Assembly: GCA_965220745.1 (NCBI GenBank)
Contig: CBDCQT010000003.1
Span: forward strand, 128,001-192,000
DNA length: 64,000 bases
Direction of reading: 5' to 3'
DNA from: Alphaproteobacteria bacterium
GTDB taxonomy: Bacteria; Pseudomonadota; Alphaproteobacteria; UBA828
A model generated the notes under the pieces. That model saw nothing but the letters and a program-made list of their open reading frames with translations, was not told where the DNA came from and made no database searches. The position numbers and the translations under genes are program-made. The stretch's first letter is position 1. Every line of letters starts with the position of its first letter. This document shows, piece by piece, positions 1-64,000 of the stretch.

Positions 1-74
1 GCTGAAATGAGAATGCTCCAGTAGCCTGACCGCGGCAGAGTTTTCTACATACGCCGGCCGGGGAGTCGGTTTCG

Positions 75-944
75 GTGAATAAAACCTCTCCGGCCGGCGG
101 CCAAACGCAGGGGTCAGAGGAAGCTCGGCCTGTCGGCGGGCAGCCTCCCACGGATGCCCTGATCGACATCAGAGACGTCAAGCTTACCTATGAGACCAAG
201 GACGGAAGGCTGCCCGTCCTCGACGGCGTCGACATGCAGGTTCCCGAGGGAGGCTTCGTGGCCGTGGTCGGCCCGTCCGGTTGCGGCAAGTCAACCCTCA
301 CGCGCCTGATCGCCGGCTTGCTGGAGCCGAACGCGGGCGAAGTCTGGCTGCACGGGGAGCGGGTGACGGGCCCGAAGTCCTCGGTCGGCATGGCGTTCCA
401 GAACCCGGTCCTGCTTGAATGGCGTTCTGTACTGCGCAACGTGACGCTGCCGCTTGAGCTCGTGGCCCCGCGCATGCCCAAGCGGGAGAAAGAGGAGCGC
501 GCGCTGCAGCTTCTGACCCTCGTCGGCCTCGAGGGATTTGAGCGCAAGCGACCGAGTGAGCTTTCGGGCGGCATGCGCCAGCGCGCCTCGCTGTGTCGTT
601 CAATTGTGCACAAGCCGGAAGTTCTGATCCTCGATGAGCCGTTCGGGGCGCTGGATGCGTTCACGCGCGAAGACCTCTGGCAGACGATGCAGAAGGTGAA
701 GTCGGAGGAGCCGTTCACCGGCGTCATGATCACGCATGATCTTCGGGAATCGATCTTTCTCGCGGATCAGGTGATCGTGCTTTCAGGCCGTCCGGCGTTC
801 ACGCAATACACGATGGATGTCCCGTGGAAGGGCGAACGGGATCTCGGCCTCCTCTACACCCCGGAGGGGACAGAAATGCTGGGAGAACTTCGGGACCAGA
901 TACAGATCGCGCAGGGCAGAGCCCCACGGGAGGAGGGCGAATGA
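75..944 (+). CDS. NitT/TauT-family ABC transporter ATP-binding protein
   Basis: Walker A GPSGCGKST, signature LSGGMRQR, Walker B LILDEPFGALD. Confidence 0.92.
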   Translation: MNKTSPAGGQTQGSEEARPVGGQPPTDALIDIRDVKLTYETKDGRLPVLDGVDMQVPEGGFVAVVGPSGCGKSTLTRLIAGLLEPNAGEVWLHGERVTGPKSSVGMAFQNPVLLEWRSVLRNVTLPLELVAPRMPKREKEERALQLLTLVGLEGFERKRPSELSGGMRQRASLCRSIVHKPEVLILDEPFGALDAFTREDLWQTMQKVKSEEPFTGVMITHDLRESIFLADQVIVLSGRPAFTQYTMDVPWKGERDLGLLYTPEGTEMLGELRDQIQIAQGRAPREEGE

Positions 945-1699
945 ACTGGCGCCTTTTTGCGCCGGTTATCGCGATCATCGTGTTCGCCCTGCTCTGGGAG
1001 GCCGTGGTTTGGGTGAACGACTGGCCCAACTACAAGATGGCCTCACCCTCGGATCTTGGACCTGCTTTCTGGAAGTTCCGCTGGCTCTTCCTTGAGTACG
1101 GATGGGACACGCTGTGGCGAACCGTGGCGGGGCTCCTTCTGTCCGTGGCCGTCGGCGTGCTTCTCGGCATGATCATGGGGCTGAACCGGACCATGCGGGA
1201 TGCGCTATACCCGCTGCTCGTCGGCTTCAACGCCATACCCAAGGCGACCGTCGTCCCCATCATCGCGCTGCTGTTCGTCGGCGCGCACGACATGAACACG
1301 ATCCTGATCGCGTTCCTGATCTCCTTCTTTCCGATCGCCGTTTCCGTCTCGATCGGGCTTTCCACTCTCGAGCCGGAATACCGTGACATCCTCGCCGCGC
1401 TCGGCGCGTCCCGATTCACGATCTTCTGGAAGATCGCGCTTCCCAAGACGCTCCCGGAGTTCTTCGGAGCCCTCAAGGTTGCGGTCACGCTTGCCTTCAT
1501 TGGCACGAACCTGATGGAGATCGTGGAACCGCATGGACGCGGCCTCGGCCATCTATTCGACAGCGGCAAGATAAGCGCGGACTATCCCCTGATGTTTGCC
1601 GTGCTCATTGCGCTCGCGGCCCTTGGCATTCTGCTCTTCTACGTTGTCGTGGTGCTGGAGCGCATATTCGCTGGCTGGGCCGAGCGCTCGCCGACGTGA
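941..1699 (+). CDS. NitT/TauT-family ABC transporter permease
   Basis: ATG at 941 overlaps the upstream stop (ATGA); several TM segments; EAA-like loop LGASRFTIFWKIALP. Confidence 0.9.
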   Translation: MNWRLFAPVIAIIVFALLWEAVVWVNDWPNYKMASPSDLGPAFWKFRWLFLEYGWDTLWRTVAGLLLSVAVGVLLGMIMGLNRTMRDALYPLLVGFNAIPKATVVPIIALLFVGAHDMNTILIAFLISFFPIAVSVSIGLSTLEPEYRDILAALGASRFTIFWKIALPKTLPEFFGALKVAVTLAFIGTNLMEIVEPHGRGLGHLFDSGKISADYPLMFAVLIALAALGILLFYVVVVLERIFAGWAERSPT

Positions 1700-1711
1700 C
1701 CCTGGTGAGAC

Positions 1712-3061
1712 ATGCGGGCTAGGATCGTGCCCGACGATTCCGCAAGGGAGGCAACGGTGGACATCGCGGCGCTACGCGCGGCCGGCGCGCGTCATCTGAT
1801 CCAGGGCGAGCTGCTCTCGGACGTGGTTCCGGCGGCGGACGGGCCGGTCTTCGTCCGCGCCGACGGCGCGGAGATCTTCGACTCCGAGGGCCAGGCCTAC
1901 TTGGACTTCAACTCGGGCCAGATGTGCTCGGCCATCGGCCACAATAATCCGCGCGTGACCCAGGCAGTGCGGGAGGGCCTGGGCACGCTGACCCACGCAA
2001 GCTCGGTCTATTTCAACGAGCCGCAGTTGCGGCTTGCCGCCCGGCTTGCCGAGACCTTCGATGCGCCGCTCAGCCGCTCGCTCTTCATCCAGTCCGGCGC
2101 CGATTCCAACGAGGCGGCGGTGCTCTTCGCCCGGCGTGCGACCGGGCGCAGCGGCGTCGGCGCGCTGCATCTGAGCTTCCACGGCTACACCGACGTGACC
2201 CGCGCCATCAGCTTTGCCGCGACCACGGGTGGCACCGGGCCCTCGATCCCGGACGTGCACGCGATCCCCGCGCCCTACGCCTACCGCTCGCCGGTGGGGG
2301 CGGAGGGCGACGAGTGGTGGGCGCCGCTGCTCGCCATCGCCTTCGACCTGCTCGACCGCGAGTGCCCGAACAATCTCGCGGCCGTCATCGCCGAGCCCCT
2401 GATCAGCGCGGGCGGGGTGATCGAGATGCCGCCCGGCTACCTCGAGGCGCTGAAGGCGGGGCTGGAGACGCGCGGTGCGCTGTTGATCCTGGACGAGGCG
2501 CAGACCGGGCTCGGAAAGCTCGGCACCCTCTACGCCTACCAGCAGCACGGCGTGGTGCCGGACATCATGACGCTGTCAAAGCACTTCGGCGGCGGCCTCC
2601 CCATCAGCGCCATGGTGACGACGGACGCGATCGCCGAGCGCGCGCTTGCGGGCGGGCTCACCTTCGGCCATTCGCATTCTTCCGATCCCATCGCCTGCAC
2701 GGCGGGCCTCGCCAGCCTGGACGAAATCCTGATCGAGGATCTGCCCGCCAAGGCGCGGGCCATCGGCACCTACTGGCAGGCGCGCATGGAAAGCCTGCAG
2801 CAGCGCTTCCCCATGATCGGAGACGTGCGCGGCAAGGGCTGCCTGCAGGGCGTGGAGCTGGTGCGCGACCGCGCAACCAAGGAGCCCGCGAGCGAAGAGG
2901 CACAGGAGATTTACCGCGAAAGCCTGGGCGAGGGGCTGCTGTTCTCGGTACGCGGCCAGCATCGCAACGTGCTCCGCTTCGTGCCGCCCTTCTGCACCAG
3001 CGAGACGCAGATCGACCGCGCCGTCGCGATCCTGGAACGCGCGCTCGCGCGCCACGGCTGA
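1712..3061 (+). CDS. Class III PLP aminotransferase, 2,2-dialkylglycine decarboxylase-like (probable start GTG 1757)
   Basis: YLDFNSGQMCSAIGH, AEPLISAGGVIE, LILDEAQTGLG and TLSKHFG (PLP lysine) resemble DgdA motifs. Confidence 0.85.
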   Translation: MRARIVPDDSAREATVDIAALRAAGARHLIQGELLSDVVPAADGPVFVRADGAEIFDSEGQAYLDFNSGQMCSAIGHNNPRVTQAVREGLGTLTHASSVYFNEPQLRLAARLAETFDAPLSRSLFIQSGADSNEAAVLFARRATGRSGVGALHLSFHGYTDVTRAISFAATTGGTGPSIPDVHAIPAPYAYRSPVGAEGDEWWAPLLAIAFDLLDRECPNNLAAVIAEPLISAGGVIEMPPGYLEALKAGLETRGALLILDEAQTGLGKLGTLYAYQQHGVVPDIMTLSKHFGGGLPISAMVTTDAIAERALAGGLTFGHSHSSDPIACTAGLASLDEILIEDLPAKARAIGTYWQARMESLQQRFPMIGDVRGKGCLQGVELVRDRATKEPASEEAQEIYRESLGEGLLFSVRGQHRNVLRFVPPFCTSETQIDRAVAILERALARHG

Positions 3062-3115
3062 GTCAGTGATGGTGTTGATTCGCGGCTTGGCCCGATCGGC
3101 CGGCAGGGCTCGCAC

Positions 3116-4318
3116 ATGAGCAGGCCCACCGCAGGCGTACTCGCGCTCGTTCTCTGCGCGGCCTTGGTGCTGACCATCAGCAACGGGCTCCGCAGCAGCT
3201 TCGGCCTCTTCCTTACGCCGATGAGCCTCGACATCGGCATCTCCCGCGAGACCTTCGCGCTGGCCATCGCGATCCAGGGCCTCGTCTGGGGCATCAGCCA
3301 GCCCATCTTCGGCGCGCTCGCCGATCGCCACGGGGCGGTGCCGGTCGTCCTGCTCGGGATCGTGATCTACGTCGTGGGCCTGCTGTGGATGGCCTGGGCC
3401 GACGGCGCGCTTGGGCTGCACCTGAGCCAGGGCGTGCTCGTCGCCCTCGGCATCAGCGCCACCGGGTTCGCGGTGGTGCTTGGCCCGGTGGGGCGCGCCG
3501 TGCCGCCGGAGCGGCGCAGCATGGCGCTCGGCATCGCGGCAGCCGGCGGCTCCTTCGGACAGTTCGCACTAGCCCCGGTCGGCGGCGCCTTGATCGACGG
3601 CGTCGGCTGGTCCATGGCGCTGATTGCCTACTGCGGGATCGCGGCGATGATGGTTCCCTGCCTGATCGGCATGCGCGGCAGCCACAGGCCGCCCGAGGGC
3701 AGCGCCCAAACGCTGAGCGAAGCGCTCGCCGAGGCCCGCGCCCACAGCGGCTTCTGGCTGCTCTGCGGCGGCTTCTTCGTCTGCGGCTTCCACGTCTACT
3801 TCATCGCGACCCACCTGCCGCCCTTCATCACCGACGCGGGGCTTGCGCCGATGGTGGGAGCAACGGCGATCGCCGTGATCGGGCTCGGCAACATCGTCGG
3901 CACCTTCGCCGCCGGCTGGCTCGGCGACCGGCACCGCAAGAAGTACGTGCTCTCGCTTTTCTACCTTGGCCGCGCGGCGGTCCTCGGAATCTTCCTCGTG
4001 GCGCCGGTAACCGAGGCGAGCGTTCTCGTGTTCTCCGCGCTGATGGGCCTGCTCTGGCTTGGCACCGTGCCGCTTACCAGCGGCCTCGTCGCCCAAATAT
4101 TCGGGCCTCGCTACCTTGGCGCGCTCTTCGGCATCGTGTTCTTCAGCCACCAGCTCGGCTCCTTCCTCGGCGCCTGGCTCGGCGGCTACGTGTACGACAC
4201 GACCGGCTCCTACGACGCGGTGTGGATGGCTGCGGTGGCGCTGGGCGTGGCGGCGGCGGTGCTGCACTGGCCGATCCGCGACCGGCCGCTCGTGCGGCAC
4301 GAGGTCGGTGCGGCGTAG
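3116..4318 (+). CDS. MFS transporter
   Basis: About 12 hydrophobic segments; motif GALADRHG. Confidence 0.9.
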   Translation: MSRPTAGVLALVLCAALVLTISNGLRSSFGLFLTPMSLDIGISRETFALAIAIQGLVWGISQPIFGALADRHGAVPVVLLGIVIYVVGLLWMAWADGALGLHLSQGVLVALGISATGFAVVLGPVGRAVPPERRSMALGIAAAGGSFGQFALAPVGGALIDGVGWSMALIAYCGIAAMMVPCLIGMRGSHRPPEGSAQTLSEALAEARAHSGFWLLCGGFFVCGFHVYFIATHLPPFITDAGLAPMVGATAIAVIGLGNIVGTFAAGWLGDRHRKKYVLSLFYLGRAAVLGIFLVAPVTEASVLVFSALMGLLWLGTVPLTSGLVAQIFGPRYLGALFGIVFFSHQLGSFLGAWLGGYVYDTTGSYDAVWMAAVALGVAAAVLHWPIRDRPLVRHEVGAA

Positions 4319-4383
4319 CCTGGACTGGAGCGAATAACGATAAGTTGCTTGGCGCGTCAGGCGCTGCGGGTTTACGCTGGCGC

Positions 4384-4962
4384 ATGGTGCCCTGGAGACG
4401 CTGCCTGCGATGCCTGCCTGCGCTGGCACTCGCGCTGCTGCTGGCGCTCGGCGCTACGGGGACTGCCTTGGCGGATCAGAACGACCCAGCGCTGGACGGC
4501 CTCTTCCGCGACCTCAAGGCCGCACAGAGCCCGCAGCTGGTGCGCCAGATCGAGGCGCAGATCTGGGCGCGGTGGTTCGACACCGGCTCCGAAAAGATGG
4601 ACCGGATGCTCCGGGCCGGCGATATCGCGCTCTCCACGGGTCAGTACAACCGGTCGTACGCAATCCTTAACGGAGTCATCGAACTCCGGCCCGACCTTTC
4701 CGAAGGCTGGAACCGCCGCGCGACGCTGCGCTACCTGATGGGCGACTACGAGGGCTCGATCGCCGACATCGGCGAGACCCTCAAGCGCGAGCCGCGCCAC
4801 TTCGGCGCTCTCTCTGGTTTGGGTCTTTGCCAGCTCAGGCTCGGCAACGAGGAGGAGGCGCTCGACGCGTTCGAGCAGGCGCTGATCCATAACCCCCACA
4901 TGCAGGGCGTGAAGCGAAACGTTAAGGAGCTTCGCGACCGACTCGGCCGCCACGCGATCTGA
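4384..4962 (+). CDS. Secreted tetratricopeptide repeat protein (start approximate)
   Basis: C-terminal part of ORF 3385..4962; signal peptide and TPR motifs EGWNRRATLRY, EPRHFGALSGLG. Confidence 0.8.
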   Translation: MVPWRRCLRCLPALALALLLALGATGTALADQNDPALDGLFRDLKAAQSPQLVRQIEAQIWARWFDTGSEKMDRMLRAGDIALSTGQYNRSYAILNGVIELRPDLSEGWNRRATLRYLMGDYEGSIADIGETLKREPRHFGALSGLGLCQLRLGNEEEALDAFEQALIHNPHMQGVKRNVKELRDRLGRHAI

Positions 4963-4982
4963 ACGCGCTGCGCGGGCGCCAC

Positions 4983-6428
4983 TTAGCGCCGCAATGCCCG
5001 GCCTGGCCGCTCGCCGGTGGTCTGGCCCACCTCGCGCACGATGGTGCCGTTCACCATGACGATGTCGATACCGGCGGCGGGCCGCGTCGGTGTCTCGAAG
5101 GTGGCTTGGTCGGCGATTGTCTCCGCGTCAAACATCACGAGGTCGGCATGGGCGCCGGCGCGCACCTCGCCGCGATCGATGAGGCCGAACTGGGCGGCGG
5201 TGAGCCCGGTCATGCGGCGCACCGCGTCCTCCAGGGTGAGCAGACCGAGCTCGCGCGCGTAGTGGCCGAGCACGCGCGGGAAGGTGCCCCAGAGCCTGGG
5301 GTGCGGGTGGCGGTCGTGGGGCAGGCCGTCGGAGCCGATCATGCTGTGCTCGTAGGCGATGATGCGGCGTACATCGGCTTCGTCCATCATGAAGTAGATG
5401 CCGCCCGCCGGCTGCAGCTTCGGCACGGCGGCCACTGGATCGAGGCCGAGCGCGGCGGCCACGTCTTCGAGGTCCTGGCCCGCATACTCCGGATGCGGCT
5501 CGGACCAGGTGACGATCACGCGCTCCGCTTTCTCCACCATGTCCGCCAGCAGCACCGTGGAGCCCGCGGTGTAGGGGTAGACGTCGAGGCCGACCGCCTG
5601 GGTCTCGCGGGTCTTCTCGATCAGCGCGAGCGTGTCGCGGCTCCGCCCGAAATTCTGCCGCCCGGCGCACTTGTGGTGGGAGATGACGACGCCGGCGCCG
5701 GCGCGGCGGCCGATCTCGAAGGCTTCCTCCATCGCCTCCTCGACGCCGTTGTGCTCGTTGCGCATGTGGGTGACGTAGAGGCCGCCGGCGGCGCCCGCGA
5801 CCTCCGCCACCGCCGCGACTTCGTCGGTGGTCGCCGCCTTGTTGGGGCCGTAGATGAGCCCGGTGCTGAAGCCGAGCGCCCCGGCCTCCATCCCTTCGGC
5901 CAGCCGTTCGCGCATGGCGTCGATCTCGCCGGCCGTGGCCGGGCGGTCGACATCGTCCATGGTGTCGAGGCGGAGCGCCGAATGGCCGACCAGAAGGCCG
6001 GCGTTGGCAGCTGGCGGCGTTTCGTCCAGCGTCGCCACATAGTCGGAGAAGCGCGGGTAGCGGAAGTCGGCGGGCGGGCCGAGCAGGTCGAGCGGCGGCG
6101 GTACAGGTCGGCCGGGCGCGAGCGGCGCGAGGCTCACCCCGCAGTTGCCCGCGATCACCGTGGTGACGCCCTGGCTGGTCTTGGGTGTCACGTCCGGGTC
6201 CACCAGCAACAGGTTGTCGTCGTGGGTGTGAGCGTCGATGAAGCCCGGCGAGACAATGCGCCCGGTCGCATCGATGGTGCGTGCGGCCTTTGCGCCTGCC
6301 AGATCCCCCACGGCAGCGATCCGGTCGCCCGCGACGGCGACATCGGCCCGCACGCGCGGCGCGCCCGTACCGTCGATCACCGTACCGCCCGTGAAGAGGA
6401 CGTCGTACTGCTGCCCCGCCGCCGCCAT
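4983..6428 (-). CDS. N-acyl-D-amino-acid deacylase (D-aminoacylase)
   Basis: PGFIDAHTHDD, GNCGVS, THMRNE, ISHHK, GSDG, HPRLWGTFPR. Confidence 0.92.
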   Translation of the reverse strand: MAAAGQQYDVLFTGGTVIDGTGAPRVRADVAVAGDRIAAVGDLAGAKAARTIDATGRIVSPGFIDAHTHDDNLLLVDPDVTPKTSQGVTTVIAGNCGVSLAPLAPGRPVPPPLDLLGPPADFRYPRFSDYVATLDETPPAANAGLLVGHSALRLDTMDDVDRPATAGEIDAMRERLAEGMEAGALGFSTGLIYGPNKAATTDEVAAVAEVAGAAGGLYVTHMRNEHNGVEEAMEEAFEIGRRAGAGVVISHHKCAGRQNFGRSRDTLALIEKTRETQAVGLDVYPYTAGSTVLLADMVEKAERVIVTWSEPHPEYAGQDLEDVAAALGLDPVAAVPKLQPAGGIYFMMDEADVRRIIAYEHSMIGSDGLPHDRHPHPRLWGTFPRVLGHYARELGLLTLEDAVRRMTGLTAAQFGLIDRGEVRAGAHADLVMFDAETIADQATFETPTRPAAGIDIVMVNGTIVREVGQTTGERPGRALRR

Positions 6429-6464
6429 CGCCGCCTCCCGCTCTCGCCTGCCGTCGGTGGGACC

Positions 6465-6698
6465 ATGACGGCGGCGCCCACCCGTGACAACAGGCTTTGG
6501 TCTCTGCGGGAGCGGCTAGTATGGTGCCGCTCGATGAAGGAAGAACTGCGCCCAATCCCCAGCGATGCTGACGAAAGAGAACCCGCTCCCACCAAGGGGC
6601 TGGGGACGGCGCTGCATGCGCTCTTCAGACCTCTTGGAGGCGTAGAGCTCGAGCTTCCGCCGCGTGAGCCGATGCGCGAGCCGCGTCGGTTCGACTGA
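6465..6698 (+). pseudogene. FitA/StbC-like antitoxin remnant (degenerate N-terminus, no toxin partner)
   Basis: C-terminus RSMKEELR...LGTALHALFRPLGGVELELPPREPMREPRRFD resembles FitA-type antitoxin tails; RHH N-terminus not recognisable. Confidence 0.5.
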
Positions 6699-6705
6699 TG
6701 CGTGC

Positions 6706-7410
6706 ATGAGCGGCGACAGCACGGACACGAAGGACGGCGCGGGGGCCGATCTCGCGGCGCTGCAGTTCGGCGATAGCTTCTTCCCGAGCGGCGCGGTGTC
6801 CTTCTCGCTCGGGCTGGAGACGCTCCATGCCGACGGCATCGTGACGGATGCGGCTTCGCTCGAAGAGTTCCTCACCGACCAGGTGTTGGAGCGCTGGGCC
6901 ACGGCCGAACGTGCCTTCCTTGCCGCCGCCCATCAAGCCTGCCCGGACTGGCCGGCGGTCGCCGAGATCGACGCCCTGCAGGAGGCAATGACCCCGCCGC
7001 GCGAGCTGCGCGAGGGCTCGCGCAAGGGTGGTGCCGCGCTGCTCGGTGTCCACGCGCGCATGGAGACGCCGGGTGCCCAGGCCTACCGCGAACGGCTGCG
7101 CGCCGGCGACGCGCACGGCCATCTCGCCGTGGTCCAGGGCGTGGTGCTCAAGGGCGCCGGCCTCGACCTCGCCCGCACCGAGGCGGTGAGCCTGCACGGG
7201 CACTGCGCGATGATCCTGGGTGCCGCGCTCAGGCTCGGCTTGATCGGCCACCTCGACGGGCAGATCATGCTGCGCGGGCTTAGGCCCCGGATGGCGGCGC
7301 TCCTGGCCGAGCCGGCGCCCGGCCCCGACGAAGCGCGCTCCTACGCGCCGCTCGCCGATGTCGCCGCCGCCCGCCACGAGGAAGCGGCGGTCCGACTCTT
7401 CAGCAACTGA
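6706..7410 (+). CDS. ureF: Urease accessory protein UreF
   Basis: LQFGDSFFPSGAVSFSLGLE at the N-terminus and HEEAAVRLFSN at the C-terminus. Confidence 0.88.
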   Translation: MSGDSTDTKDGAGADLAALQFGDSFFPSGAVSFSLGLETLHADGIVTDAASLEEFLTDQVLERWATAERAFLAAAHQACPDWPAVAEIDALQEAMTPPRELREGSRKGGAALLGVHARMETPGAQAYRERLRAGDAHGHLAVVQGVVLKGAGLDLARTEAVSLHGHCAMILGAALRLGLIGHLDGQIMLRGLRPRMAALLAEPAPGPDEARSYAPLADVAAARHEEAAVRLFSN

Positions 7411-7425
7411 CCAGGGTGGCCCACA

Positions 7426-8121
7426 ATGCTGTTGACACCGACCGAGATGGAGCGGCTGACGATCTACACCGCCGCCGAGCTCGCGCGAAAGCGCCGAGCG
7501 CGCGGGCTCGCCCTCAACCACCCGGAAGCCGTGGCGCTGATCAGCGACGAGATTCTTGAAGGCGCCCGCGACGGACGCTCGGTGGCGGAGCTGATCGAAC
7601 ATGGCGCCACAATCCTCACCACCGACGATGTCATGCCCGGCGTCGCCGAGATGATGCCGGTGCTGCAGGTGGAGGGCACCTTCCCCGACGGCACCAAGCT
7701 GGTCACGGTCCACGAGCCGATCCGCCCCGGCAAGAGGGCGCGGGACGAAAGCGTGTGGCCGGGCGAGATCATCCCGGCGGAGGGCGAGATCGAGATCAAC
7801 GCAGGCCGGCCGACCGCCACGGTCGCCGTCACCAACACCGGCGACCGGCCGGTTCAGATCGGTAGCCACTACCACTTCTTCGAGGTGAACAGGCATCTCG
7901 ACTTCGACCGCGCAGCCGCCTTCGGCATGCGCCTCGACATCCCGGCCGGCACCGCGGTGCGCTTCGCGCCGGGCGAGACGAAGGAGGTGACGCTGGTCGA
8001 ATTCGGCGGCAGCGGCGAGATGGTGGGGCTCAACGACCTCACTCAGGGCTCGCGGCGCTCCGAGAGCGTCAAGCAGGAGGCGCTCGCCCGTGCCCGCGCC
8101 CGCGGCTTCAAGGGGGCTTGA
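7426..8121 (+). CDS. ureAB: Fused urease gamma/beta subunit
   Basis: [38 protein letters not shown] (gamma) followed by [19 protein letters not shown] (beta). Confidence 0.93.
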
Positions 8122-8124
8122 GCG

Positions 8125-9837
8125 ATGGCACGGATGAGCAGGGCGGAGTACGCGGCGCTCTACGGGCCCACGACCGGCGATTGCGTACGGCTCGGCGACA
8201 GCGAGTTATTGGCCGAGATCGAGCACGACCACGGCGTGCCAGGCGAGGAGTGCCTGCACGGCGGCGGCAAGACTCTGCGGGACGGCATCGGCCTCGTCGC
8301 TGGGCTCGACAGCGCGGCTGGCTCGCTCGACATGCTGGTCTCCAACGCCGTCGTCATCGATCCGGTTCTCGGCATCGTCAAGGGCGACATCGGCATCAAG
8401 GAGGGCCTCATCGCCGGCGTCGGCAAGGCCGGCAATCCGGCGGTGATGGACGGGGTGGACCCCAATTTGCTCTGCGGCGCCGCGACCACGGTGCGCGATG
8501 CGGAAGGGCTGATCGCGACGCCGGGCGGCATCGACGTCCACGTCCACTTTGACAGCGCGCAGCTTTGCGAGCACGCGATCTCGAGCGGCGTCACGACGAT
8601 GCTGGGCGGCTCGCTCGGGCCGATCACCGTCGGCATCGACTGCGGCGGCGCCTGGAACGTCGGCAAGATGCTGCAGGCGGCCGAATCCTGGCCGCTCAAT
8701 TTCGGCTTCCTCGGGCGCGGCAACTCGGCCAAGCCACTCTCGCTGGTCGACCAGATCGCCGGCGGCTGCATGGGGCTCAAGATTCACGAGGACTGGGGCG
8801 CCATGCCGGCGGCGATCGATACCTGCCTCGGCGTCGCCGACGAGATGGACTTCCAGGTCCAGCTCCATACCGACACGCTCAACGAGAGCGGCTTTCTGGA
8901 GGAGACGCTGGCTGCCATCAGGGGCCGCACCATCCACATGTACCACGCCGAAGGCGCCGGCGGCGGGCACGCGCCCGACATCATCCGCATTACCGGCGAG
9001 CCCAACTGCCTGCCGTCGTCGACCAACCCCACCAACCCCTACACGCGCAACACCTTCGACGAACACCTCGACATGATCATGGTCTGCCACCACCTGAACC
9101 CGGCGGTGCCCGAGGACGTGGCCTTCGCCGAGAGCAGGATTCGCGCGCAGACCATCGCCGCCGAGGACGTGCTGCACGATATCGGCGCGATCTCGATGCT
9201 GGGCTCGGACAGCCAGGGGATGGGGCGGATCAACGAGGTCATCTGCCGCACCTGGCAGCTTGCGTCCAAGATGCGGCGCCAGCGCGGCCGGCTCGCGTCG
9301 GAGCAGACCGCCATGGGCGATAACGAGCGGATCAAGCGCTACATCGCGAAGTACACCATCAACGCGGCACGCACCTTCGGCATCGACCGCCACATCGGCT
9401 CGCTGGAGCCGGGCAAGCTCGCGGACGTGGTGCTCTGGCGCCCGGCCTTCTTCGGCATCAAGCCGGAGCTGGTGATCAAGGGCGGCTTCATCGTGTGGTC
9501 GGCGATGGGCGACAGCGCGGCTTCGCTGATGACCTGCGAGCCGTTGCTGATGCGCCCGCAATGGGGTGCCTTCGGCCGGGCCAAGGAGGCGCTGAGCCTG
9601 AGCTTCGTCTCTCAGGCGGCGGCCGATGCCGATATCGACGGCAGGCTCCGGCTGAAAAGCCGCACCGTGCCTGTACAGGGCACGCGCAAGCTCGCCAAGG
9701 GCCACATGCTCCACAACGGCGCCTGCCCCGAGGTGACGGTCGACCCCGAGACCTTCGAGGTGCGGGTCGACGGCGAGCTCGCGACCTGCGAGCCGGCCGA
9801 CAAGCTGCCGCTCGCCCAGCGCTACATGCTGCGCTAG
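8125..9837 (+). CDS. ureC: Urease alpha subunit, divergent paralogue
   Basis: [55 protein letters not shown]. Confidence 0.92.
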
Positions 9838-9879
9838 GGCGCGCCGCGAGGGAGCCGGGGCACGCGCAGGAGCCGGGAT

Positions 9880-11106
9880 ATGGAGCAAATCCTGCGCGGT
9901 GCCCTGATCGCCGGCGGCGACGGCACCCGCCTCGACATCGGCATCGCGGACGGGCGCATCGCCGAGATCGCGCCCATGATCGAGGCCGACGCGCCGGTGC
10001 TCGACCTGGGTGGCCGCCTGGTGGCGCCTGGCTTCATCGAGACTCACATCCATCTCGACAAGGCCTGCATTCTCGACCGCTGCCGCGCGGAGCGGGGCGA
10101 CCTCGCCGAGGCCATCGACGAAGTGGCGCGGGTCAAGCGGGCGTTCACGGCCGACGACGTGAACGCCCGCGCGCGACGCGTGCTCGATGCCTGCATTGTC
10201 CAGGGCACCACCCACATGCGCACCCACCTGGAGGTCGATCCCGGCATCGGCATGCGCGGCTTCGACGGCGTATTGCCGTTGATCGAGGCCTACCGCTGGG
10301 CGATCGACCTGGAAATTTGCGTCTTCCCGCAGGAAGGGCTGCTCAACAATCCGGGCACCGACGAGCTGATGGTCGAGGCGCTGGAGCGAGGCGCCCGCGT
10401 GGTCGGCGCCGCGCCCTATACCGACAGCGACCCCGCCGGTCAGATCGACCGGGTGTTCGAGCTCGCGCGTGAGTTCGACGTCGATATCGACATGCACCTC
10501 GACTTCGGCGAAAGCGCGGACGAGCTTGACCTTGACCAGGTCTGCAGGCTGACCGAACGCTTCGGCTACGGCGGGCGGGTCACGGTCGGCCACGTCACCA
10601 AGCTCTCGGCCGCGACGCCCGAAAACCTGGCGCAAGTGGCGGATCGCATGGCCGACGCGGGCGTCGCCTGCACCGTGCTGCCCGCGACCGACCTCTTCCT
10701 CATGGGGCGGGGCGATGAGGCCAACGTGCGGCGCGGGGTCACACCCGCCCACCGGCTGCTCGGCCACGGCGTCAACTGCTCGCTCTCGTCCAACAACGTG
10801 CTCAACCCGTTCACGCCCTTCGGCGATTGCTCGCTGGTGCGCATGGCGAACCTCTACGCCAATATCTGCCACGTGGGCGCGCGGTCGGAGATGTTGGACT
10901 GCTTCGACATGATCACGCGCCGATCCGCCCGCATTCTCGGTCTTGACGATTACGGCATCGCGGTCGACAAGGCGGCCGACCTCGTGGTGCTGGACGCGAC
11001 CGATCCGGCAGACGCGGTGGCAGCGATTGCGCCGCCGCTTTACGGCTTCAAGCGCGGGCGCATGACTTTCTGGCGCCCGCCGGCGGAACTCCTCGGGCCG
11101 TCGTAG
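9880..11106 (+). CDS. Cytosine/creatinine deaminase-like amidohydrolase
   Basis: PGFIETHIHLDK, GTTHMRTHLEVD, FPQEG, IDMHLDF, GHVT, NNVLNPFTPFG. Confidence 0.85.
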   Translation: MEQILRGALIAGGDGTRLDIGIADGRIAEIAPMIEADAPVLDLGGRLVAPGFIETHIHLDKACILDRCRAERGDLAEAIDEVARVKRAFTADDVNARARRVLDACIVQGTTHMRTHLEVDPGIGMRGFDGVLPLIEAYRWAIDLEICVFPQEGLLNNPGTDELMVEALERGARVVGAAPYTDSDPAGQIDRVFELAREFDVDIDMHLDFGESADELDLDQVCRLTERFGYGGRVTVGHVTKLSAATPENLAQVADRMADAGVACTVLPATDLFLMGRGDEANVRRGVTPAHRLLGHGVNCSLSSNNVLNPFTPFGDCSLVRMANLYANICHVGARSEMLDCFDMITRRSARILGLDDYGIAVDKAADLVVLDATDPADAVAAIAPPLYGFKRGRMTFWRPPAELLGPS

Positions 11107-11261
11107 CGCCGCCGCTGGCCCGACGCGACAGCAGCGAAGATTCGGGCAGCACGACCGCTTCGATCTATGGGCGGGCCGATTCGCGGGCGCGCCGGTATAA
11201 TGGAGCGTCCCCCGGTGCGGCCGGGGGTCTCTCGCGCTCATGGTGGAAGAAGGAATCGCCG

Positions 11262-12314
11262 GTGAGGCGCTGGGGTTACATCGCACTCATCGTCGGCATT
11301 GCGCTGGTCATCGGCCTGGTGTGCTTCCAGGGCGCCGGGGACGTGGCGGCTACCGTTGCCGCGGTGAGCTGGGGCATCGTCGTGGTGGTCCTGGTGCGAC
11401 TCGTGCCGATCATGCTGGACGGCTATGTCTGGCGGCTCCTTTTCCTGGAAGGTCATCGGCCGCCGGTGCTGACGGCGCTCTGGGCACGCTGGATCGGCGA
11501 GGCTGTCAACACGCTGGTGCCAGCGTTCCAGGTGGGGGGCGCCGTGGTGCGCTCGCGGCTCTTGGTCATGCGCGGTGTGCCCGGCCGGATCGCGGGTGCA
11601 AGCGTCGTCGTTGACCTCACCCTCAGCACGATCACCCTGCTGTTCTTTACCCTGGTCGGCATCGGCCTGCTAATGGCCCACCACGGCGAAAGCGATATCG
11701 CGCGCGCCATCGGCTACTGCGTTGCGGGCGGGTTCGTGGTCGTCGTCCTGCTCTGCGTCGTCCAGCAACGCGGATTCTTCGGCTGGATCATCCGCCTGGC
11801 GGCGCGGTTCGCCAGGGGCAAGGCGTGGGACAACGCCGTCGGCGGCGCCGAGGCGCTCGACGAGGCGATCCTGGATCTCTACCGACACCGCTGGCTGTTG
11901 GCGGGGAACGCGGCCGGTCAGCTCACAGCCTGGATGCTCGGCGCCGCTGAGGTCTACGCCGCGCTCTACTTCATGGGCTACGAGGTCAGCATCGCCGATG
12001 CGTTGCTGATCGAGAGCCTGATCCTGGCGACGCGCACTGCGGCGTTCTTCGTGCCGGGCGCGCTCGGCGTGCAGGAGGGTGTGCTGGTGCTGCTTGGCGG
12101 CATGATCGGCCTCGGGCCCGAGGTGGCGCTGGCACTTTCGCTGGTCAAGCGGGTCCGCGAGCTGGTGATCGGCGTCCCCGGCCTCCTTGCCTGGCAGGTG
12201 GCCGAGGGCAAGAACCTTCTTAGTCGCAGCGCCCGGCGCGCGGCGGCAGCGTGCGCGCCGGAGCCGCCGGCCCCCGCCGCCTCTCCCACCAGCCGCTCGC
12301 GGGAAGCTCTCTGA
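11262..12314 (+). CDS. Lysylphosphatidylglycerol synthase TM domain (HpnL-like) membrane protein
   Basis: WIGEAVNTLVP, AFFVPGALGVQEG, ALALSLVKRVRE. Confidence 0.75.
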   Translation: MRRWGYIALIVGIALVIGLVCFQGAGDVAATVAAVSWGIVVVVLVRLVPIMLDGYVWRLLFLEGHRPPVLTALWARWIGEAVNTLVPAFQVGGAVVRSRLLVMRGVPGRIAGASVVVDLTLSTITLLFFTLVGIGLLMAHHGESDIARAIGYCVAGGFVVVVLLCVVQQRGFFGWIIRLAARFARGKAWDNAVGGAEALDEAILDLYRHRWLLAGNAAGQLTAWMLGAAEVYAALYFMGYEVSIADALLIESLILATRTAAFFVPGALGVQEGVLVLLGGMIGLGPEVALALSLVKRVRELVIGVPGLLAWQVAEGKNLLSRSARRAAAACAPEPPAPAASPTSRSREAL

Positions 12315-12389
12315 GCGCTCCGCAACCGCGCAGGCCGGGCGCCATCCACCCACCATCACAAGCAACGACGTGTATCCGGAGACCGAACC

Positions 12390-13376
12390 ATGGGCACGAT
12401 GATCGACGGCGAATGGCACAAGGGTGACAACAGGACCGAAGCCGATGGGCGCTTCGTGCGAGCCACGACCTCCTTCCGCAACGCCGTCACCGCCGACGGC
12501 TCCTCGGGCTTCAAGGCCGACCCGGGGCGCTACCACCTCTACGTCTCGCACGCCTGCCCCTGGGCGCACCGCACGATGATCGTGCGCGCGCTGTGCGGGC
12601 TCGAAGATGCCATCTCGGTCTCTGTGGTGGACCCCTACATGGGTGAGGACGGCTGGCACTTCAGCAAAGGCCCCGGCTGCATCCCCGACAGCGTCAACGG
12701 CACCCGCTTTCTGCGCGAAGTCTACAAGCTGGCGCAGGACGACTACACGGGACGGGTCTCGGTGCCCGTGCTCTGGGACAAGCGGGAGCGAACCATCGTC
12801 AACAACGAATCCGCCGAAATCATTCGGATGCTCAACACGGCGTTCAATGGCTGGGGCGACGGCGAGCCGGACTTGTACCCAGCGGCGCTCAGGGACGAGA
12901 TCGATGCGGTCAACGAGCCGATCTACGAGCACGTCAACAATGGCGTCTACAAGACCGGCTTTTCCCGGTCGCAGGCGGCTTACGAGGACGCCTTCGACGC
13001 ACTCTTCGCGACCCTGGACGACCTGGAGGAGAGGCTAGGCACACAGCGCTACCTGGCTGGTGCGAGTATCACCGAAGCCGATTGGCGGCTCTTCCCCACA
13101 CTGGTGCGCTTCGACGCCGTCTATGTCGGGCACTTCAAGTGCAACAAGCGCCGGATCGAAGACTATCCCAACCTGAGCAACTACCTGCGGGAGCTTTACC
13201 AATATCCGGGAGTCGCGGATACGGTGAACATGGCGCATATCAAGGGCCACTATTACGGGAGCCACGTCAGTGTGAATCCCTCCCGCATCGTGCCCAAGGG
13301 GCCGGTACTCGACTTCACGCGCCCTCACGATCGGGACCACCTTCCCGGCGCGACGGTGCGAGCGGCCGGCGAATAA
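12390..13376 (+). CDS. yqjG: Glutathionyl-hydroquinone reductase (GST Xi class)
   Basis: RYHLYVSHACPWAHR, VPVLWDK, NNESAEI, NNGVYK, LVRFDAVY. Confidence 0.92.
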   Translation: MGTMIDGEWHKGDNRTEADGRFVRATTSFRNAVTADGSSGFKADPGRYHLYVSHACPWAHRTMIVRALCGLEDAISVSVVDPYMGEDGWHFSKGPGCIPDSVNGTRFLREVYKLAQDDYTGRVSVPVLWDKRERTIVNNESAEIIRMLNTAFNGWGDGEPDLYPAALRDEIDAVNEPIYEHVNNGVYKTGFSRSQAAYEDAFDALFATLDDLEERLGTQRYLAGASITEADWRLFPTLVRFDAVYVGHFKCNKRRIEDYPNLSNYLRELYQYPGVADTVNMAHIKGHYYGSHVSVNPSRIVPKGPVLDFTRPHDRDHLPGATVRAAGE

Positions 13377-13493
13377 CCGGGCCGGGTGCGGCGCGGGGTC
13401 GATTGTCTGCGGCGGCCGGCACGCACTATAGTTGCGCCCGGCGGAGTCGGGCAGCGCGCTACGGGCGGGAGCCGCAGGCGGAGGAGACCAGCC

Positions 13494-13811
13494 ATGACGG
13501 TCAGCGCCGCGAAGTTCGAGGTCGGCCAGGTCGTCCACCACCTGAAATTCGGCTATCGCGGCGTGGTCTTCGACGTCGATCCGTGTTTTCAGGGTACCGA
13601 GGAATGGTACGAGCAGGTCGCGCGCTCGCGCCCGCCCAAGGACAAACCGTGGTATCACGTGCTGGTTCACGATGCGGCGCACACCACCTATGTCGCCGAG
13701 CGCCATCTGGAGCCTGACCGGGAGGGCGGCCCCATCCAGCACCGGCTGCTAGCCCAGCTCTTCGGCGGTTTCGAGAACGGCCGCTACCGTACCGTTCGCG
13801 CCATCAATTGA
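13494..13811 (+). CDS. hspQ: Heat shock protein HspQ (YccV-like)
   Basis: KFEVGQVVHHLKFGYRGVVFDVDP, PWYHVLV, TYVAERHL. Confidence 0.9.
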   Translation: MTVSAAKFEVGQVVHHLKFGYRGVVFDVDPCFQGTEEWYEQVARSRPPKDKPWYHVLVHDAAHTTYVAERHLEPDREGGPIQHRLLAQLFGGFENGRYRTVRAIN

Positions 13812-13827
13812 GACCCAGGCAGGATTA

Positions 13828-13897
13828 TGCTGCGTTGCAGCAAGATATTCACTTTAGCGTTGAGTTTGTTACAATCAGTTGTTGTTGCGGCGCAGCA
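13828..13897. promoter_or_regulatory. Two palindromic PhaR-type boxes upstream of panB
   Basis: TGCTGCGTTGCAGCA (13828-13842) and TGTTGCGGCGCAGCA (13883-13897), mutually inverted, fit TGCRNYGCASMA. Confidence 0.5.
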
Positions 13898-13953
13898 TAA
13901 CGCGCCGGGGCGGCCGTAGGTCGCCCGCAGGGCCTCACCAAGGAGGCAGCGAC

Positions 13954-14793
13954 ATGGCCAACCAACGCCTAGTCCGGCGGCTCACCGTCCGCGATATCGC
14001 CCGCGCCAAGGGGGGCGAGCCGATCGTGAGCCTCACCGCCTACACGGCGCCCGTCGCCCGCATTGTCGACGAAGCCTGCGATTTCATCCTGGTGGGCGAT
14101 TCGCTCGGCATGGTGCTCTACGGGATGGATTCCACGGTCGGCGTCACGGTCGAGGTGATGATCGCCCATGGCCGTGCAGTGGTCCGCGCCACCCGACGGG
14201 CCTGTATCGTCGTGGACCTGCCCTTCGGCTCCTACGAGCAATCGCCCGCCCAGGCCTTCGGCACGGCCTCCCGCATCATGGCGGAGACCGGCTGCGCGGC
14301 GATCAAGCTCGAGGGTGGGGAGGAGATGGCTGAGACGATCGATTTCCTCACGGCGCGCGGCGTGCCGGTACTGGGCCATATCGGTCTGATGCCGCAATCG
14401 GTCAACGCGGCCGGCTTCCAGGTTCAGGGCAGGACCGAGGAGAGCGCACGGCGCATCCTCGCCGATGCGCGGGCGGTCGAAGCCGCAGGCGCCTTCGGCG
14501 TCGTGATCGAGAACACGGTCGAGCTGCTTTCGCGCACGCTGACGCAGGAGCTCGCGGTGCCCACCATCGGAATCGGCGCATCGCCGGCCTGCGACGGCCA
14601 GATACTCGTTACAGAGGACATCGTGGGCCTCGCCGGCGCGTTTACACCCCGCTTCGTCAAGCGCTACGCAGAACTCGGTGACGGGCTTGCCGGTGCCGTG
14701 CAGGACTATGCTGCCGACGTGCGCGCCCGGCGCTTCCCCGGGCCTGAGCACACGGCCAACCTGACGGTGCCCAAGGCGAAATCCGAGGCCTGA
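13954..14793 (+). CDS. panB: 3-methyl-2-oxobutanoate hydroxymethyltransferase
   Basis: [34 protein letters not shown]; RBS AAGGAGG. Confidence 0.95.
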
Positions 14794-14967
14794 GGACGGC
14801 AAGAGGCTCGAAGCGAGGGCCGGCTTCGCCACACTCCGAACACAAAGATTTGACAAGACCGGCGCTCATGCACAGATCATGCTGCATGGGTTCGAGCGTT
14901 TGGCTGGAGTCGGCGCTCCGGCCGTTGCGCACCCAGCTTCGGCGGTAGGGACGTGAGGAGACGATCC

Positions 14968-15438
14968 ATGCACAAACTGAAATTCGCGGTGCTCGGGTTG
15001 GCGGCGCTGGCGCTCGCTGCCTGCACCGAAACCACCGGCCAGAAGCAAAGCCTCGGCACGCTGCTCGGCGCGGTGGCGGGCGGAGTCGCCGGTTCGCAGG
15101 TCGGCGATGGCCGCGGCAAGCTGGTCGCCACCGGCGTCGGTGCGCTCCTCGGTGCCATGATCGGCAGCGAGATCGGCGAGTCGCTCGACCGCGCCGATCA
15201 GCTGGCGATGGAGCATTCAGCGCAACAGACGTTGGAGACGGCGCCCGTAGGCACGACGAGCACGTGGCACAACCCGGACAGCGGCAACATGGGTACATTT
15301 ACGCCGACCCAGACATACCAGCAGAGCGACGGGACCTACTGCCGCGAGTTCACCCAGACCGTGACGATCGGCAACCGCACGGAGGAAGCCTACGGCACCG
15401 CCTGCCGCCAGCCCGACGGCAGCTGGCAGATCATCTAG
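14968..15438 (+). CDS. 17-kDa surface antigen-like lipoprotein (glycine zipper)
   Basis: Lipobox LAAC, glycine-zipper segments, [31 protein letters not shown]. Confidence 0.88.
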
Positions 15439-15458
15439 CACCGGGCTACGCGCCTCGG

Positions 15459-15501
15459 GGCCGAGCGTTCCGGTCGAATGGTCGATCGGAACGCTCCGGC
15501 C
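15459..15501 (+). terminator. Long hairpin after the lipoprotein gene, possible terminator
   Basis: GGCCGAGCGTTCCGGTCGA-loop-TCGATCGGAACGCTCCGGCC; weak U-tract. Confidence 0.45.
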
Positions 15502-15543
15502 TGAAGTTTTGCGGCGGGAAGATGCTGGTCTTATGATGATTCC

Positions 15544-15795
15544 ATGAGAGAAATTGCCGCGAGAGAAGCCAAGAACCGATTCGGTAATCTGCTGGATGCG
15601 GCGCAGAGTGCACCTGTGCGAGTGACGCGGAAGGGCAGAGCCGACGGTGTGGTGATGTCAGTGCAACAGTACGAGAAACTGCGCGGCGCCGCTTGGGAGC
15701 GCCTGGCAGCGACGGCCGACGCGCTGGGAGAGGAAGCCTCCAAGAACGGTCTAACAGAGGCTCGGCTCGAAGCGCTGATGGCGGATGAAAGTTGA
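15544..15795 (+). CDS. Phd/YefM-family antitoxin
   Basis: AREAKNRFGNLLDAAQSAPVRVTRKGR. Confidence 0.88.
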   Translation: MREIAAREAKNRFGNLLDAAQSAPVRVTRKGRADGVVMSVQQYEKLRGAAWERLAATADALGEEASKNGLTEARLEALMADES

Positions 15796-16207
15796 ACGGG
15801 TCGTTCTGGATTCGAACATCCTGATCAGCGCCGCGCTTCGACCGAATGGGCCGCCGCGTGCGGTCCTGGAAGCAGTCCGCTCCGAAAATGGGGTGCTGCT
15901 GTTTTCCAATGAGACGTTCAGCGAACTGCGAAGCAGTATCCTGCGTCCCAAGTTCGATCGCTATGTGGGGCGAAAGGGTCGTGAAGTCTATCTGGCCCAG
16001 CTCCACGCCGTCGCCGAGTGGGTATCGATAACAGGTGCTGCGCTGGGCTGCCGCGACCCGGATGACGACAAGCTTCTGGAAACGGCGCTGCTCGGAGAAG
16101 CCGATTGCTTGATCACGGGGGACGGGGACCTTCTAGCAATGTCTCCGTTTCGCCGAATGCCGATTCTATCGCCGTCGGCCTTCGCCTCTCTCCGGGAAGG
16201 CCGATAA
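15785..16207 (+). CDS. PIN-domain toxin
   Basis: VVLDSNILISA, CRDPDDDKLLE, LITGDGDLL; overlaps the antitoxin. Confidence 0.88.
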   Translation: MKVERVVLDSNILISAALRPNGPPRAVLEAVRSENGVLLFSNETFSELRSSILRPKFDRYVGRKGREVYLAQLHAVAEWVSITGAALGCRDPDDDKLLETALLGEADCLITGDGDLLAMSPFRRMPILSPSAFASLREGR

Positions 16208-16226
16208 AGGGAGTTGGAGGCGGCGG

Positions 16227-17081
16227 TTGGCGCCTGCAGTCCTGGATAGCGTCGCCCGCCTGCGCGAGGCCGTCGCTGCCTGGCGCGCAGATGGCCTGAC
16301 GGTCGCCCTCGTCCCCACCATGGGGGCGCTGCACGAGGGCCACATGGCGCTGGTCCGGGCCGCGCGTGCGCATGGCGGGCACGCGGTGGTCAGCCTCTTC
16401 GTCAACCCGACCCAATTCGCCCCCGACGAGGACTTCGCCCTCTACCCGCGTCAGCAGGCGGATGACCTCGCGAAGCTGGCCGAGGCCGGGGTCGAGGCCG
16501 CGTTCATGCCGCCCACCGAGGCGATCTACCCGCCGGGCTTCGCGACAACGGTGCGGGTGGAGGGCGTCACCGCCGGGCTGGAAAGCGCCTCCCGGCCCCA
16601 CTTCTTCGACGGGGTCGCGACGGTCGTCACCAAGCTCTTGCTCCAGTGCCTGCCCGATGTCGCCCTCTTCGGCGAGAAGGACTATCAGCAACTCGTCACG
16701 GTGCGCCGCCTGGTCGCCGACCTCGACATCCCCTGCCGGATCGAGGCTGTCCCGACCGTGCGCGCAGCGGACGGTCTCGCGCTCTCCTCGCGCAACGCCT
16801 ATCTCTCGGCGGACGAACGCCGGGCCGCGCCAAAAATCTTCGAGGTGCTGAGCTGGATGGCGGCGACATTGGGCGAGGGCACGGCGTCGGCCGATAGCAT
16901 CGCCCAGGGCACGGCCGCGCTCAAAGACGCAGGCTTCGCCCGTATCGACTATCTCGCAATCTGCGATGCAGAAACGCTCGAGCCGGTCGCGCACGTGGAC
17001 GGGCCGGCCAGGGTGCTCGCCGCCGTCTGGCTGGGCGAGACGCGATTGATCGATAATGTGCCGGTGAGCCCCGCCGGCTGA
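16227..17081 (+). CDS. panC: Pantoate-beta-alanine ligase
   Basis: VPTMGALHEGH, SLFVNPTQF, FGEKDYQQ, GLALSSRN, RLIDN. Confidence 0.95.
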   Translation: MAPAVLDSVARLREAVAAWRADGLTVALVPTMGALHEGHMALVRAARAHGGHAVVSLFVNPTQFAPDEDFALYPRQQADDLAKLAEAGVEAAFMPPTEAIYPPGFATTVRVEGVTAGLESASRPHFFDGVATVVTKLLLQCLPDVALFGEKDYQQLVTVRRLVADLDIPCRIEAVPTVRAADGLALSSRNAYLSADERRAAPKIFEVLSWMAATLGEGTASADSIAQGTAALKDAGFARIDYLAICDAETLEPVAHVDGPARVLAAVWLGETRLIDNVPVSPAG

Positions 17082-17100
17082 CGGCGCCCTCTACGGAGGA

Positions 17101-17265
17101 TCAGTGAGAGTCTCGCGCTCCGCCGTCGATCTCGCCGGGGCCGTCATCCGTACCCTCGCGCCGGCGCGCATCGAAGAGCAGCGTCTTCGCCGACCAGAAG
17201 ATCCCGATCGACAGGATGAGGGTGGCGAGCGCGACCAGCAGCGGCAGTCCAAGGTCCCAAGGCAT
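17101..17265 (-). CDS. Small single-TM protein, 54 aa (below the ORF-track cutoff)
   Basis: Manual translation MPWDLGLPLLVALATLILSIGIFWSAKTLLFDARRREGTDDGPGEIDGGARDSH; GC-rich third positions. Confidence 0.55.
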   Translation of the reverse strand: MPWDLGLPLLVALATLILSIGIFWSAKTLLFDARRREGTDDGPGEIDGGARDSH

Positions 17266-17345
17266 GGGTTGCAAGGCCTTCGATCAACGATCCTGCAGCG
17301 CTGAATAGCCAAGCGCCCCGGCCGCGTCAAGGCGGGGACATCCGC

Positions 17346-17375
17346 TTGACAGGCGAGCCAGTGCCGCCGCATGAT
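17346..17375 (+). promoter_or_regulatory. Sigma70-like promoter of tRNA-Ala
   Basis: TTGACA-18 nt-CATGAT, 36 nt upstream of the tRNA. Confidence 0.55.
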
Positions 17376-17411
17376 CCGGCCCCCTTCGGCCGGGGGTCCG
17401 GCCGCCGCGTC

Positions 17412-17487
<76 letters not shown>

Positions 17488-17652
17488 TCCCTCTCTTTCA
17501 TGCATTCCCAAGGCGTCCCGAAACACCCTGAAAAATCTCCACGCGGACTATCGATTGAAGGTATCGTTTCAGCAAACGCCCCTTATACGCCAAACCTGTC
17601 GCCGACGCTGGCACCGGTGTCCTCGTTCGCGAATGCTCGCATGGTCTCTGGT

Positions 17653-18909
17653 TCAAGCGGGGCTGCCGCGCTGCTCCACCTCGATCCACAGGTTCTCCAC
17701 ACCGCGAAGGACGATACCGTCCCTGTAGCTGGGCTCGTCCGCCAGGCGGATCGACGGGAAGCGATCGAGCAGACCCCGGAAGGCGATGCGCGCCTCCAGG
17801 AGCGCCAGCGATGCGCCGAGGCAGTAGTGAATGCCGCGCCCGAATGAGAGATGGCTCTTTTCCTCGCGCCCGATGTCGAGCGCCTCGGGATTCTCGAACG
17901 CGGCAGGATCCCGGTTCGCCGCACCGAGCAGGGAAATCACCTTCTGACCCGCCCGCAGGCGCTTGCCACCCAACTCCAGGTTCTCGCGGACGACGCGGCC
18001 GTCGAGCTGGACGGGGCTGTCATAGCGCAGCAGCTCGTCGACGGCCGGCTCGAGCAGGCCGGGCTCGGCGCGCAAGCGCCGCAGTTGATCGGGATGGCGG
18101 AGCAAGGCGAGCATGCCATTGCCGATCAGGTTGCGCGTCGTCTCGTTGCCGGCCACCAGGATCAACAGCATGGTGGACAACAGCTCTTCGCGGGTCAGCT
18201 TGTCGCCTTCCTCCTCGGCCGCCAGCAGGGCGCTGACGATATCTTCCCGTGGCTCGCGCTGCCGCGCCTCCACGATGGTCTCGAAGTAGGCGAACAGGTC
18301 TTCGGTCGCACGCCGCACGCCTTCGACCTGCGCAGGGGTGAGGATCGGCTCGACGATGAGTGCGATGTCGTTGGACCAGCCTTCGAAGCGGTCCATGTCT
18401 TCTGCCGGTACGCCTAGCATCTCGGCGATCACCGTGACCGGCAGCGGGTAGCCCAGGGCGGCGATCAGGTCGAAGCGGTCTTGGCCGGCGACCGCGTCCA
18501 GAAGACGATCGGCGATCTCCTGCACCCGTCCGTGCCAGCGCGACACCGAGCGCGGCGTGAACGCCCGAGAGACCAGAGCGCGCAGCCGCGTGTGGTCCGG
18601 GGGATCGATGTCCAGCATGGTCGTCAGACCGACATCGTGAAAGCGGCGATCCTCGGCGGAGAAGCGCTTGTGATCGCGTAGCGCGGCGTCGGCGTCCTCG
18701 TAGCGGGTCAGGACCCAGGCATCGACCAGCCTCATGCGGTGGATCGGATCCCTTTCCCTCAGGCGGCGATAGACCGCGTAGGGATCTCGCGCGACCTCGT
18801 CGGAGACGGGATTGTAGGTGACACCGGACTCGAGCCGCTCGTAGGCGAGCAGCACCTGCATGGCGACGGGCTTGACGAGACTGGCGACAGCTCCCAATGC
18901 ATTGATCAT
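17653..18909 (-). CDS. Cytochrome P450
   Basis: DPPDHTRLR, VAGNETT, ELLR (ExxR), heme motif FGRGIHYCLG. Confidence 0.95.
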   Translation of the reverse strand: MINALGAVASLVKPVAMQVLLAYERLESGVTYNPVSDEVARDPYAVYRRLRERDPIHRMRLVDAWVLTRYEDADAALRDHKRFSAEDRRFHDVGLTTMLDIDPPDHTRLRALVSRAFTPRSVSRWHGRVQEIADRLLDAVAGQDRFDLIAALGYPLPVTVIAEMLGVPAEDMDRFEGWSNDIALIVEPILTPAQVEGVRRATEDLFAYFETIVEARQREPREDIVSALLAAEEEGDKLTREELLSTMLLILVAGNETTRNLIGNGMLALLRHPDQLRRLRAEPGLLEPAVDELLRYDSPVQLDGRVVRENLELGGKRLRAGQKVISLLGAANRDPAAFENPEALDIGREEKSHLSFGRGIHYCLGASLALLEARIAFRGLLDRFPSIRLADEPSYRDGIVLRGVENLWIEVEQRGSPA

Positions 18910-19037
18910 CGACCATTCCCTCACCAGGTGACGACCGCTCACCCATACTAACCCAGGGCCGACTCGACGCAGGCTGAGCACGCCATCGTTGCGCGATCCT
19001 GTCCGCGTTCTTCGGATCGTTCGAAGGATCGCACTCG

Positions 19038-19140
19038 ATGGATCCCGTTCTCGTGGCCGGCATGGCTCATCTCTGGTTCGTCTCGATCCACCCCTTCGAA
19101 GACGGCAACGGCAGCATTGCGCGGGCGATTGCCCGCCGCA
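19038..19140 (+). pseudogene. Fic-domain gene fragment
   Basis: DPVLVAGMAHLWFVSIHPFEDGNGSIARAIA; Fic motif with R to S change; surrounding frame not Fic-like. Confidence 0.75.
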
Positions 19141-19344
19141 CCTTGCGGTCGGATTCTGCCTCTTGGCGGCATGCGGGCACGGGAGTCGGCGGCCGCAAGG
19201 AACCATGCGCCGAGCAGCCTGCGGGGGATCGGCAGCCAGCCTTTCAGACCGGAAGCCCGACACCGCCACGATGGCTGCCGGGGGACAACCGAGTGATGCT
19301 GCAGCGGCTGCCGTGGGAGCGGCTGCGCAGGTAGCGTCCAAACT

Positions 19345-20667
<1,323 letters not shown>

Positions 20668-21684
20668 TCAGGGCTTCTCTCCGTAAAACACGGAGCGGAA
20701 ATCAGAACCGGTGGCGTGACCGACGACCCCGGCCTGATTGGCGCCCCCGAACTGCCCCACGGCGTCGTACGTCTGGGAATTGGCCGTGGTACTGCCCATG
20801 AACCGCCCGCCGGTGACCGGCATGTTGTCCCACCGCAGCGTGCCGAAGGTCGGGACGCTCTGGAGGGATAGGTCCGCCTCCGGGGCGCCCGTACCAAGTG
20901 TCACGGTGACGTTCGCAGCGCCCGTACTGATGGCCGAGCTGGACCCGTAGTAGCCGGCCCATTCGCCCGTCCATGTCGCAGCTCCGGTCGGCTGGTGTTC
21001 CGGGGCGGGATCGGGGGAAAGGTGCGGCGTCCAGGTGCCGCCCGACGACGTGTACCACGCGCTCATTTGATGTTCCGGGTGCTCGATGCCGAGAGGGACA
21101 CCATCGACGACAGCCCAAGCTCCAAGCGAGGGGGTGAACGCCGCCATGCTCGTACTCTCGCCGCCGCTTCCCACCTCCGGGTGTGCGCCCCAGGTGGCGA
21201 AGCTCTGACCAGGCGCCGGGAGGCTGACGGGGATCGTCTGACCGGGCGCGAGATCCATCGGCGTCGTCGGCCCAAGCTCCACGCCGTTGGACAGATGCAC
21301 CTCGACTCGCACGCTGCTCAGTGTGACGCCGGTAACGTTGGTTACGGTGCCGGTGAAGGCCTGGCTGGCGGCATCATAGCTCAGGATGAGGCGGGCACCT
21401 GCCCGGGTCATGTAGAAGGTGTCCCCTGGGCCGTACTGCGTGGCGGATTCCTCTCCGCCGCCCTCGCCTATATCTCCTCCTTCGCCACCCTCACCGCCCT
21501 CTCCGCCTTCGCCGTGGCCCGGGCCCTCGCCGCTCTCGCCGCCGCTGCCCTCTCGACCGGATTCGGAGGTCGATGAACAGGCCGCAAGGCCGATCACCAG
21601 CAGCACGGCCGCGACCGTGAGAAGATGCCAGAATGGCGGAAGATGGGGGATATCCCGTGTGGATGTTTGTGGTTTCTCGAGCAT
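20668..21684 (-). CDS. Lipoprotein with Gly/Glu tract, FxLYD-like domain and TbpB-like C-terminal barrel
   Basis: Lipobox GLAAC, GEGGEGGEGGEGG, VRVEVHLSNGVELGPT, ATWTGEWAG...GQFGGANQAGVVG...FYGEK. Confidence 0.7.
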   Translation of the reverse strand: MLEKPQTSTRDIPHLPPFWHLLTVAAVLLVIGLAACSSTSESGREGSGGESGEGPGHGEGGEGGEGGEGGDIGEGGGEESATQYGPGDTFYMTRAGARLILSYDAASQAFTGTVTNVTGVTLSSVRVEVHLSNGVELGPTTPMDLAPGQTIPVSLPAPGQSFATWGAHPEVGSGGESTSMAAFTPSLGAWAVVDGVPLGIEHPEHQMSAWYTSSGGTWTPHLSPDPAPEHQPTGAATWTGEWAGYYGSSSAISTGAANVTVTLGTGAPEADLSLQSVPTFGTLRWDNMPVTGGRFMGSTTANSQTYDAVGQFGGANQAGVVGHATGSDFRSVFYGEKP

Positions 21685-22034
21685 GACAATCTCCAGTAGT
21701 CGGGGGTGCCGCCGCCAGCCTGCGCATTGGAGGGAACGGCCGCGGCCGTGGAAGGGGATCGGGGCAGTTGGCCGGACTTCCTACGTATCCGGCCGGGGTA
21801 GCTGGTGGTGAATGGTCAAAGGAGCCCCGTACCGCACCGGACACGGCGACGTCCGACGCCTGCGCCACTCATCGCGCACTCTGCAGACAGGAACGCTCAC
21901 GTCGGCCGCCATCGACGCCCGCGGTTTCCGCCGCGACGACATGACGTCGTTGTACGTTCTGACCGGTCATTACACGTCTCCCACATCGTCGCGGGTGGGA
22001 GATTAGTCCGTCCTTTAGCAGTTGTCCATTTTTT

Positions 22035-22049
22035 TGGAATTATTTTCCA
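22035..22049. promoter_or_regulatory. IclR-type operator palindrome
   Basis: TGGAATTATTTTCCA, close to the E. coli IclR box TGGAAATnATTTCCA, in an AT-rich stretch upstream of an IclR gene. Confidence 0.6.
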
Positions 22050-22186
22050 TTATTTTTTGAAATTAAGAATATCTCGTTACTTCTGATAGTTATAATTTTT
22101 CGTTCCCTATAAATAAAATTTACTGGAAAATTTTATTTTGCTACATTTGTGCACCTCCGCTTGATTCGGAAGAGGATGCGCCTTCC

Positions 22187-23008
22187 ATGGACAGGGCCCC
22201 TCCGAAACGCTCGCGTGGCCGCCCGCGCAAGCCCGTAGCCGACGCCGACGCAGGCACGGTGCGTGCCCTCGACCGTGGACTGCAACTTCTCCGCCTTCTC
22301 GCGCGGGAACACAGGATCACGCTCTCCAACATCGCCATGCAGGCCGGGATGCCGCCATCGACCGCCCATCGATTGTTGACGACGCTTCAGAGACATCGGT
22401 TCGCCGCGTTCGACGAGGACGCGCAGGACTGGATGATCGGGGTCGAGGCGTTCCGCGTCGGCTCCGAATTCCTGAATCGGATCGATCTGGTGGAAGCGAG
22501 CCGGGACATCTTGCAGCGCCTGATGAGCGAGACCGGTGAGACCGCCAACCTTGCCATCGCCGAAGACGGAGACATGGTCTTCGTCAGCCAGGTCGAGACC
22601 CACAATCCGATCCGGGCCTTCTTCCGCCATGGCGCCCGCAGCCCGATGCATGCCTGCGGCGCCGGAAAGGCGCTGCTCGCACAGCTTGCGCAGGAGGACA
22701 TCGAGAGACTGCTTCGGAGGAAGGGATTGCCCGAGTTCACGCCCAAGACCCTTACCAAGCCACATCTCCTCTTCGCCGAGCTCGAAACCACTCGAGCCCG
22801 CGGCTGGGCCTATGATGACGAGGAACGATATGCGGGCATGCGCTGCATCGCGGCGCCCGTGTTCAATGCCTACGGCGGCACGGTGGCAGGGATTTCGGTC
22901 TCAGGCCCGACGGCCCGCTTCACCGAGCAGGTTATCTCCCTCTTCAGCACCGCGGTCTGCAAGGCTGCCGCCGATCTGACCGAACGCATCGGCGGGTCGA
23001 GAGATTGA
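22187..23008 (+). CDS. IclR-family regulator, BhcR/AllR-like
   Basis: RGRPRK leader, ALDRGL HTH, GETANL, HACGAGKALL, DDEERYAGMRCIAAP. Confidence 0.88.
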   Translation: MDRAPPKRSRGRPRKPVADADAGTVRALDRGLQLLRLLAREHRITLSNIAMQAGMPPSTAHRLLTTLQRHRFAAFDEDAQDWMIGVEAFRVGSEFLNRIDLVEASRDILQRLMSETGETANLAIAEDGDMVFVSQVETHNPIRAFFRHGARSPMHACGAGKALLAQLAQEDIERLLRRKGLPEFTPKTLTKPHLLFAELETTRARGWAYDDEERYAGMRCIAAPVFNAYGGTVAGISVSGPTARFTEQVISLFSTAVCKAAADLTERIGGSRD

Positions 23009-23183
23009 GAACAGGTGGCAAGCGTGGGTGCCGCGCGTCCGGCTCGGGTAGAGCACCGCACGGTTGGTCTCGTAGGTGAATGCCAAGCCGGTGACGGTGC
23101 GAAACTCCTGGCCTGCATGGTCCTAAAGACGTTTCCAGGCCACTTCGATGTCAATAGCAGGCGTTATGTTGTTCCTCTTGGCC

Positions 23184-23951
23184 TCAGTATATGCTGAACG
23201 GGAAGTAGCGGCCGTTGATGGCCAAATAGGTGCCGTCGGCGAGGATTTCCGCGAGCGCGCGGTTCAGGTCCCGGCGCAAGGCGTCGTCTTCGTGGCGCAC
23301 CGCGAGGCCGATGCCCTCGTCGAGCCTGAGGCCGTGCCCGACGTAGCGGAAAGCAGCGCCGTCCGCACTCTGGAGCCAGGAGTACAGGCCGAGGCCGTCG
23401 CCGAGAACCGCGTCCAGGTGGGCGCCGGCGAGGTCGCCCAGCAGTTCCGACTGGCTGCGGTACAGCTTGATAGTCGCCACTTCAGCCAGATTGTCCTCAA
23501 GCCAGTCTGACGAAACTGTGGCTCGCGCGACGCCGATCGTCGTTCCGGCCGGCCGGCCGGGGTGGAAGTCTGAGTCCTTGTTCGCGATGAAACGGGCGAC
23601 GTTGCTGTAGTAGCGGTCGGTGAAGGCGACCAACTCCCGGCGCGGCTCGGTGATCGACATGCTGGCGGCGATCACGTCGAAGGTCCCGGCGCGCAGCTCG
23701 GGAATCAACGTCTCCCACTCGTGGCGCTGGAGCTCGCACTCGACGCCCATCCGCTCGCAGAGTGTCAGTGCGATATCGACGTCGAAGCCGCCGAGCTTGC
23801 CCGCATCGTCGACGTAGCTGAATGGTGGATAGTCGCCTGTGGTTGCGATGCGGAGCTTGTTCGCTGCGGCATCCGCGCTCGCTGCCATCAAAGCGAGGCC
23901 AATGACGGCCGCAACCCAACGCAGCGGTCCGACTGAAAAAGGTAGCTTCAC
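23184..23951 (-). CDS. Polar amino acid ABC substrate-binding protein (family 3), orphan
   Basis: YPPFSY, GFDVDIA, SMSITEPR, FTDRYY; GTG start with RBS. Confidence 0.88.
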   Translation of the reverse strand: MKLPFSVGPLRWVAAVIGLALMAASADAAANKLRIATTGDYPPFSYVDDAGKLGGFDVDIALTLCERMGVECELQRHEWETLIPELRAGTFDVIAASMSITEPRRELVAFTDRYYSNVARFIANKDSDFHPGRPAGTTIGVARATVSSDWLEDNLAEVATIKLYRSQSELLGDLAGAHLDAVLGDGLGLYSWLQSADGAAFRYVGHGLRLDEGIGLAVRHEDDALRRDLNRALAEILADGTYLAINGRYFPFSIY

Positions 23952-24384
23952 GGCTCCATCTCTCCTGCCAGGTTCACGTTGTGCTGCCAGCGCGACCTCC
24001 ACGCTGTCCACTCTGGCGAGTCGTTAAGATGGTAGAACTCTACTCAATGGAGAACGATTTTACGTGCCAATACTCACGATAATGGTGCTCTTTTTGTAAA
24101 CAGCGCATGGGCTTCGTTGCCTCGCTGCGGAGTCCGCGGCATGGGCTCAGGAATTGCGATCTGGAGTCCAATCTGCGCGACGGCTGGATCTCCAAGGGCG
24201 ACGGCGTTCAAGTGGCCGCGTCAGGCTTTGATCGTCCCCGGCGGCTGTGCTCACGACTCAATTCCGATTCCGACGTGACAGGCTTGGCGTATAATTTATG
24301 AGAAAGATACTAGTTTTTCCAATATAATACGCATAATTTATTTCTATTGCCGTAAGAGTCTCATAATGAGTTTTGTGTTTCCAG

Positions 24385-24490
24385 ATGACCTTGGCCTTGG
24401 CGGTGACGGGCACCGACATGGTCACGGTGCGCCACACCAAGCCGGACAGCAGTCGGTTGTAGGACGCGGCCAACAACGGGGCGAAGACCT
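24385..24490 (+). pseudogene. Degenerate SwmB-like adhesin repeat fragment
   Basis: TLALAVTGTDMVTVRHTKPDSSRL*DAANNGA resembles the LTLxxAVxxGDTVTVSYTKP...LQDAAGN repeat; in-frame TAG at 24460. Confidence 0.4.
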
Positions 24491-24838
24491 CCGGTGACCA
24501 GCAGGCGCAAATGACATGCGCGAAGTGCTCCCGAGGCTCGGCACCCGGTCCATCGCCATTCCCCGACTTTCGCGCGAGAGGGGGGCGATTTCGATCCCTC
24601 GACCCTGGCCCGTTGGGTCGGCAATGTGACGGCATTGCTGGAGATCCGGGCCGGGTGCCGTCGCGCACTGCGCGCCGGAAGGGCACCCCCCGTTCGGGGA
24701 CGAAACCCCGGTCAAACTGCTCGTGCTCAGGACCGGGTCGCACGCGGTCCGAAGCCTTCTCGTCATACATGGAACGCGTGCACGGCACGGTGGCCAGGAG
24801 GCCGCCCGTCCTGGCTCCGGTGAAGGGGAGAAGACGCG

Positions 24839-25678
24839 ATGCGGACAGGACTCACGATCGCGGTGCTGGCGGGCGCGGTCGCACTCGCGGCCTGTACGCG
24901 CACGCTCGATCCTCCGACGGCAGAGGAACAGGCGCGGGAGACGCATGCGGCGATCGTGAGCGCCGCGAACACGCTGCTCATGGGCGATCGGCTCGGCTTT
25001 TTCGCAACGGACGACGCGGTGGAACGGACCAAGACAACCTGTCGGGGCGACACCTGCGCGGCCGGATTCATATCCCTGAGCGGGGCGAGCAGCTTCGGCG
25101 TCGAGGACTCGGAGCTGACGCTGCTTCGCCCGCGCCGCGGCGTGTCGCTGGTTCGCCAGGAAAGATCGGGGACCGTCCGCGGCTACGAGGCCTATGGCGG
25201 CTGGCTCGAGCACAGCCTCTTCGGCACCCGGCTGACGCGTTTCACCGAGGAGGCCGGGCCCAGCCGGGGGGCGTCGATCGTCTCCAGCTACTCACTCGGC
25301 ATTTCGACCGGGGAGAACCCCAGCGCCGAGGGCTCGGCCCGCTGGGAAGGCCTGATGCTCGGCCGCGACCTGCGCGCATCCGCCGGTCGCGGCAAGGTGA
25401 TCCGGGGAGACGCCGACGTGACAGTCGAATTCGGAGCGGCCGCGATCACGGCGGATGTCGCATTCAAAGCCATCGTCAACATCGAGACCGGCGCTGCGCA
25501 GAACGACATGGCCTGGCGCGGCATGGTTGTGGAAGATGGCGGCTTCGCCCGGCGGAACGCTCCCGACGATACCATCTCCGGTCGGTTCTACGGCCCCGGC
25601 GAGGAGGAGGTCGGGGGCGCGTTCGAGCGCGACGGCATCGCGGGCGCGTTCGGCGGGCGGCGGACGTCCGCGCTATGA
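24839..25678 (+). CDS. Surface lipoprotein with TbpB-like beta-barrel, copy 1
   Basis: Lipobox LAAC, YGGWLEHS, SARWEGLMLG, ISGRFYGPGEEEVGGAFERDGIAGAFGGRR. Confidence 0.8.
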   Translation: MRTGLTIAVLAGAVALAACTRTLDPPTAEEQARETHAAIVSAANTLLMGDRLGFFATDDAVERTKTTCRGDTCAAGFISLSGASSFGVEDSELTLLRPRRGVSLVRQERSGTVRGYEAYGGWLEHSLFGTRLTRFTEEAGPSRGASIVSSYSLGISTGENPSAEGSARWEGLMLGRDLRASAGRGKVIRGDADVTVEFGAAAITADVAFKAIVNIETGAAQNDMAWRGMVVEDGGFARRNAPDDTISGRFYGPGEEEVGGAFERDGIAGAFGGRRTSAL

Positions 25679-25734
25679 CCCGTTACATCCCGTTTCCGTC
25701 CTCGCCGGCGCCGGAACATCCCGGGGAGGGTCCA

Positions 25735-26586
25735 ATGAGAAGAGGGTTCCCGAGCGCGTTGGCGGCGTCTGCGGTCGCGCTGGCACTGGCGGCCTGCACT
25801 GGCTCGTCCGAGCCACCGCCGCCGACGGCGGACGAGCTGGCGCGGGCCTCCTATGCAAGGATCGCGAGCGGCGCCAATTCGTTCCTGATGGGCGATCATC
25901 TCGGCTATTTCGGAACCGACGATGCGGTCGAGCGGGTGGGCGTCAGGTGCCTGGACGATACCTGTGCGGCCGCGTTCACGCGGTTCTTCCGGTCGAGCGG
26001 AGCAACCGTTGGTATCGCAGAGCTGGACTTGCTCGGCGAGCGCCGCGGCGTGAGCCTGGTCGTGGAGGAAGCATCGACCGACAACGTGGACGCCCATGTG
26101 TACGGCGGCTGGCTCGACCACAGCCTGTTCGCCACGGAATCCGCCTTTCTCAAGAGCGACCGCTTCCCGGACCAGGGCGCGACGGTGGCATTGAGCTATT
26201 CGTTCGGCTTCTCGACGGGGGAGAATCCCCACGCTGTCGAGGGTTCGGCCCGCTGGGAAGGCCTGATGCTCGGCCGTGACGTGAGCGCCACGCCCGGCCG
26301 CGGCCGGGTGATCCGGGGCGATGCTGGCGTGACGGTGGAATTCGGTGGGACGGGCATGGCCGCCGATGTCGAATTCACCGATATTGCCAATACCGAGACC
26401 GGCGAACGGCGGGACGACATGACCTGGCGCGGCATGGCGGTTGAGGAGGGCGGCTTCGCCCGGCGCAACGCCCTCGACGATACCATCTCGGGCCGGTTCT
26501 ACGGCCCCAACGAGGAGGAGGTCGGCGGAATTTTCGAACGCGACGGCATCGCCGGGGCGTTCGGCGGCAGGCGCGCTGCCGACTGA
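25735..26586 (+). CDS. Surface lipoprotein with TbpB-like beta-barrel, copy 2
   Basis: Lipobox LAAC, YGGWLDHS, SARWEGLMLG, ISGRFYGPNEEEVGGIFERDGIAGAFGGRR. Confidence 0.8.
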   Translation: MRRGFPSALAASAVALALAACTGSSEPPPPTADELARASYARIASGANSFLMGDHLGYFGTDDAVERVGVRCLDDTCAAAFTRFFRSSGATVGIAELDLLGERRGVSLVVEEASTDNVDAHVYGGWLDHSLFATESAFLKSDRFPDQGATVALSYSFGFSTGENPHAVEGSARWEGLMLGRDVSATPGRGRVIRGDAGVTVEFGGTGMAADVEFTDIANTETGERRDDMTWRGMAVEEGGFARRNALDDTISGRFYGPNEEEVGGIFERDGIAGAFGGRRAAD

Positions 26587-26625
26587 CTACTGCCCGCCCG
26601 TCGGCGGCAACAGGAGGAGACCGAC

Positions 26626-27513
26626 ATGAGATCATTTTCTGCCTGCGGCCTGGCGATGGCCGCCGTCCTCTCGCTCGCAGCTTGCGGCGGCGATTCTGCG
26701 CCCGAACGGGCGCTCACCACCGCCGAGATTCGGGAGCTGACCGGCCTGTCGGCGCCGGTCGAGACGGCGGAGGCGCAACAGGAACGCAGCCTGGACATCT
26801 TCGCCCGCGCCGATTCCCTGATCCTGTCCACGATGCACGGGGAGACCGGCAACGCCGAGATTCCGACCTTCCGTCTCCTGACGCAGTGCAGCGGAACGCA
26901 GTGCACCGTGACCGAGCCCCTGAGCGGCGCCGTCGATACCATCGAGCTTGCCAATACGCCTCTCAGGCAGGGCGCCGCCACCGCCATCGGCTCGAAGCAC
27001 GACGTAACACTGTTGTCGGAGTCCTCGACGCATACGGGAGCGGACCTTGCGAGTCTCGGCGCATGGCTGGAGCACAGTTCGTTCGCAATCCTGAACGAAC
27101 GCCAGACGAGCGAAGAGGGCACGGTGGATGTCTGGTACGGGATCGCCGTGGGCGAGCTCACGGAAACCCCTCCGGCCGGGAGCGCAACCTGGCTCGGCAT
27201 CATGGTGGGAACGCCCGTCGACGGGGACGCGCACGGCGAGCGGCTCGTGGGGACGGCGGCGCTGAACTACGACATGGCCGTCGGCGGCCTCGATGCGGCG
27301 TTCAGCGGTATCAAGAACATCGACCGCGGGACGGCGCACGACGTTGAGACGGTGATCTTCTCCAACCTCGCGGTCGGTCCGGATGGGACCTTCGCGACCG
27401 GCGAGTCCGGCACGCGCATCCAGGGCGGCTTCTACGGCACCGGACACGCCGAGGTGGCGGGCATATTCGAACAATCCGACATCGTCGGCACCTTCGGCGC
27501 GACGCAGCAGTAG
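26626..27513 (+). CDS. Surface lipoprotein with TbpB-like beta-barrel, copy 3
   Basis: Lipobox LAACGG, GAWLEHS, SATWLGIMVG, IQGGFYGTGHAEVAGIFE. Confidence 0.8.
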   Translation: MRSFSACGLAMAAVLSLAACGGDSAPERALTTAEIRELTGLSAPVETAEAQQERSLDIFARADSLILSTMHGETGNAEIPTFRLLTQCSGTQCTVTEPLSGAVDTIELANTPLRQGAATAIGSKHDVTLLSESSTHTGADLASLGAWLEHSSFAILNERQTSEEGTVDVWYGIAVGELTETPPAGSATWLGIMVGTPVDGDAHGERLVGTAALNYDMAVGGLDAAFSGIKNIDRGTAHDVETVIFSNLAVGPDGTFATGESGTRIQGGFYGTGHAEVAGIFEQSDIVGTFGATQQ

Positions 27514-27587
27514 GCGCCCGGTCCAGCGAGGCCGGCGAGGCTGTCCGGAGCGAACCGGCAGACGACCAATCGAGCGAGAACAGGAAA

Positions 27588-28010
27588 ATGAGCGCGACCT
27601 TTACACTCAATTTGGAAGCGCCGCTGGAGGAAATCGGGCGCATTCACACGGCAGTCGACATTCTGGCGGTGGCCGATGGCTGGGAGCCCAATTTCATGTT
27701 TCAGATCAGGCTCGCGCTGGAGGAGATCGGCACCAACATCGTGCAGTACGGATACGACGAAGCAGGGGAGAAGGACATCCGCATTACACTCACCTCCGAA
27801 GGCCAATCCCTCACTATGGAAATTGTCGACGACGGCAAGCCCTTCGATCCGTTCTCCGATGCACCGCCGCCCGATCTCGACTCCTCGATCGCGGACCGCC
27901 CCATAGGTGGCCTCGGCATCCATCTCGTGCGGAGGCTGGTGGACGAAGCGCACTATCGGCGCGAGGACGGCAGGAACAGGGTGGTCCTGATCAAGCGCAG
28001 GAATCCTTGA
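27588..28010 (+). CDS. RsbW-like anti-sigma factor / Ser-Thr kinase (HATPase_c_2)
   Basis: LALEEIGTNIVQYGY, DDGKPFDP, GGLGIHLVR. Confidence 0.9.
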   Translation: MSATFTLNLEAPLEEIGRIHTAVDILAVADGWEPNFMFQIRLALEEIGTNIVQYGYDEAGEKDIRITLTSEGQSLTMEIVDDGKPFDPFSDAPPPDLDSSIADRPIGGLGIHLVRRLVDEAHYRREDGRNRVVLIKRRNP

Positions 28011-28327
28011 CACGTCGGGGCAGCCGTTCCCACGCCGCGATCACCGTGCTGACGTCATTGTCCGATCCCAGGGGCCCAAGGCCCACTCCATAACAGCAGC
28101 TATGCGACGATAATGCCTCGCGTCCCGCTCGGAAGGCGGCGCGGCGCAGAAATTCGTGGTCGCTCTGAGAGGAGAAAACATCCAGCATAGGCTTGCGTTG
28201 CTCGGCGATTCGGATCATCCCACGAAGAACGGTTACGACCGCTTTTGCGGCAATTCAGCGCTGCCGATCTTCCCTGGCAAGGTCGCTCCTATCGGCTTCT
28301 GTTCATCGTCGATACAAGGACGAGCAA

Positions 28328-29356
28328 ATGAAGCTCAACGCAATCGTCGGCATCCTGACTGCCCTTTGTGTATCGATCACCGTCCTTGCGGCGGACGGTT
28401 ACGCAAGCACTCTCGATCACGTAAGGGCGGCGGGCACGCTCAGATGCGGCATCAATCCGGGCCTGCCGGGCTTTTCTCATACCGACGATACGGGCAGATG
28501 GTCCGGCTTCGAGGCGGCCTATTGCCGGGCGCTGGCGGCGGCCGTGCTGGGCGATCCAGACAAGGTTTCCTTCGTCACTCTGACCGGCAAGACGCGCTTC
28601 CCGGCATTGGCCTCCGGCGAAGTCGACATCCTGTCGCGCAACACGACCTGGACCTTCTCGCGCGATGTCGACCTGGGCTTCACCTTCGTCGGCATCAACT
28701 ACTATGACGGCCAGGGCTTCCTCGGCCACCGGGAGCTCGGCGTGGAGAGCGCCACCGAGCTGGACGGCGCCTCGATCTGCATCCAGACGGGCACGACCAC
28801 CGAGCTCAACCTGGCCGACTTTTTCCGCGTCAACGGTATCACCTACGAGCCGGTGCCGCTCGAGACGAACGCCGAAGCCCGTGCGGCGTACAAGGCGGAG
28901 CGCTGCGACGTCTACACGACGGACGTTTCCGGCCTGGCGGCAACGAAATCGACCTTCGACGATCCGAATGCGCATATGATTTATCCGGAGATCATCTCGA
29001 AGGAGCCGTTGGGGCCGCTGGTGCGCCACGGCGACGACCAGTGGGCGGACATCGCGCGCTGGGTACTCAACGCGCTGATCACCGCCGAGGAGTTCGGCGT
29101 GACCCAGATCAACGTCATGGAGCTGGCGAAAGGAACGGATCACCCCGAGATCAACCGGATGCTGGGCAAGGAAGGCTCTCTGGGCGAGATGCTGGGCCTC
29201 GACGCGCAATGGGCCGTGCGTGCGATTGCGGCGGAAGGCAACTACGCCGAGATCTTCGAGAATAACCTCGGCTCCGGCAGCCCGCTCGGCCTGCCGCGCG
29301 GCCTCAGCGCGCTTTATTCGGAAGGCGGCGCCCTCTATTCGCCGCCGTTCCGCTGA
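28328..29356 (+). CDS. AapJ/BztA-like general amino acid binding protein, orphan
   Basis: LSRNTTWTFSRD, YYDGQGF, GTTTELNL, ISKEPLGP, YSPPFR. Confidence 0.9.
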   Translation: MKLNAIVGILTALCVSITVLAADGYASTLDHVRAAGTLRCGINPGLPGFSHTDDTGRWSGFEAAYCRALAAAVLGDPDKVSFVTLTGKTRFPALASGEVDILSRNTTWTFSRDVDLGFTFVGINYYDGQGFLGHRELGVESATELDGASICIQTGTTTELNLADFFRVNGITYEPVPLETNAEARAAYKAERCDVYTTDVSGLAATKSTFDDPNAHMIYPEIISKEPLGPLVRHGDDQWADIARWVLNALITAEEFGVTQINVMELAKGTDHPEINRMLGKEGSLGEMLGLDAQWAVRAIAAEGNYAEIFENNLGSGSPLGLPRGLSALYSEGGALYSPPFR

Positions 29357-29394
29357 AGTGTCGGAGAGCAGCCGCCGCCCGCCGTGCCGACAAA

Positions 29395-29567
29395 CCGCCG
29401 TATGTGGATAGGCGCCCCGGCTCGGTTACGCCGCTACGATGACTGGTGGCACGACCATAGGCGTCAAGCCGGGCCTCCCTTACAATGAAGATGTGCTTGA
29501 AGATGTGCTGACGCTGGCGCCAGGAGACGCAATTTTCCTCTACACTGACGGCGCGACAACTGGATGA
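29395..29567 (+). pseudogene. SpoIIE/PP2C phosphatase C-terminal remnant
   Basis: PPYV...(frameshift)TGGTTIGVKPGLPYNEDVLEDVLTLAPGDAIFLYTDGAT* aligns by eye with the PP2C at 30697; 12-bp tandem duplication TGAAGATGTGCT. Confidence 0.7.
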
Positions 29568-29825
29568 GACTTGAAGGTCACCCCCACTCTGGCCGCCACT
29601 GCATTTGGCAGCGAGCAACGAGGTTGCTAGGCCGATGCCGCGGTGGCGGGCGGGACGTGGCGCCGCAGTGGGTGACTGACTGCGTTGGGCCTTCTCAAAG
29701 TCTTTCGTCGCGCTCGGATCGCGGTGGAATCGAAATCCGAGAAAGGGTAACAACCGCACAGTTCCCACCATTTGGCGGCGACCCACTGCTTCCGCCCGTC
29801 GTCAACATCTGAGTAGGACGGCACG

Positions 29826-30482
29826 ATGCTGACGTTCGTTGAAGAGACCTGCCTTTTGCTTCTGGATGAGAAAGGCAGCGAGTTCCTGCCCATACACCCC
29901 AACATTGTGGAGTGCGCCCTGGCCGGCGCCGTGCTTGTGGATCTAGCGTTCACCTATCGGATTGACACCGATCCTAAGACGCTGACCGTCATGGACCGTA
30001 CGCCGATCGGCGAGGCCATGCTCGACCGTATCCTGGCCAAGATTGGCGAACAGGGGGAAACTTCCGATACCGGCACTTGGATCAAGACGTTGTCCGCCGA
30101 CGAGTCGGCAGCCATTCAACAACAGGCACTCGACCGACTCGTGGAGCGAGGCATTCTGGAGCAGCAGGATAAGAGGTCTCTCTTGGGTTTCCGCAGACGC
30201 CGTTATCTCACCGTCAATGGCGAGGCGGCGCGCGAGATCAAGGACCGCATAAAGACACTCATTCTCTCGGATGACATACCCGATCCCCGGGATACCGCGC
30301 TGCTCTCTCTGCTAGATGCCTGCGGCATTCTGCCCGACATTTACCCCGGAGGCGAGTTCAAGAACGCCGGCGCACGAATAAGACAGCTCCGCAACATGGA
30401 CCTTGTTGGCCGCGACGTGTTCAACGCCGTCGCCGACATCGAACGCGCAATCGTCACAACGCGTGCACACGGAGCCTACTGA
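29826..30482 (+). CDS. GPP34 (Golgi phosphoprotein 3-like) protein
   Basis: LTFVEETCLLLLD, LAGAVLVDLA, LVERGIL, PDPRDTALLSL. Confidence 0.8.
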   Translation: MLTFVEETCLLLLDEKGSEFLPIHPNIVECALAGAVLVDLAFTYRIDTDPKTLTVMDRTPIGEAMLDRILAKIGEQGETSDTGTWIKTLSADESAAIQQQALDRLVERGILEQQDKRSLLGFRRRRYLTVNGEAAREIKDRIKTLILSDDIPDPRDTALLSLLDACGILPDIYPGGEFKNAGARIRQLRNMDLVGRDVFNAVADIERAIVTTRAHGAY

Positions 30483-30696
30483 GGTCTGTCGAAGACTTGC
30501 CGAAGGAAGCAAGGGATCGTTCACAAGTGTGATGGTGCAAATCGTCCGGCCGTAAATGAAGTTTGGGATCAAACCTAATTGTCAAACGATCACGCCAAGA
30601 TGAGTCAAGAACATCGCTACACGAGCGCCTCTCCAAGGCGTATGAAGAGCACTACACCACAGGCGTTTTCACGAATCGCAAAAAACGAGTTGGGCA

Positions 30697-31899
30697 ATGA
30701 CACAAGAGCCAAACGCTGAGACACTAGAAATGCGTTCGACTCCCTACAAGATTCTCGTCGTAGACGACGAACCTGACTTGGAACGTCTCGTTCTGCAGCA
30801 GATGCGCCGGGAGATTCGCCGCCAGCAGTATGAGTTCGTCTTCGCTCACAATGGTATCGAAGCTCTTGAACGGCTCAGCCAGGATCAGAACATCGATTTG
30901 GTGGTCTCAGACATCAATATGCCCAAGATGGACGGTCTTGCGCTCCTTGAAAATATTGCTGAAGTCAATGCGGACGTGCGTTCCGTGATCGTGTCAGCTT
31001 ACGGCGATATGAAGAATATTCGCACTGCGATGAACCGGGGCGCTTTCGATTTCGTGACCAAGCCCATCGACTTTGCAGACTTGAAGGTCACGATCGAACG
31101 AACACTGCGCAACCTGATTTCGTGGAGAGAGGCAACAGAATCACGCGAAAAGCTTCTGGCAATACAAAGCGAACTCGATGTAGCTAGTAAAATGCAACAG
31201 TCGATCCTTCCGACCGTTTTTCCCGCAGATTCTCGGTATCAGGTGTTCGGTAGTATGTCACCTGCTCGGGAAGTAGGCGGGGATTTTTTTGACATTATGA
31301 AATTGGAAGAGGGACGTATCGGTATTGCGGTCGCGGATGTGTCCGGCAAGGGCGTTCCCGCCGCCCTTTTCATGATGTCTTGCCGTACTCTTCTCAAAGG
31401 CGCGGCCATCGGCACCGCTCGCCCTGGCGCGGTGCTGAAGGAGGTCAACCAAGTTCTTCAGGAAGACAACGAAGCGATGATGTTCGTCACGCTCTTCTAC
31501 GCAATTTTCGATCCAGAAAGCGGGGAAATGGTGTATGCAAACGGGGGCCACAATCCGCCAATCATTGTTCAAGCCGATGGAAGCTCCAGCGAGATTCCCG
31601 TAACGAGTGGGATCGCGCTCGGGGTGATGGCCGACGTCGACTTTGCGGAAGACACGCTACAGGTCGCGCCAGGCGAAGCAGTCGTTTTCTATACCGATGG
31701 CGTCACGGAAGCCGAGAATGCCAAGGCAGAGTTGTTCGATATGGAGCGGCTGCAGCTGGTCTTTAACGGAGTGCCCCCGAAAGACGCGAAAGAAGCCAAC
31801 AAGGCGGTTTTCGAGGCCGTGAGCGCATTTGCAGGCGACACGCCGCAATCCGACGACATCACTTGCATAACGCTCTATCGCGACGAGCCATGCGGATAA
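30697..31899 (+). CDS. Response regulator with PP2C/SpoIIE phosphatase output (RsbU/RsbP-like)
   Basis: REC ILVVDDEPD...DINMPKMDG; PP2C VGGDFFD, ADVSGKGVPAA, FYTDG, SDDIT. Confidence 0.93.
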   Translation: MTQEPNAETLEMRSTPYKILVVDDEPDLERLVLQQMRREIRRQQYEFVFAHNGIEALERLSQDQNIDLVVSDINMPKMDGLALLENIAEVNADVRSVIVSAYGDMKNIRTAMNRGAFDFVTKPIDFADLKVTIERTLRNLISWREATESREKLLAIQSELDVASKMQQSILPTVFPADSRYQVFGSMSPAREVGGDFFDIMKLEEGRIGIAVADVSGKGVPAALFMMSCRTLLKGAAIGTARPGAVLKEVNQVLQEDNEAMMFVTLFYAIFDPESGEMVYANGGHNPPIIVQADGSSSEIPVTSGIALGVMADVDFAEDTLQVAPGEAVVFYTDGVTEAENAKAELFDMERLQLVFNGVPPKDAKEANKAVFEAVSAFAGDTPQSDDITCITLYRDEPCG

Positions 31900-32036
31900 G
31901 TGTTAGGCTCTTTTCCCGCTTCGACGCGGGTGAGCGACAAGCGGCGGAGCTTCGACGCATTCCCGTCTCGTACATGCGAGATGGCCCCGTCGCGCCCGCA
32001 GAGCGTCCAACCTGCAACGATACAACAGGGAAGCGG

Positions 32037-33224
32037 ATGAGGTGGGCAAGTGGTTTGCCCTCGGCCCTCCTCATGGCCGTCTGGTTCACACTTCCGGGTG
32101 CCGCGGCGGTGCAGGCAGAAGAGCCTGGGGTGACCGACCAGCAGATCCTCTTCGGACAATCGGCGGCTTTCAGCGGTCCCGCGCAGGACCTGGGTAAGAA
32201 CCTGCGGCTCGGTATCCAGGCGGCGTTCGAGGAAGCGAACCGGCGCGGCGGCGTGCACGGGCGCAGGCTGGCGCTTCGGTCTCTCGACGACGCGTACGAG
32301 CCGGAAGCCGCGATCGTCAATACGCGCCGGTTGGTCGTGGAGGATGGTGTCTTCGCCCTGATCGGCGCGGTCGGTACACCGACCTCTCGCTCCGCCGCCC
32401 CTATCGCTGCCGATATGGGCGTTCCCTATCTCGCGCCATTCACCGGTGCCGAGTTTCTGCGCGATGCCAAGTGGCGGAACGTGATCAATCTGCGTGCGTC
32501 CTACTACCAGGAGACCGAGGCAATGGTCTCCCGCCTGATCGGAGACTTGGGAATCGACGGGGTCGGGGTGATCTATCAGGACGATTCCTTCGGGCAGGCC
32601 GGCTATCGCGGGGTGCGCCGGGCGCTCGAGCGGCGCGAGCTGGAGCCGGTGGTGATCGGGGTCTATCCGCGCAACACGACCGCGGTGAAAACGGCACTGC
32701 TCGACGTGCAGCGTTTGGATCCCGAAGCCGTCATCCTGATCGGGGCCTATGAGCCGGTCGCCGCGCTGATCGCCTGGGCGCGGCACATCGGCTTCGATCC
32801 GGTCTTTCTGACCATTTCTTTCGTGGGCAGCAACGCTCTGGCAAGAGAGCTTGGCACCGCAGGGACTGGCGTCTTCGTGACCCAGGTGGTGCCCTTTCCT
32901 GACAGCGACGAGCCCGCGGTCACTGTTGCGTATCGCCGGGCGCTGGCGGCCAATTCACCAGAAGCCTCACCGGGTTTCGTCTCCTTCGAGGGCTACCTGG
33001 CGGGCCGCCTCGCGATCGAGGGTCTCGAGCGCTGTGGACGTGAGATCGACCGGTCCTGCCTATTGGACAGTTTACGCCGCGCTGAAGTTATCGATCTCGA
33101 TGGCTTCGGGCTTCGCTATGGCGAGGGTGACAATCAGGGGTCGGACGCCGTCTTCGTTACCGTGATCGGTGGGGACGGCCGCTACCATCCCATCGACACA
33201 CTTCGGCTCGCCGTGCAGCCATGA
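32037..33224 (+). CDS. Periplasmic ligand-binding protein (type 1, Leu/Ile/Val-like), orphan
   Basis: FGQSAAFSGP, DDAYEP, GAVGTPT, NLRASY; stop overlaps the kinase start. Confidence 0.85.
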   Translation: MRWASGLPSALLMAVWFTLPGAAAVQAEEPGVTDQQILFGQSAAFSGPAQDLGKNLRLGIQAAFEEANRRGGVHGRRLALRSLDDAYEPEAAIVNTRRLVVEDGVFALIGAVGTPTSRSAAPIAADMGVPYLAPFTGAEFLRDAKWRNVINLRASYYQETEAMVSRLIGDLGIDGVGVIYQDDSFGQAGYRGVRRALERRELEPVVIGVYPRNTTAVKTALLDVQRLDPEAVILIGAYEPVAALIAWARHIGFDPVFLTISFVGSNALARELGTAGTGVFVTQVVPFPDSDEPAVTVAYRRALAANSPEASPGFVSFEGYLAGRLAIEGLERCGREIDRSCLLDSLRRAEVIDLDGFGLRYGEGDNQGSDAVFVTVIGGDGRYHPIDTLRLAVQP

Positions 33225-35476
33225 CCACGTTGGCAAGACGGCTGCTTGACAGTCGCTTTCGACTCTCGACCCAGCTCTATCTGGGTATCGGGGGCGCCGT
33301 CGCGCTCACCGTCGTCGCCAGTCTGGTCGGCCTGGTTTCCTTCGATCATGTGGGCGACGTCCAGCGCCGCGTCAACGAGGGCAGCGTGCCAGAGATGGTG
33401 ACGGCCTTCGGCGTGGCGCAGCAAAGCGGTGCTCTCGTCGCCGCCGGGCCGAGGCTGACCGCCGCAGCGACGCCAGAAGAACTCGCCCACACCGTCGCGG
33501 ATATCTCACATGACCGGCAAGCCTTCGAAGCCCAGGTGGCTGCGCTGCCGGATCAAGGAGCGGAGGAGCCGCGCTTCGAGCGCATTCGCGCCCAAGGCAA
33601 TGCCGTGCTCGCGAATGTCGGCGCCATCGAGGAGTCGGTGGCTGAAGGCTTTCTGCTCGCCGAGCGCAGCGAGGCGTTGCGCGCCGAAATCGCAGCCCTG
33701 CAAAGGGAGCTTGCCGCCGCATTAATTCCGGCCATCGACGACCAGCTCTTCTACACGATGACGGGCTATCGGGCACTCGGCGAGGCGCCGGCGCCCCGCG
33801 CGGTGCACATGTCGGAGGAGGAGTTCAACCGCTACCGCCACATGGCGGGATTGCAGGCAAATGCCACGATTGCGATCCAGCTTCTGGCGAGCGCGTTCGA
33901 CGTCTCAGACATCGCCCTGCTCGAACCGCTCCGGGAGCGCTTCGAGGCCTCCGCCGGCAAGATCGAGCGCGGCTTGTCGGCCCTGGGCGCCACGCCCCTC
34001 CATGCCAGGATTGCACCCGCCTTGTCCCGTCTCGTCGATCTGGGTCTGGACCAGGATCAAGGCTTCGATTTGCGGGCTCACGAACTTTCTCTCGATGAGC
34101 GTCAGACGGCGTTGCTCGCATCCAACAACAATCTTGCTGTCGAACTCGCCGCCGAGGCAGAGGGGCTGGTCAGCGCGGCGCGTGAGAGCGTCCAAGACGC
34201 GGCTCAGGCGTCCTCGACGGCGATCAGTACCGGCGGCAATCTCCTGCTTGCGATCAGCGTGACCAGTATCGTCGGGGCGGTGCTGATCTCATGGCTGTTT
34301 GTCGGCCGCGTGCTGATGCGGCGTCTCGGGCGGCTCTCGGATCGGATGCGCCGGATGGCCGAGGGCGATATCGAAGCGGAAGTGGTGGTCGACGGACGAG
34401 GCGAGGTCGCGGACATGGCCGCGGCGTTGGAGGTCTTTCGCCGTCACGCGCTCGAAGTCCAACGGCTTAACTTGGTCGAGAAGCTGGCAGAGGAACTCAA
34501 GGGCAAGAACGAGCAGCTCGAGGACGCGCTCGCGAACCTTCAGCGAGCACAAGACCAGATCGTCATGCAGGAGAAGCTTGCGGCGCTTGGTGAGCTCACT
34601 GCCGGCGTGGCGCACGAAATCCGGAACCCGCTGAACTTCGTCAAGAACTTTTCAGACGTAACGGAGCAGCTGCTGGAAGAACTCCTGGAAGAGCTGCAAA
34701 CGGTTCTCCCTGAGCCGGTCGACGGAAAGGAGGACGAGAGCAGTGCGCTGATCCGAGAGATCAGCGCCGACATCACGGAAAACCTCAGATTAATTCGGGA
34801 GCACGGCGAGCGCGCAAATCAGATCGTACAGCACATGCTCAGCATGGGGCGCGATTCGGGCGGCCGGCAACCGACGGACATCAATGCCTTGCTCGACGAG
34901 CATGTGCGGCTTGCCTACCACAGCGCCCGGGCAAGCGATGACAGCTTTCAACTCGACATCGTCCAGGACTTCGATCCGGCAGTAGGGTCGCTCGACGTCG
35001 TCACTCAGGACGTGGGCCGCGTCTTCCTCAATCTGGTCGGCAATGCCTGCCAGGCGACGGCCGAGAGGCGGCGCGCCGAGGAAGCCGCGGACGCAGCGGA
35101 TCCCGGTCCCGATGGTTCAGGGGGGGTCGCTTACGAGCCGACGCTCACCCTGGTCACCCGGCGATCCGAAGAAGGGGTCGAAATCCGGATCAGAGACAAC
35201 GGGAGCGGGATCCCACCCGAAATCATCGACGACATCTTCAACCCCTTCTTCACGACCAAGCCGCCGGACCAGGGCACCGGCCTGGGCCTCGCGCTCTCAA
35301 GCGATATCGTCCGCCAGCACGGCGGCGAAATCAGGGTGGAGTCCGAAGTCGGCGTGTTCACCGAAATGATCGTCACGCTGGCCGCGCAACCGCCTCAGCA
35401 GACCGAGGACGACGCGACCGAGGACGAGGCGGAGTTAGAGGACGAGCACCCCAAGGAGTCGCCCTTGCCATCGTGA
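33221..35476 (+). CDS. Sensor histidine kinase with TorS-like periplasmic domain and HAMP
   Basis: Two TM segments, helical periplasmic domain (DDQLFY), H-box AHEIRNPL, NLVGNA, DNGSGI, GTGLGL. Confidence 0.92.
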   Translation: MTTLARRLLDSRFRLSTQLYLGIGGAVALTVVASLVGLVSFDHVGDVQRRVNEGSVPEMVTAFGVAQQSGALVAAGPRLTAAATPEELAHTVADISHDRQAFEAQVAALPDQGAEEPRFERIRAQGNAVLANVGAIEESVAEGFLLAERSEALRAEIAALQRELAAALIPAIDDQLFYTMTGYRALGEAPAPRAVHMSEEEFNRYRHMAGLQANATIAIQLLASAFDVSDIALLEPLRERFEASAGKIERGLSALGATPLHARIAPALSRLVDLGLDQDQGFDLRAHELSLDERQTALLASNNNLAVELAAEAEGLVSAARESVQDAAQASSTAISTGGNLLLAISVTSIVGAVLISWLFVGRVLMRRLGRLSDRMRRMAEGDIEAEVVVDGRGEVADMAAALEVFRRHALEVQRLNLVEKLAEELKGKNEQLEDALANLQRAQDQIVMQEKLAALGELTAGVAHEIRNPLNFVKNFSDVTEQLLEELLEELQTVLPEPVDGKEDESSALIREISADITENLRLIREHGERANQIVQHMLSMGRDSGGRQPTDINALLDEHVRLAYHSARASDDSFQLDIVQDFDPAVGSLDVVTQDVGRVFLNLVGNACQATAERRRAEEAADAADPGPDGSGGVAYEPTLTLVTRRSEEGVEIRIRDNGSGIPPEIIDDIFNPFFTTKPPDQGTGLGLALSSDIVRQHGGEIRVESEVGVFTEMIVTLAAQPPQQTEDDATEDEAELEDEHPKESPLPS

Positions 35477-35503
35477 AGCGAGGCGGGAAGCCACTCTTCG
35501 GGC

Positions 35504-36805
35504 ATGCCGCATAGGCGAGGAGGGATGGACATACCTCGAATGAGGTCGCCGACGAGGAGAAGCGTCCTTCGGTACGGCCTTGCCGGTTGCCTGTTGGGTC
35601 TTGGTTGGCGTCCATCCGGCGCGGCGGCATCATCGGGTGTAACCGACAGCGAGATCGTGCTGGGCACGTCCGCCGCGTTCTCCGGTCCTTCCCGCGGTCT
35701 CGGCATAGAGCTCTTCCGCGGGGCCAGTGCCTATTTCGAGCACGTCAACCGCGACGGTGGCGTCAGGGGTCGAAGAATCGTTCTCAGGACCTATGACGAC
35801 GGCTATCAGCCCGACCCGTCGGTTCAGAACACGATGACCCTGATGCTGGAAGACGAGGTCTTCGCGCTCTTCGGTTATGTGGGTACGCCGACGGTCACGC
35901 GCATCCTTCCCATGCTCAAGAAGTTTCAGGAGAGACAGGTCTATCTCTTCTTCCCGTTCACCGGTGCGCAGCCGCAGCGGGAGCCGCCATACGGCCCCTT
36001 CGCCTTCAATTTGCGCGCCTCCTACCGGCAAGAGACGGCCGGCCTGGTTCAGAACTTCGTCGGGATCGGCCGCAAGCGCATCGCGGTCTTCTATCAGGCT
36101 GACGCTTACGGCCGCAGTGGTTGGGCGGGCGTGCGCCGTGCCTTGAGACCGTTCGGCGAGCGGATCGTCGGCGAGGCGACCTACAGGCGGGGCTCCAAAT
36201 TCACGGGCATCATGCGCGATCAGGTGGAGATCCTGAAGGCATCGCGCCCGGATGCGGTCATTTGCATCGGGGCCTACGCCGCCTGCGCCGCGTTTCTCCG
36301 CGACGCGGTGGACCTTGGGTTGCGCGTGCCGATCGCCAACGTGTCCTTCGTCGGCAGCGAGAACCTTCTCAATCTCATCACGCAAGGGCGTGACGATGGC
36401 GAGCGCTATACCGAATTGCTGGTCAACTCGCAGGTTGTTCCCAGCTATCACGACGTGGGGATTCCTGCTGTCCAGCAGTACCAGGAATTGATGGCGCGAT
36501 ACGATCCTCAGCCGCCGCAGGAATTGCTGAGAGAGGATTACACGCCCTTCTCGCACAGCTTCGTCAGTCTGGAGGGCTTCCTCAACGCCAAGTTGATGGT
36601 CGAGATCCTGGATCGCCTTGGCGACAAGCCGGATAGAAGTGCGCTGGAGGGGGCCGTCTTCAGCATAAGGGATTTCGATTTGGGAATCGGCGAGCTGGTC
36701 TCGTTCGGGCCGGAGCGCCGCCAGGGTTTGCAGAAGGTCTACTACACCGTTGTGGACGAGGGCCGCTTCGTTCCCCTGGACAGTTGGGAAAACAGGTTCG
36801 GCTGA
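35504..36805 (+). CDS. Tat-exported periplasmic ligand-binding protein (type 1), start approximate
   Basis: TRRSVL twin-arginine motif, GTSAAFSGP, DDGYQP, GYVGTPT, NLRASY. Confidence 0.85.
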   Translation: MPHRRGGMDIPRMRSPTRRSVLRYGLAGCLLGLGWRPSGAAASSGVTDSEIVLGTSAAFSGPSRGLGIELFRGASAYFEHVNRDGGVRGRRIVLRTYDDGYQPDPSVQNTMTLMLEDEVFALFGYVGTPTVTRILPMLKKFQERQVYLFFPFTGAQPQREPPYGPFAFNLRASYRQETAGLVQNFVGIGRKRIAVFYQADAYGRSGWAGVRRALRPFGERIVGEATYRRGSKFTGIMRDQVEILKASRPDAVICIGAYAACAAFLRDAVDLGLRVPIANVSFVGSENLLNLITQGRDDGERYTELLVNSQVVPSYHDVGIPAVQQYQELMARYDPQPPQELLREDYTPFSHSFVSLEGFLNAKLMVEILDRLGDKPDRSALEGAVFSIRDFDLGIGELVSFGPERRQGLQKVYYTVVDEGRFVPLDSWENRFG

Positions 36806-36806
36806 C

Positions 36807-37553
36807 ATGAAAATCCAGAAACTCTTCCGAAAGACTCTGTTCGGCGTATTTTTCCTGTTCGGCGTAATCGGCGTATCGACATCGGTTCTCTGCATTTACA
36901 CGGTCGATACGCACCTGTCCGAAGAATATGAATCGAACAGCAAGGATATCGCCAAGACAATCGCCGATGCCAGTGTCGACATCCTGTTGAACAGGAATCT
37001 GACGGCTCTGCAGTCCCTGATCGACCAGTTCGTCGAGATTCAGGGAATCAGCTACATCTACATCACGAGCGAGACAGGGGAGTTTCTGGCGCACACCTTC
37101 GTTCCGGGCATTCCGGAGGAGATCAGGACCGGTGACACGACCAGCATGGTGACGGTGGAACGAAGCCTGCCGGGCATGGGCGATTTCGTCGAAGTCGCGA
37201 GTCCGATCCTGGCGGGCGTTGCCGGCGCGGTCCACATCGGCAGCGACACCGGGCTGATCGCGTTGAAGGTGCAAAGAGCGATCGGCCAGCAGATCTATCT
37301 CATCTCCATCATCTTCGTAGTCGGCATTCTCGCCGCGATCTGGCTCGTCGGCCAAGCAGCCAGACCGGTCGACGGCGTTCTCGCCTTTGCGGTGAAGCTC
37401 GCACAGGAGCGGGAGGCCGACGGCAGAGGAAACGAGAAGCTGCTCGCGCGCAATGACGAGGCAGGAGAGCTTGCGCGCCTCTTCCTCTACTTCTCGCAGG
37501 TGATGGATAGAGACAAGGCGGACGGGCTCTCGCAGCCGGGCGGGAAGGAATAG
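36807..37553 (+). CDS. Membrane sensor-domain protein with terminal HAMP-like segment, no output domain
   Basis: Two TM segments around a periplasmic domain; RNDEAGELAR then stop. Confidence 0.7.
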   Translation: MKIQKLFRKTLFGVFFLFGVIGVSTSVLCIYTVDTHLSEEYESNSKDIAKTIADASVDILLNRNLTALQSLIDQFVEIQGISYIYITSETGEFLAHTFVPGIPEEIRTGDTTSMVTVERSLPGMGDFVEVASPILAGVAGAVHIGSDTGLIALKVQRAIGQQIYLISIIFVVGILAAIWLVGQAARPVDGVLAFAVKLAQEREADGRGNEKLLARNDEAGELARLFLYFSQVMDRDKADGLSQPGGKE

Positions 37554-37560
37554 CCTTCCG

Positions 37561-38880
37561 GTGGCTCATTCTCGTACAGCGGCAATTCTCTATTGCACCG
37601 TCCTGCAGGTTTGCTTCGGGACCGTCTATGCGTGGAGTTTCTTTCAAACGCTTCTCGTGAGGCAGCTCGGCTGGTCGTTCACCGACACGGCGCTCGCCTT
37701 CAGTATCACGATCTTCTCTCTCGGCATGTCTGCTGCGGGCGCGGGCATGATTCTGCCCAAGGTGGGGCCGCGGCGATTGGCGCTTGCCGGCAGTGTGATG
37801 TTCTCGGGCGGGTACATGATTGCCGGCCTCGCCCTGCAGCTCGACAGTCTCGCGCTCTTCTATCTCGGTTACGGCGTGATCGGCGGCGCCGGGATCGGGC
37901 TCGGCTACGTCACGCCCGTCGCCACGGTGGCGAAGTGGTTCCCGGACAAGAAGGGACTGGCGACGGGCATCGTCGTCATGGGCTTTGGGATCGGCGCGGT
38001 GGTTCTCAGTAAGGGACTGGCACCCTTGCTGGTGGTTGAGACGGAAGGCGATCTTCCGCTTCTGTTCATCTGGCTCGGCGTGGTGTTCGCCGCCGTCTTG
38101 ATCCCGTGCAGTCTGGCGCTGCGGGATCCGCCCGCGGAGCTCGCGAGTCGTCTAGATAATGCCACCGCTTCCAGCAGCGTACAGGACGAGCCGGACTCGA
38201 CCGCGCGCTGCCTGTATTCGGGCGAATTCGCCGTCATGTGGCTCGTGTTCTTCTTCAACATCGCCGCCGGCATCGCCGTCATCAGCTTTCAGTCACCGTT
38301 ACTTCAGGACGTGTGGGGACTCGCCGATCCGTCCGTGGAGCCGGAAACCCTCGCGGAATATGGCGCGACGCTGATTGCCGCCAGTTCGCTTTGCAACGGA
38401 TTTGGCCGGCTCTTCTGGGGATTGCTGTCCGATCGAATTGGCCGCATCCGCGTGTTCAGAATCCTGCTGGCCAGCCAGATGATCGTCTTCGGCATCCTGA
38501 TGACCGAGCGCGATCCGTGGATATTCTCGGCTCTCGTCTGCTACATCATGCTCTGTTTCGGCGGCGGCTTCGCAACGATGCCCTCTTTCGTGCTCGACGT
38601 CTTCGGCGCGAAAAAGATGTCTGCGGTCTATGGCGTCATGTTGACGGCTTGGGCGGCGGCCGGCGTCTGCGGCCCCCTCTATATCGGCTATCTCAAGGAC
38701 CAGTATCCCGACCGCGCCATCATCTACTGCTTCCTGATCGGTGTTCTGATCCTGGGTCTCGGGTACGTGTTCTCCTACCTGCTGAGCGACAAACGCATCC
38801 GACTTCAACGTCCGAGCGTGGAAAGCACGCTGCGCGAGCACGGAATTGCGATACCGCGTCGCAGACTGCGACCGTGGTGA
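37561..38880 (+). CDS. OFA (oxalate:formate antiporter)-family MFS transporter
   Basis: GTVYAWS, GIGLGYVTP, KWFPDKKGLATG, NGFGRLFWG. Confidence 0.88.
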   Translation: MAHSRTAAILYCTVLQVCFGTVYAWSFFQTLLVRQLGWSFTDTALAFSITIFSLGMSAAGAGMILPKVGPRRLALAGSVMFSGGYMIAGLALQLDSLALFYLGYGVIGGAGIGLGYVTPVATVAKWFPDKKGLATGIVVMGFGIGAVVLSKGLAPLLVVETEGDLPLLFIWLGVVFAAVLIPCSLALRDPPAELASRLDNATASSSVQDEPDSTARCLYSGEFAVMWLVFFFNIAAGIAVISFQSPLLQDVWGLADPSVEPETLAEYGATLIAASSLCNGFGRLFWGLLSDRIGRIRVFRILLASQMIVFGILMTERDPWIFSALVCYIMLCFGGGFATMPSFVLDVFGAKKMSAVYGVMLTAWAAAGVCGPLYIGYLKDQYPDRAIIYCFLIGVLILGLGYVFSYLLSDKRIRLQRPSVESTLREHGIAIPRRRLRPW

Positions 38881-39035
38881 GAAATGCGGGTTAAGGCGCG
38901 AGGAATGGCGCACAAATGGGGGAACGGCGACACCGGCAGGGCTGACGCGGATCTTGAGTCATGGCGCCGCTCGACGATCACAGATAGGGCGCCGCCACCT
39001 GGATCATCGCAAGGGTGCGGGCGGTGGAGGCAGGC

Positions 39036-41066
39036 TTAGGCGGCGGTTATGGCTGCCGTTGCGGCGTGGAGCCAGTCGAGAGCAGCCGCGTCGTCCGCCA
39101 GTAGTGGTGCGAGGGTCTCGGCCACGCGCGCGTGATAGGTGTCGAGCCAGGCGCGCTCATCCGCCGTCAGCATGGCAGGGTCGATGAGGGCGCGGTCGAT
39201 GGGTGCGAGCGTCAGCGTCTCGAAGCCGAGGAAACTCCCGTTGGGGTCGTCGGCCTCCGTCACCGCCACAAGGTTCTCGATGCGGATGCCATAGGCGCCG
39301 GTCTTGTAGTAGCCGGGCTCGTTGGAGACCACCATGCCGGGTGCGAGCGCCGCGCCCGAGCCCATGCGGGAGATGCGCTGCGGGCCCTCGTGCACGTTGA
39401 GGTAGTGGCCCACGCCGTGCCCGGTGCCGTGGTCGTAGTCGAGGCCCGCCTGCCACAGGAACTGGCGGGCGAGCGTGTCGAGCTGGGCGCCAGTGGTGCC
39501 GCGCGGGAAGCGCGCCGTCGCCAGCGCAATATGGCCGCGCAGCACGCGGGTGAAGCGGTCCCGGTGCTCGGGCTCCGGCCGGCCGATCGCGACCGTGCGG
39601 GTCACGTCCGTGGTGCCGTCCAGGTACTGCCCGCCCGAATCGACGAGATAGAGCGAGCCCGCCTCCAGCGTGCGGTTGCTCTCTGCCGTCACCCGGTAGT
39701 GGACGATGGCGCCGTTGGGGCCCGCGCCCGAGATCGTGTCGAAGCTCGGCCCCCGGTAGTGCTGGCCGCAGGCGCGCATCGCCGCCAGGCGCGCGACCGC
39801 GTCGAGTTCGGTGATCGAGCCAGGTGGCGCGGCCGCGAGCCAGGCCAGGAAGCGGGTCAAGGCCGCGCCATCTCGGCGATGGGCCGCACGGATGCCGTCG
39901 AGCTCCACGGCGTTCTTGCAGGCCTTGGGCAGCGCGCAGGGATCGGCGCCGCGAATCACCTCGGCACCGCCCTCCGTCAGCCGATCGACCATCCAGACCG
40001 GCGTCGCCGCCTCGTCGACCAGCACCGACTTGCCGGCGCTGGCAAGCGCGTCGAACACGTTCGCCATGGTCTCCGGCGCCTGCACGTGCACGGCATTGCC
40101 GAGATGTGCCGGAGCCTCGGGGAGGAGCTTGCGGCTGTCCACGAACCAGTCCACTTCGGCGTCCCGGTGAACGACCGCGAAGGAGTGGGGGAGGGGGCTG
40201 TTGGCGACGTCGGCGCCGCGCACGTTGAGCAGCCAGGCGATGGAATCGGGTGCGCTCAGCACCGCGGCGGCCGCGCCCTTCTCCGCAAGCCGGGCAGCAA
40301 CGATCTCCCGCTTCTCGCCCGCCTCGGCGCCCGCGAAGCGCGCCGGATGGGGGGCGATGGGGCCGAGCGGGGCCGGCGGCTGGTCCGCCCACAGCGCGTC
40401 GATGGGATTGTCCTCGCACGGGACCAGGCGGGCACCGACAGCGCGGCAGGGCGCAGCGAGCCGATCTCTTTGGCTCGCGCCGTGAAGCCGGGGGTCATAG
40501 CCGAGCGCGGCGCCTCCCGCGAGATGCTCCCTGAGCCACGCGCCGGGCGGTTCGTCAGTGATATGACGGTGCTCGTAGAGGCTGCCGTCCACCTGCGCCG
40601 CCGCCTGCAGGGTGTAGCGGCCGTCGACGAAGAGCGCGGCCCGCTCGGCCAGCACGATCGCCAGGCCGGCAGAGCCCGTGAAGCCGGTGAGCCATGCCAG
40701 CCGCTGCGAGCGGCGCGCCACGTACTCGCCCTGGTGCTCGTCGCTGAGTGGCACCACGAAGCCATCGAGGCCGTGCTTGGCAAGCTCGGCCCTGAGCGCC
40801 GTAAGCCGGGACTCCTGCTGCGGGGTGTCGATCCCGTCCGGCGTTTCGGCATAGGTCTGTCGCAGAGCCTCGAGGCGCTCGGCTCCGACGGTCCCGGCGT
40901 CGGCCTCCGGGTGGATCAGGCGAAGCCAGTCCCGGTCCTGCACCGCCGCCGCGGCGACTCCTCGCACCAGCGCTTCGACCTCATGGATTGGCGTGTCGAT
41001 ACCGGCCTCGGCGAGCGCCTGCGCCAGTGCGCTTCGCCGGTCGGTTGTCGCGTTGTCCTCTGGCAT
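39036..41066 (-). CDS. pepP: Xaa-Pro aminopeptidase
   Basis: DSGGQYLDGTTDVTRT, HGTGHGVG, VHEGP, SNEPGYY, GIRIEN. Confidence 0.92.
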   Translation of the reverse strand: MPEDNATTDRRSALAQALAEAGIDTPIHEVEALVRGVAAAAVQDRDWLRLIHPEADAGTVGAERLEALRQTYAETPDGIDTPQQESRLTALRAELAKHGLDGFVVPLSDEHQGEYVARRSQRLAWLTGFTGSAGLAIVLAERAALFVDGRYTLQAAAQVDGSLYEHRHITDEPPGAWLREHLAGGAALGYDPRLHGASQRDRLAAPCRAVGARLVPCEDNPIDALWADQPPAPLGPIAPHPARFAGAEAGEKREIVAARLAEKGAAAAVLSAPDSIAWLLNVRGADVANSPLPHSFAVVHRDAEVDWFVDSRKLLPEAPAHLGNAVHVQAPETMANVFDALASAGKSVLVDEAATPVWMVDRLTEGGAEVIRGADPCALPKACKNAVELDGIRAAHRRDGAALTRFLAWLAAAPPGSITELDAVARLAAMRACGQHYRGPSFDTISGAGPNGAIVHYRVTAESNRTLEAGSLYLVDSGGQYLDGTTDVTRTVAIGRPEPEHRDRFTRVLRGHIALATARFPRGTTGAQLDTLARQFLWQAGLDYDHGTGHGVGHYLNVHEGPQRISRMGSGAALAPGMVVSNEPGYYKTGAYGIRIENLVAVTEADDPNGSFLGFETLTLAPIDRALIDPAMLTADERAWLDTYHARVAETLAPLLADDAAALDWLHAATAAITAA

Positions 41067-41090
41067 GGGGCGTTTCTGCCAGCGCGCCGC

Positions 41091-41996
41091 TCACCGCGTC
41101 AATATCAGCGTGACCCAGGCGTCGAGCCGTATGCGCCGCCGGAGCCGGAACCGCGCCGCACGGAAGGCCGCGAGTACCAGCCGCTCTTCGGCGGCGAGAA
41201 GGCCGGAGAGCACCGCAGTGCCGCCCGGCCGCAGGTGCTGGGCGAAGGCCGGCGCCATCGCCGCGATGGGCTTTGCCCTGATGTTGGCGACGATCAGGTC
41301 CGCCCGGCCAAGCCGGCACATGGGGTCCGAGCGGAAGCCCTCTCCCCGCGCCACCGTCACCCGGCGAGAGAGCCCGTTTTGCCGCACCGTTTCCCGCGCC
41401 GTGACCACCGCCACAGGATCGCCATCGAGGGCGAGCACCCGTGCCGGCCAGAGCCGCGCCGCCGCCACCGCGAGGATGCCGGAGCCCGTGCCGATATCGA
41501 ACGCTCGGGTCACGTGTCGGCGTCTGGCCAGCCAGTCGAGCGCGAGCAGGCAGCCTTGGGTCGATTCGTGGCGGCCGGAGCCGAAAGCGGGGCCGGCATC
41601 GACGCAGATGACGAAGCGTCGGCGGGGCGGGGCCTGGCGCGCACCAATGATCGTCAAGCGCCCGACCGAGACAGGCGGAAAGGAGGCGAGGGACTGCGCT
41701 TCCCAATCGGCGGGGCCCACCGGCTCGACCGACATTTCGTCGGGCTCGCCGCCCGTCGCGCTCAGCAGCGTGCACAACCGATTTGGCCTTGGGTCATATC
41801 CTGTCGTGGCGGCGCCGAACAGGGCCACGCGGAGAAGGTCCGCCGGGGCTTCCTCGATTGGGTGTGTTGCCTTGATCGTCTCGGCCACCACGGCATCCGC
41901 ATTCTCTTCGAGCGCCGCCTCCAAGGCCACGAAATCAGCCCGACTGAGCGTCACCTGGAGCCGCCAGCCTTGGGCCTCGGGGCGGTTTCCGCTCAC
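41091..41996 (-). CDS. prmA: Ribosomal protein L11 methyltransferase
   Basis: AFGSGRHESTQGC, DIGTGSGILA, DLIVANI, LSGLL. Confidence 0.85.
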   Translation of the reverse strand: MSGNRPEAQGWRLQVTLSRADFVALEAALEENADAVVAETIKATHPIEEAPADLLRVALFGAATTGYDPRPNRLCTLLSATGGEPDEMSVEPVGPADWEAQSLASFPPVSVGRLTIIGARQAPPRRRFVICVDAGPAFGSGRHESTQGCLLALDWLARRRHVTRAFDIGTGSGILAVAAARLWPARVLALDGDPVAVVTARETVRQNGLSRRVTVARGEGFRSDPMCRLGRADLIVANIRAKPIAAMAPAFAQHLRPGGTAVLSGLLAAEERLVLAAFRAARFRLRRRIRLDAWVTLILTR

Positions 41997-42064
41997 GGCC
42001 GTCCCCGGCGCGGGCGGATTCCGGCTAAGATGGGGTCCCCGCAACGTATGGTTGGAGGCCCGCG

Positions 42065-42769
42065 ATGTCTGAGATGCCGGACTGGCAACGCTTCCTGAGC
42101 GCGGATGACAGGGAGACCATCGAGCGCGGCCGCTGGGCCAAGCGCGTCGGCTTCGGCGTGCGCCCGGCCGTCCTCCTCATCGACGTGCAGAACTACATGG
42201 TGGGAGAGGAGGGCAACCACGACCTCGCCGCCTATCCTTATAGCTGTGCCGCCGGCTGGCCCGCCGTCTGGCAGACCAAGCGCATCGTCGGCGCGGCCCG
42301 CGCCGCCGGCGCCCCGGTGATCTACACCCGCTTCGCCATCGACCGCACCGTCGGTGATGCCGGGCTCTTCGACGCCAAGATCGGCGCGGAAGCGGGCGAG
42401 AACGTCTACTTCGAAGGTACTCACGGCGGCGAAATCGTAGCCGCAGTGGCGCCCGAGCCCGGCGATCTGGTCTTCACCAAGAAGAAGCCGAGCTCCTTCC
42501 ACGGCACACCCCTCCTGCCCTATCTGATCGACCGCGCCATCGATACGCTGATCGTCACCGGCGGCGCCACCTGCAACTGCGTCCGGGCCACGGTCTTCGA
42601 CGCGTTTTCTTATAATTACCGCACCATCGTACCGTCGGACGCGGTCTTCGACCGCCTGCCGATCAGCCACGCGATCAACCTGTTCGACATGAACCGCTGC
42701 TCGGCCGACGTGTCGGACACCGAGGCCGTGCTCGACTATTTCGCCGAGCAGGCCCAGCGCGCGGCTTAA
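42065..42769 (+). CDS. Isochorismatase-family cysteine hydrolase (NicF/N-carbamoylsarcosine amidase-like)
   Basis: GFGVRPAVLLIDVQ, KKKPSSFHGT, GATCNCVRAT. Confidence 0.85.
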   Translation: MSEMPDWQRFLSADDRETIERGRWAKRVGFGVRPAVLLIDVQNYMVGEEGNHDLAAYPYSCAAGWPAVWQTKRIVGAARAAGAPVIYTRFAIDRTVGDAGLFDAKIGAEAGENVYFEGTHGGEIVAAVAPEPGDLVFTKKKPSSFHGTPLLPYLIDRAIDTLIVTGGATCNCVRATVFDAFSYNYRTIVPSDAVFDRLPISHAINLFDMNRCSADVSDTEAVLDYFAEQAQRAA

Positions 42770-42802
42770 AGGTCGCCGGTGGCACCTGCTATAGTGCGGG
42801 CG

Positions 42803-42896
42803 GGAGATCGGCGGCGGACGGCTAACTCGCCAACCCGGTCAGGTCCGGAAGGAAGCAGCCGTAACGAGCTTCAAGCCGGGTCGTCTGCCGGTCTCC
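42803..42896 (+). ncRNA. ffs: SRP 4.5S RNA
   Basis: Core CAGGTCCGGAAGGAAGCAGC, terminal stem GGAGATCGGC...GCCGGTCTCC, position upstream of dnaX. Confidence 0.92.
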
Positions 42897-42953
42897 TGCT
42901 GCCAACCCCACGCGCGGCCCCGCGAGACGCGGATCGAAGGACGCCATGCACCG

Positions 42954-44681
42954 ATGAGCGAGGACGCCGCCGCCTATCGCGTGCTCGCGCGCAAGTACAG
43001 GCCGGCGAGCTTCGCCGGGCTGATCGGCCAGGACGCCCTGGTGCGCACGCTGAGCAACGCGATCGCGATGGACCGCCTGGCCCACGCCTACCTGCTGACG
43101 GGCGTGCGCGGGGTGGGCAAGACCTCGACCGCCCGGATCATCGCGCGCGCCCTCAACTGCATCGGTGAGGATGGCACCGGCGGCCCGACGCCCGAGCCCT
43201 GCGGCAAGTGCGATCACTGCATCTCCATAGCCGAGGACCGCCACGTCGACGTGATCGAGATGGACGCCGCTTCGCGCACCGGCATCGACGACGTGCGCGA
43301 GCTGATCGAGAGCGTGCGCTACCGCCCGGTTTCGGCGCGCTTCAAGGTCTACATCATCGACGAAGTGCACATGCTCTCGAAGCAGGCCTTCAACGCCCTG
43401 CTCAAAACGCTCGAAGAGCCGCCGCCCCACGTCAAATTCGTGTTCGCAACGACCGAGGTGCGGCGCCTGCCGGTGACGGTGCTCTCGCGCTGCCAGCGCT
43501 TCGACCTGCGCCGGGTCGATATGGAGCTGCTGATCGAGCACTTCTCGGGCATCGCCACCAAAGAGGGGGCGGAAGTGGAGCCGGCGGCGCTCGCGCTTAT
43601 CGCCCGGGCCGCCGATGGCTCGGTGCGCGACGGCCTATCGGTGCTCGACCAGGCGATGGCGCACGAGGGCACGCGCATCACCGAAGAGGCGGTGCGGGCC
43701 ATGCTTGGCCTCGCCGACCGCACCCGGCTCTTCGACCTGTTCGACATGCTGATGAAGGGCGCGATCAAGGACGCGCTGGATTGCTTCTCCGAGCTACACG
43801 ACGCCGGCGCGGAGCCGCAGACCCTGCTGCAGGACCTGCTGGAACTCTGCCACTGGCTGACGCGGCTAAAGCATGTCCCCGCCGCGGCGGAGGACCCCGC
43901 GGTGCCCGAGGCCGAGCGCACGCGCGGGCGTGCCATGGCGGAGGCGCTAGCGGTGCCGTCGCTCACCCAGACCTGGCAGATGCTGCTTAAGGGGCTGGAA
44001 GAGGCCAACCGGGCGGCGCGGCCTGCGCTTGCGGCCGAGATGACCCTGGTGCGGATCGCTTATGCCGCCGACCTGCCGAGTCCGGCCGATGCGCTCCGCG
44101 CCATCGGCACCGGCGGCAACGGGGCGCAGCCGAAAGACGCACCCGCAGCATCGCCCGCCTCTGCTCCCGCGCCCGCATCAGGCGGTGCTGCAAGCGCCGG
44201 TGCAGCGGCTGAGCCGGCTGTGGTGCCCGAATCGGCGCCCGAGCCGGCAACTCAGCCAGCGCCGGTGGCCGCATCCGTCCCGCATGTGCAGCCGACATCC
44301 TGGCGTGAGATCGCTGCGCTCGCAGAGGAGCAGCGGGAGCCGATCCTGAGCGCGTGGCTCCGGACCGAGGTCCGCCCCATTCGCGTCGCCGCAGGCGCGG
44401 TCGAGATCAACTGCGGGCGTTCGCCTGACGGCAAGATGCTCGCCCTGCTTCAGGAGCGGCTCGAGCAATGGACCGGCGAGCGCTGGATGGTCGCGCTGAG
44501 CGAAGAGGGCGGCGAGCCCACCCTCGACGAGCAGGATCGGGCCAAGCAGGAAGCGGCCGACCAGGCGGCAATGGACCACCCCTTGGTGCGGCAGGTCCTC
44601 GATGCCTTCCCCGGCGCGCGCGTGCGCAAGGTGCACCGGCCGGCGCCGGACAGCGGAAACGACGGAGATGTCTCCCCATGA
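42954..44681 (+). CDS. dnaX: DNA polymerase III gamma/tau
   Basis: YRVLARKYRP, GVRGVGKT, EMDAAS, IIDEVHMLS, SRCQRF. Confidence 0.96.
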   Translation: MSEDAAAYRVLARKYRPASFAGLIGQDALVRTLSNAIAMDRLAHAYLLTGVRGVGKTSTARIIARALNCIGEDGTGGPTPEPCGKCDHCISIAEDRHVDVIEMDAASRTGIDDVRELIESVRYRPVSARFKVYIIDEVHMLSKQAFNALLKTLEEPPPHVKFVFATTEVRRLPVTVLSRCQRFDLRRVDMELLIEHFSGIATKEGAEVEPAALALIARAADGSVRDGLSVLDQAMAHEGTRITEEAVRAMLGLADRTRLFDLFDMLMKGAIKDALDCFSELHDAGAEPQTLLQDLLELCHWLTRLKHVPAAAEDPAVPEAERTRGRAMAEALAVPSLTQTWQMLLKGLEEANRAARPALAAEMTLVRIAYAADLPSPADALRAIGTGGNGAQPKDAPAASPASAPAPASGGAASAGAAAEPAVVPESAPEPATQPAPVAASVPHVQPTSWREIAALAEEQREPILSAWLRTEVRPIRVAAGAVEINCGRSPDGKMLALLQERLEQWTGERWMVALSEEGGEPTLDEQDRAKQEAADQAAMDHPLVRQVLDAFPGARVRKVHRPAPDSGNDGDVSP

Positions 44682-45001
44682 AGAACATCGGCAAGATGCT
44701 GAAGCAGGCGCAGGAAATGCAGACCAGGATGGCCGAGCTGCAGGAGAGCCTCGGCGCGCTGGAGGTCGAGGGCACGGCGGGCGGCGGCCTGGTGCGGGTG
44801 ACGCTCACCGGCAAGGGCGAAATGCGCCGCCTCTCCATCGACCCGGCGCTGGTGAGCGGCGACGAGGTGGAGGTGCTGGAAGACCTGATCGTCGCCGCCT
44901 TCAACGACGGCAAGGCCAAGGTGGAGCAGCTCGTACAGGAACGCATGGCCGAGGTCACCGGCGGACTCAAGCTGCCGCCGGGCCTCGACCTCGGCATGTG
45001 A
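44678..45001 (+). CDS. ybaB: YbaB/EbfC nucleoid-associated protein
   Basis: [28 protein letters not shown]; synteny. Confidence 0.93.
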
Positions 45002-45038
45002 GTGCGCGCCGCAGCCCTTCTCTCACTGGCGACGGGCG

Positions 45039-45635
45039 ATGACGAGCCCTGCGATCGAGCGGCTGGTCGGGCATCTCAGCAAGCTCCCCGGTCTCGGGCC
45101 GCGCTCGGCCCGCCGTGCTGCGCTGCATCTGCTGGAGCGGCGCGAATCGCACCTGGAGCCGCTGCTCGCCGCGCTGCGCACGGCGGCCGAGAGCGTCCGC
45201 GCCTGCGCCACCTGCGGCAATCTCGATGCGCAGGACCCCTGCGCGATCTGCGCGGATCCCGAGCGCGATCGCTCGGCCATCTGCGTCGTCGAGCAGGTCG
45301 CGGACCTGTGGGCGCTGGAGCGCACACTGATGTTCCGCGGCCGCTACCACGTGCTGGGCGGGCTCTTGTCCGCGCTCGACGGGATCGGGCCGGAGGACCT
45401 CGCCATCGCCGGCCTCGTCGCCCGCGCCGGCGAGCCCGAGGTCAACGAGATCATCCTCGCCACCAGCGCCACGGTGGATGGGCAAACCACGGCTCACTAT
45501 CTGACCGATCGCCTCGCCGAGAGCGGCGTCGCGATCTCCCGTCTCGCTCACGGCCTGCCGGTCGGCGGCGAGCTCGACTATCTCGACGACGGCACCCTCG
45601 GCACCGCGCTCAAGGCACGCCAGCGCCTGCTCTGA
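45039..45635 (+). CDS. recR: Recombination mediator RecR
   Basis: [12 protein letters not shown]4 zinc finger, [14 protein letters not shown]. Confidence 0.96.
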
Positions 45636-45731
45636 ATCGGCGCGAATACGCGCTGGATAGTCCGCCGCACGCCCTCTATGGTCGCGCCCCGGCCGCCAGC
45701 CAGGCGGCCGATGAGACTGTTGGAGAGGGCC

Positions 45732-46652
45732 ATGGCAGACGAGGCGAAGAGCGCGGGCCGGCTGGAACAGGTGCTGCGCGCGGGCGAGTTCGCCATCACG
45801 GCTGAGATGGGCCCGCCCGACTCGGTGGATCCGGCCGACGTTCTGGCCCACGCCGGCTGCCTCAAGGGGCTCGCCGATGCCGTCAACGTGCTCGACGGCG
45901 CCGGCGCACGCGCGCATCTCTCGCCGCTCGCGACTGCCGCGATTCTGGTCCGCGAAGGCATCGAGCCGGTGCTTCAGTTCACCATGCGCGACCGCAACCG
46001 GCTCGCACTTCAGGCCGACGTGCTGGGGGCGGCAGCGCTCGGCGTGCACAGCCTGCTCTGCCTGACCGGGGATTCGGTGGACGCCGGCGATCAGCCTGAG
46101 ACGAAGCCGGTCTTCGACCTGAAATCCAACGAGTTCATGGCGTTGGTCCGCACCATGCGGGACGAGGCCGTGCTGCCGGGCGGGCGTAGCCTCGCCTCGA
46201 CGCCACGGCTGCTGATCGGCGGCGCCGATGCGCCCCGCGAGCCCAAGGCGGGCGATACGCCCACCAGCCTTCAGGCCAAGATCGAGGCCGGCGCGGATTT
46301 TTTCCAGACCCAGTTCTGCTTCGATATGGCGATGCTGAGGCGCTACCTCGCCTGGCTCGGGGATTTCGGCATTCCCGAGCGCACGTCGATCATCGTCGGC
46401 ATCGGGCCTATAAGGTCCGCGCGTTCGGCCCGCTGGATGAACGAGAACCTGTTCGGCGTGCACATCCCGGATGCGGTCATCGCCCGGCTCGACGGCGCCA
46501 AGGACCCGCAGGCCGAGGGCATTCGCATCTGTGTCGAGCTGATCGAGGAGCTGCAGGAAATCAAGGGCGTCGCCGGCGCGCACCTGATGGCGCCGCGCGG
46601 CGAGCAGGCCATCGCCAAAGTGATCGCCGAAACGGGACTTCGCGGCGCCTGA
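45732..46652 (+). CDS. metF: Methylenetetrahydrofolate reductase family protein
   Basis: TMRDRNRLALQ, LTGD, KIEAGADFFQTQ. Confidence 0.8.
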   Translation: MADEAKSAGRLEQVLRAGEFAITAEMGPPDSVDPADVLAHAGCLKGLADAVNVLDGAGARAHLSPLATAAILVREGIEPVLQFTMRDRNRLALQADVLGAAALGVHSLLCLTGDSVDAGDQPETKPVFDLKSNEFMALVRTMRDEAVLPGGRSLASTPRLLIGGADAPREPKAGDTPTSLQAKIEAGADFFQTQFCFDMAMLRRYLAWLGDFGIPERTSIIVGIGPIRSARSARWMNENLFGVHIPDAVIARLDGAKDPQAEGIRICVELIEELQEIKGVAGAHLMAPRGEQAIAKVIAETGLRGA

Positions 46653-46682
46653 ATGCGCCCTCAGCGGCGCACTTACGTTCCC

Positions 46683-47534
46683 CTAGAACAGTTGCCGGAC
46701 GCCGATCTCGAGGAAGTGGATGCGGAGGTCGGTCTCCGTCGTCGTCGAGACCATACCGTTGTCAGCGCTGAACGACAAGCCGTTGAGGGCCTGCAGGCGG
46801 TAGCCGATGTTGAGCGTGGCCGTATCCGACAGAGCGTAGCCGATTCCTGCCCCGATCTGATAGGCGAAGGCGGTGTCGGTGGTGGAGAGCCTGGGAACGT
46901 CGGCGGCCTGTAGGGGGCGGAGGCCGGCTAGGGCGGCCAACAACTGCGGATTCTGGGCCGCAGCCATAGCTGCCCTTTGGCTGATCGCGTTTTTCACCGC
47001 GTTGGGATCGTAGCTCAAATCGCTTTGGTCGATGCGGATGAGGCCAAGGCCACCGCCGATGTAAGGGGTCCAGTTATCGCCGGTGTCGAAGTCATACCAG
47101 AGGTTCACCATGGCGCCGAACTGGTCGCCAGTGCCCGATACCGGGATGTCCACATCTCCAAGAAGGTCGGGGGGTAGCGGCAGTCCCGGCAAGGAAATGC
47201 CGGTGTGGGTGAGCCTGCTGACCTCGGCCCTGGCGAAGAATATCTCGCCCTCGACGCGGAGGTTGGACTCCAAATGATGGCCGAGGACGGCGCCGAGCTT
47301 GAAGCCCGTGTCGTGTTCCGACCTGACCGTGGACTGAAGTTCGATCGGCCCCTGGGGACTCGAGAAGCTTGTGTTGGCGTTGGAGTCGCTATCGTCAATG
47401 AACATGAGGGGCATGTTCGCCCCGATGTACCACTCCCCTTCCTGTGCCTTCGCAACTGACGCGACGCTGAATGCAAGACACGCGGCCGTTACTGCTCCAA
47501 CAATCCAGCGCGATCCGAAGCTGTTTCCAGACAT
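46683..47534 (-). CDS. Outer membrane beta-barrel protein (Msp4/opacity-like)
   Basis: Signal peptide, NLRVEGE, WYDF, PYIGGGLG, FAYQIGAG, C-terminal Phe. Confidence 0.82.
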   Translation of the reverse strand: MSGNSFGSRWIVGAVTAACLAFSVASVAKAQEGEWYIGANMPLMFIDDSDSNANTSFSSPQGPIELQSTVRSEHDTGFKLGAVLGHHLESNLRVEGEIFFARAEVSRLTHTGISLPGLPLPPDLLGDVDIPVSGTGDQFGAMVNLWYDFDTGDNWTPYIGGGLGLIRIDQSDLSYDPNAVKNAISQRAAMAAAQNPQLLAALAGLRPLQAADVPRLSTTDTAFAYQIGAGIGYALSDTATLNIGYRLQALNGLSFSADNGMVSTTTETDLRIHFLEIGVRQLF

Positions 47535-47692
47535 TTTCCGGTTCTCCCCGACTACGCCTCATCTGCCCGTCTAGTCTAGGCTATTGCGAGACGAAACGTG
47601 GCGCAAACGTCTGCGGCAGCCTCGACACCCGCGCGTTTTGAACGCGTCGAGATACGCGTCTACCGTAAGCGGCGCTCAGCCCGCCTCTTTGC

Positions 47693-48559
47693 TCATCCGC
47701 CGGCATCGCGCTCGCGCGTACCCTCGTAGCCGGAGGGCAAGTAGCCAAAGCGTTCCATTTGGGTGCGGTGACGCTCTACCACGCGGCGGACCTGTGCGTC
47801 GTCCAGCACCTCCCGCCAGCCGCCCATCTTGCCGGTCCGGAAGAACCGGTCCTGCGACGGGGTGCGCTCGATAAAGCCGGTGCGGTCTTCCTGCGCGCGC
47901 AGTGAGCGGAAGGACGAGTGCCGCATCGCCCGCTCCAAGCGCTCGCGCGGAGGCTTGAGGCCGAGGAAGGCCGAAATGGCGCGGAAGGTCGGGCCGGGCC
48001 GGCGACCCATGTCTTCGTAGCGCACGACGTGGAGTTGCGGATGCGAGCTGGCGGTCCAACTCTCGACATGGGTGGACCAGTCACTGTGGTGCTCGGGCAC
48101 CTGGTCCGCCGACGCGGGCGAATGAAATCCCCTAGTCTCCATGAGCGTGATGACGTCGTCCGTCGGCTGGCCCAGGTGGTGGGCGTAGGAGACGACCACG
48201 TCGAGCGGGTTGCGCACGACATAGATCGCCCCTGCCGTGAGCGACTGGGTAATCATGGGCACGCCATCGGCCTCGACGAGGGCGTTGTGGGTCTTGACCA
48301 TGACGGTATCGGGCGCGCTCTCGGCGATGAGTGCGTGCACCCTGGGCCTGAGGCGCGCAAGATCCTCCCCGCCCAGCGCCACCGGCGATCGGGAATCGAA
48401 CCGCTCGTACCAGTGCGCTTGGCTGTCGCCCGCTGTCAACTCGGACATTCGGTTGATGTCAAAGGGCGCGCGCGAATTCCGCAGCAGGTTGTGCAGGAAG
48501 GCGCGTAGCCACGTGTTGCCCGACTTGGGGTAGGAGGCGAGCCACAGGATACCGCTCAT
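47693..48559 (-). CDS. PAPS-dependent sulfotransferase
   Basis: WLASYPKSGNTW, KTH, VRNPLDVVVS, RYED, FFRTG. Confidence 0.9.
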   Translation of the reverse strand: MSGILWLASYPKSGNTWLRAFLHNLLRNSRAPFDINRMSELTAGDSQAHWYERFDSRSPVALGGEDLARLRPRVHALIAESAPDTVMVKTHNALVEADGVPMITQSLTAGAIYVVRNPLDVVVSYAHHLGQPTDDVITLMETRGFHSPASADQVPEHHSDWSTHVESWTASSHPQLHVVRYEDMGRRPGPTFRAISAFLGLKPPRERLERAMRHSSFRSLRAQEDRTGFIERTPSQDRFFRTGKMGGWREVLDDAQVRRVVERHRTQMERFGYLPSGYEGTRERDAGG

Positions 48560-48713
48560 GAATTATCGCAGAGAGACCGAACGCTTATTAGGCCGGCAAT
48601 GCCCTTCAGGTGACCGCGCGGCGCGAGTCCAGCAGATGCTGAACGCATCCCGGTCATCTCCTCCTTCCTGCCCAATCGCCTGATTCGAGCGTGCGGTCGG
48701 CTGGAATCCGCCC

Positions 48714-48743
48714 AAAGAAAAGGGAGCGGCCGAAGCCGCTCCC
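48714..48743 (-). terminator. Rho-independent terminator of the porin gene
   Basis: GGGAGCGGC-CGAA-GCCGCTCCC hairpin with an A-run on the left (U-tract on the minus strand). Confidence 0.8.
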
Positions 48744-48769
48744 CACGCTCTTGACAACAATGCTCCAGA

Positions 48770-49768
48770 CTAGAAGTTGAGCATCGTCCCCAGAAGGATC
48801 TGAGTGAAGTCGTTCGCGCCACTCTCGCCCGCGCCAATCTGCATCCCGACATCGATTCCCGGTCCGAGATTGTAGTTGGCATTGAAGGCCACGATGTTGC
48901 TGTCGTTGGACTCGTTGTCGCCGTACTGAACGCCCAGCATCATGGGGCCGTCGGTCCAGGACACACCAATGTCGGACTTCGAGGTCGTGACACCACCGAT
49001 TTCCTGATCGTACACGGCGCCGCCTAGCGCGATCTGGTCGATGCTGATCGAGGCCCCGTAACGCATGCCCTCGGGATCCGCACCGCCGTCTTCGTTCGTG
49101 TAGCCCTCGTAGCTGACATTGGCGCTGAAGCTGCCGCCCATGACGTCGACCGAATAGCTAAGGGCGGCGGAGACCCCCTCCGAGTTCTGCCCCGGGTCGG
49201 CAGTACCCGTTCCGCCATAGGAGGCTGTCGTATCCTCGGGCGCGTAGCTCGCGGCAAGGGAAATGCCGTTAAAGCTTGGCGAGAAGTAGAGGACCTTGAT
49301 CGCATCCTCATTCATGATGGCGTTCGTCGTCCACATGCCGCCGATGCCGCCGAACCAAGGCGACTTGATGCCGCCGATAGGCACGGTCCCGCCTGGCGCC
49401 CAGACGACCGTCTGCTGCGCGGCGCCTTCGATTGCGCCGACGTGCAGGGAGCCGAAACCGCCGCTAAAGGTGATTTCCTGCTCGTCGCTGTGCTCGTAGT
49501 CGTTGGCGGCGAAGCGGACCCTGACGCCAACGGTGATGCCGTTGTCGAGGGTAGACGAGCCCGCGATCTGCATCTCCATGTTCTGCTGGATGACGTGGCC
49601 GCGATCATCCATGGCACCGTCCATGTCTCGGGCGACGAGAGCGGTGGTGTAGTAGCCGCCCACGCCTACGCTGATCGGCTCGGCCATCATCTCATCGGCA
49701 GACGCGACATTGCTGGCCAGCAGGCCAACAGCCGCGAGTGCCGTAGTTCCCAACAATACCTTCTTCAT
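48770..49768 (-). CDS. Alphaproteobacterial porin
   Basis: MKKVLLGTTAL signal, LDNGITVG, YFSPSFNG, YNLGPG, C-terminal Phe. Confidence 0.9.
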   Translation of the reverse strand: MKKVLLGTTALAAVGLLASNVASADEMMAEPISVGVGGYYTTALVARDMDGAMDDRGHVIQQNMEMQIAGSSTLDNGITVGVRVRFAANDYEHSDEQEITFSGGFGSLHVGAIEGAAQQTVVWAPGGTVPIGGIKSPWFGGIGGMWTTNAIMNEDAIKVLYFSPSFNGISLAASYAPEDTTASYGGTGTADPGQNSEGVSAALSYSVDVMGGSFSANVSYEGYTNEDGGADPEGMRYGASISIDQIALGGAVYDQEIGGVTTSKSDIGVSWTDGPMMLGVQYGDNESNDSNIVAFNANYNLGPGIDVGMQIGAGESGANDFTQILLGTMLNF

Positions 49769-49927
49769 GCTTCGCGAGCGCAATTTTGGAGGTGATTCTG
49801 TACTCCGCTGTTATGATGGGGTAATTATGAGGTCCTGACGCGCTGGCGCTGAGCGCCCGAGAATTTCCGTAAGCGCTCAGGAAGCGGATTGATTACAACG
49901 TAAGCGTAGTCCTGCGTATTCCTGTCG

Positions 49928-50073
49928 GTAAGCGTTCCGTTCGCCCGTGGAGATGTTGATCCACCCGCCGTTTCGCTTCCGCCAGCCCGATGATCGCAGG
50001 GGCGATTTTAGCGGCTGAGCGCGCGTTGCCAATCCCTTCTGAGCGGCCGGAGCCAGACGTCCTTGCGGGGCTT
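49928..50073. repeat. Left terminal inverted repeat, 146 bp
   Basis: Reverse complement of 53388-53533 with 2 mismatches counted by eye. Confidence 0.92.
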
Positions 50074-50175
50074 TGGGGCTGTGGAGACCGTGCCGTGTCG
50101 GCACAGTCCTCCGCGCCGAATCGAGCTTGTACAAGTCGCTGGTAACATGATTCGACATGCGCTATCGTCGAGCGC

Positions 50176-52575
50176 ATGGCGGTTCTCGACGATGATTTCC
50201 GCGCAGACGGGACGCTGAACGAGGGCGGTGACGGGCTCTGGTCGCCCCCCAGGCCGGCGCCATCGGGTGCGCCGCACGATTTGCCATCCCTGTACGAGCA
50301 GGAACGGGCGCGGGCCGACGCGGCCGAGGCACGCTGCGAAGAACTGCGCCAAGCGGAGCTTTCCGCCCGTACTGACGCTGGTTCGTGGAAGTCGCGCTTC
50401 AAGTCCTGCCGACGCCGGCTGAGCGAGGCCGAGGAGGAGACGAAGGAACTGCGCCGCGCGGCGAAGGACGTGCCGTCGTTGCAGGCCCAAGTGGCGCGCC
50501 TGACGACGCTGCTTTCCGAAGCCGGCATCGAGTCGAGCGAGACCGGGAAGGTCGAGGTGCTGGGCAAGGAAGTCGCCCGGCTTCGCAGGGCCTTGGCAGC
50601 GCAGCCGGGGAAGGCTGCGGCCGGGGAGGCTCGGCGGGCTCGCACGGCGCTGGAACAGGCGCAGCAGCACAAGGACACCATCAGGACGCAGCGCAAGGAG
50701 ATCACCCGGCTGAACCGGGAAGTGGCCCGGCGCGACAAGGAGCTGGTCCGGCTCAATGAGCGCCTCGGCCAGCAGAAGGAACGGACGGAGGACATCAGGG
50801 AGACCGCCAAGAATCTGTCACAGGACTCTCTCCGGCTCTACAGGGAGGTCGGGTTCCTGCGCGACGCCGAGGCCCGATCCCGGTCGCTGTCCGAGGAGAA
50901 CTTCTGGCTGCGCCATGCGCTTGACGTGTCCAGGCACGGGCAGAAGAAGTTGACGGCCCGGATCGCCAAGCTCCGCGCGGCCGGAGCGACGCTGACGAAG
51001 TTGTCGTTCGACGAGGCGGCTCACCTGCGCAACGTTCTGCGACGGTCGCGACGTCAGAAGACCATGATCGCCCGGCTGCGCAAGGAGAACGCCCGGCTGC
51101 GAAGGACCGCGCAGAGGGCGCGGAACCGGGTCGAGGCGCTGGAAGCCGACATCGCGCGGCTGCGCTCGACCGGAGCGGTGCTGTCGAGAAGGCTCTACGG
51201 ACGCAAGAGCGAGCAGCAGAAGAAGCCGGGCACGGGACGCAAGCGCGGCCAGCAGCGCGGCGCGCCCGGCCATGGCCGTACCCAGCGGCCCGGACTCGAC
51301 GAACGGCTCGAAGAGCTCGAAGTGCCGGAGCAGGCGCGGGTCTGCGGGCACTGCGGCCAACCCTATGCGCCGAACGGCGCGGAGGTGTCCGCCCTGATCG
51401 AGTTCGAGGTCATCGTGTACAAGCGCGTGATCAGCCGTGAGCGATTGCGCCGGACCTGCGCGTGTGCGTCCTCGCCCGTGGAAGTGACCGCGCCCCCGGC
51501 GCCGCGGCTGTTCCCCACGACATCCTACGGAATCACCTTCTGGGCGCGCTTCCTCTTCGAGCACTGCGCCTGCTTCCGGCCCCTGCGCCGCGTCGCCGCG
51601 TGGTTCTCCAGCCAGGGACTGGCGGTCTCGCCGGGGACGCTGGCCAACAGCCGCAAGCGCTTCGCGGCGCTGTTCGAGAGCCTGTACGAGGCGATCCTCG
51701 CGCATCAGAACACCGCGGCGCTGCGCCATGCCGACGAGACCTCATGGCGCGTGCAGGAACTTCGTGGCGACGACTGCTCGAGCCGCGCCTGGCTGTGGAC
51801 TTCGGTCAGCAGCGACGCGGTCTGCTTCCATATCGACCCGAGCCGCAGCGCCGAGGCGGCGCTCAAGCTGTTCGCCGAAGCCCTGCCCGGCACGATCATC
51901 GTCTGCGACCGCTATAGCGCGTACAAGCGCCTTGTTCGCCTTCTCGGGGACATGGCGATTCTGGCCTACTGTTGGGCTCATCAACGCCGCGATTTTGTCG
52001 AGGCCGCCGCCGGCCAGCCTCGGCTGGAGCAATGGTGCCAGGGATGGGTCGGGCGGATCGCGGAGATCTACCGGCTGAACGGGGAGCGGCTCGAACATTA
52101 CGACCCCGGCAGCAAACGCCAGACGGCGGCGTTCAGGAAGGCGACGCGCAAGCTGAAGAAGGCGCTCGACCGGCTGTTCGCGCAGGCCGAAGCGGAACTG
52201 GCCGCCTTGCCGGACCACGCGCGCGAGGCCAGGGCGCTGCGCTCCCTGCTCAACCATCGCGAGGGGCTGTGCGTCTTCGTCGACAACCCCCTGGTCCCCA
52301 TGGACAACAATTTTGCCGAGAGAATCCTGCGCGCGCCCGCGATAGGGCGAGGGTTGTCGCACGGCTCCGACAGCGAGGACGGCGCCCGGTTCACCGCGAT
52401 CATGTACTCGGTCGTCGCCACGCTCTCGATGAACGGCATCGACGTCCTGCGCTGGCTTCAGGCGTGGCTCGAAGCGTGCGCGAAGAACGGCGGCCAACCG
52501 CCCGATGACCTGTCGGCCTGGCTGCCATGGTCGATGAGCGAGAAGCGCAGGCGCAAGTTCACGGCGCCGGGATGA
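50176..52575 (+). CDS. IS66 TnpC-type DDE transposase with long N-terminal coiled coil
   Basis: LYGRKSE, CGHC zinc finger, HADET, CDRYSAY, CWAHQRR, DNNFAERILR. Confidence 0.92.
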   Translation: MAVLDDDFRADGTLNEGGDGLWSPPRPAPSGAPHDLPSLYEQERARADAAEARCEELRQAELSARTDAGSWKSRFKSCRRRLSEAEEETKELRRAAKDVPSLQAQVARLTTLLSEAGIESSETGKVEVLGKEVARLRRALAAQPGKAAAGEARRARTALEQAQQHKDTIRTQRKEITRLNREVARRDKELVRLNERLGQQKERTEDIRETAKNLSQDSLRLYREVGFLRDAEARSRSLSEENFWLRHALDVSRHGQKKLTARIAKLRAAGATLTKLSFDEAAHLRNVLRRSRRQKTMIARLRKENARLRRTAQRARNRVEALEADIARLRSTGAVLSRRLYGRKSEQQKKPGTGRKRGQQRGAPGHGRTQRPGLDERLEELEVPEQARVCGHCGQPYAPNGAEVSALIEFEVIVYKRVISRERLRRTCACASSPVEVTAPPAPRLFPTTSYGITFWARFLFEHCACFRPLRRVAAWFSSQGLAVSPGTLANSRKRFAALFESLYEAILAHQNTAALRHADETSWRVQELRGDDCSSRAWLWTSVSSDAVCFHIDPSRSAEAALKLFAEALPGTIIVCDRYSAYKRLVRLLGDMAILAYCWAHQRRDFVEAAAGQPRLEQWCQGWVGRIAEIYRLNGERLEHYDPGSKRQTAAFRKATRKLKKALDRLFAQAEAELAALPDHAREARALRSLLNHREGLCVFVDNPLVPMDNNFAERILRAPAIGRGLSHGSDSEDGARFTAIMYSVVATLSMNGIDVLRWLQAWLEACAKNGGQPPDDLSAWLPWSMSEKRRRKFTAPG

Positions 52576-53453
52576 CCGGCGCGGTCGAGTGCCGCTACTA
52601 CGGCCGCGACTTCACCACTGAGGAAATGGCGTTGCTGCGCGCCCTCGTCGCGTCCGACCCGCAGCCGACCCGCGCCGCCCTGTCGAGAGAGTTCTGCCGG
52701 CGCATCGGCTGGCTCAAGCCCGACGGCGGGATCAAGGACATGATGGCCCGTGTCACCATGCTCGCCATGCACCGCGACGGCGTGATCGCCCTGCCGCCGC
52801 CGAGGAGTCGGAAGCACCGGCCCAGGCCGATCGTGTTCGGACCCGACACCGAGCCGCCGCTGTTCCCTCCACCGACGACCCTCGACGAGGTCCGCCCCCT
52901 CGACTTCCGCATCGTCGTGAGCGGCAGCCGGGAAGGCAGGCTGTGGAACGAGTTCGTCGCCCGCTACCACTACCTCGGATACAAGACCCTGGTCGGCGCC
53001 CAGATGCGCTACGCCGTCCATGACCGCAACGGCTGGCCGCTCGCCATGCTCGGCTTCTCCACCGCCGCCTGGAAGCTCGCCCCGCGCGACCGCTTCATCG
53101 GATGGACGCCCGAGATGCGCGAGAAAAACCTGCCGCTCGTGGTCGACAACCCGCGCTTCCTGATATCGCCGTGGATCGAGATCCCCAACCTCGGCTCGCA
53201 CATCCTCGCCATCGTGCGCCGCCGCCTGCCCACCGACTGGTCCGAGCGCTACAACGTCACGCCCGTGCTGATCGAGACCTTCGTCGAAACCCCGCGCTAC
53301 ACCGGCGCCGTCTACCGGGCCTCGGGCTGGACCCATGTCGGGACCACCCAGGGGCGCGGACGCTACGACCGGGACAGGTTCTACGACAAGCCCCGCAAGG
53401 ACGTCTGGCTCCGGCCGCTCAGAAGGGATTGGCAACGCGCGCTCAGCCGCTAA
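52572..53453 (+). CDS. DUF4338 / Druantia DruA-like protein
   Basis: LSREFC, YHYLGY, RDRFIGW, RFLI, NLGSHIL, ETFVE, GAVYRASGWTHVGTTQGRGR; ATGA overlap with the transposase stop. Confidence 0.85.
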   Translation: MTGAVECRYYGRDFTTEEMALLRALVASDPQPTRAALSREFCRRIGWLKPDGGIKDMMARVTMLAMHRDGVIALPPPRSRKHRPRPIVFGPDTEPPLFPPPTTLDEVRPLDFRIVVSGSREGRLWNEFVARYHYLGYKTLVGAQMRYAVHDRNGWPLAMLGFSTAAWKLAPRDRFIGWTPEMREKNLPLVVDNPRFLISPWIEIPNLGSHILAIVRRRLPTDWSERYNVTPVLIETFVETPRYTGAVYRASGWTHVGTTQGRGRYDRDRFYDKPRKDVWLRPLRRDWQRALSR

Positions 53454-53533
53454 AATCGCCCCTGCGATCATCGGGCTGGCGGAAGCGAAGCGGCGGGTGG
53501 ATCAACATCTCCACGGGCAAACGGAACGCTTAC
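53388..53533. repeat. Right terminal inverted repeat, 146 bp, includes the 3' end of the DUF4338 gene
   Basis: Pairs with 49928-50073. Confidence 0.92.
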
Positions 53534-53935
53534 TCCTGTCGCTCAAACCCTACATGTCGACGGCGGGATCGCCCCTCTCGGGGTCGAGTCGCACGCTCTC
53601 GACGGCGGCGACTCGGGCCGGTCCGGGACGAGGCGGGAGAGCGGGATCGGGTCGGTGCCGGCGGGCCTGATTGACGTGCGTGGCATGGCGGAGAGGGGGT
53701 GTCGTGGCATTTTGGCCACAGTGCCCATGGAAAACGACCGACCGTTAGAATTCGGTCATAAATTCGGTTGCGCGAGGGGGGTCGGTTGCCTCATTCTCCG
53801 GCTCCAGTGGGTTGGGACCGGTCCGAGCACGGGCGGTATGAGACCCAGAGGCTTTGGACCAATGAAAACAGAGGAGACAGAAGCATGAAGAAGGAAGCGC
53901 GCTGTATGGGCAAGCGCTTCGTTCATGCGACATTC

Positions 53936-54050
53936 CTACGCTTGACTACGATTGGCTACGACAAGTAGCTGATTCTATACACTGATCGTTCATCCCTCCC
54001 CGTAGCTTCCGTATCGACTTCGCGACTCCTGTACGCAGGCGTACGCAGGG
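53936..54050. other. Putative att arm region: 10-bp-period repeats and IHF-like site
   Basis: CTACG at 53936, 53946, 53956; GTACGCAGG twice at 54031 and 54041; CAAGTAGCTGATT fits WATCARnnnnTTR on the minus strand. Confidence 0.5.
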
Positions 54051-54258
54051 GTTTGACACCACTTGCTTGCGTGGCGCTTACGGGATCGTGTACCCTCTCC
54101 CGGCGTGGTCGAGGCGTTCGGCCACGCGGCGACGGCGGGATCGAGGTGCCGTGCGTATGTTGGCGCGGCCCAGATCATATGGGGTGCAACAGCCTCCCTG
54201 ACCATCGCCATTTCATGATCGAACGCCCTCTCGCGGTGGTCAACGGGGTGGTGATTTT

Positions 54259-55449
54259 ATGTCACAGTACGGTGAGCGCACAATCTCAAAACGGACCGTC
54301 GATGCCCTTTCCGTCGAGGATCGGGACGCCATCTTCTGGGACCGGGACCTGTCCGGCTTCGGGGTGCGCGTCTACCCCTCCGGCCGCAAGGTCTACGTGG
54401 TGCAGAGCCGGGGTCCGGGGGGCTCCAGGCGGGTCACGCTGGGCCGGCACGGGAAGATCACCGCAGAGCAGGCGCGCAAGCGCGCCGCCGGGATCATCGA
54501 CAGGATCAAGACCGGGCAGGAGCCGCTGCCGGTTGAGCCCAAGAAGGAGAAGGGGCCGACCGTAGCCGACCTTGCCGACCGCTTCATGCGCGCGCATGTG
54601 GCGGTGAACTGCAAGCCTGCGACGGCGGTGCGCTATGGCGGGCTGCTCAGGAACTGCATCCTGCCCGTCCTGGGCTCCATGCCCATCGGCTCGGTCGAGC
54701 GCACGCACGTGGCGGACCTGCACTACGCGCTGCGTGACCGGCCGAGCTCGGCGAACAGGTCGGTCGACATTCTGAAGAAGATGTATTCCCTGGCCGAGGT
54801 GTGGGGCCTTCACCCGCAGGGGCGGAACCCGTGCCGGTCCGTGCGCAAGTACAAGGAGCGCAAGCCACAGCGGTTCCTGAGCGCCGAGGAGTACCAGTGC
54901 CTGGGCCGGGTCCTGGACGAGATGGAGGCGGAGGGCACGGCCTGGCTCCCCGCGATTGCCGCGATTCGCCTGCTGATCCTGACCGGCTGCCGGCGCAACG
55001 AGATCCTGTCGCTGCGATGGGACGACGTCGACCGGTCCTCGGGCGAGTTGCGCCTGAGGGATGCGAAGACGGGCGGCAGGATGGTACCGCTGACGCCCAC
55101 GGCGGCGGCGGTGCTGGACGCGATCCCGCGCATGCCGGGCAGTCCGTGGGTGATCGCAGGGAAGCGGCCGGGGAAGCACCTGAGGAACGTCAACGAGCTC
55201 TGGTATCGCCTGCGGGTCCGGGCCGACCTGAAGGACGTGCGCCTCCATGACCTGCGTCATTCCTGGGCCAGCAGGGCGCTGGCGCTCGGCGAGAGCCTGC
55301 CGATGATCGGCAGGCAGCTGGGCCACACGCAGGTGCAGACGACGGCGCGCTACGCGCACCTGGCACAGGACACGGAGAAGGTCTCTGCGGCCAGGGTGGC
55401 GGACAGCATCGAGGCCGACATCATGGTTCCGGACGCGGAGGCGGCATGA
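54259..55449 (+). CDS. Tyrosine integrase with arm-binding domain, copy 1
   Basis: GFGVRV, TGCRRNE, HDLRH, LGHTQ, TARYAH. Confidence 0.94.
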   Translation: MSQYGERTISKRTVDALSVEDRDAIFWDRDLSGFGVRVYPSGRKVYVVQSRGPGGSRRVTLGRHGKITAEQARKRAAGIIDRIKTGQEPLPVEPKKEKGPTVADLADRFMRAHVAVNCKPATAVRYGGLLRNCILPVLGSMPIGSVERTHVADLHYALRDRPSSANRSVDILKKMYSLAEVWGLHPQGRNPCRSVRKYKERKPQRFLSAEEYQCLGRVLDEMEAEGTAWLPAIAAIRLLILTGCRRNEILSLRWDDVDRSSGELRLRDAKTGGRMVPLTPTAAAVLDAIPRMPGSPWVIAGKRPGKHLRNVNELWYRLRVRADLKDVRLHDLRHSWASRALALGESLPMIGRQLGHTQVQTTARYAHLAQDTEKVSAARVADSIEADIMVPDAEAA

Positions 55450-55488
55450 TGCGCGGGGGACCGGGTACAACCGAGGAGATCGCGCGCC

Positions 55489-56706
55489 ATGGCTAAGCTG
55501 CACTACAGGTCGATCTCGAAGCGCATGGTGGAGGCGCTGGAGGTGGACAGGGACACGATCTTCTGGGACCGGGAGCTTTCGGGCTTCGGGGTGCGCGCCT
55601 ATGCGTCTGGCAAGAAGGTGTACATCGTGCAGGCCCGCGCGAAGGGGAAGTCGCGGCGGGTCACGGTGGGCCGGCACGGGGTGCTGACGGCCGAGCAGGC
55701 GCGCCAGCGGGCGGCGCAGATGATCACGCGCATCAAGGCGGGGGAGGAGGTGAGCCCCAAGAGTCCCGAAGCGCCCAGGCCGGAGGGTCCGACGGTTGCA
55801 GAGCTGGCGGAGCGCTACCTGACGGAGCATGTGGCTGTCCGGTGCAAGCCGAGGACCGTGGAACTGTGCCGCCTGATGCTGAAGAACCACGTCCTTCCCG
55901 CGCTGGGCGACGTTCCCATCGAGGCCGTTGAGCGCAAGCAGGTGGCCGATCTTCACTTCCGCCTGCGCGACCGGCCGGCCACGGCGAACCACGTGGTTGC
56001 GGTTCTGTCGCGCATGTTCAATCGGGCGGAGGCGTGGGAGCTGGTGCCGGAGGGGACCAATCCGTGCCGCGCGTTTCCGAAGTACAAGACCCGCAAGCAC
56101 GAGCGGTTTCTGACCGAGGAGGAGTTCCGGCGCCTTGGCCGCGTGCTGGCCGAGGCCGCCGACGAGGGCGGCGCGTCGAAGTACGCGGTGGCTGCGCTGC
56201 GCCTGCTGATGCTGACGGGGTGCCGTCGCAGCGAGATTCTGGGCCTGCGATGGGCCGACGTGGACCTGGAGGCGAAGGTGCTGCACCTCGCCGATTCGAA
56301 GACGGGTCCCAGGGCGGTGCCGCTGTCGCCTGCGGCGGCAAGGCTTCTGTCCGATCTGCCGCGCGTCACGGACAATCCCTGGGTGATTGTGGGCAAGAAG
56401 CGCGGCACGCACCTGCGCAACCTCAACCAGTCCTGGGACGTCATCCGCCGCCGCGCCGGTCTGGAGGACGTGCGGCTTCATGACCTGCGTCACAGCTGGG
56501 CCAGCAGGGCGCTTGCGCTGGGCGAGAGCCTGCCGATGATCGGCAGGCTGCTCGGTCACACGCAGGTCGAGACCACCGCGCGGTATGCGCACCTTGCGCG
56601 GGATTCCGTCAAGGAGTCGGCGGCCAAGGTCGCGGCCAGCATCGGGGAGGACCTCTACAGGCACCGGGAGGCGGCTGGTGGTCATCTTCACCGGGCAGGC
56701 TCCTGA
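55489..56706 (+). CDS. Tyrosine integrase with arm-binding domain, copy 2
   Basis: GFGVRA, TGCRRSE, HDLRH, LGHTQ, TARYAH. Confidence 0.94.
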   Translation: MAKLHYRSISKRMVEALEVDRDTIFWDRELSGFGVRAYASGKKVYIVQARAKGKSRRVTVGRHGVLTAEQARQRAAQMITRIKAGEEVSPKSPEAPRPEGPTVAELAERYLTEHVAVRCKPRTVELCRLMLKNHVLPALGDVPIEAVERKQVADLHFRLRDRPATANHVVAVLSRMFNRAEAWELVPEGTNPCRAFPKYKTRKHERFLTEEEFRRLGRVLAEAADEGGASKYAVAALRLLMLTGCRRSEILGLRWADVDLEAKVLHLADSKTGPRAVPLSPAAARLLSDLPRVTDNPWVIVGKKRGTHLRNLNQSWDVIRRRAGLEDVRLHDLRHSWASRALALGESLPMIGRLLGHTQVETTARYAHLARDSVKESAAKVAASIGEDLYRHREAAGGHLHRAGS

Positions 56707-56748
56707 GCGGTGAGCGCTGACGCTCATCCGCTCGTTTAGGATCGGCCC

Positions 56749-57753
56749 ATGCACTTCGTCGCTCTCGTCGCCGCGCTTCTGGCACTCCCGTCGTTGGCCT
56801 TCGCCGCCTGCGAGGGGCAGGACTGGCGTACCCAGCTTGCGCCGGAGACGATGCAGGAGATTCGGGACAGCCTGGCGCACGTGCCGTTTCACCGGGGGAT
56901 CGCGTTCGAGGCGGTCCGCGGCGAGAGCCGGCTCACCCTGTTCGGCACCGTCCACGTGTACGATCGAGGCGTCCATGTCCCGGACGATATCGCCGCGCGC
57001 ATCCGCTCGGCCGACCTCGTTCTCGTGGAAGCGACGCCGGAGGTGATGGCGTCCTTCCGGCAGAGGCTGGCGGAGGACTACGCGCTGTCGTTCGATGTGT
57101 CCGGCCCTCGTCTCTGGAGCCGTCTCACGCCTCGGGAGTGGGCCGTCCTTCTCCGCGCCCTCCTGGCCCGGGGCATTGATGCCGAGGTGGCCGAGCGGAT
57201 GCGGCCCTGGTTCGCCGCTGCCATGCTGGAGCAAGCCCCTTGCGACATTGCTGCCAGGGCGGAGGGCGGCAAGATCCTCGACGAGCGGGTCGAGGCGCTG
57301 GCGCGCGATGCGGGTGTGGCCGTGGGCGGCCTGGACGAGGATGCGGAGCGGCTTCTGACCTACTTCTCCGGTCTGCCGGAGGACGAGCAGCTCGATCTTC
57401 TGCGCCTGACGCTCGCGTCCCACGCGTCGGACGGCAGCCAGATCGTGACGCTGGTGCGCGGTTGGCAGGACGGCGAGGTGGCTCTTGCGTGGGAGGTTGC
57501 CAACGCCCGCGCTGCCGCGCTCACCGGGGACGGCGCGGCGGTTGAGGCGTGGTTCGCCCGGCTGCACGAGGTTCTCGTGGCGGCGCGCAATCGGGAGTGG
57601 ATGCGGCGGCTTCTGGAGTTGAGCGGCGCGGTCCCGCATATCGTCGTAGCGGTCGGTGCGATGCATCTTCCTGGCGAGGACGGGCTTCTGCGTCTGCTCG
57701 AGCGGCGCGGCTTCGCGATCCGTACCCTGATCCTGGCGCCGCGAGACGGATGA
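56749..57753 (+). CDS. TraB/GumN (TIKI-like) family protein
   Basis: Signal peptide, LFGTVH, RPW, RNREW, VAVGAMHLPGEDGLL. Confidence 0.88.
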   Translation: MHFVALVAALLALPSLAFAACEGQDWRTQLAPETMQEIRDSLAHVPFHRGIAFEAVRGESRLTLFGTVHVYDRGVHVPDDIAARIRSADLVLVEATPEVMASFRQRLAEDYALSFDVSGPRLWSRLTPREWAVLLRALLARGIDAEVAERMRPWFAAAMLEQAPCDIAARAEGGKILDERVEALARDAGVAVGGLDEDAERLLTYFSGLPEDEQLDLLRLTLASHASDGSQIVTLVRGWQDGEVALAWEVANARAAALTGDGAAVEAWFARLHEVLVAARNREWMRRLLELSGAVPHIVVAVGAMHLPGEDGLLRLLERRGFAIRTLILAPRDG

Positions 57754-58113
57754 GGGTTCGACGGGCTTGCCCGGCATGAGCCGGGGACGCCGGAAACGGC
57801 GAGATGCTGCAGCTGTGACGGCCTCCGAATCACCGGCGGCCTTGCTCACCGTGTCCGGCGTGGTGGCCGCGTCGGTGGACCAGGACGCAGGCGGCACCCC
57901 CTCCCCGATCATGACGCCTCGCCGCTGGCTGCGCTGCTCGCGAGCGGCAAGGAGCGCGGCCATGTCGCCGGCACCGGTTTCGGCCGGGAACTCTCATTGA
58001 CGCGCGGATACATCCACCGGATCGCGAGCGGAACCCTGCGGAGGTTGAAGCGCCCCTCGCGTGCTTCGCAGCCTCCGCGATCCCTGTGCTGTCCTCTCCA
58101 CCCCGCATCGCCG

Positions 58114-58572
58114 TCAGCGCATGAAGCGGGCGCGGTTGCCCCGCCCCGCGCGGCGGCGCAGGGAGACGACGGCCGCCCACGCCGGCAGACTTCCAGCCGC
58201 CGCGCAGACGACCACCGCGAACGGCCCGAGCATGGCGGCCTGCGCGCACCCGGCGACAGTCAGTGGGGCCAGGACCGCCGCAAGCCACCATGCCGTTCCT
58301 GCGCGACCCCTGCGCCTCAGCGCAGCGACAGGCAGAGCCAGCAGCAGGCCCGCCGGCGCCAGCAGGACCAGGTCCGGCGATATGACCGGACCCAGCTGCT
58401 CGGGCTGCCCGCCGGCAGCGAGGAACGCGAGGCAACAGCCGGCCGGCAGCCAGACCAGACCCAGCGCCGCACCTGCCAGGCGTTGCCCGCGCTGTCCGCC
58501 CTTCATCCGGTGCCGGCCGTCGAACGGCCGCGGGGGATAGCGCACGTGCGTCAGCGAGATCGGCTCGGTCAT
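58114..58572 (-). CDS. Hypothetical membrane protein (start uncertain)
   Basis: Four hydrophobic segments within ORF 58114..58629. Confidence 0.5.
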   Translation of the reverse strand: MTEPISLTHVRYPPRPFDGRHRMKGGQRGQRLAGAALGLVWLPAGCCLAFLAAGGQPEQLGPVISPDLVLLAPAGLLLALPVAALRRRGRAGTAWWLAAVLAPLTVAGCAQAAMLGPFAVVVCAAAGSLPAWAAVVSLRRRAGRGNRARFMR

Positions 58573-58638
58573 GAAAGTCGTCCGCGGCGGGATGGCGCGC
58601 AATAGGTCAGAACGGCGCCCGCACTGCAAGCCCGCAGG

Positions 58639-58809
58639 TCATGCCCGAGCCGGCCCTACTCCTCTCCTCCCCGCCGCCTCCTCGACGGGCCCCGGGTCCG
58701 CAGCCGGTCCCGCGCGGTTCAGCACACTCACGCGCAGGCACACGTCGCGGCCGCCATCGTCGGAGGCGACGAAGCCGAAGCCCTTGCCGGCGTCGTGGAA
58801 CTTGACCAC
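58639..58809 (-). pseudogene. Truncated cold-shock domain
   Basis: Manual translation VVKFHDAGKGFGFVASDDGGRDVCLRVSVLNRAG; RNP1 intact, RNP2 degenerate, last strands missing. Confidence 0.7.
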
Positions 58810-59039
58810 GCCGAGCAGCCCCTCTACCGGCGCTCCAGCCGTCTCTCTCCGCTGCCCGTGCCGGTCATCCGCCGTCCCGCGCGTTCACAATACCGTCAAG
58901 GGGGCAAAATCGCTTTCGCGCACCGCCGACGTTCAGCCACAATGACATGGGTTTCGCGCGGCGCGGCTGCCCGAAGAGGCGGCGCGAAGCCACGATCCCA
59001 GGAAACCGGCAACGCGCCTGCGAGGAGGACGTACCGAAG

Positions 59040-59264
59040 ATGATCAAGGAAACTGTGGTCGCCGTGAGTATCGTCACCATGGCGGCCGGTGCCGCTCTTG
59101 CGCCGACGGCCGTATCCGCCGATGACGGGCGGATCGTCGTCGCGGACTCGCATGATCCGTGCAACCCGTGCGCGGCATGCAACCCGTGCGCAGCAGACCC
59201 CTGCAACCCGTGTGCTGCGTGCAATCCGTGTTGCGCCGATCCCTGCAACCCTTGTGCCTGCTGA
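59040..59264 (+). CDS. Secreted Cys-rich repeat peptide, 74 aa, 12 Cys
   Basis: RBS GAGGAGG; signal peptide; DPCNPCAACNPCAA repeats with synonymous variation. Confidence 0.8.
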   Translation: MIKETVVAVSIVTMAAGAALAPTAVSADDGRIVVADSHDPCNPCAACNPCAADPCNPCAACNPCCADPCNPCAC

Positions 59265-59433
59265 CGCGTCGCGCATTTCCGATCTTTTCCGGGGACGCCG
59301 CCTCAAGAGAGGCGGCGTTCTTACGTTGAGCCCCGCGCCTTTCGCCGCCATGGGGTCCGCACACCGGCGTGAGGGCTATGAGGGCGACTCGGAGACCGGC
59401 ACTAAGGTGACGTTCTCGCCAAATCTCCACTCT

Positions 59434-59473
59434 CTTGACTGCATCTGCCCCCACTTGACTGCATCTGCCCCCA
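59434..59473. repeat. Perfect 20-bp tandem duplication
   Basis: CTTGACTGCATCTGCCCCCA twice. Confidence 0.9.
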
Positions 59474-59566
59474 TAAGAGGGAGAGGCCGGCCGTGACGCG
59501 GGCGGCGGGGGCGGCGCTGCGAAGAGCGTTTCCCCCGCGGCGACCACGGACGAGGGGGAACGGACG

Positions 59567-59890
59567 ATGCGGACCGGCCGGATGTTCCATCGCGACGCGC
59601 AGACCTATCTGGTGCATTTGTTCGGCAGAGGCCTCGACGACGAGCGCTACGTGGTCGAGACGTACCGCTCGCGTCCCGACGGGCGGATCGAGCCCGTCGA
59701 GCCGGAGCAGTCCAGGACGAAAGGGCGACGCAGGCAACGACGCACGATCGCGAGCTTGGCCGCGGTGAAGAAAATGCGGCCCGAACGCGACCAGATCATC
59801 GTCTGCACGGGCGTCAAGCTGGCAGGCTCCGGGGTCCAGCTCTACGGATGGCAGGCGACGGGCCTGGTCGCCGCCCGCTACGCGCGCTGA
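59567..59890 (+). CDS. Hypothetical protein
   Basis: RBS GAGGGG, GC-rich third positions, co-oriented with the next gene. Confidence 0.6.
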   Translation: MRTGRMFHRDAQTYLVHLFGRGLDDERYVVETYRSRPDGRIEPVEPEQSRTKGRRRQRRTIASLAAVKKMRPERDQIIVCTGVKLAGSGVQLYGWQATGLVAARYAR

Positions 59891-59905
59891 CCGGGGTGGC
59901 CGGCC

Positions 59906-60715
59906 ATGCCGCTCAAGGACCCGGTGAATAAGCAGGCGCGGGATCGCCGCCTCCGCCAGCGCCACGCCGCTCGCCTCAAGAAGCGTTTGTGTACCCGGTG
60001 CGGCCGCGTTCCGCCCGAGCCCGGCCTCAAGGTATGTACCGACTGTGCGGAGAAGCGCCGCACCGCCGACCGCGCCCGCCGGGCGAAGGCGCGGGCCAAG
60101 GGTCTCCCCTACGCCGGCCGCGATCCGGAGCGCTGCCGCCGAGCCGACCGCGCCGGCGACAGGCGGCGGCGGAGGGCGTGGAAGGAGGCAGGGCTGTGTA
60201 CATCCTGCGGCCGCCGCCGGCCGGAGGACAACCGCTCCGTCTGCGAGCCGTGCCGCAAGGCTCGGCGCGCACTCGACCGCCGGCGCTATGCTGCGCGAAA
60301 GGCCGCCGGTCGCTGCGTGCGCTGCACGCAGCCCACGGTCGGCGGTTTATCCAGATGCGGCCGGTGCTCGGCGCTGGCGGCGGAACGCGCGTCTCCCGAA
60401 CGGGAGAGCGCCGTCAGCAGGAAACGATACGCCGCCCGCCGCGCGCAGGGCGCGTGTGTGGATTGTGGAGTTCCCGCCGGTGGCTCGGCCCGCTGTGAGC
60501 GCTGCGCATATCGGTCCAACTCCCGCGCGCCCGAGCGTCATCTCGTGTCGATGTGGCCGCCGCAGATCACCGTGATCGAGTTGGAGACGGGCGAGGAGCT
60601 GGGCGTCTTCGAGACCGAGGCCGAGGCGGCCGCCTGCATCGTCTTCGCCGGGCTGCGGCCCGACCAGGTGGAAGTGCGGACCAACGTGCCCCTCCTCGCG
60701 ATTTGCGCACGGTGA
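59906..60715 (+). CDS. Basic protein with 8 CxxC motifs (four tandem zinc-finger-like units)
   Basis: CTRC/CTDC, CTSC/CEPC, CVRC/CGRC, CVDC/CERC separated by Arg-rich stretches. Confidence 0.75.
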   Translation: MPLKDPVNKQARDRRLRQRHAARLKKRLCTRCGRVPPEPGLKVCTDCAEKRRTADRARRAKARAKGLPYAGRDPERCRRADRAGDRRRRRAWKEAGLCTSCGRRRPEDNRSVCEPCRKARRALDRRRYAARKAAGRCVRCTQPTVGGLSRCGRCSALAAERASPERESAVSRKRYAARRAQGACVDCGVPAGGSARCERCAYRSNSRAPERHLVSMWPPQITVIELETGEELGVFETEAEAAACIVFAGLRPDQVEVRTNVPLLAICAR

Positions 60716-60735
60716 CCGTCCGCACGGTGACCGTC
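60706..60735. repeat. 15-bp tandem duplication over the stop codon
   Basis: CGCACGGTGACCGTC twice. Confidence 0.85.
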
Positions 60736-60910
60736 CACACCCCGCCAGGCAAGCACCGGCGGGGGGAAGGTGCCCAGGTCCGCCGGGACCTTCCGCAATC
60801 TGCGGCCGTCGGGGGCGTGCCGGCGGTCAAGGCGCTCTTGCGGACAAATCGCCTTGACGCAGGACGTGACGATCCATGAATGTACTATCTACTAGCGTGA
60901 GGGAAGAGCC

Positions 60911-61159
60911 ATGCGCACCGTCTCCCTGATGACCGCCAACCAGGAGTTCTCGAAGCTCGTCCGCGAGGTCGAGCGCGGAGAGGGCTTCCTGATCACCCGG
61001 CGGGGCCGGCCCGTCGCCAAGCTCGTGCCCCACAGCGCCGACAAGGACGCCGATCCCGAGTGGGCGGCGGCCCATCGGCGCATGATGGCGCGGCTGAAGG
61101 AGGGAGCGTCGCTCGGCGGCCTCAGGATCGAACGGACCGCGCTTTATGACCGCGGTTAG
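60911..61159 (+). CDS. Phd/YefM-family antitoxin
   Basis: ANQEFSKLVREVERGEGFLITRRGRPVAKLVP. Confidence 0.88.
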   Translation: MRTVSLMTANQEFSKLVREVERGEGFLITRRGRPVAKLVPHSADKDADPEWAAAHRRMMARLKEGASLGGLRIERTALYDRG

Positions 61160-61607
61160 GGGGCGCTTCTCGCTGGATACCAACATTCTGGTCTATGCGG
61201 TCGACCGTGACGGCAGCGAGCGGCACTGGCTCTCCATGGAGTTGGTGGGGCGGGCGGCCCGGCGCGACTGCGTCCTGACGGTTCAGGCGCTGGCCGAGTT
61301 CTTTCATGCCACCACCCGGAAGGGCCTGCTCGAACCGTCCGAGGCCGGCCGGTTCGTGCGCGACTGGCTGGAGGTGTTCGAGGTCGCATCGGCCGACGGC
61401 GCGGCTCTCGCCGAGGCGATGGCAGCGGTGGACGAGCACCGGTTCTCGTTCTGGGACGCGATGCTTTGGGCGACCGCGAAGCGGGCGGGCTGCTCTGTCC
61501 TCGTGAGCGAAGACATGCAGCATGGACGCCGTCTCGGCGGTGTGGAGTTCGTCAACCCGTTTGCGCCCGACGGCCCCTCGGCGATGGCGACGATGTTCGA
61601 TCTGTGA
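61146..61607 (+). CDS. PIN-domain (VapC-like) toxin
   Basis: LDTNILVYA, QALAEF, FWDAML, SEDM. Confidence 0.88.
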   Translation: MTAVRGRFSLDTNILVYAVDRDGSERHWLSMELVGRAARRDCVLTVQALAEFFHATTRKGLLEPSEAGRFVRDWLEVFEVASADGAALAEAMAAVDEHRFSFWDAMLWATAKRAGCSVLVSEDMQHGRRLGGVEFVNPFAPDGPSAMATMFDL

Positions 61608-61936
61608 GCTCCGCCGGCTAACCCGAGCTCTGCGCCTCCCGGCCCCGCAGGCCGTCCCGCCCCTGGCGCTCCCGCCGACGCGGCACCGAGCCGCCGCACC
61701 CCTCAAGCAAGGGCCGCATCCCGCTCTACCGATCCTCCTGGCGCCGTGCGTAGCGCCGCCATCGTGGCGGCCGGAAGTGCGGGCTGCGATGTCCTTGAGA
61801 ACCCTGCAGGCCCCGGAGCAGGCCGCTGCCGGGAGGAGGAGAGGGACCTGGAGGAGGGTGAACGGAGGAGGTCACGAGAGAGATCGATCCGTTCGCCAAC
61901 CTTCGTCATCAACTCGGAAGAACAGGAGACAAGACC

Positions 61937-62389
61937 ATGTCGTTCGGATTGAACAGGGCGGAAGTCATTGGGCGCCTGGGCGCAGACGTCACCATCAGCA
62001 ACCTCGCCTCCGGCGGGCGCGTCGCCAATATGAGCGTGGCGACCGACGAGAGCTACCTGGAGAAAAATTCAGGGACCCGGATCGACAAGACAGAGTGGCA
62101 CCGGGTCGTCAGCTTCCAGGGCGGGCTGATCGACATGCTGGAGAAGCACGCGAAGAAGGGCCGCCTCGTCTACGTCGCGGGCAAGCTGCAGACCAGGAAG
62201 TGGCGGAAGGACGGCGAGGACAGCGACCGGTTCTCGACCGAGATCCTGCTGGTCCCCGGTGGCCGCGTGCAGTTTCTTGATCGTCCTGCCGGGGCCAACG
62301 GCAACGGTTCCCAGCCGGCGAACGGCGAGGCGGCGGAGGCCGCAACCGGCGCCGGCGAGACTGGCAGCGGCTCAGACTTGCCGTTCTGA
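61937..62389 (+). CDS. ssb: Single-stranded DNA-binding protein
   Basis: IGRLGAD, TEWHRVV, GKLQTRKW, C-terminal DLPF. Confidence 0.93.
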   Translation: MSFGLNRAEVIGRLGADVTISNLASGGRVANMSVATDESYLEKNSGTRIDKTEWHRVVSFQGGLIDMLEKHAKKGRLVYVAGKLQTRKWRKDGEDSDRFSTEILLVPGGRVQFLDRPAGANGNGSQPANGEAAEAATGAGETGSGSDLPF

Positions 62390-62432
62390 GCCAAGACCCC
62401 GCAGCGGGCCTTCCCCGCCCGCTCGCCCCAGA

Positions 62433-62471
62433 GCCCGCCCCGCGTTCCTCCCGCGCGGGGCGGGTTTTTTT
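62433..62471 (+). terminator. Rho-independent terminator after ssb
   Basis: GCCCGCCCCGCG-loop-CGCGGGGCGGG followed by T7. Confidence 0.85.
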
Positions 62472-62674
62472 GCAGCCTGATCCGAGCCCCCCGCAGGTCG
62501 GACGGCGCGCCGTGCGCTTCACACGCCACCCCCCCGTCCCGGCGCCGGCGAGAGGTCGGTCGTGGCCGGGACCGGGGCGCGTCCAACGCAGCGTCCCGAG
62601 AGGTCTCTCATGCTCCCCATGACCGCCGACGGTCCCGGCTTCGCCGGTTCCGGCCTGATCCAGAAGTATGCGCC

Positions 62675-63658
62675 ATGAACGCGGCCGCCGTCGCCGCAGC
62701 GCTCGCCGAGCGCGCCGAGGAGGTCTGCCGCCGATACCTGCCCTACGGACGCCGCCGGGGCCGGTATTGGGTCGCGGGCGACCTCGACGGCGGGCGCGGC
62801 CGATCCCTCTACGTCCGTCTCGCGCCTCCGGGCACGCCGGGGAAATTCACCGATGCCGCCGCGGGGCAGCATGGCGATCTTCTCGACATCATCCGCCACC
62901 GCATCAACGCGCCGACGCTTCGCGCGGCGCTCGACGAGGCCCGCGCCTTCCTCGCCCGGCCGGCTGCCCCGGCTGCGGGCTCGGGCGACGCCTACGACGC
63001 CACCGAGGCGGCACGCCGCCTCTGGCGCCGATGCCGCGCCATCGACGGCACCCATGCGGAAGCCTACCTGCACGCCAGGGGTCTCGCGCGCTGCCGCTTC
63101 CCCGCGCTGCGCTACCACCCAGCGTTGCTTTACAGGGACGGCGGCGGCGTGCGCCGCCTGCCTGCGATGGTCGCCGCCGTCACCGCTCACGACGGCGACA
63201 TCATCACCGGCGTCCATCGCACATGGTTGGACCCTCAGCGTCCCGCGAAGGCAAATCTCTCATCGCCGCGCAAGGCCCTCGGGCGGATCTTCGGACATGC
63301 CGTCCGCTTCGGCGACCCCGCCGACGGAGCTTCGCTCCTCGTCGGCGAGGGCATCGAGACGGTGCTGTCGCTGGTGACCGCCTCGCCCGAGGTCACCGCC
63401 GCCGCAGCGCTGTCGGCCGGCAGCCTCGGCGCATTCGCGCCGCCTGCCGGCGTCACGCGGCTGGTGATCGCGCGCGACAACGACCCCGAGGGAGAGCGTG
63501 CCGTCGAGCGCCTCGCCCGGCGCTGCGCGCGGGCGGGCGTCGCCGCCACCGTCATCGTGCCTCGCGGCTCCGACTTCAACGAGGACTTGCTCACCTTCGG
63601 CCCCGCCGCGCTCGCCGCCTGGACGGCGGCCGCGCTCGCAGACCGGGAGCCCGGGTGA
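62675..63658 (+). CDS. TOPRIM-domain primase-like protein of ICE/plasmid type
   Basis: GDLLD, AEAYLHARG, GVHRTWL, VGEGIETVLS, IARDND, DFNEDL. Confidence 0.85.
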   Translation: MNAAAVAAALAERAEEVCRRYLPYGRRRGRYWVAGDLDGGRGRSLYVRLAPPGTPGKFTDAAAGQHGDLLDIIRHRINAPTLRAALDEARAFLARPAAPAAGSGDAYDATEAARRLWRRCRAIDGTHAEAYLHARGLARCRFPALRYHPALLYRDGGGVRRLPAMVAAVTAHDGDIITGVHRTWLDPQRPAKANLSSPRKALGRIFGHAVRFGDPADGASLLVGEGIETVLSLVTASPEVTAAAALSAGSLGAFAPPAGVTRLVIARDNDPEGERAVERLARRCARAGVAATVIVPRGSDFNEDLLTFGPAALAAWTAAALADREPG

Positions 63659-63735
63659 GGGCAGCCAGGGGGCGAGCCGCATGGAGAGGAGAGAGAGTCC
63701 TCTCCGTGCCGGCAGCACGCTACGGGGAGAAGACC

Positions 63736-63963
63736 ATGAGCAGCGACATCGGGTTCCGGCGGGTGGGCGAGAACGAGGCCAGGGTCTATCAGGACGGCGA
63801 CCACGTCGGTGACGTCTATCGCCACGACGACATCCTGAACCCCGGCGAAGTGTTCTACGTGGTACATCTCAGCGAGGATCCCCGCGGCCCCGTCAGGGTG
63901 CACGAGCGCCATCGCGTCCGCGAGGTCGCCCGCCACCTCCTCGACACCCACCCGATGCTCTGA
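63736..63963 (+). CDS. Hypothetical protein, 75 aa
   Basis: RBS GGAGA; coding-like composition. Confidence 0.6.
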   Translation: MSSDIGFRRVGENEARVYQDGDHVGDVYRHDDILNPGEVFYVVHLSEDPRGPVRVHERHRVREVARHLLDTHPML

Positions 63964-64000
63964 GCGGTGACCAGCGCCACCGGCGGTGTCATCGGCGGCA

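What the first reader, a model, noticed from the sequence alone, without database searches (positions are those of the whole stretch)
6706..11106. Urease paralogue with remodelled substrate loops, next to a deaminase: candidate pathway for a non-urea substrate
Seen: all metal and catalytic motifs are present (HVH, KIHED, HTD, HAEG, CHH, ESRIR, SD). The loop that is normally GGGTGPAxGTxATTCTPG reads [15 protein letters not shown], and SSDSQAMGR reads GSDSQGMGR. Known: these two loops carry Ala167 and Ala363 (Klebsiella aerogenes numbering), whose carbonyls position urea; urease-fold enzymes with other substrates exist, e.g. methylenediurea deaminase of Ochrobactrum. Seen: a cytosine/creatinine-deaminase-like gene follows 42 nt after the stop. 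Inference: a metallo-amidohydrolase for a substituted urea or amide, acting in one pathway with the deaminase.
Basis: partly seen in the sequence, partly recalled or inferred. Interest (0 to 1): 0.8.

Follow-up and report, generated by a model that had tools for sequence, protein, structure and literature searches.

The report
Pared-down second urease operon
This is an intact copy of a widespread but biochemically untested kind of nickel urease that has lost most of its helper genes and gained an odd neighbour gene; it most likely still splits urea rather than a new substrate.

Summary
ureF (6706-7410), a fused ureAB (7426-8121), ureC (8125-9837) and a CodA-like gene (9880-11106) lie head to tail. 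UreC keeps every metal and catalytic residue. It has a loop 3 residues shorter than in K. aerogenes urease, and Gly at positions 167 and 363.

The inference is mostly not supported. The loops mark a large lineage: 194 of 200 relatives carry the exact motif. Its usual layout is urtABCDE-ureE-ureF-ureAB-ureC-ureG-ureD. ureG and ureD follow ureC in 61 of 69 loci, and UrtD plus UrtE lie upstream in 41 of 66. It is the only UreC in four genomes. Only 9 of 570 positions separate the window's subclade from the urea-transporter-linked members, and none is catalytic.

The "deaminase" follows ureC in only 7 of 80 loci. Its family sits elsewhere in 15 of 16 other genomes. It lacks CodA's Glu217 and Asp313.

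This genome has three short-loop ureases and no canonical one. Helper genes are spread out: ureF here, ureD at a second locus, and a full set at a third.

Most likely this is a true urease (about 0.65). No member of the lineage has a solved structure, and I found no published assay, so a shifted substrate range stays open. Earlier notes of this scan flagged the same lineage on other DNA.

The parts
6706..7410 (+). ureF, urease accessory protein. The ORF is open from GTG 6664; the likely start is ATG 6706.
   Evidence: Pfam UreF scores 115 bits against a cut-off of 23.3. It is 40-45% identical to the UreF of the ureE-F-AB-C-G-D clusters of P. cerasi and A. ferrianus, against 30% to the UreF of this genome's contig C12 cluster.
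7426..8121 (+). ureAB, fused gamma/beta urease subunit (231 aa)
   Evidence: Pfam Urease_gamma covers residues 1-99 and Urease_beta covers 112-208. NCBIfam NF009671, bifunctional urease subunit gamma/beta, scores 371.5 bits against a cut-off of 243.
8125..9837 (+). ureC, urease alpha subunit (570 aa) of the short-loop Gly167/Gly363 lineage
   Evidence: TIGR01792 scores 810.9 bits against a cut-off of 680. All metal and catalytic residues align to K. aerogenes UreC. The model has pTM 0.90 and TM 0.93-0.94 to solved ureases.
8605..8649 (+). Shortened active-site loop [15 protein letters not shown] (residues 161-175), with Gly at the K. aerogenes Ala167 position
   Evidence: Alignment. The motif is exact in 194 of 200 clade members. 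Model confidence here is only moderate: block 161-170 has mean pLDDT 65.
9202..9228 (+). GSDSQGMGR (residues 360-368). It holds the metal ligand Asp, and Gly at the Ala363 position.
   Evidence: Alignment. Present in 200 of 200 clade members. In the 62-row alignment every short-loop row but one (L114, classed 'other' by the script) has Gly here and every long-loop row has Ala.
9880..11106 (+). CodA/AtzC-like amidohydrolase (408 aa) that lacks two catalytic residues of cytosine deaminase
   Evidence: Pfam Amidohydro_3 and Amidohydro_1 match. It is below every NCBIfam cut-off (best 254.8 bits against 408). The best solved relative is E. coli cytosine deaminase, E = 4e-53. CodA Glu217 aligns to Phe209, and Asp313/Asp314 align to Asn305/Asn306. 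Both changes are invariant in 119 family members.
4983..6428 (-). Divergently transcribed Amidohydro_3 protein (PRK09061-like, 481 aa). It is a conserved neighbour in the closest relatives only.
   Evidence: It is present upstream in 7 of 66 loci that have at least 5.5 kb upstream, all with UreC 88-97% identical to the window's.

Best explanation
The locus is a pared-down copy of a widespread two-subunit nickel-urease operon. The usual layout of that operon is urtABCDE-ureE-ureF-ureAB-ureC-ureG-ureD.

In this alphaproteobacterial lineage, whose DNA is held in runs labelled sponge metagenome, the operon has kept ureF and the two structural genes. It has lost ureE, ureG, ureD and the urea transporter. 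A CodA-like amidohydrolase gene now lies where ureG and ureD normally sit.

The enzyme most likely still hydrolyses urea to ammonia and carbamate at a carbamylated-lysine-bridged dinickel centre. This is inferred and was not assayed.

Maturation is inferred to use helpers encoded elsewhere in the genome: the same-type UreD next to the second fused urease on contig C7, and UreG and UreE from the complete ureABCEFGD cluster on contig C12.

The short loop and the two Gly residues are a trait of the whole lineage, not an adaptation of this copy.
For: 1. Family scores are above curated cut-offs for UreC and for the fused gamma/beta subunit. All ligands and catalytic residues are kept. The fold has TM 0.93-0.94 to solved ureases.

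2. Across 80 related loci at 76-97% identity, ureG and ureD follow ureC in 61 of the 69 loci with at least 2 kb downstream. Of the 66 loci with at least 5.5 kb upstream, UreF is found in 62, UreE in 56, and UrtD plus UrtE in 41.

3. In P. cerasi, UrtA, UrtC, UrtD, UrtE and UreG pass their NCBIfam cut-offs; UreD and the UreE N-terminal domain match Pfam above their cut-offs. In A. niigataensis plasmid p2 the annotated cluster is urtBCDE-ureE-ureF-ureAB-ureC-ureG-ureD-HupE/UreJ, lying next to allantoin genes.

4. It is the only UreC found in two MAG chromosomes (G004, G005) and in G089 and G181.

5. The loop is the same in transporter-linked members and in the window. Only 9 of 570 positions distinguish the window's subclade, and none is a ligand or catalytic residue; 273 columns are invariant.

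6. The helpers are complementary. The genome has ureF here, a ureD on C7 that is 41% identical to the UreD of this operon type (29% to the C12 UreD), and one ureG and one ureE on C12. The same split is seen in relative G053, whereas the C7-type locus of G305 has the full E-F-AB-C-G-D order.

7. Gaps of 15, 3 and 42 nt between the four genes fit one transcript.
Against: - No member of the short-loop lineage has a solved structure. The 32 urease chains matched in the PDB are K. aerogenes/pneumoniae, jack bean, pigeon pea, S. pasteurii, H. pylori, H. mustelae, Y. enterocolitica and U. parvum. The two whose alignments I saw have the long loop.
- Four literature searches gave no paper that assays one, so urea hydrolysis is inferred from context only.
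- Most cultured carriers also have a canonical urease: 5 of 5 Pseudomonas/Stutzerimonas, 5 of 5 Burkholderiales MAGs, and A. ferrianus. That leaves room for a divergent role.
- In the window itself there is no urea transporter, ureG or ureD nearby. The neighbours are amidohydrolases.
- Ala to Gly at both pocket positions plus a shorter loop could enlarge the pocket. The model is not confident there (pLDDT 65 for residues 161-170, 46-56 for the flap).
- Some Urt-like transporters are recalled (not a tool result) to carry short amides as well as urea. In A. niigataensis p2 an ANTAR-domain protein gene, preceded by a gene annotated only as a transporter substrate-binding domain protein, lies upstream of the cluster.
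Confidence: 0.65

Rival explanations
1. The short-loop Gly167/Gly363 enzyme prefers a substrate other than urea, such as a small amide or an N-substituted urea. Here it would work in a pathway with the flanking amidohydrolases.
For: - Both pocket loops are altered and strictly conserved.
- The lineage lies outside the branch holding all sampled long-loop ureases.
- It usually coexists with a canonical urease.
- The genome carries three short-loop paralogues with three different loop sequences.
- In the closest relatives ureC is followed by the CodA-like gene, and in L010, L013 and L086 also by an isochorismatase-family gene and an amidase gene.
- 6 of 10 alphaproteobacterial genomes with this UreC type also hold the CodA-like family, against 17 of 301 overall. 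Three of the six are kin.
Against: - Identical loops occur in members wired to UrtABCDE and to HupE/UreJ.
- It is the sole UreC in four genomes.
- The contacts at positions 167 and 363 are made by backbone carbonyls (recalled knowledge), which Gly can still supply.
- The CodA-like gene is next to ureC in only 7 of 80 loci, and in 1 of 16 other genomes that carry it.
- That protein lacks CodA Glu217 and Asp313.
Confidence: 0.15
2. The copy is a urease that matures without the full helper set or with another metal, as recalled for the iron urease UreA2B2 of Helicobacter mustelae. That would explain why ureE, ureG and ureD could be lost from the locus.
For: - ureE, ureG and ureD are missing from this locus. 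They are also missing in L006-L013 (except L009, which ends 52 nt after ureC and cannot be judged) and in G053.
- Two further relatives have ureAB-ureC with no helper nearby (L032, L033), as does L141.
- A solved iron urease exists (3qga, listed).
Against: - ureF is retained next to the structural genes in the window and in 6 of the 9 closest loci.
- A same-type ureD is retained at C7.
- ureG and ureE exist on C12.
- This retention pattern is conserved in G053, which points to a continued need for the helpers.
Confidence: 0.1
3. The locus is a decaying or silent remnant of a urease operon with no enzymatic role.
For: It has lost three helper genes and the transporter. Two other urease loci are present in the same genome.
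Against: - All four reading frames are intact.
- 273 of 570 UreC columns are invariant across 76 sequences, and every catalytic residue is kept.
- The arrangement is conserved across relatives at 88-97% identity.
- Contigs from three RNA libraries lie on the stretch: 28 of 30 bins in one library labelled sponge metatranscriptome, at 90-99% likeness. This is a weak hint only, since DNA carry-over cannot be excluded.
Confidence: 0.05

Closest known systems
Canonical nickel ureases with solved structures (K. aerogenes UreABC, S. pasteurii, H. pylori, jack bean)
   Same: The domain architecture and fold are the same (TM 0.93-0.94). Identity is 50-57% by Foldseek. All nickel ligands, the carbamylated Lys, His219, Asp221, Cys319, His320 and Arg336 are kept. 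Both depend on UreD/F/G-type helper genes.
   Different: The loop after beta-strand 2 is 3 residues shorter. Gly replaces Ala167 and Ala363. The gamma and beta subunits are fused. The enzyme lies outside the long-loop branch in the tree. No structure or assay is known to me.
ureE-ureF-ureAB-ureC-ureG-ureD clusters, often with urtABCDE in front (Pseudomonas syringae group, Stutzerimonas, Aminobacter, Methylobacterium, Shinella, Acidithiobacillus ferrianus, many MAGs). In databases they are annotated simply as urease.
   Same: UreC is 76-83% identical with identical pocket loops. The same fused UreAB and the same type of UreF are present.
   Different: The window lacks ureE, ureG, ureD and the transporter. 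It carries a CodA-like gene after ureC and an Amidohydro_3 gene upstream.
Helicobacter mustelae UreA2B2 (iron urease without linked helper genes; recalled; PDB 3qga listed)
   Same: It is a second, two-subunit urease without a complete local helper set.
   Different: Whether UreA2B2 has the long loop is recalled, not checked here. The window's locus keeps ureF, and the genome keeps ureD, ureG and ureE elsewhere.
E. coli cytosine deaminase CodA and AtzC (for the downstream gene)
   Same: It has the amidohydrolase fold. The HxH motif, the third and fourth His, and the substrate-binding Gln of the FPQEG motif are conserved.
   Different: Glu217 is replaced by Phe209, and Asp313/Asp314 by Asn305/Asn306, invariantly in the family. 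A paralogue in the same genome keeps HxxE and Asp. The protein is below all NCBIfam cut-offs.

Membership tests
Nickel urease alpha subunit (UreC) | Score above the curated family cut-off | tested here: met
   TIGR01792 scores 810.9 bits against 680, and NF009686 scores 866 against 354. Pfam Urease_alpha and Amidohydro_1 both match.
Nickel urease alpha subunit (UreC) | Metal ligands His134, His136, carbamylated Lys217, His246, His272 and Asp360 (K. aerogenes numbering) | tested here: met
   All are aligned and identical. Their positions in the window protein are given.
Nickel urease alpha subunit (UreC) | Catalytic and flap residues His219, Asp221, Cys319, His320 and Arg336 | tested here: met
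   KIHED, CHH and ESRIR are all present.
Nickel urease alpha subunit (UreC) | Canonical urea-contacting loops: loop length, Ala167 and Ala363 | tested here: not met
   The loop is 3 residues shorter, and Gly is at both positions. The same holds for all 200 clade members examined.
Nickel urease alpha subunit (UreC) | Partner gamma and beta subunits encoded alongside | tested here: met
   A fused UreAB lies 3 nt upstream.
Nickel urease alpha subunit (UreC) | UreD, UreF and UreG (and UreE) available for activation | tested here: met
   Met at genome level only. ureF is adjacent; ureD is on C7 and C12; ureG and ureE are on C12.
Nickel urease alpha subunit (UreC) | Hydrolysis of urea, dependent on nickel | not testable with these tools
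   This needs an enzyme assay. No published assay of the lineage was found.
ureE-ureF-ureAB-ureC-ureG-ureD operon type | UreC groups with these clusters in a tree and shares their loop motif | tested here: met
   It falls in a 12-row clade with SH-aLRT 96. The loop motif is shared.
ureE-ureF-ureAB-ureC-ureG-ureD operon type | Complete gene order with ureE upstream and ureG-ureD downstream | tested here: not met
   The window has only ureF-ureAB-ureC. 61 of 69 relatives have ureG and ureD downstream.
Cytosine deaminase / CodA-type amidohydrolase (downstream gene) | Score above a curated family cut-off | tested here: not met
   The best score is NF004636 at 254.8 bits against 408. The cytosine deaminase models score 219.8 against 438 and 196.6 against 483.
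Cytosine deaminase / CodA-type amidohydrolase (downstream gene) | HxxE motif (CodA His214, Glu217) and the strand-8 Asp (Asp313) | tested here: not met
   The motif reads His206-Leu-Asp-Phe209, and Asn305-Asn306 replace the Asp pair. Both are invariant in 119 relatives.
Cytosine deaminase / CodA-type amidohydrolase (downstream gene) | HxH metal motif and the His246 equivalent | tested here: met
   His56, His58 and His238 are present.

The most novel reading that the evidence does not exclude
The short-loop, Gly167/Gly363 enzymes form a radiation that, on a midpoint-rooted tree, branches below the canonical ureases and has never been assayed. They may not all be ureases. The three paralogues of this genome carry three different loops ([44 protein letters not shown]) and could hydrolyse three different small amides or ureides. 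Under this reading, the copy in the window would be coupled to the flanking amidohydrolases and to a CodA-like protein that has changed its chemistry.
Probability: 0.12. Interest if true: 0.75.

Novelty: new variant of a known kind. Interest (0 to 1): 0.35.

Why it matters
Urease is a textbook enzyme, but all solved structures come from one branch, the one with the long loop and Ala at positions 167 and 363. This finding documents a second, very common branch. It occurs in Pseudomonas, Aminobacter, Methylobacterium, Burkholderiales and bacteria from marine and sponge samples. Its urea-contacting loops are different and frozen, and nobody seems to have tested it.

If it is an ordinary urease, then genome-based urea budgets that count it are sound. 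The loops would then show how much the pocket tolerates. If it is not, many 'urease' annotations in environmental genomes would be wrong.

The window adds a small twist. The helper genes of three ureases are divided among three loci, which predicts sharing of nickel-insertion proteins between paralogous enzymes.

Tried and rejected
- **Literature.** Four searches on urease paralogues, ureC2/ureF2/ureAB, urease-like enzymes and second ureases listed only Brucella, Yersinia, Helicobacter and genome surveys. None treats this lineage. One Nitrospirales paper was checked by passages and was not relevant.
- **Methylenediurea.** One search listed one paper mentioning the word, which I did not read.
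- **Dimethylguanidine hydrolase paper.** In PMC11399263 (passages read), a urease downstream of DmgH is said to let A. niigataensis DSM7050 grow on dimethylguanidine. I could not check that this urease belongs to the lineage. The Aminobacter copy I examined lies in a different context.
- **50%-identity representative library.** It merges the lineage with canonical ureases (best representative 58% identical), so it could not define the clade. It did reveal deeper short-loop relatives.
- **Structure model.** The two regions of interest are the least confident (pLDDT 65 at residues 161-170, 46-56 at 301-340), and no coordinates are returned. The pocket could not be judged.
- **Promoter and terminator scan of 6300-11400.** It found no sites, which is uninformative in DNA of about 70% G+C.
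- **Reads.** All four runs are contigs. No listed RNA-library contig bridges the ureC/CodA-like junction, so co-transcription is not shown. What a part without cover means cannot be said.
- **Protein atlas for the CodA-like protein.** It gave only 'amidohydrolase / cytosine deaminase family' clusters.
- **Neighbours of the CodA-like family in 15 other genomes.** They are varied: amidase in 4 genomes, gamma-glutamyltranspeptidase in 3, AllG or AllH in 2, plus Liv-type ABC transporters and others. No substrate could be inferred.
- **A first alignment script timed out** and was rerun on fewer rows.


Full report
**What is there.**
The window is about 68-70% G+C. On the + strand lie four genes:
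- ureF, 6706-7410 (the ORF is open from 6664);
- a fused ureAB, 7426-8121;
- ureC, 8125-9837;
- an amidohydrolase gene, 9880-11106.

The gaps between them are 15, 3 and 42 nt. Upstream and divergent is an Amidohydro_3 gene (4983-6428, minus strand). Further upstream are an MFS transporter, a class-III aminotransferase and ABC transporter genes. Downstream are hpnL, a GST gene and panB.

UreC passes the NCBIfam equivalog cut-off (TIGR01792, 810.9 bits against 680). UreAB passes the cut-off for the bifunctional gamma/beta subunit (371.5 against 243).

The alignment to K. aerogenes UreC shows every nickel ligand and catalytic residue conserved. It shows a loop three residues shorter, [15 protein letters not shown] against GGGTGPAAGTHATTCTPG. 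Gly replaces both Ala167 and Ala363. That these two residues position urea through their carbonyls is recalled knowledge, not a tool result.

**The loops mark a lineage, not this copy.**
Searches returned 120 protein clusters and 80 genomic loci at 76-97% identity. Hosts include alpha-, beta- and gammaproteobacteria: the Pseudomonas syringae group, Stutzerimonas, Acidithiobacillus ferrianus and many MAGs. Plasmids of Aminobacter, Methylobacterium, Shinella, Ancylobacter and Acinetobacter carry copies at 74-78% identity.

The 15-residue loop is exact in 194 of 200 sequences, and SDSQGMGR is present in 200 of 200.

I built a 62-row maximum-likelihood tree (IQ-TREE quick search, LG+G4, SH-aLRT only).
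- The 27 long-loop/Ala363 rows, including Klebsiella, Thermus, Paenibacillus and Haloarcula, form one side of a branch (support 93).
- The window's protein lies in a 12-row clade (96), inside a 20-row group (99) in which 19 rows have Gly363 (L114 is classed 'other').
- It therefore does not nest among the ureases with solved structures.
- Short loop and Gly363 go together in every row except L114. Haloarcula has an intermediate loop with Ala.
- Several long branches in the tree are flagged as unreliable, and the root is only a midpoint.

**Context says urea.**
Of 69 loci with at least 2 kb after ureC:
- 61 have ureG and ureD;
- 5 have the CodA-like gene;
- 3 have neither.

Of 66 loci with at least 5.5 kb upstream:
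- 62 have UreF;
- 56 have UreE;
- 41 have UrtD plus UrtE.

In P. cerasi, UrtA, UrtC, UrtD, UrtE and UreG pass their NCBIfam cut-offs. UreD and the UreE N-terminal domain match Pfam above their cut-offs.

In Aminobacter niigataensis plasmid p2 the annotated order is urtB-urtC-urtD-urtE-ureE-ureF-ureAB-ureC-ureG-ureD-HupE/UreJ. Allantoinase and allantoate amidohydrolase genes lie nearby.

The lineage is the only UreC found in two MAG chromosomes and in two of 301 sampled alphaproteobacterial genomes (G089, 94% complete; G181, 98% complete). Elsewhere it coexists with a canonical copy: 5 of 5 Pseudomonas/Stutzerimonas genomes, 5 of 5 Burkholderiales MAGs, and A. ferrianus.

Only 9 of 570 positions separate the 10 sequences of the window's subclade from 66 others. 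None is a ligand or catalytic residue, and 273 columns are invariant. The pocket of the window's enzyme is therefore the pocket of the transporter-linked enzymes.

**The genome has three ureases and shares helpers.**
The 4.8-Mb genome (99.96% complete) has three UreC genes. All three have a short loop with Gly363, and none is canonical.
- Contig C12 holds a complete ureA-ureB-ureC-ureE-ureF-ureG-ureD cluster.
- Contig C7 holds ureAB-ureC-ureD.
- The window holds ureF-ureAB-ureC.

The window's UreF and the C7 UreD are both of the ureE-F-AB-C-G-D operon type. They are 40-45% and 41% identical to the P. cerasi and A. ferrianus proteins, against about 30% to the C12 proteins.

Relative G053 shows the same split. 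The C7-type locus of the more distant G305 still has the order ureE-ureF-ureAB-ureC-ureG-ureD.

I infer that two pared-down operons retain complementary helpers and borrow UreG and UreE from the third. This argues that the window's enzyme is still matured as a nickel enzyme. Helper sharing itself was not tested.

**The 'deaminase'.**
The downstream protein is most like E. coli cytosine deaminase (E = 4e-53) and next most like AtzC. It is below every NCBIfam cut-off.

CodA Glu217 aligns with Phe209, and Asp313/Asp314 align with Asn305/Asn306. Both changes are invariant in 119 relatives at 69-98% identity. A paralogue on contig C11 keeps HxxE and the Asp. It is therefore not a standard deaminase, and its chemistry is unknown.

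The family occurs in 17 of 301 alphaproteobacterial genomes. Within 7 kb of it, UreC is found in 1 of 16 genomes other than this one, namely G053 of the same family. In G227 the gene lies at a contig start, so adjacency there cannot be judged.

Its neighbours elsewhere vary: amidase, gamma-glutamyltranspeptidase, AllG/AllH and Liv-type transporters. In L010, L013 and L086 it is followed by isochorismatase-family and amidase genes.

6 of 10 genomes with this UreC type also carry the family. Three of the six are kin. In the three non-kin genomes (G089, G102, G252) the genes lie on different contigs, and in G227 they are on separate contigs with the CodA-like gene at a contig start, so adjacency there cannot be judged.

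**Structure and expression.**
The AlphaFold model (26-row alignment, pTM 0.90) matches solved ureases at TM 0.93-0.94. It is least confident at the short loop and the flap, so it does not settle the pocket.

Runs labelled sponge metagenome hold the stretch. Contigs from three RNA libraries lie on it at 90-99% likeness. This is only a weak hint of transcription.

**Verdict.**
A non-urea substrate and a shared pathway with the neighbour are not supported by comparative context.

Most likely this is a true urease in a pared-down operon (0.65). Because no member of this common lineage has been assayed or solved, as far as my searches reach, a shifted substrate range keeps a modest probability.

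Earlier notes of this scan reached similar readings on other genomes. I treated them as leads and re-derived the points here.

Noticed in passing
G000 contig C12:391188-396572 (locus L005:6102-11861, minus strand): This is a complete ureA-ureB-ureC-ureE-ureF-ureG-ureD cluster. Its UreC is only 54% identical to the window's. It has its own short loop (GGGSGPKTVGIECPG) and unusual variants near the active site (HPH, HAD, CHN, QGRAR). Relatives occur in Roseovarius, Pontibaca, a Mycobacterium and many MAGs. Among 112 full-length relatives, 72 have HPH and 76 have SDSQGVGR.
   Followed up: partly
G000 contig C7:254697-257886 (locus L004:8611-11890, minus strand): This is a third urease locus, ureAB-ureC-ureD, followed by a response regulator and a histidine kinase. 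Its UreC is 64% identical to the window's, with loop GGTMGPLFAIDCGG and CHL in place of CHH. Only ureD is retained here, complementary to the ureF kept in the window.
   Followed up: partly
Protein representatives P0125, P0127, P0128, P0129, P0132, P0137, P0145, P0148, P0172, P0189: These are deep-branching urease-like proteins, 36-54% identical to the window's UreC. They keep HxH, K-x-HED, HTD and SD-x-x-G-MGR, but have short, very different loops and mostly lack the flap Cys. Their contexts and substrates were not examined.
   Followed up: no
L010:8778-12281, L013, L086:7020-10708: In three close relatives the CodA-like gene is followed by an isochorismatase-family gene and an amidase gene. 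From memory, this combination recalls hydrolase sets for ureides, guanylurea, biuret or N-carbamoylsarcosine. These genes are not present after the gene in the window.
   Followed up: partly
window 50176-53453, 54286-57963, 62675-63658: An IS66-family transposase gene is followed by a DruA (Druantia) domain gene. After it come a 1225-aa ORF without any Pfam match at E <= 1e-20 and a Toprim/DUF7146 gene. This may be a mobile or defence island.
   Followed up: no
window 39036-41066 (-) and 42065-42769 (+): These are an M24 peptidase with a creatinase/prolidase N-terminal domain and an isochorismatase-family gene, about 30 kb from the urease locus. No link to the urease locus was tested.
   Followed up: no
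G000, whole genome: There are 74 matches to the UrtD/LivG-type ABC ATPase model at E <= 1e-30. The only UrtD above cut-off is at C3:47471-48190, about 88 kb before the urease locus. The UrtA-like gene beside it (C3:44023-45147) scores below cut-off. The genome is very rich in Liv/Urt-type importers.
   Followed up: no
L134 (Haloarcula marismortui pNG700 ureC): The haloarchaeal UreC has an intermediate loop (GGGYGGG----ATTCTTG) together with Ala363. It branches at the base of the long-loop group.
   Followed up: no
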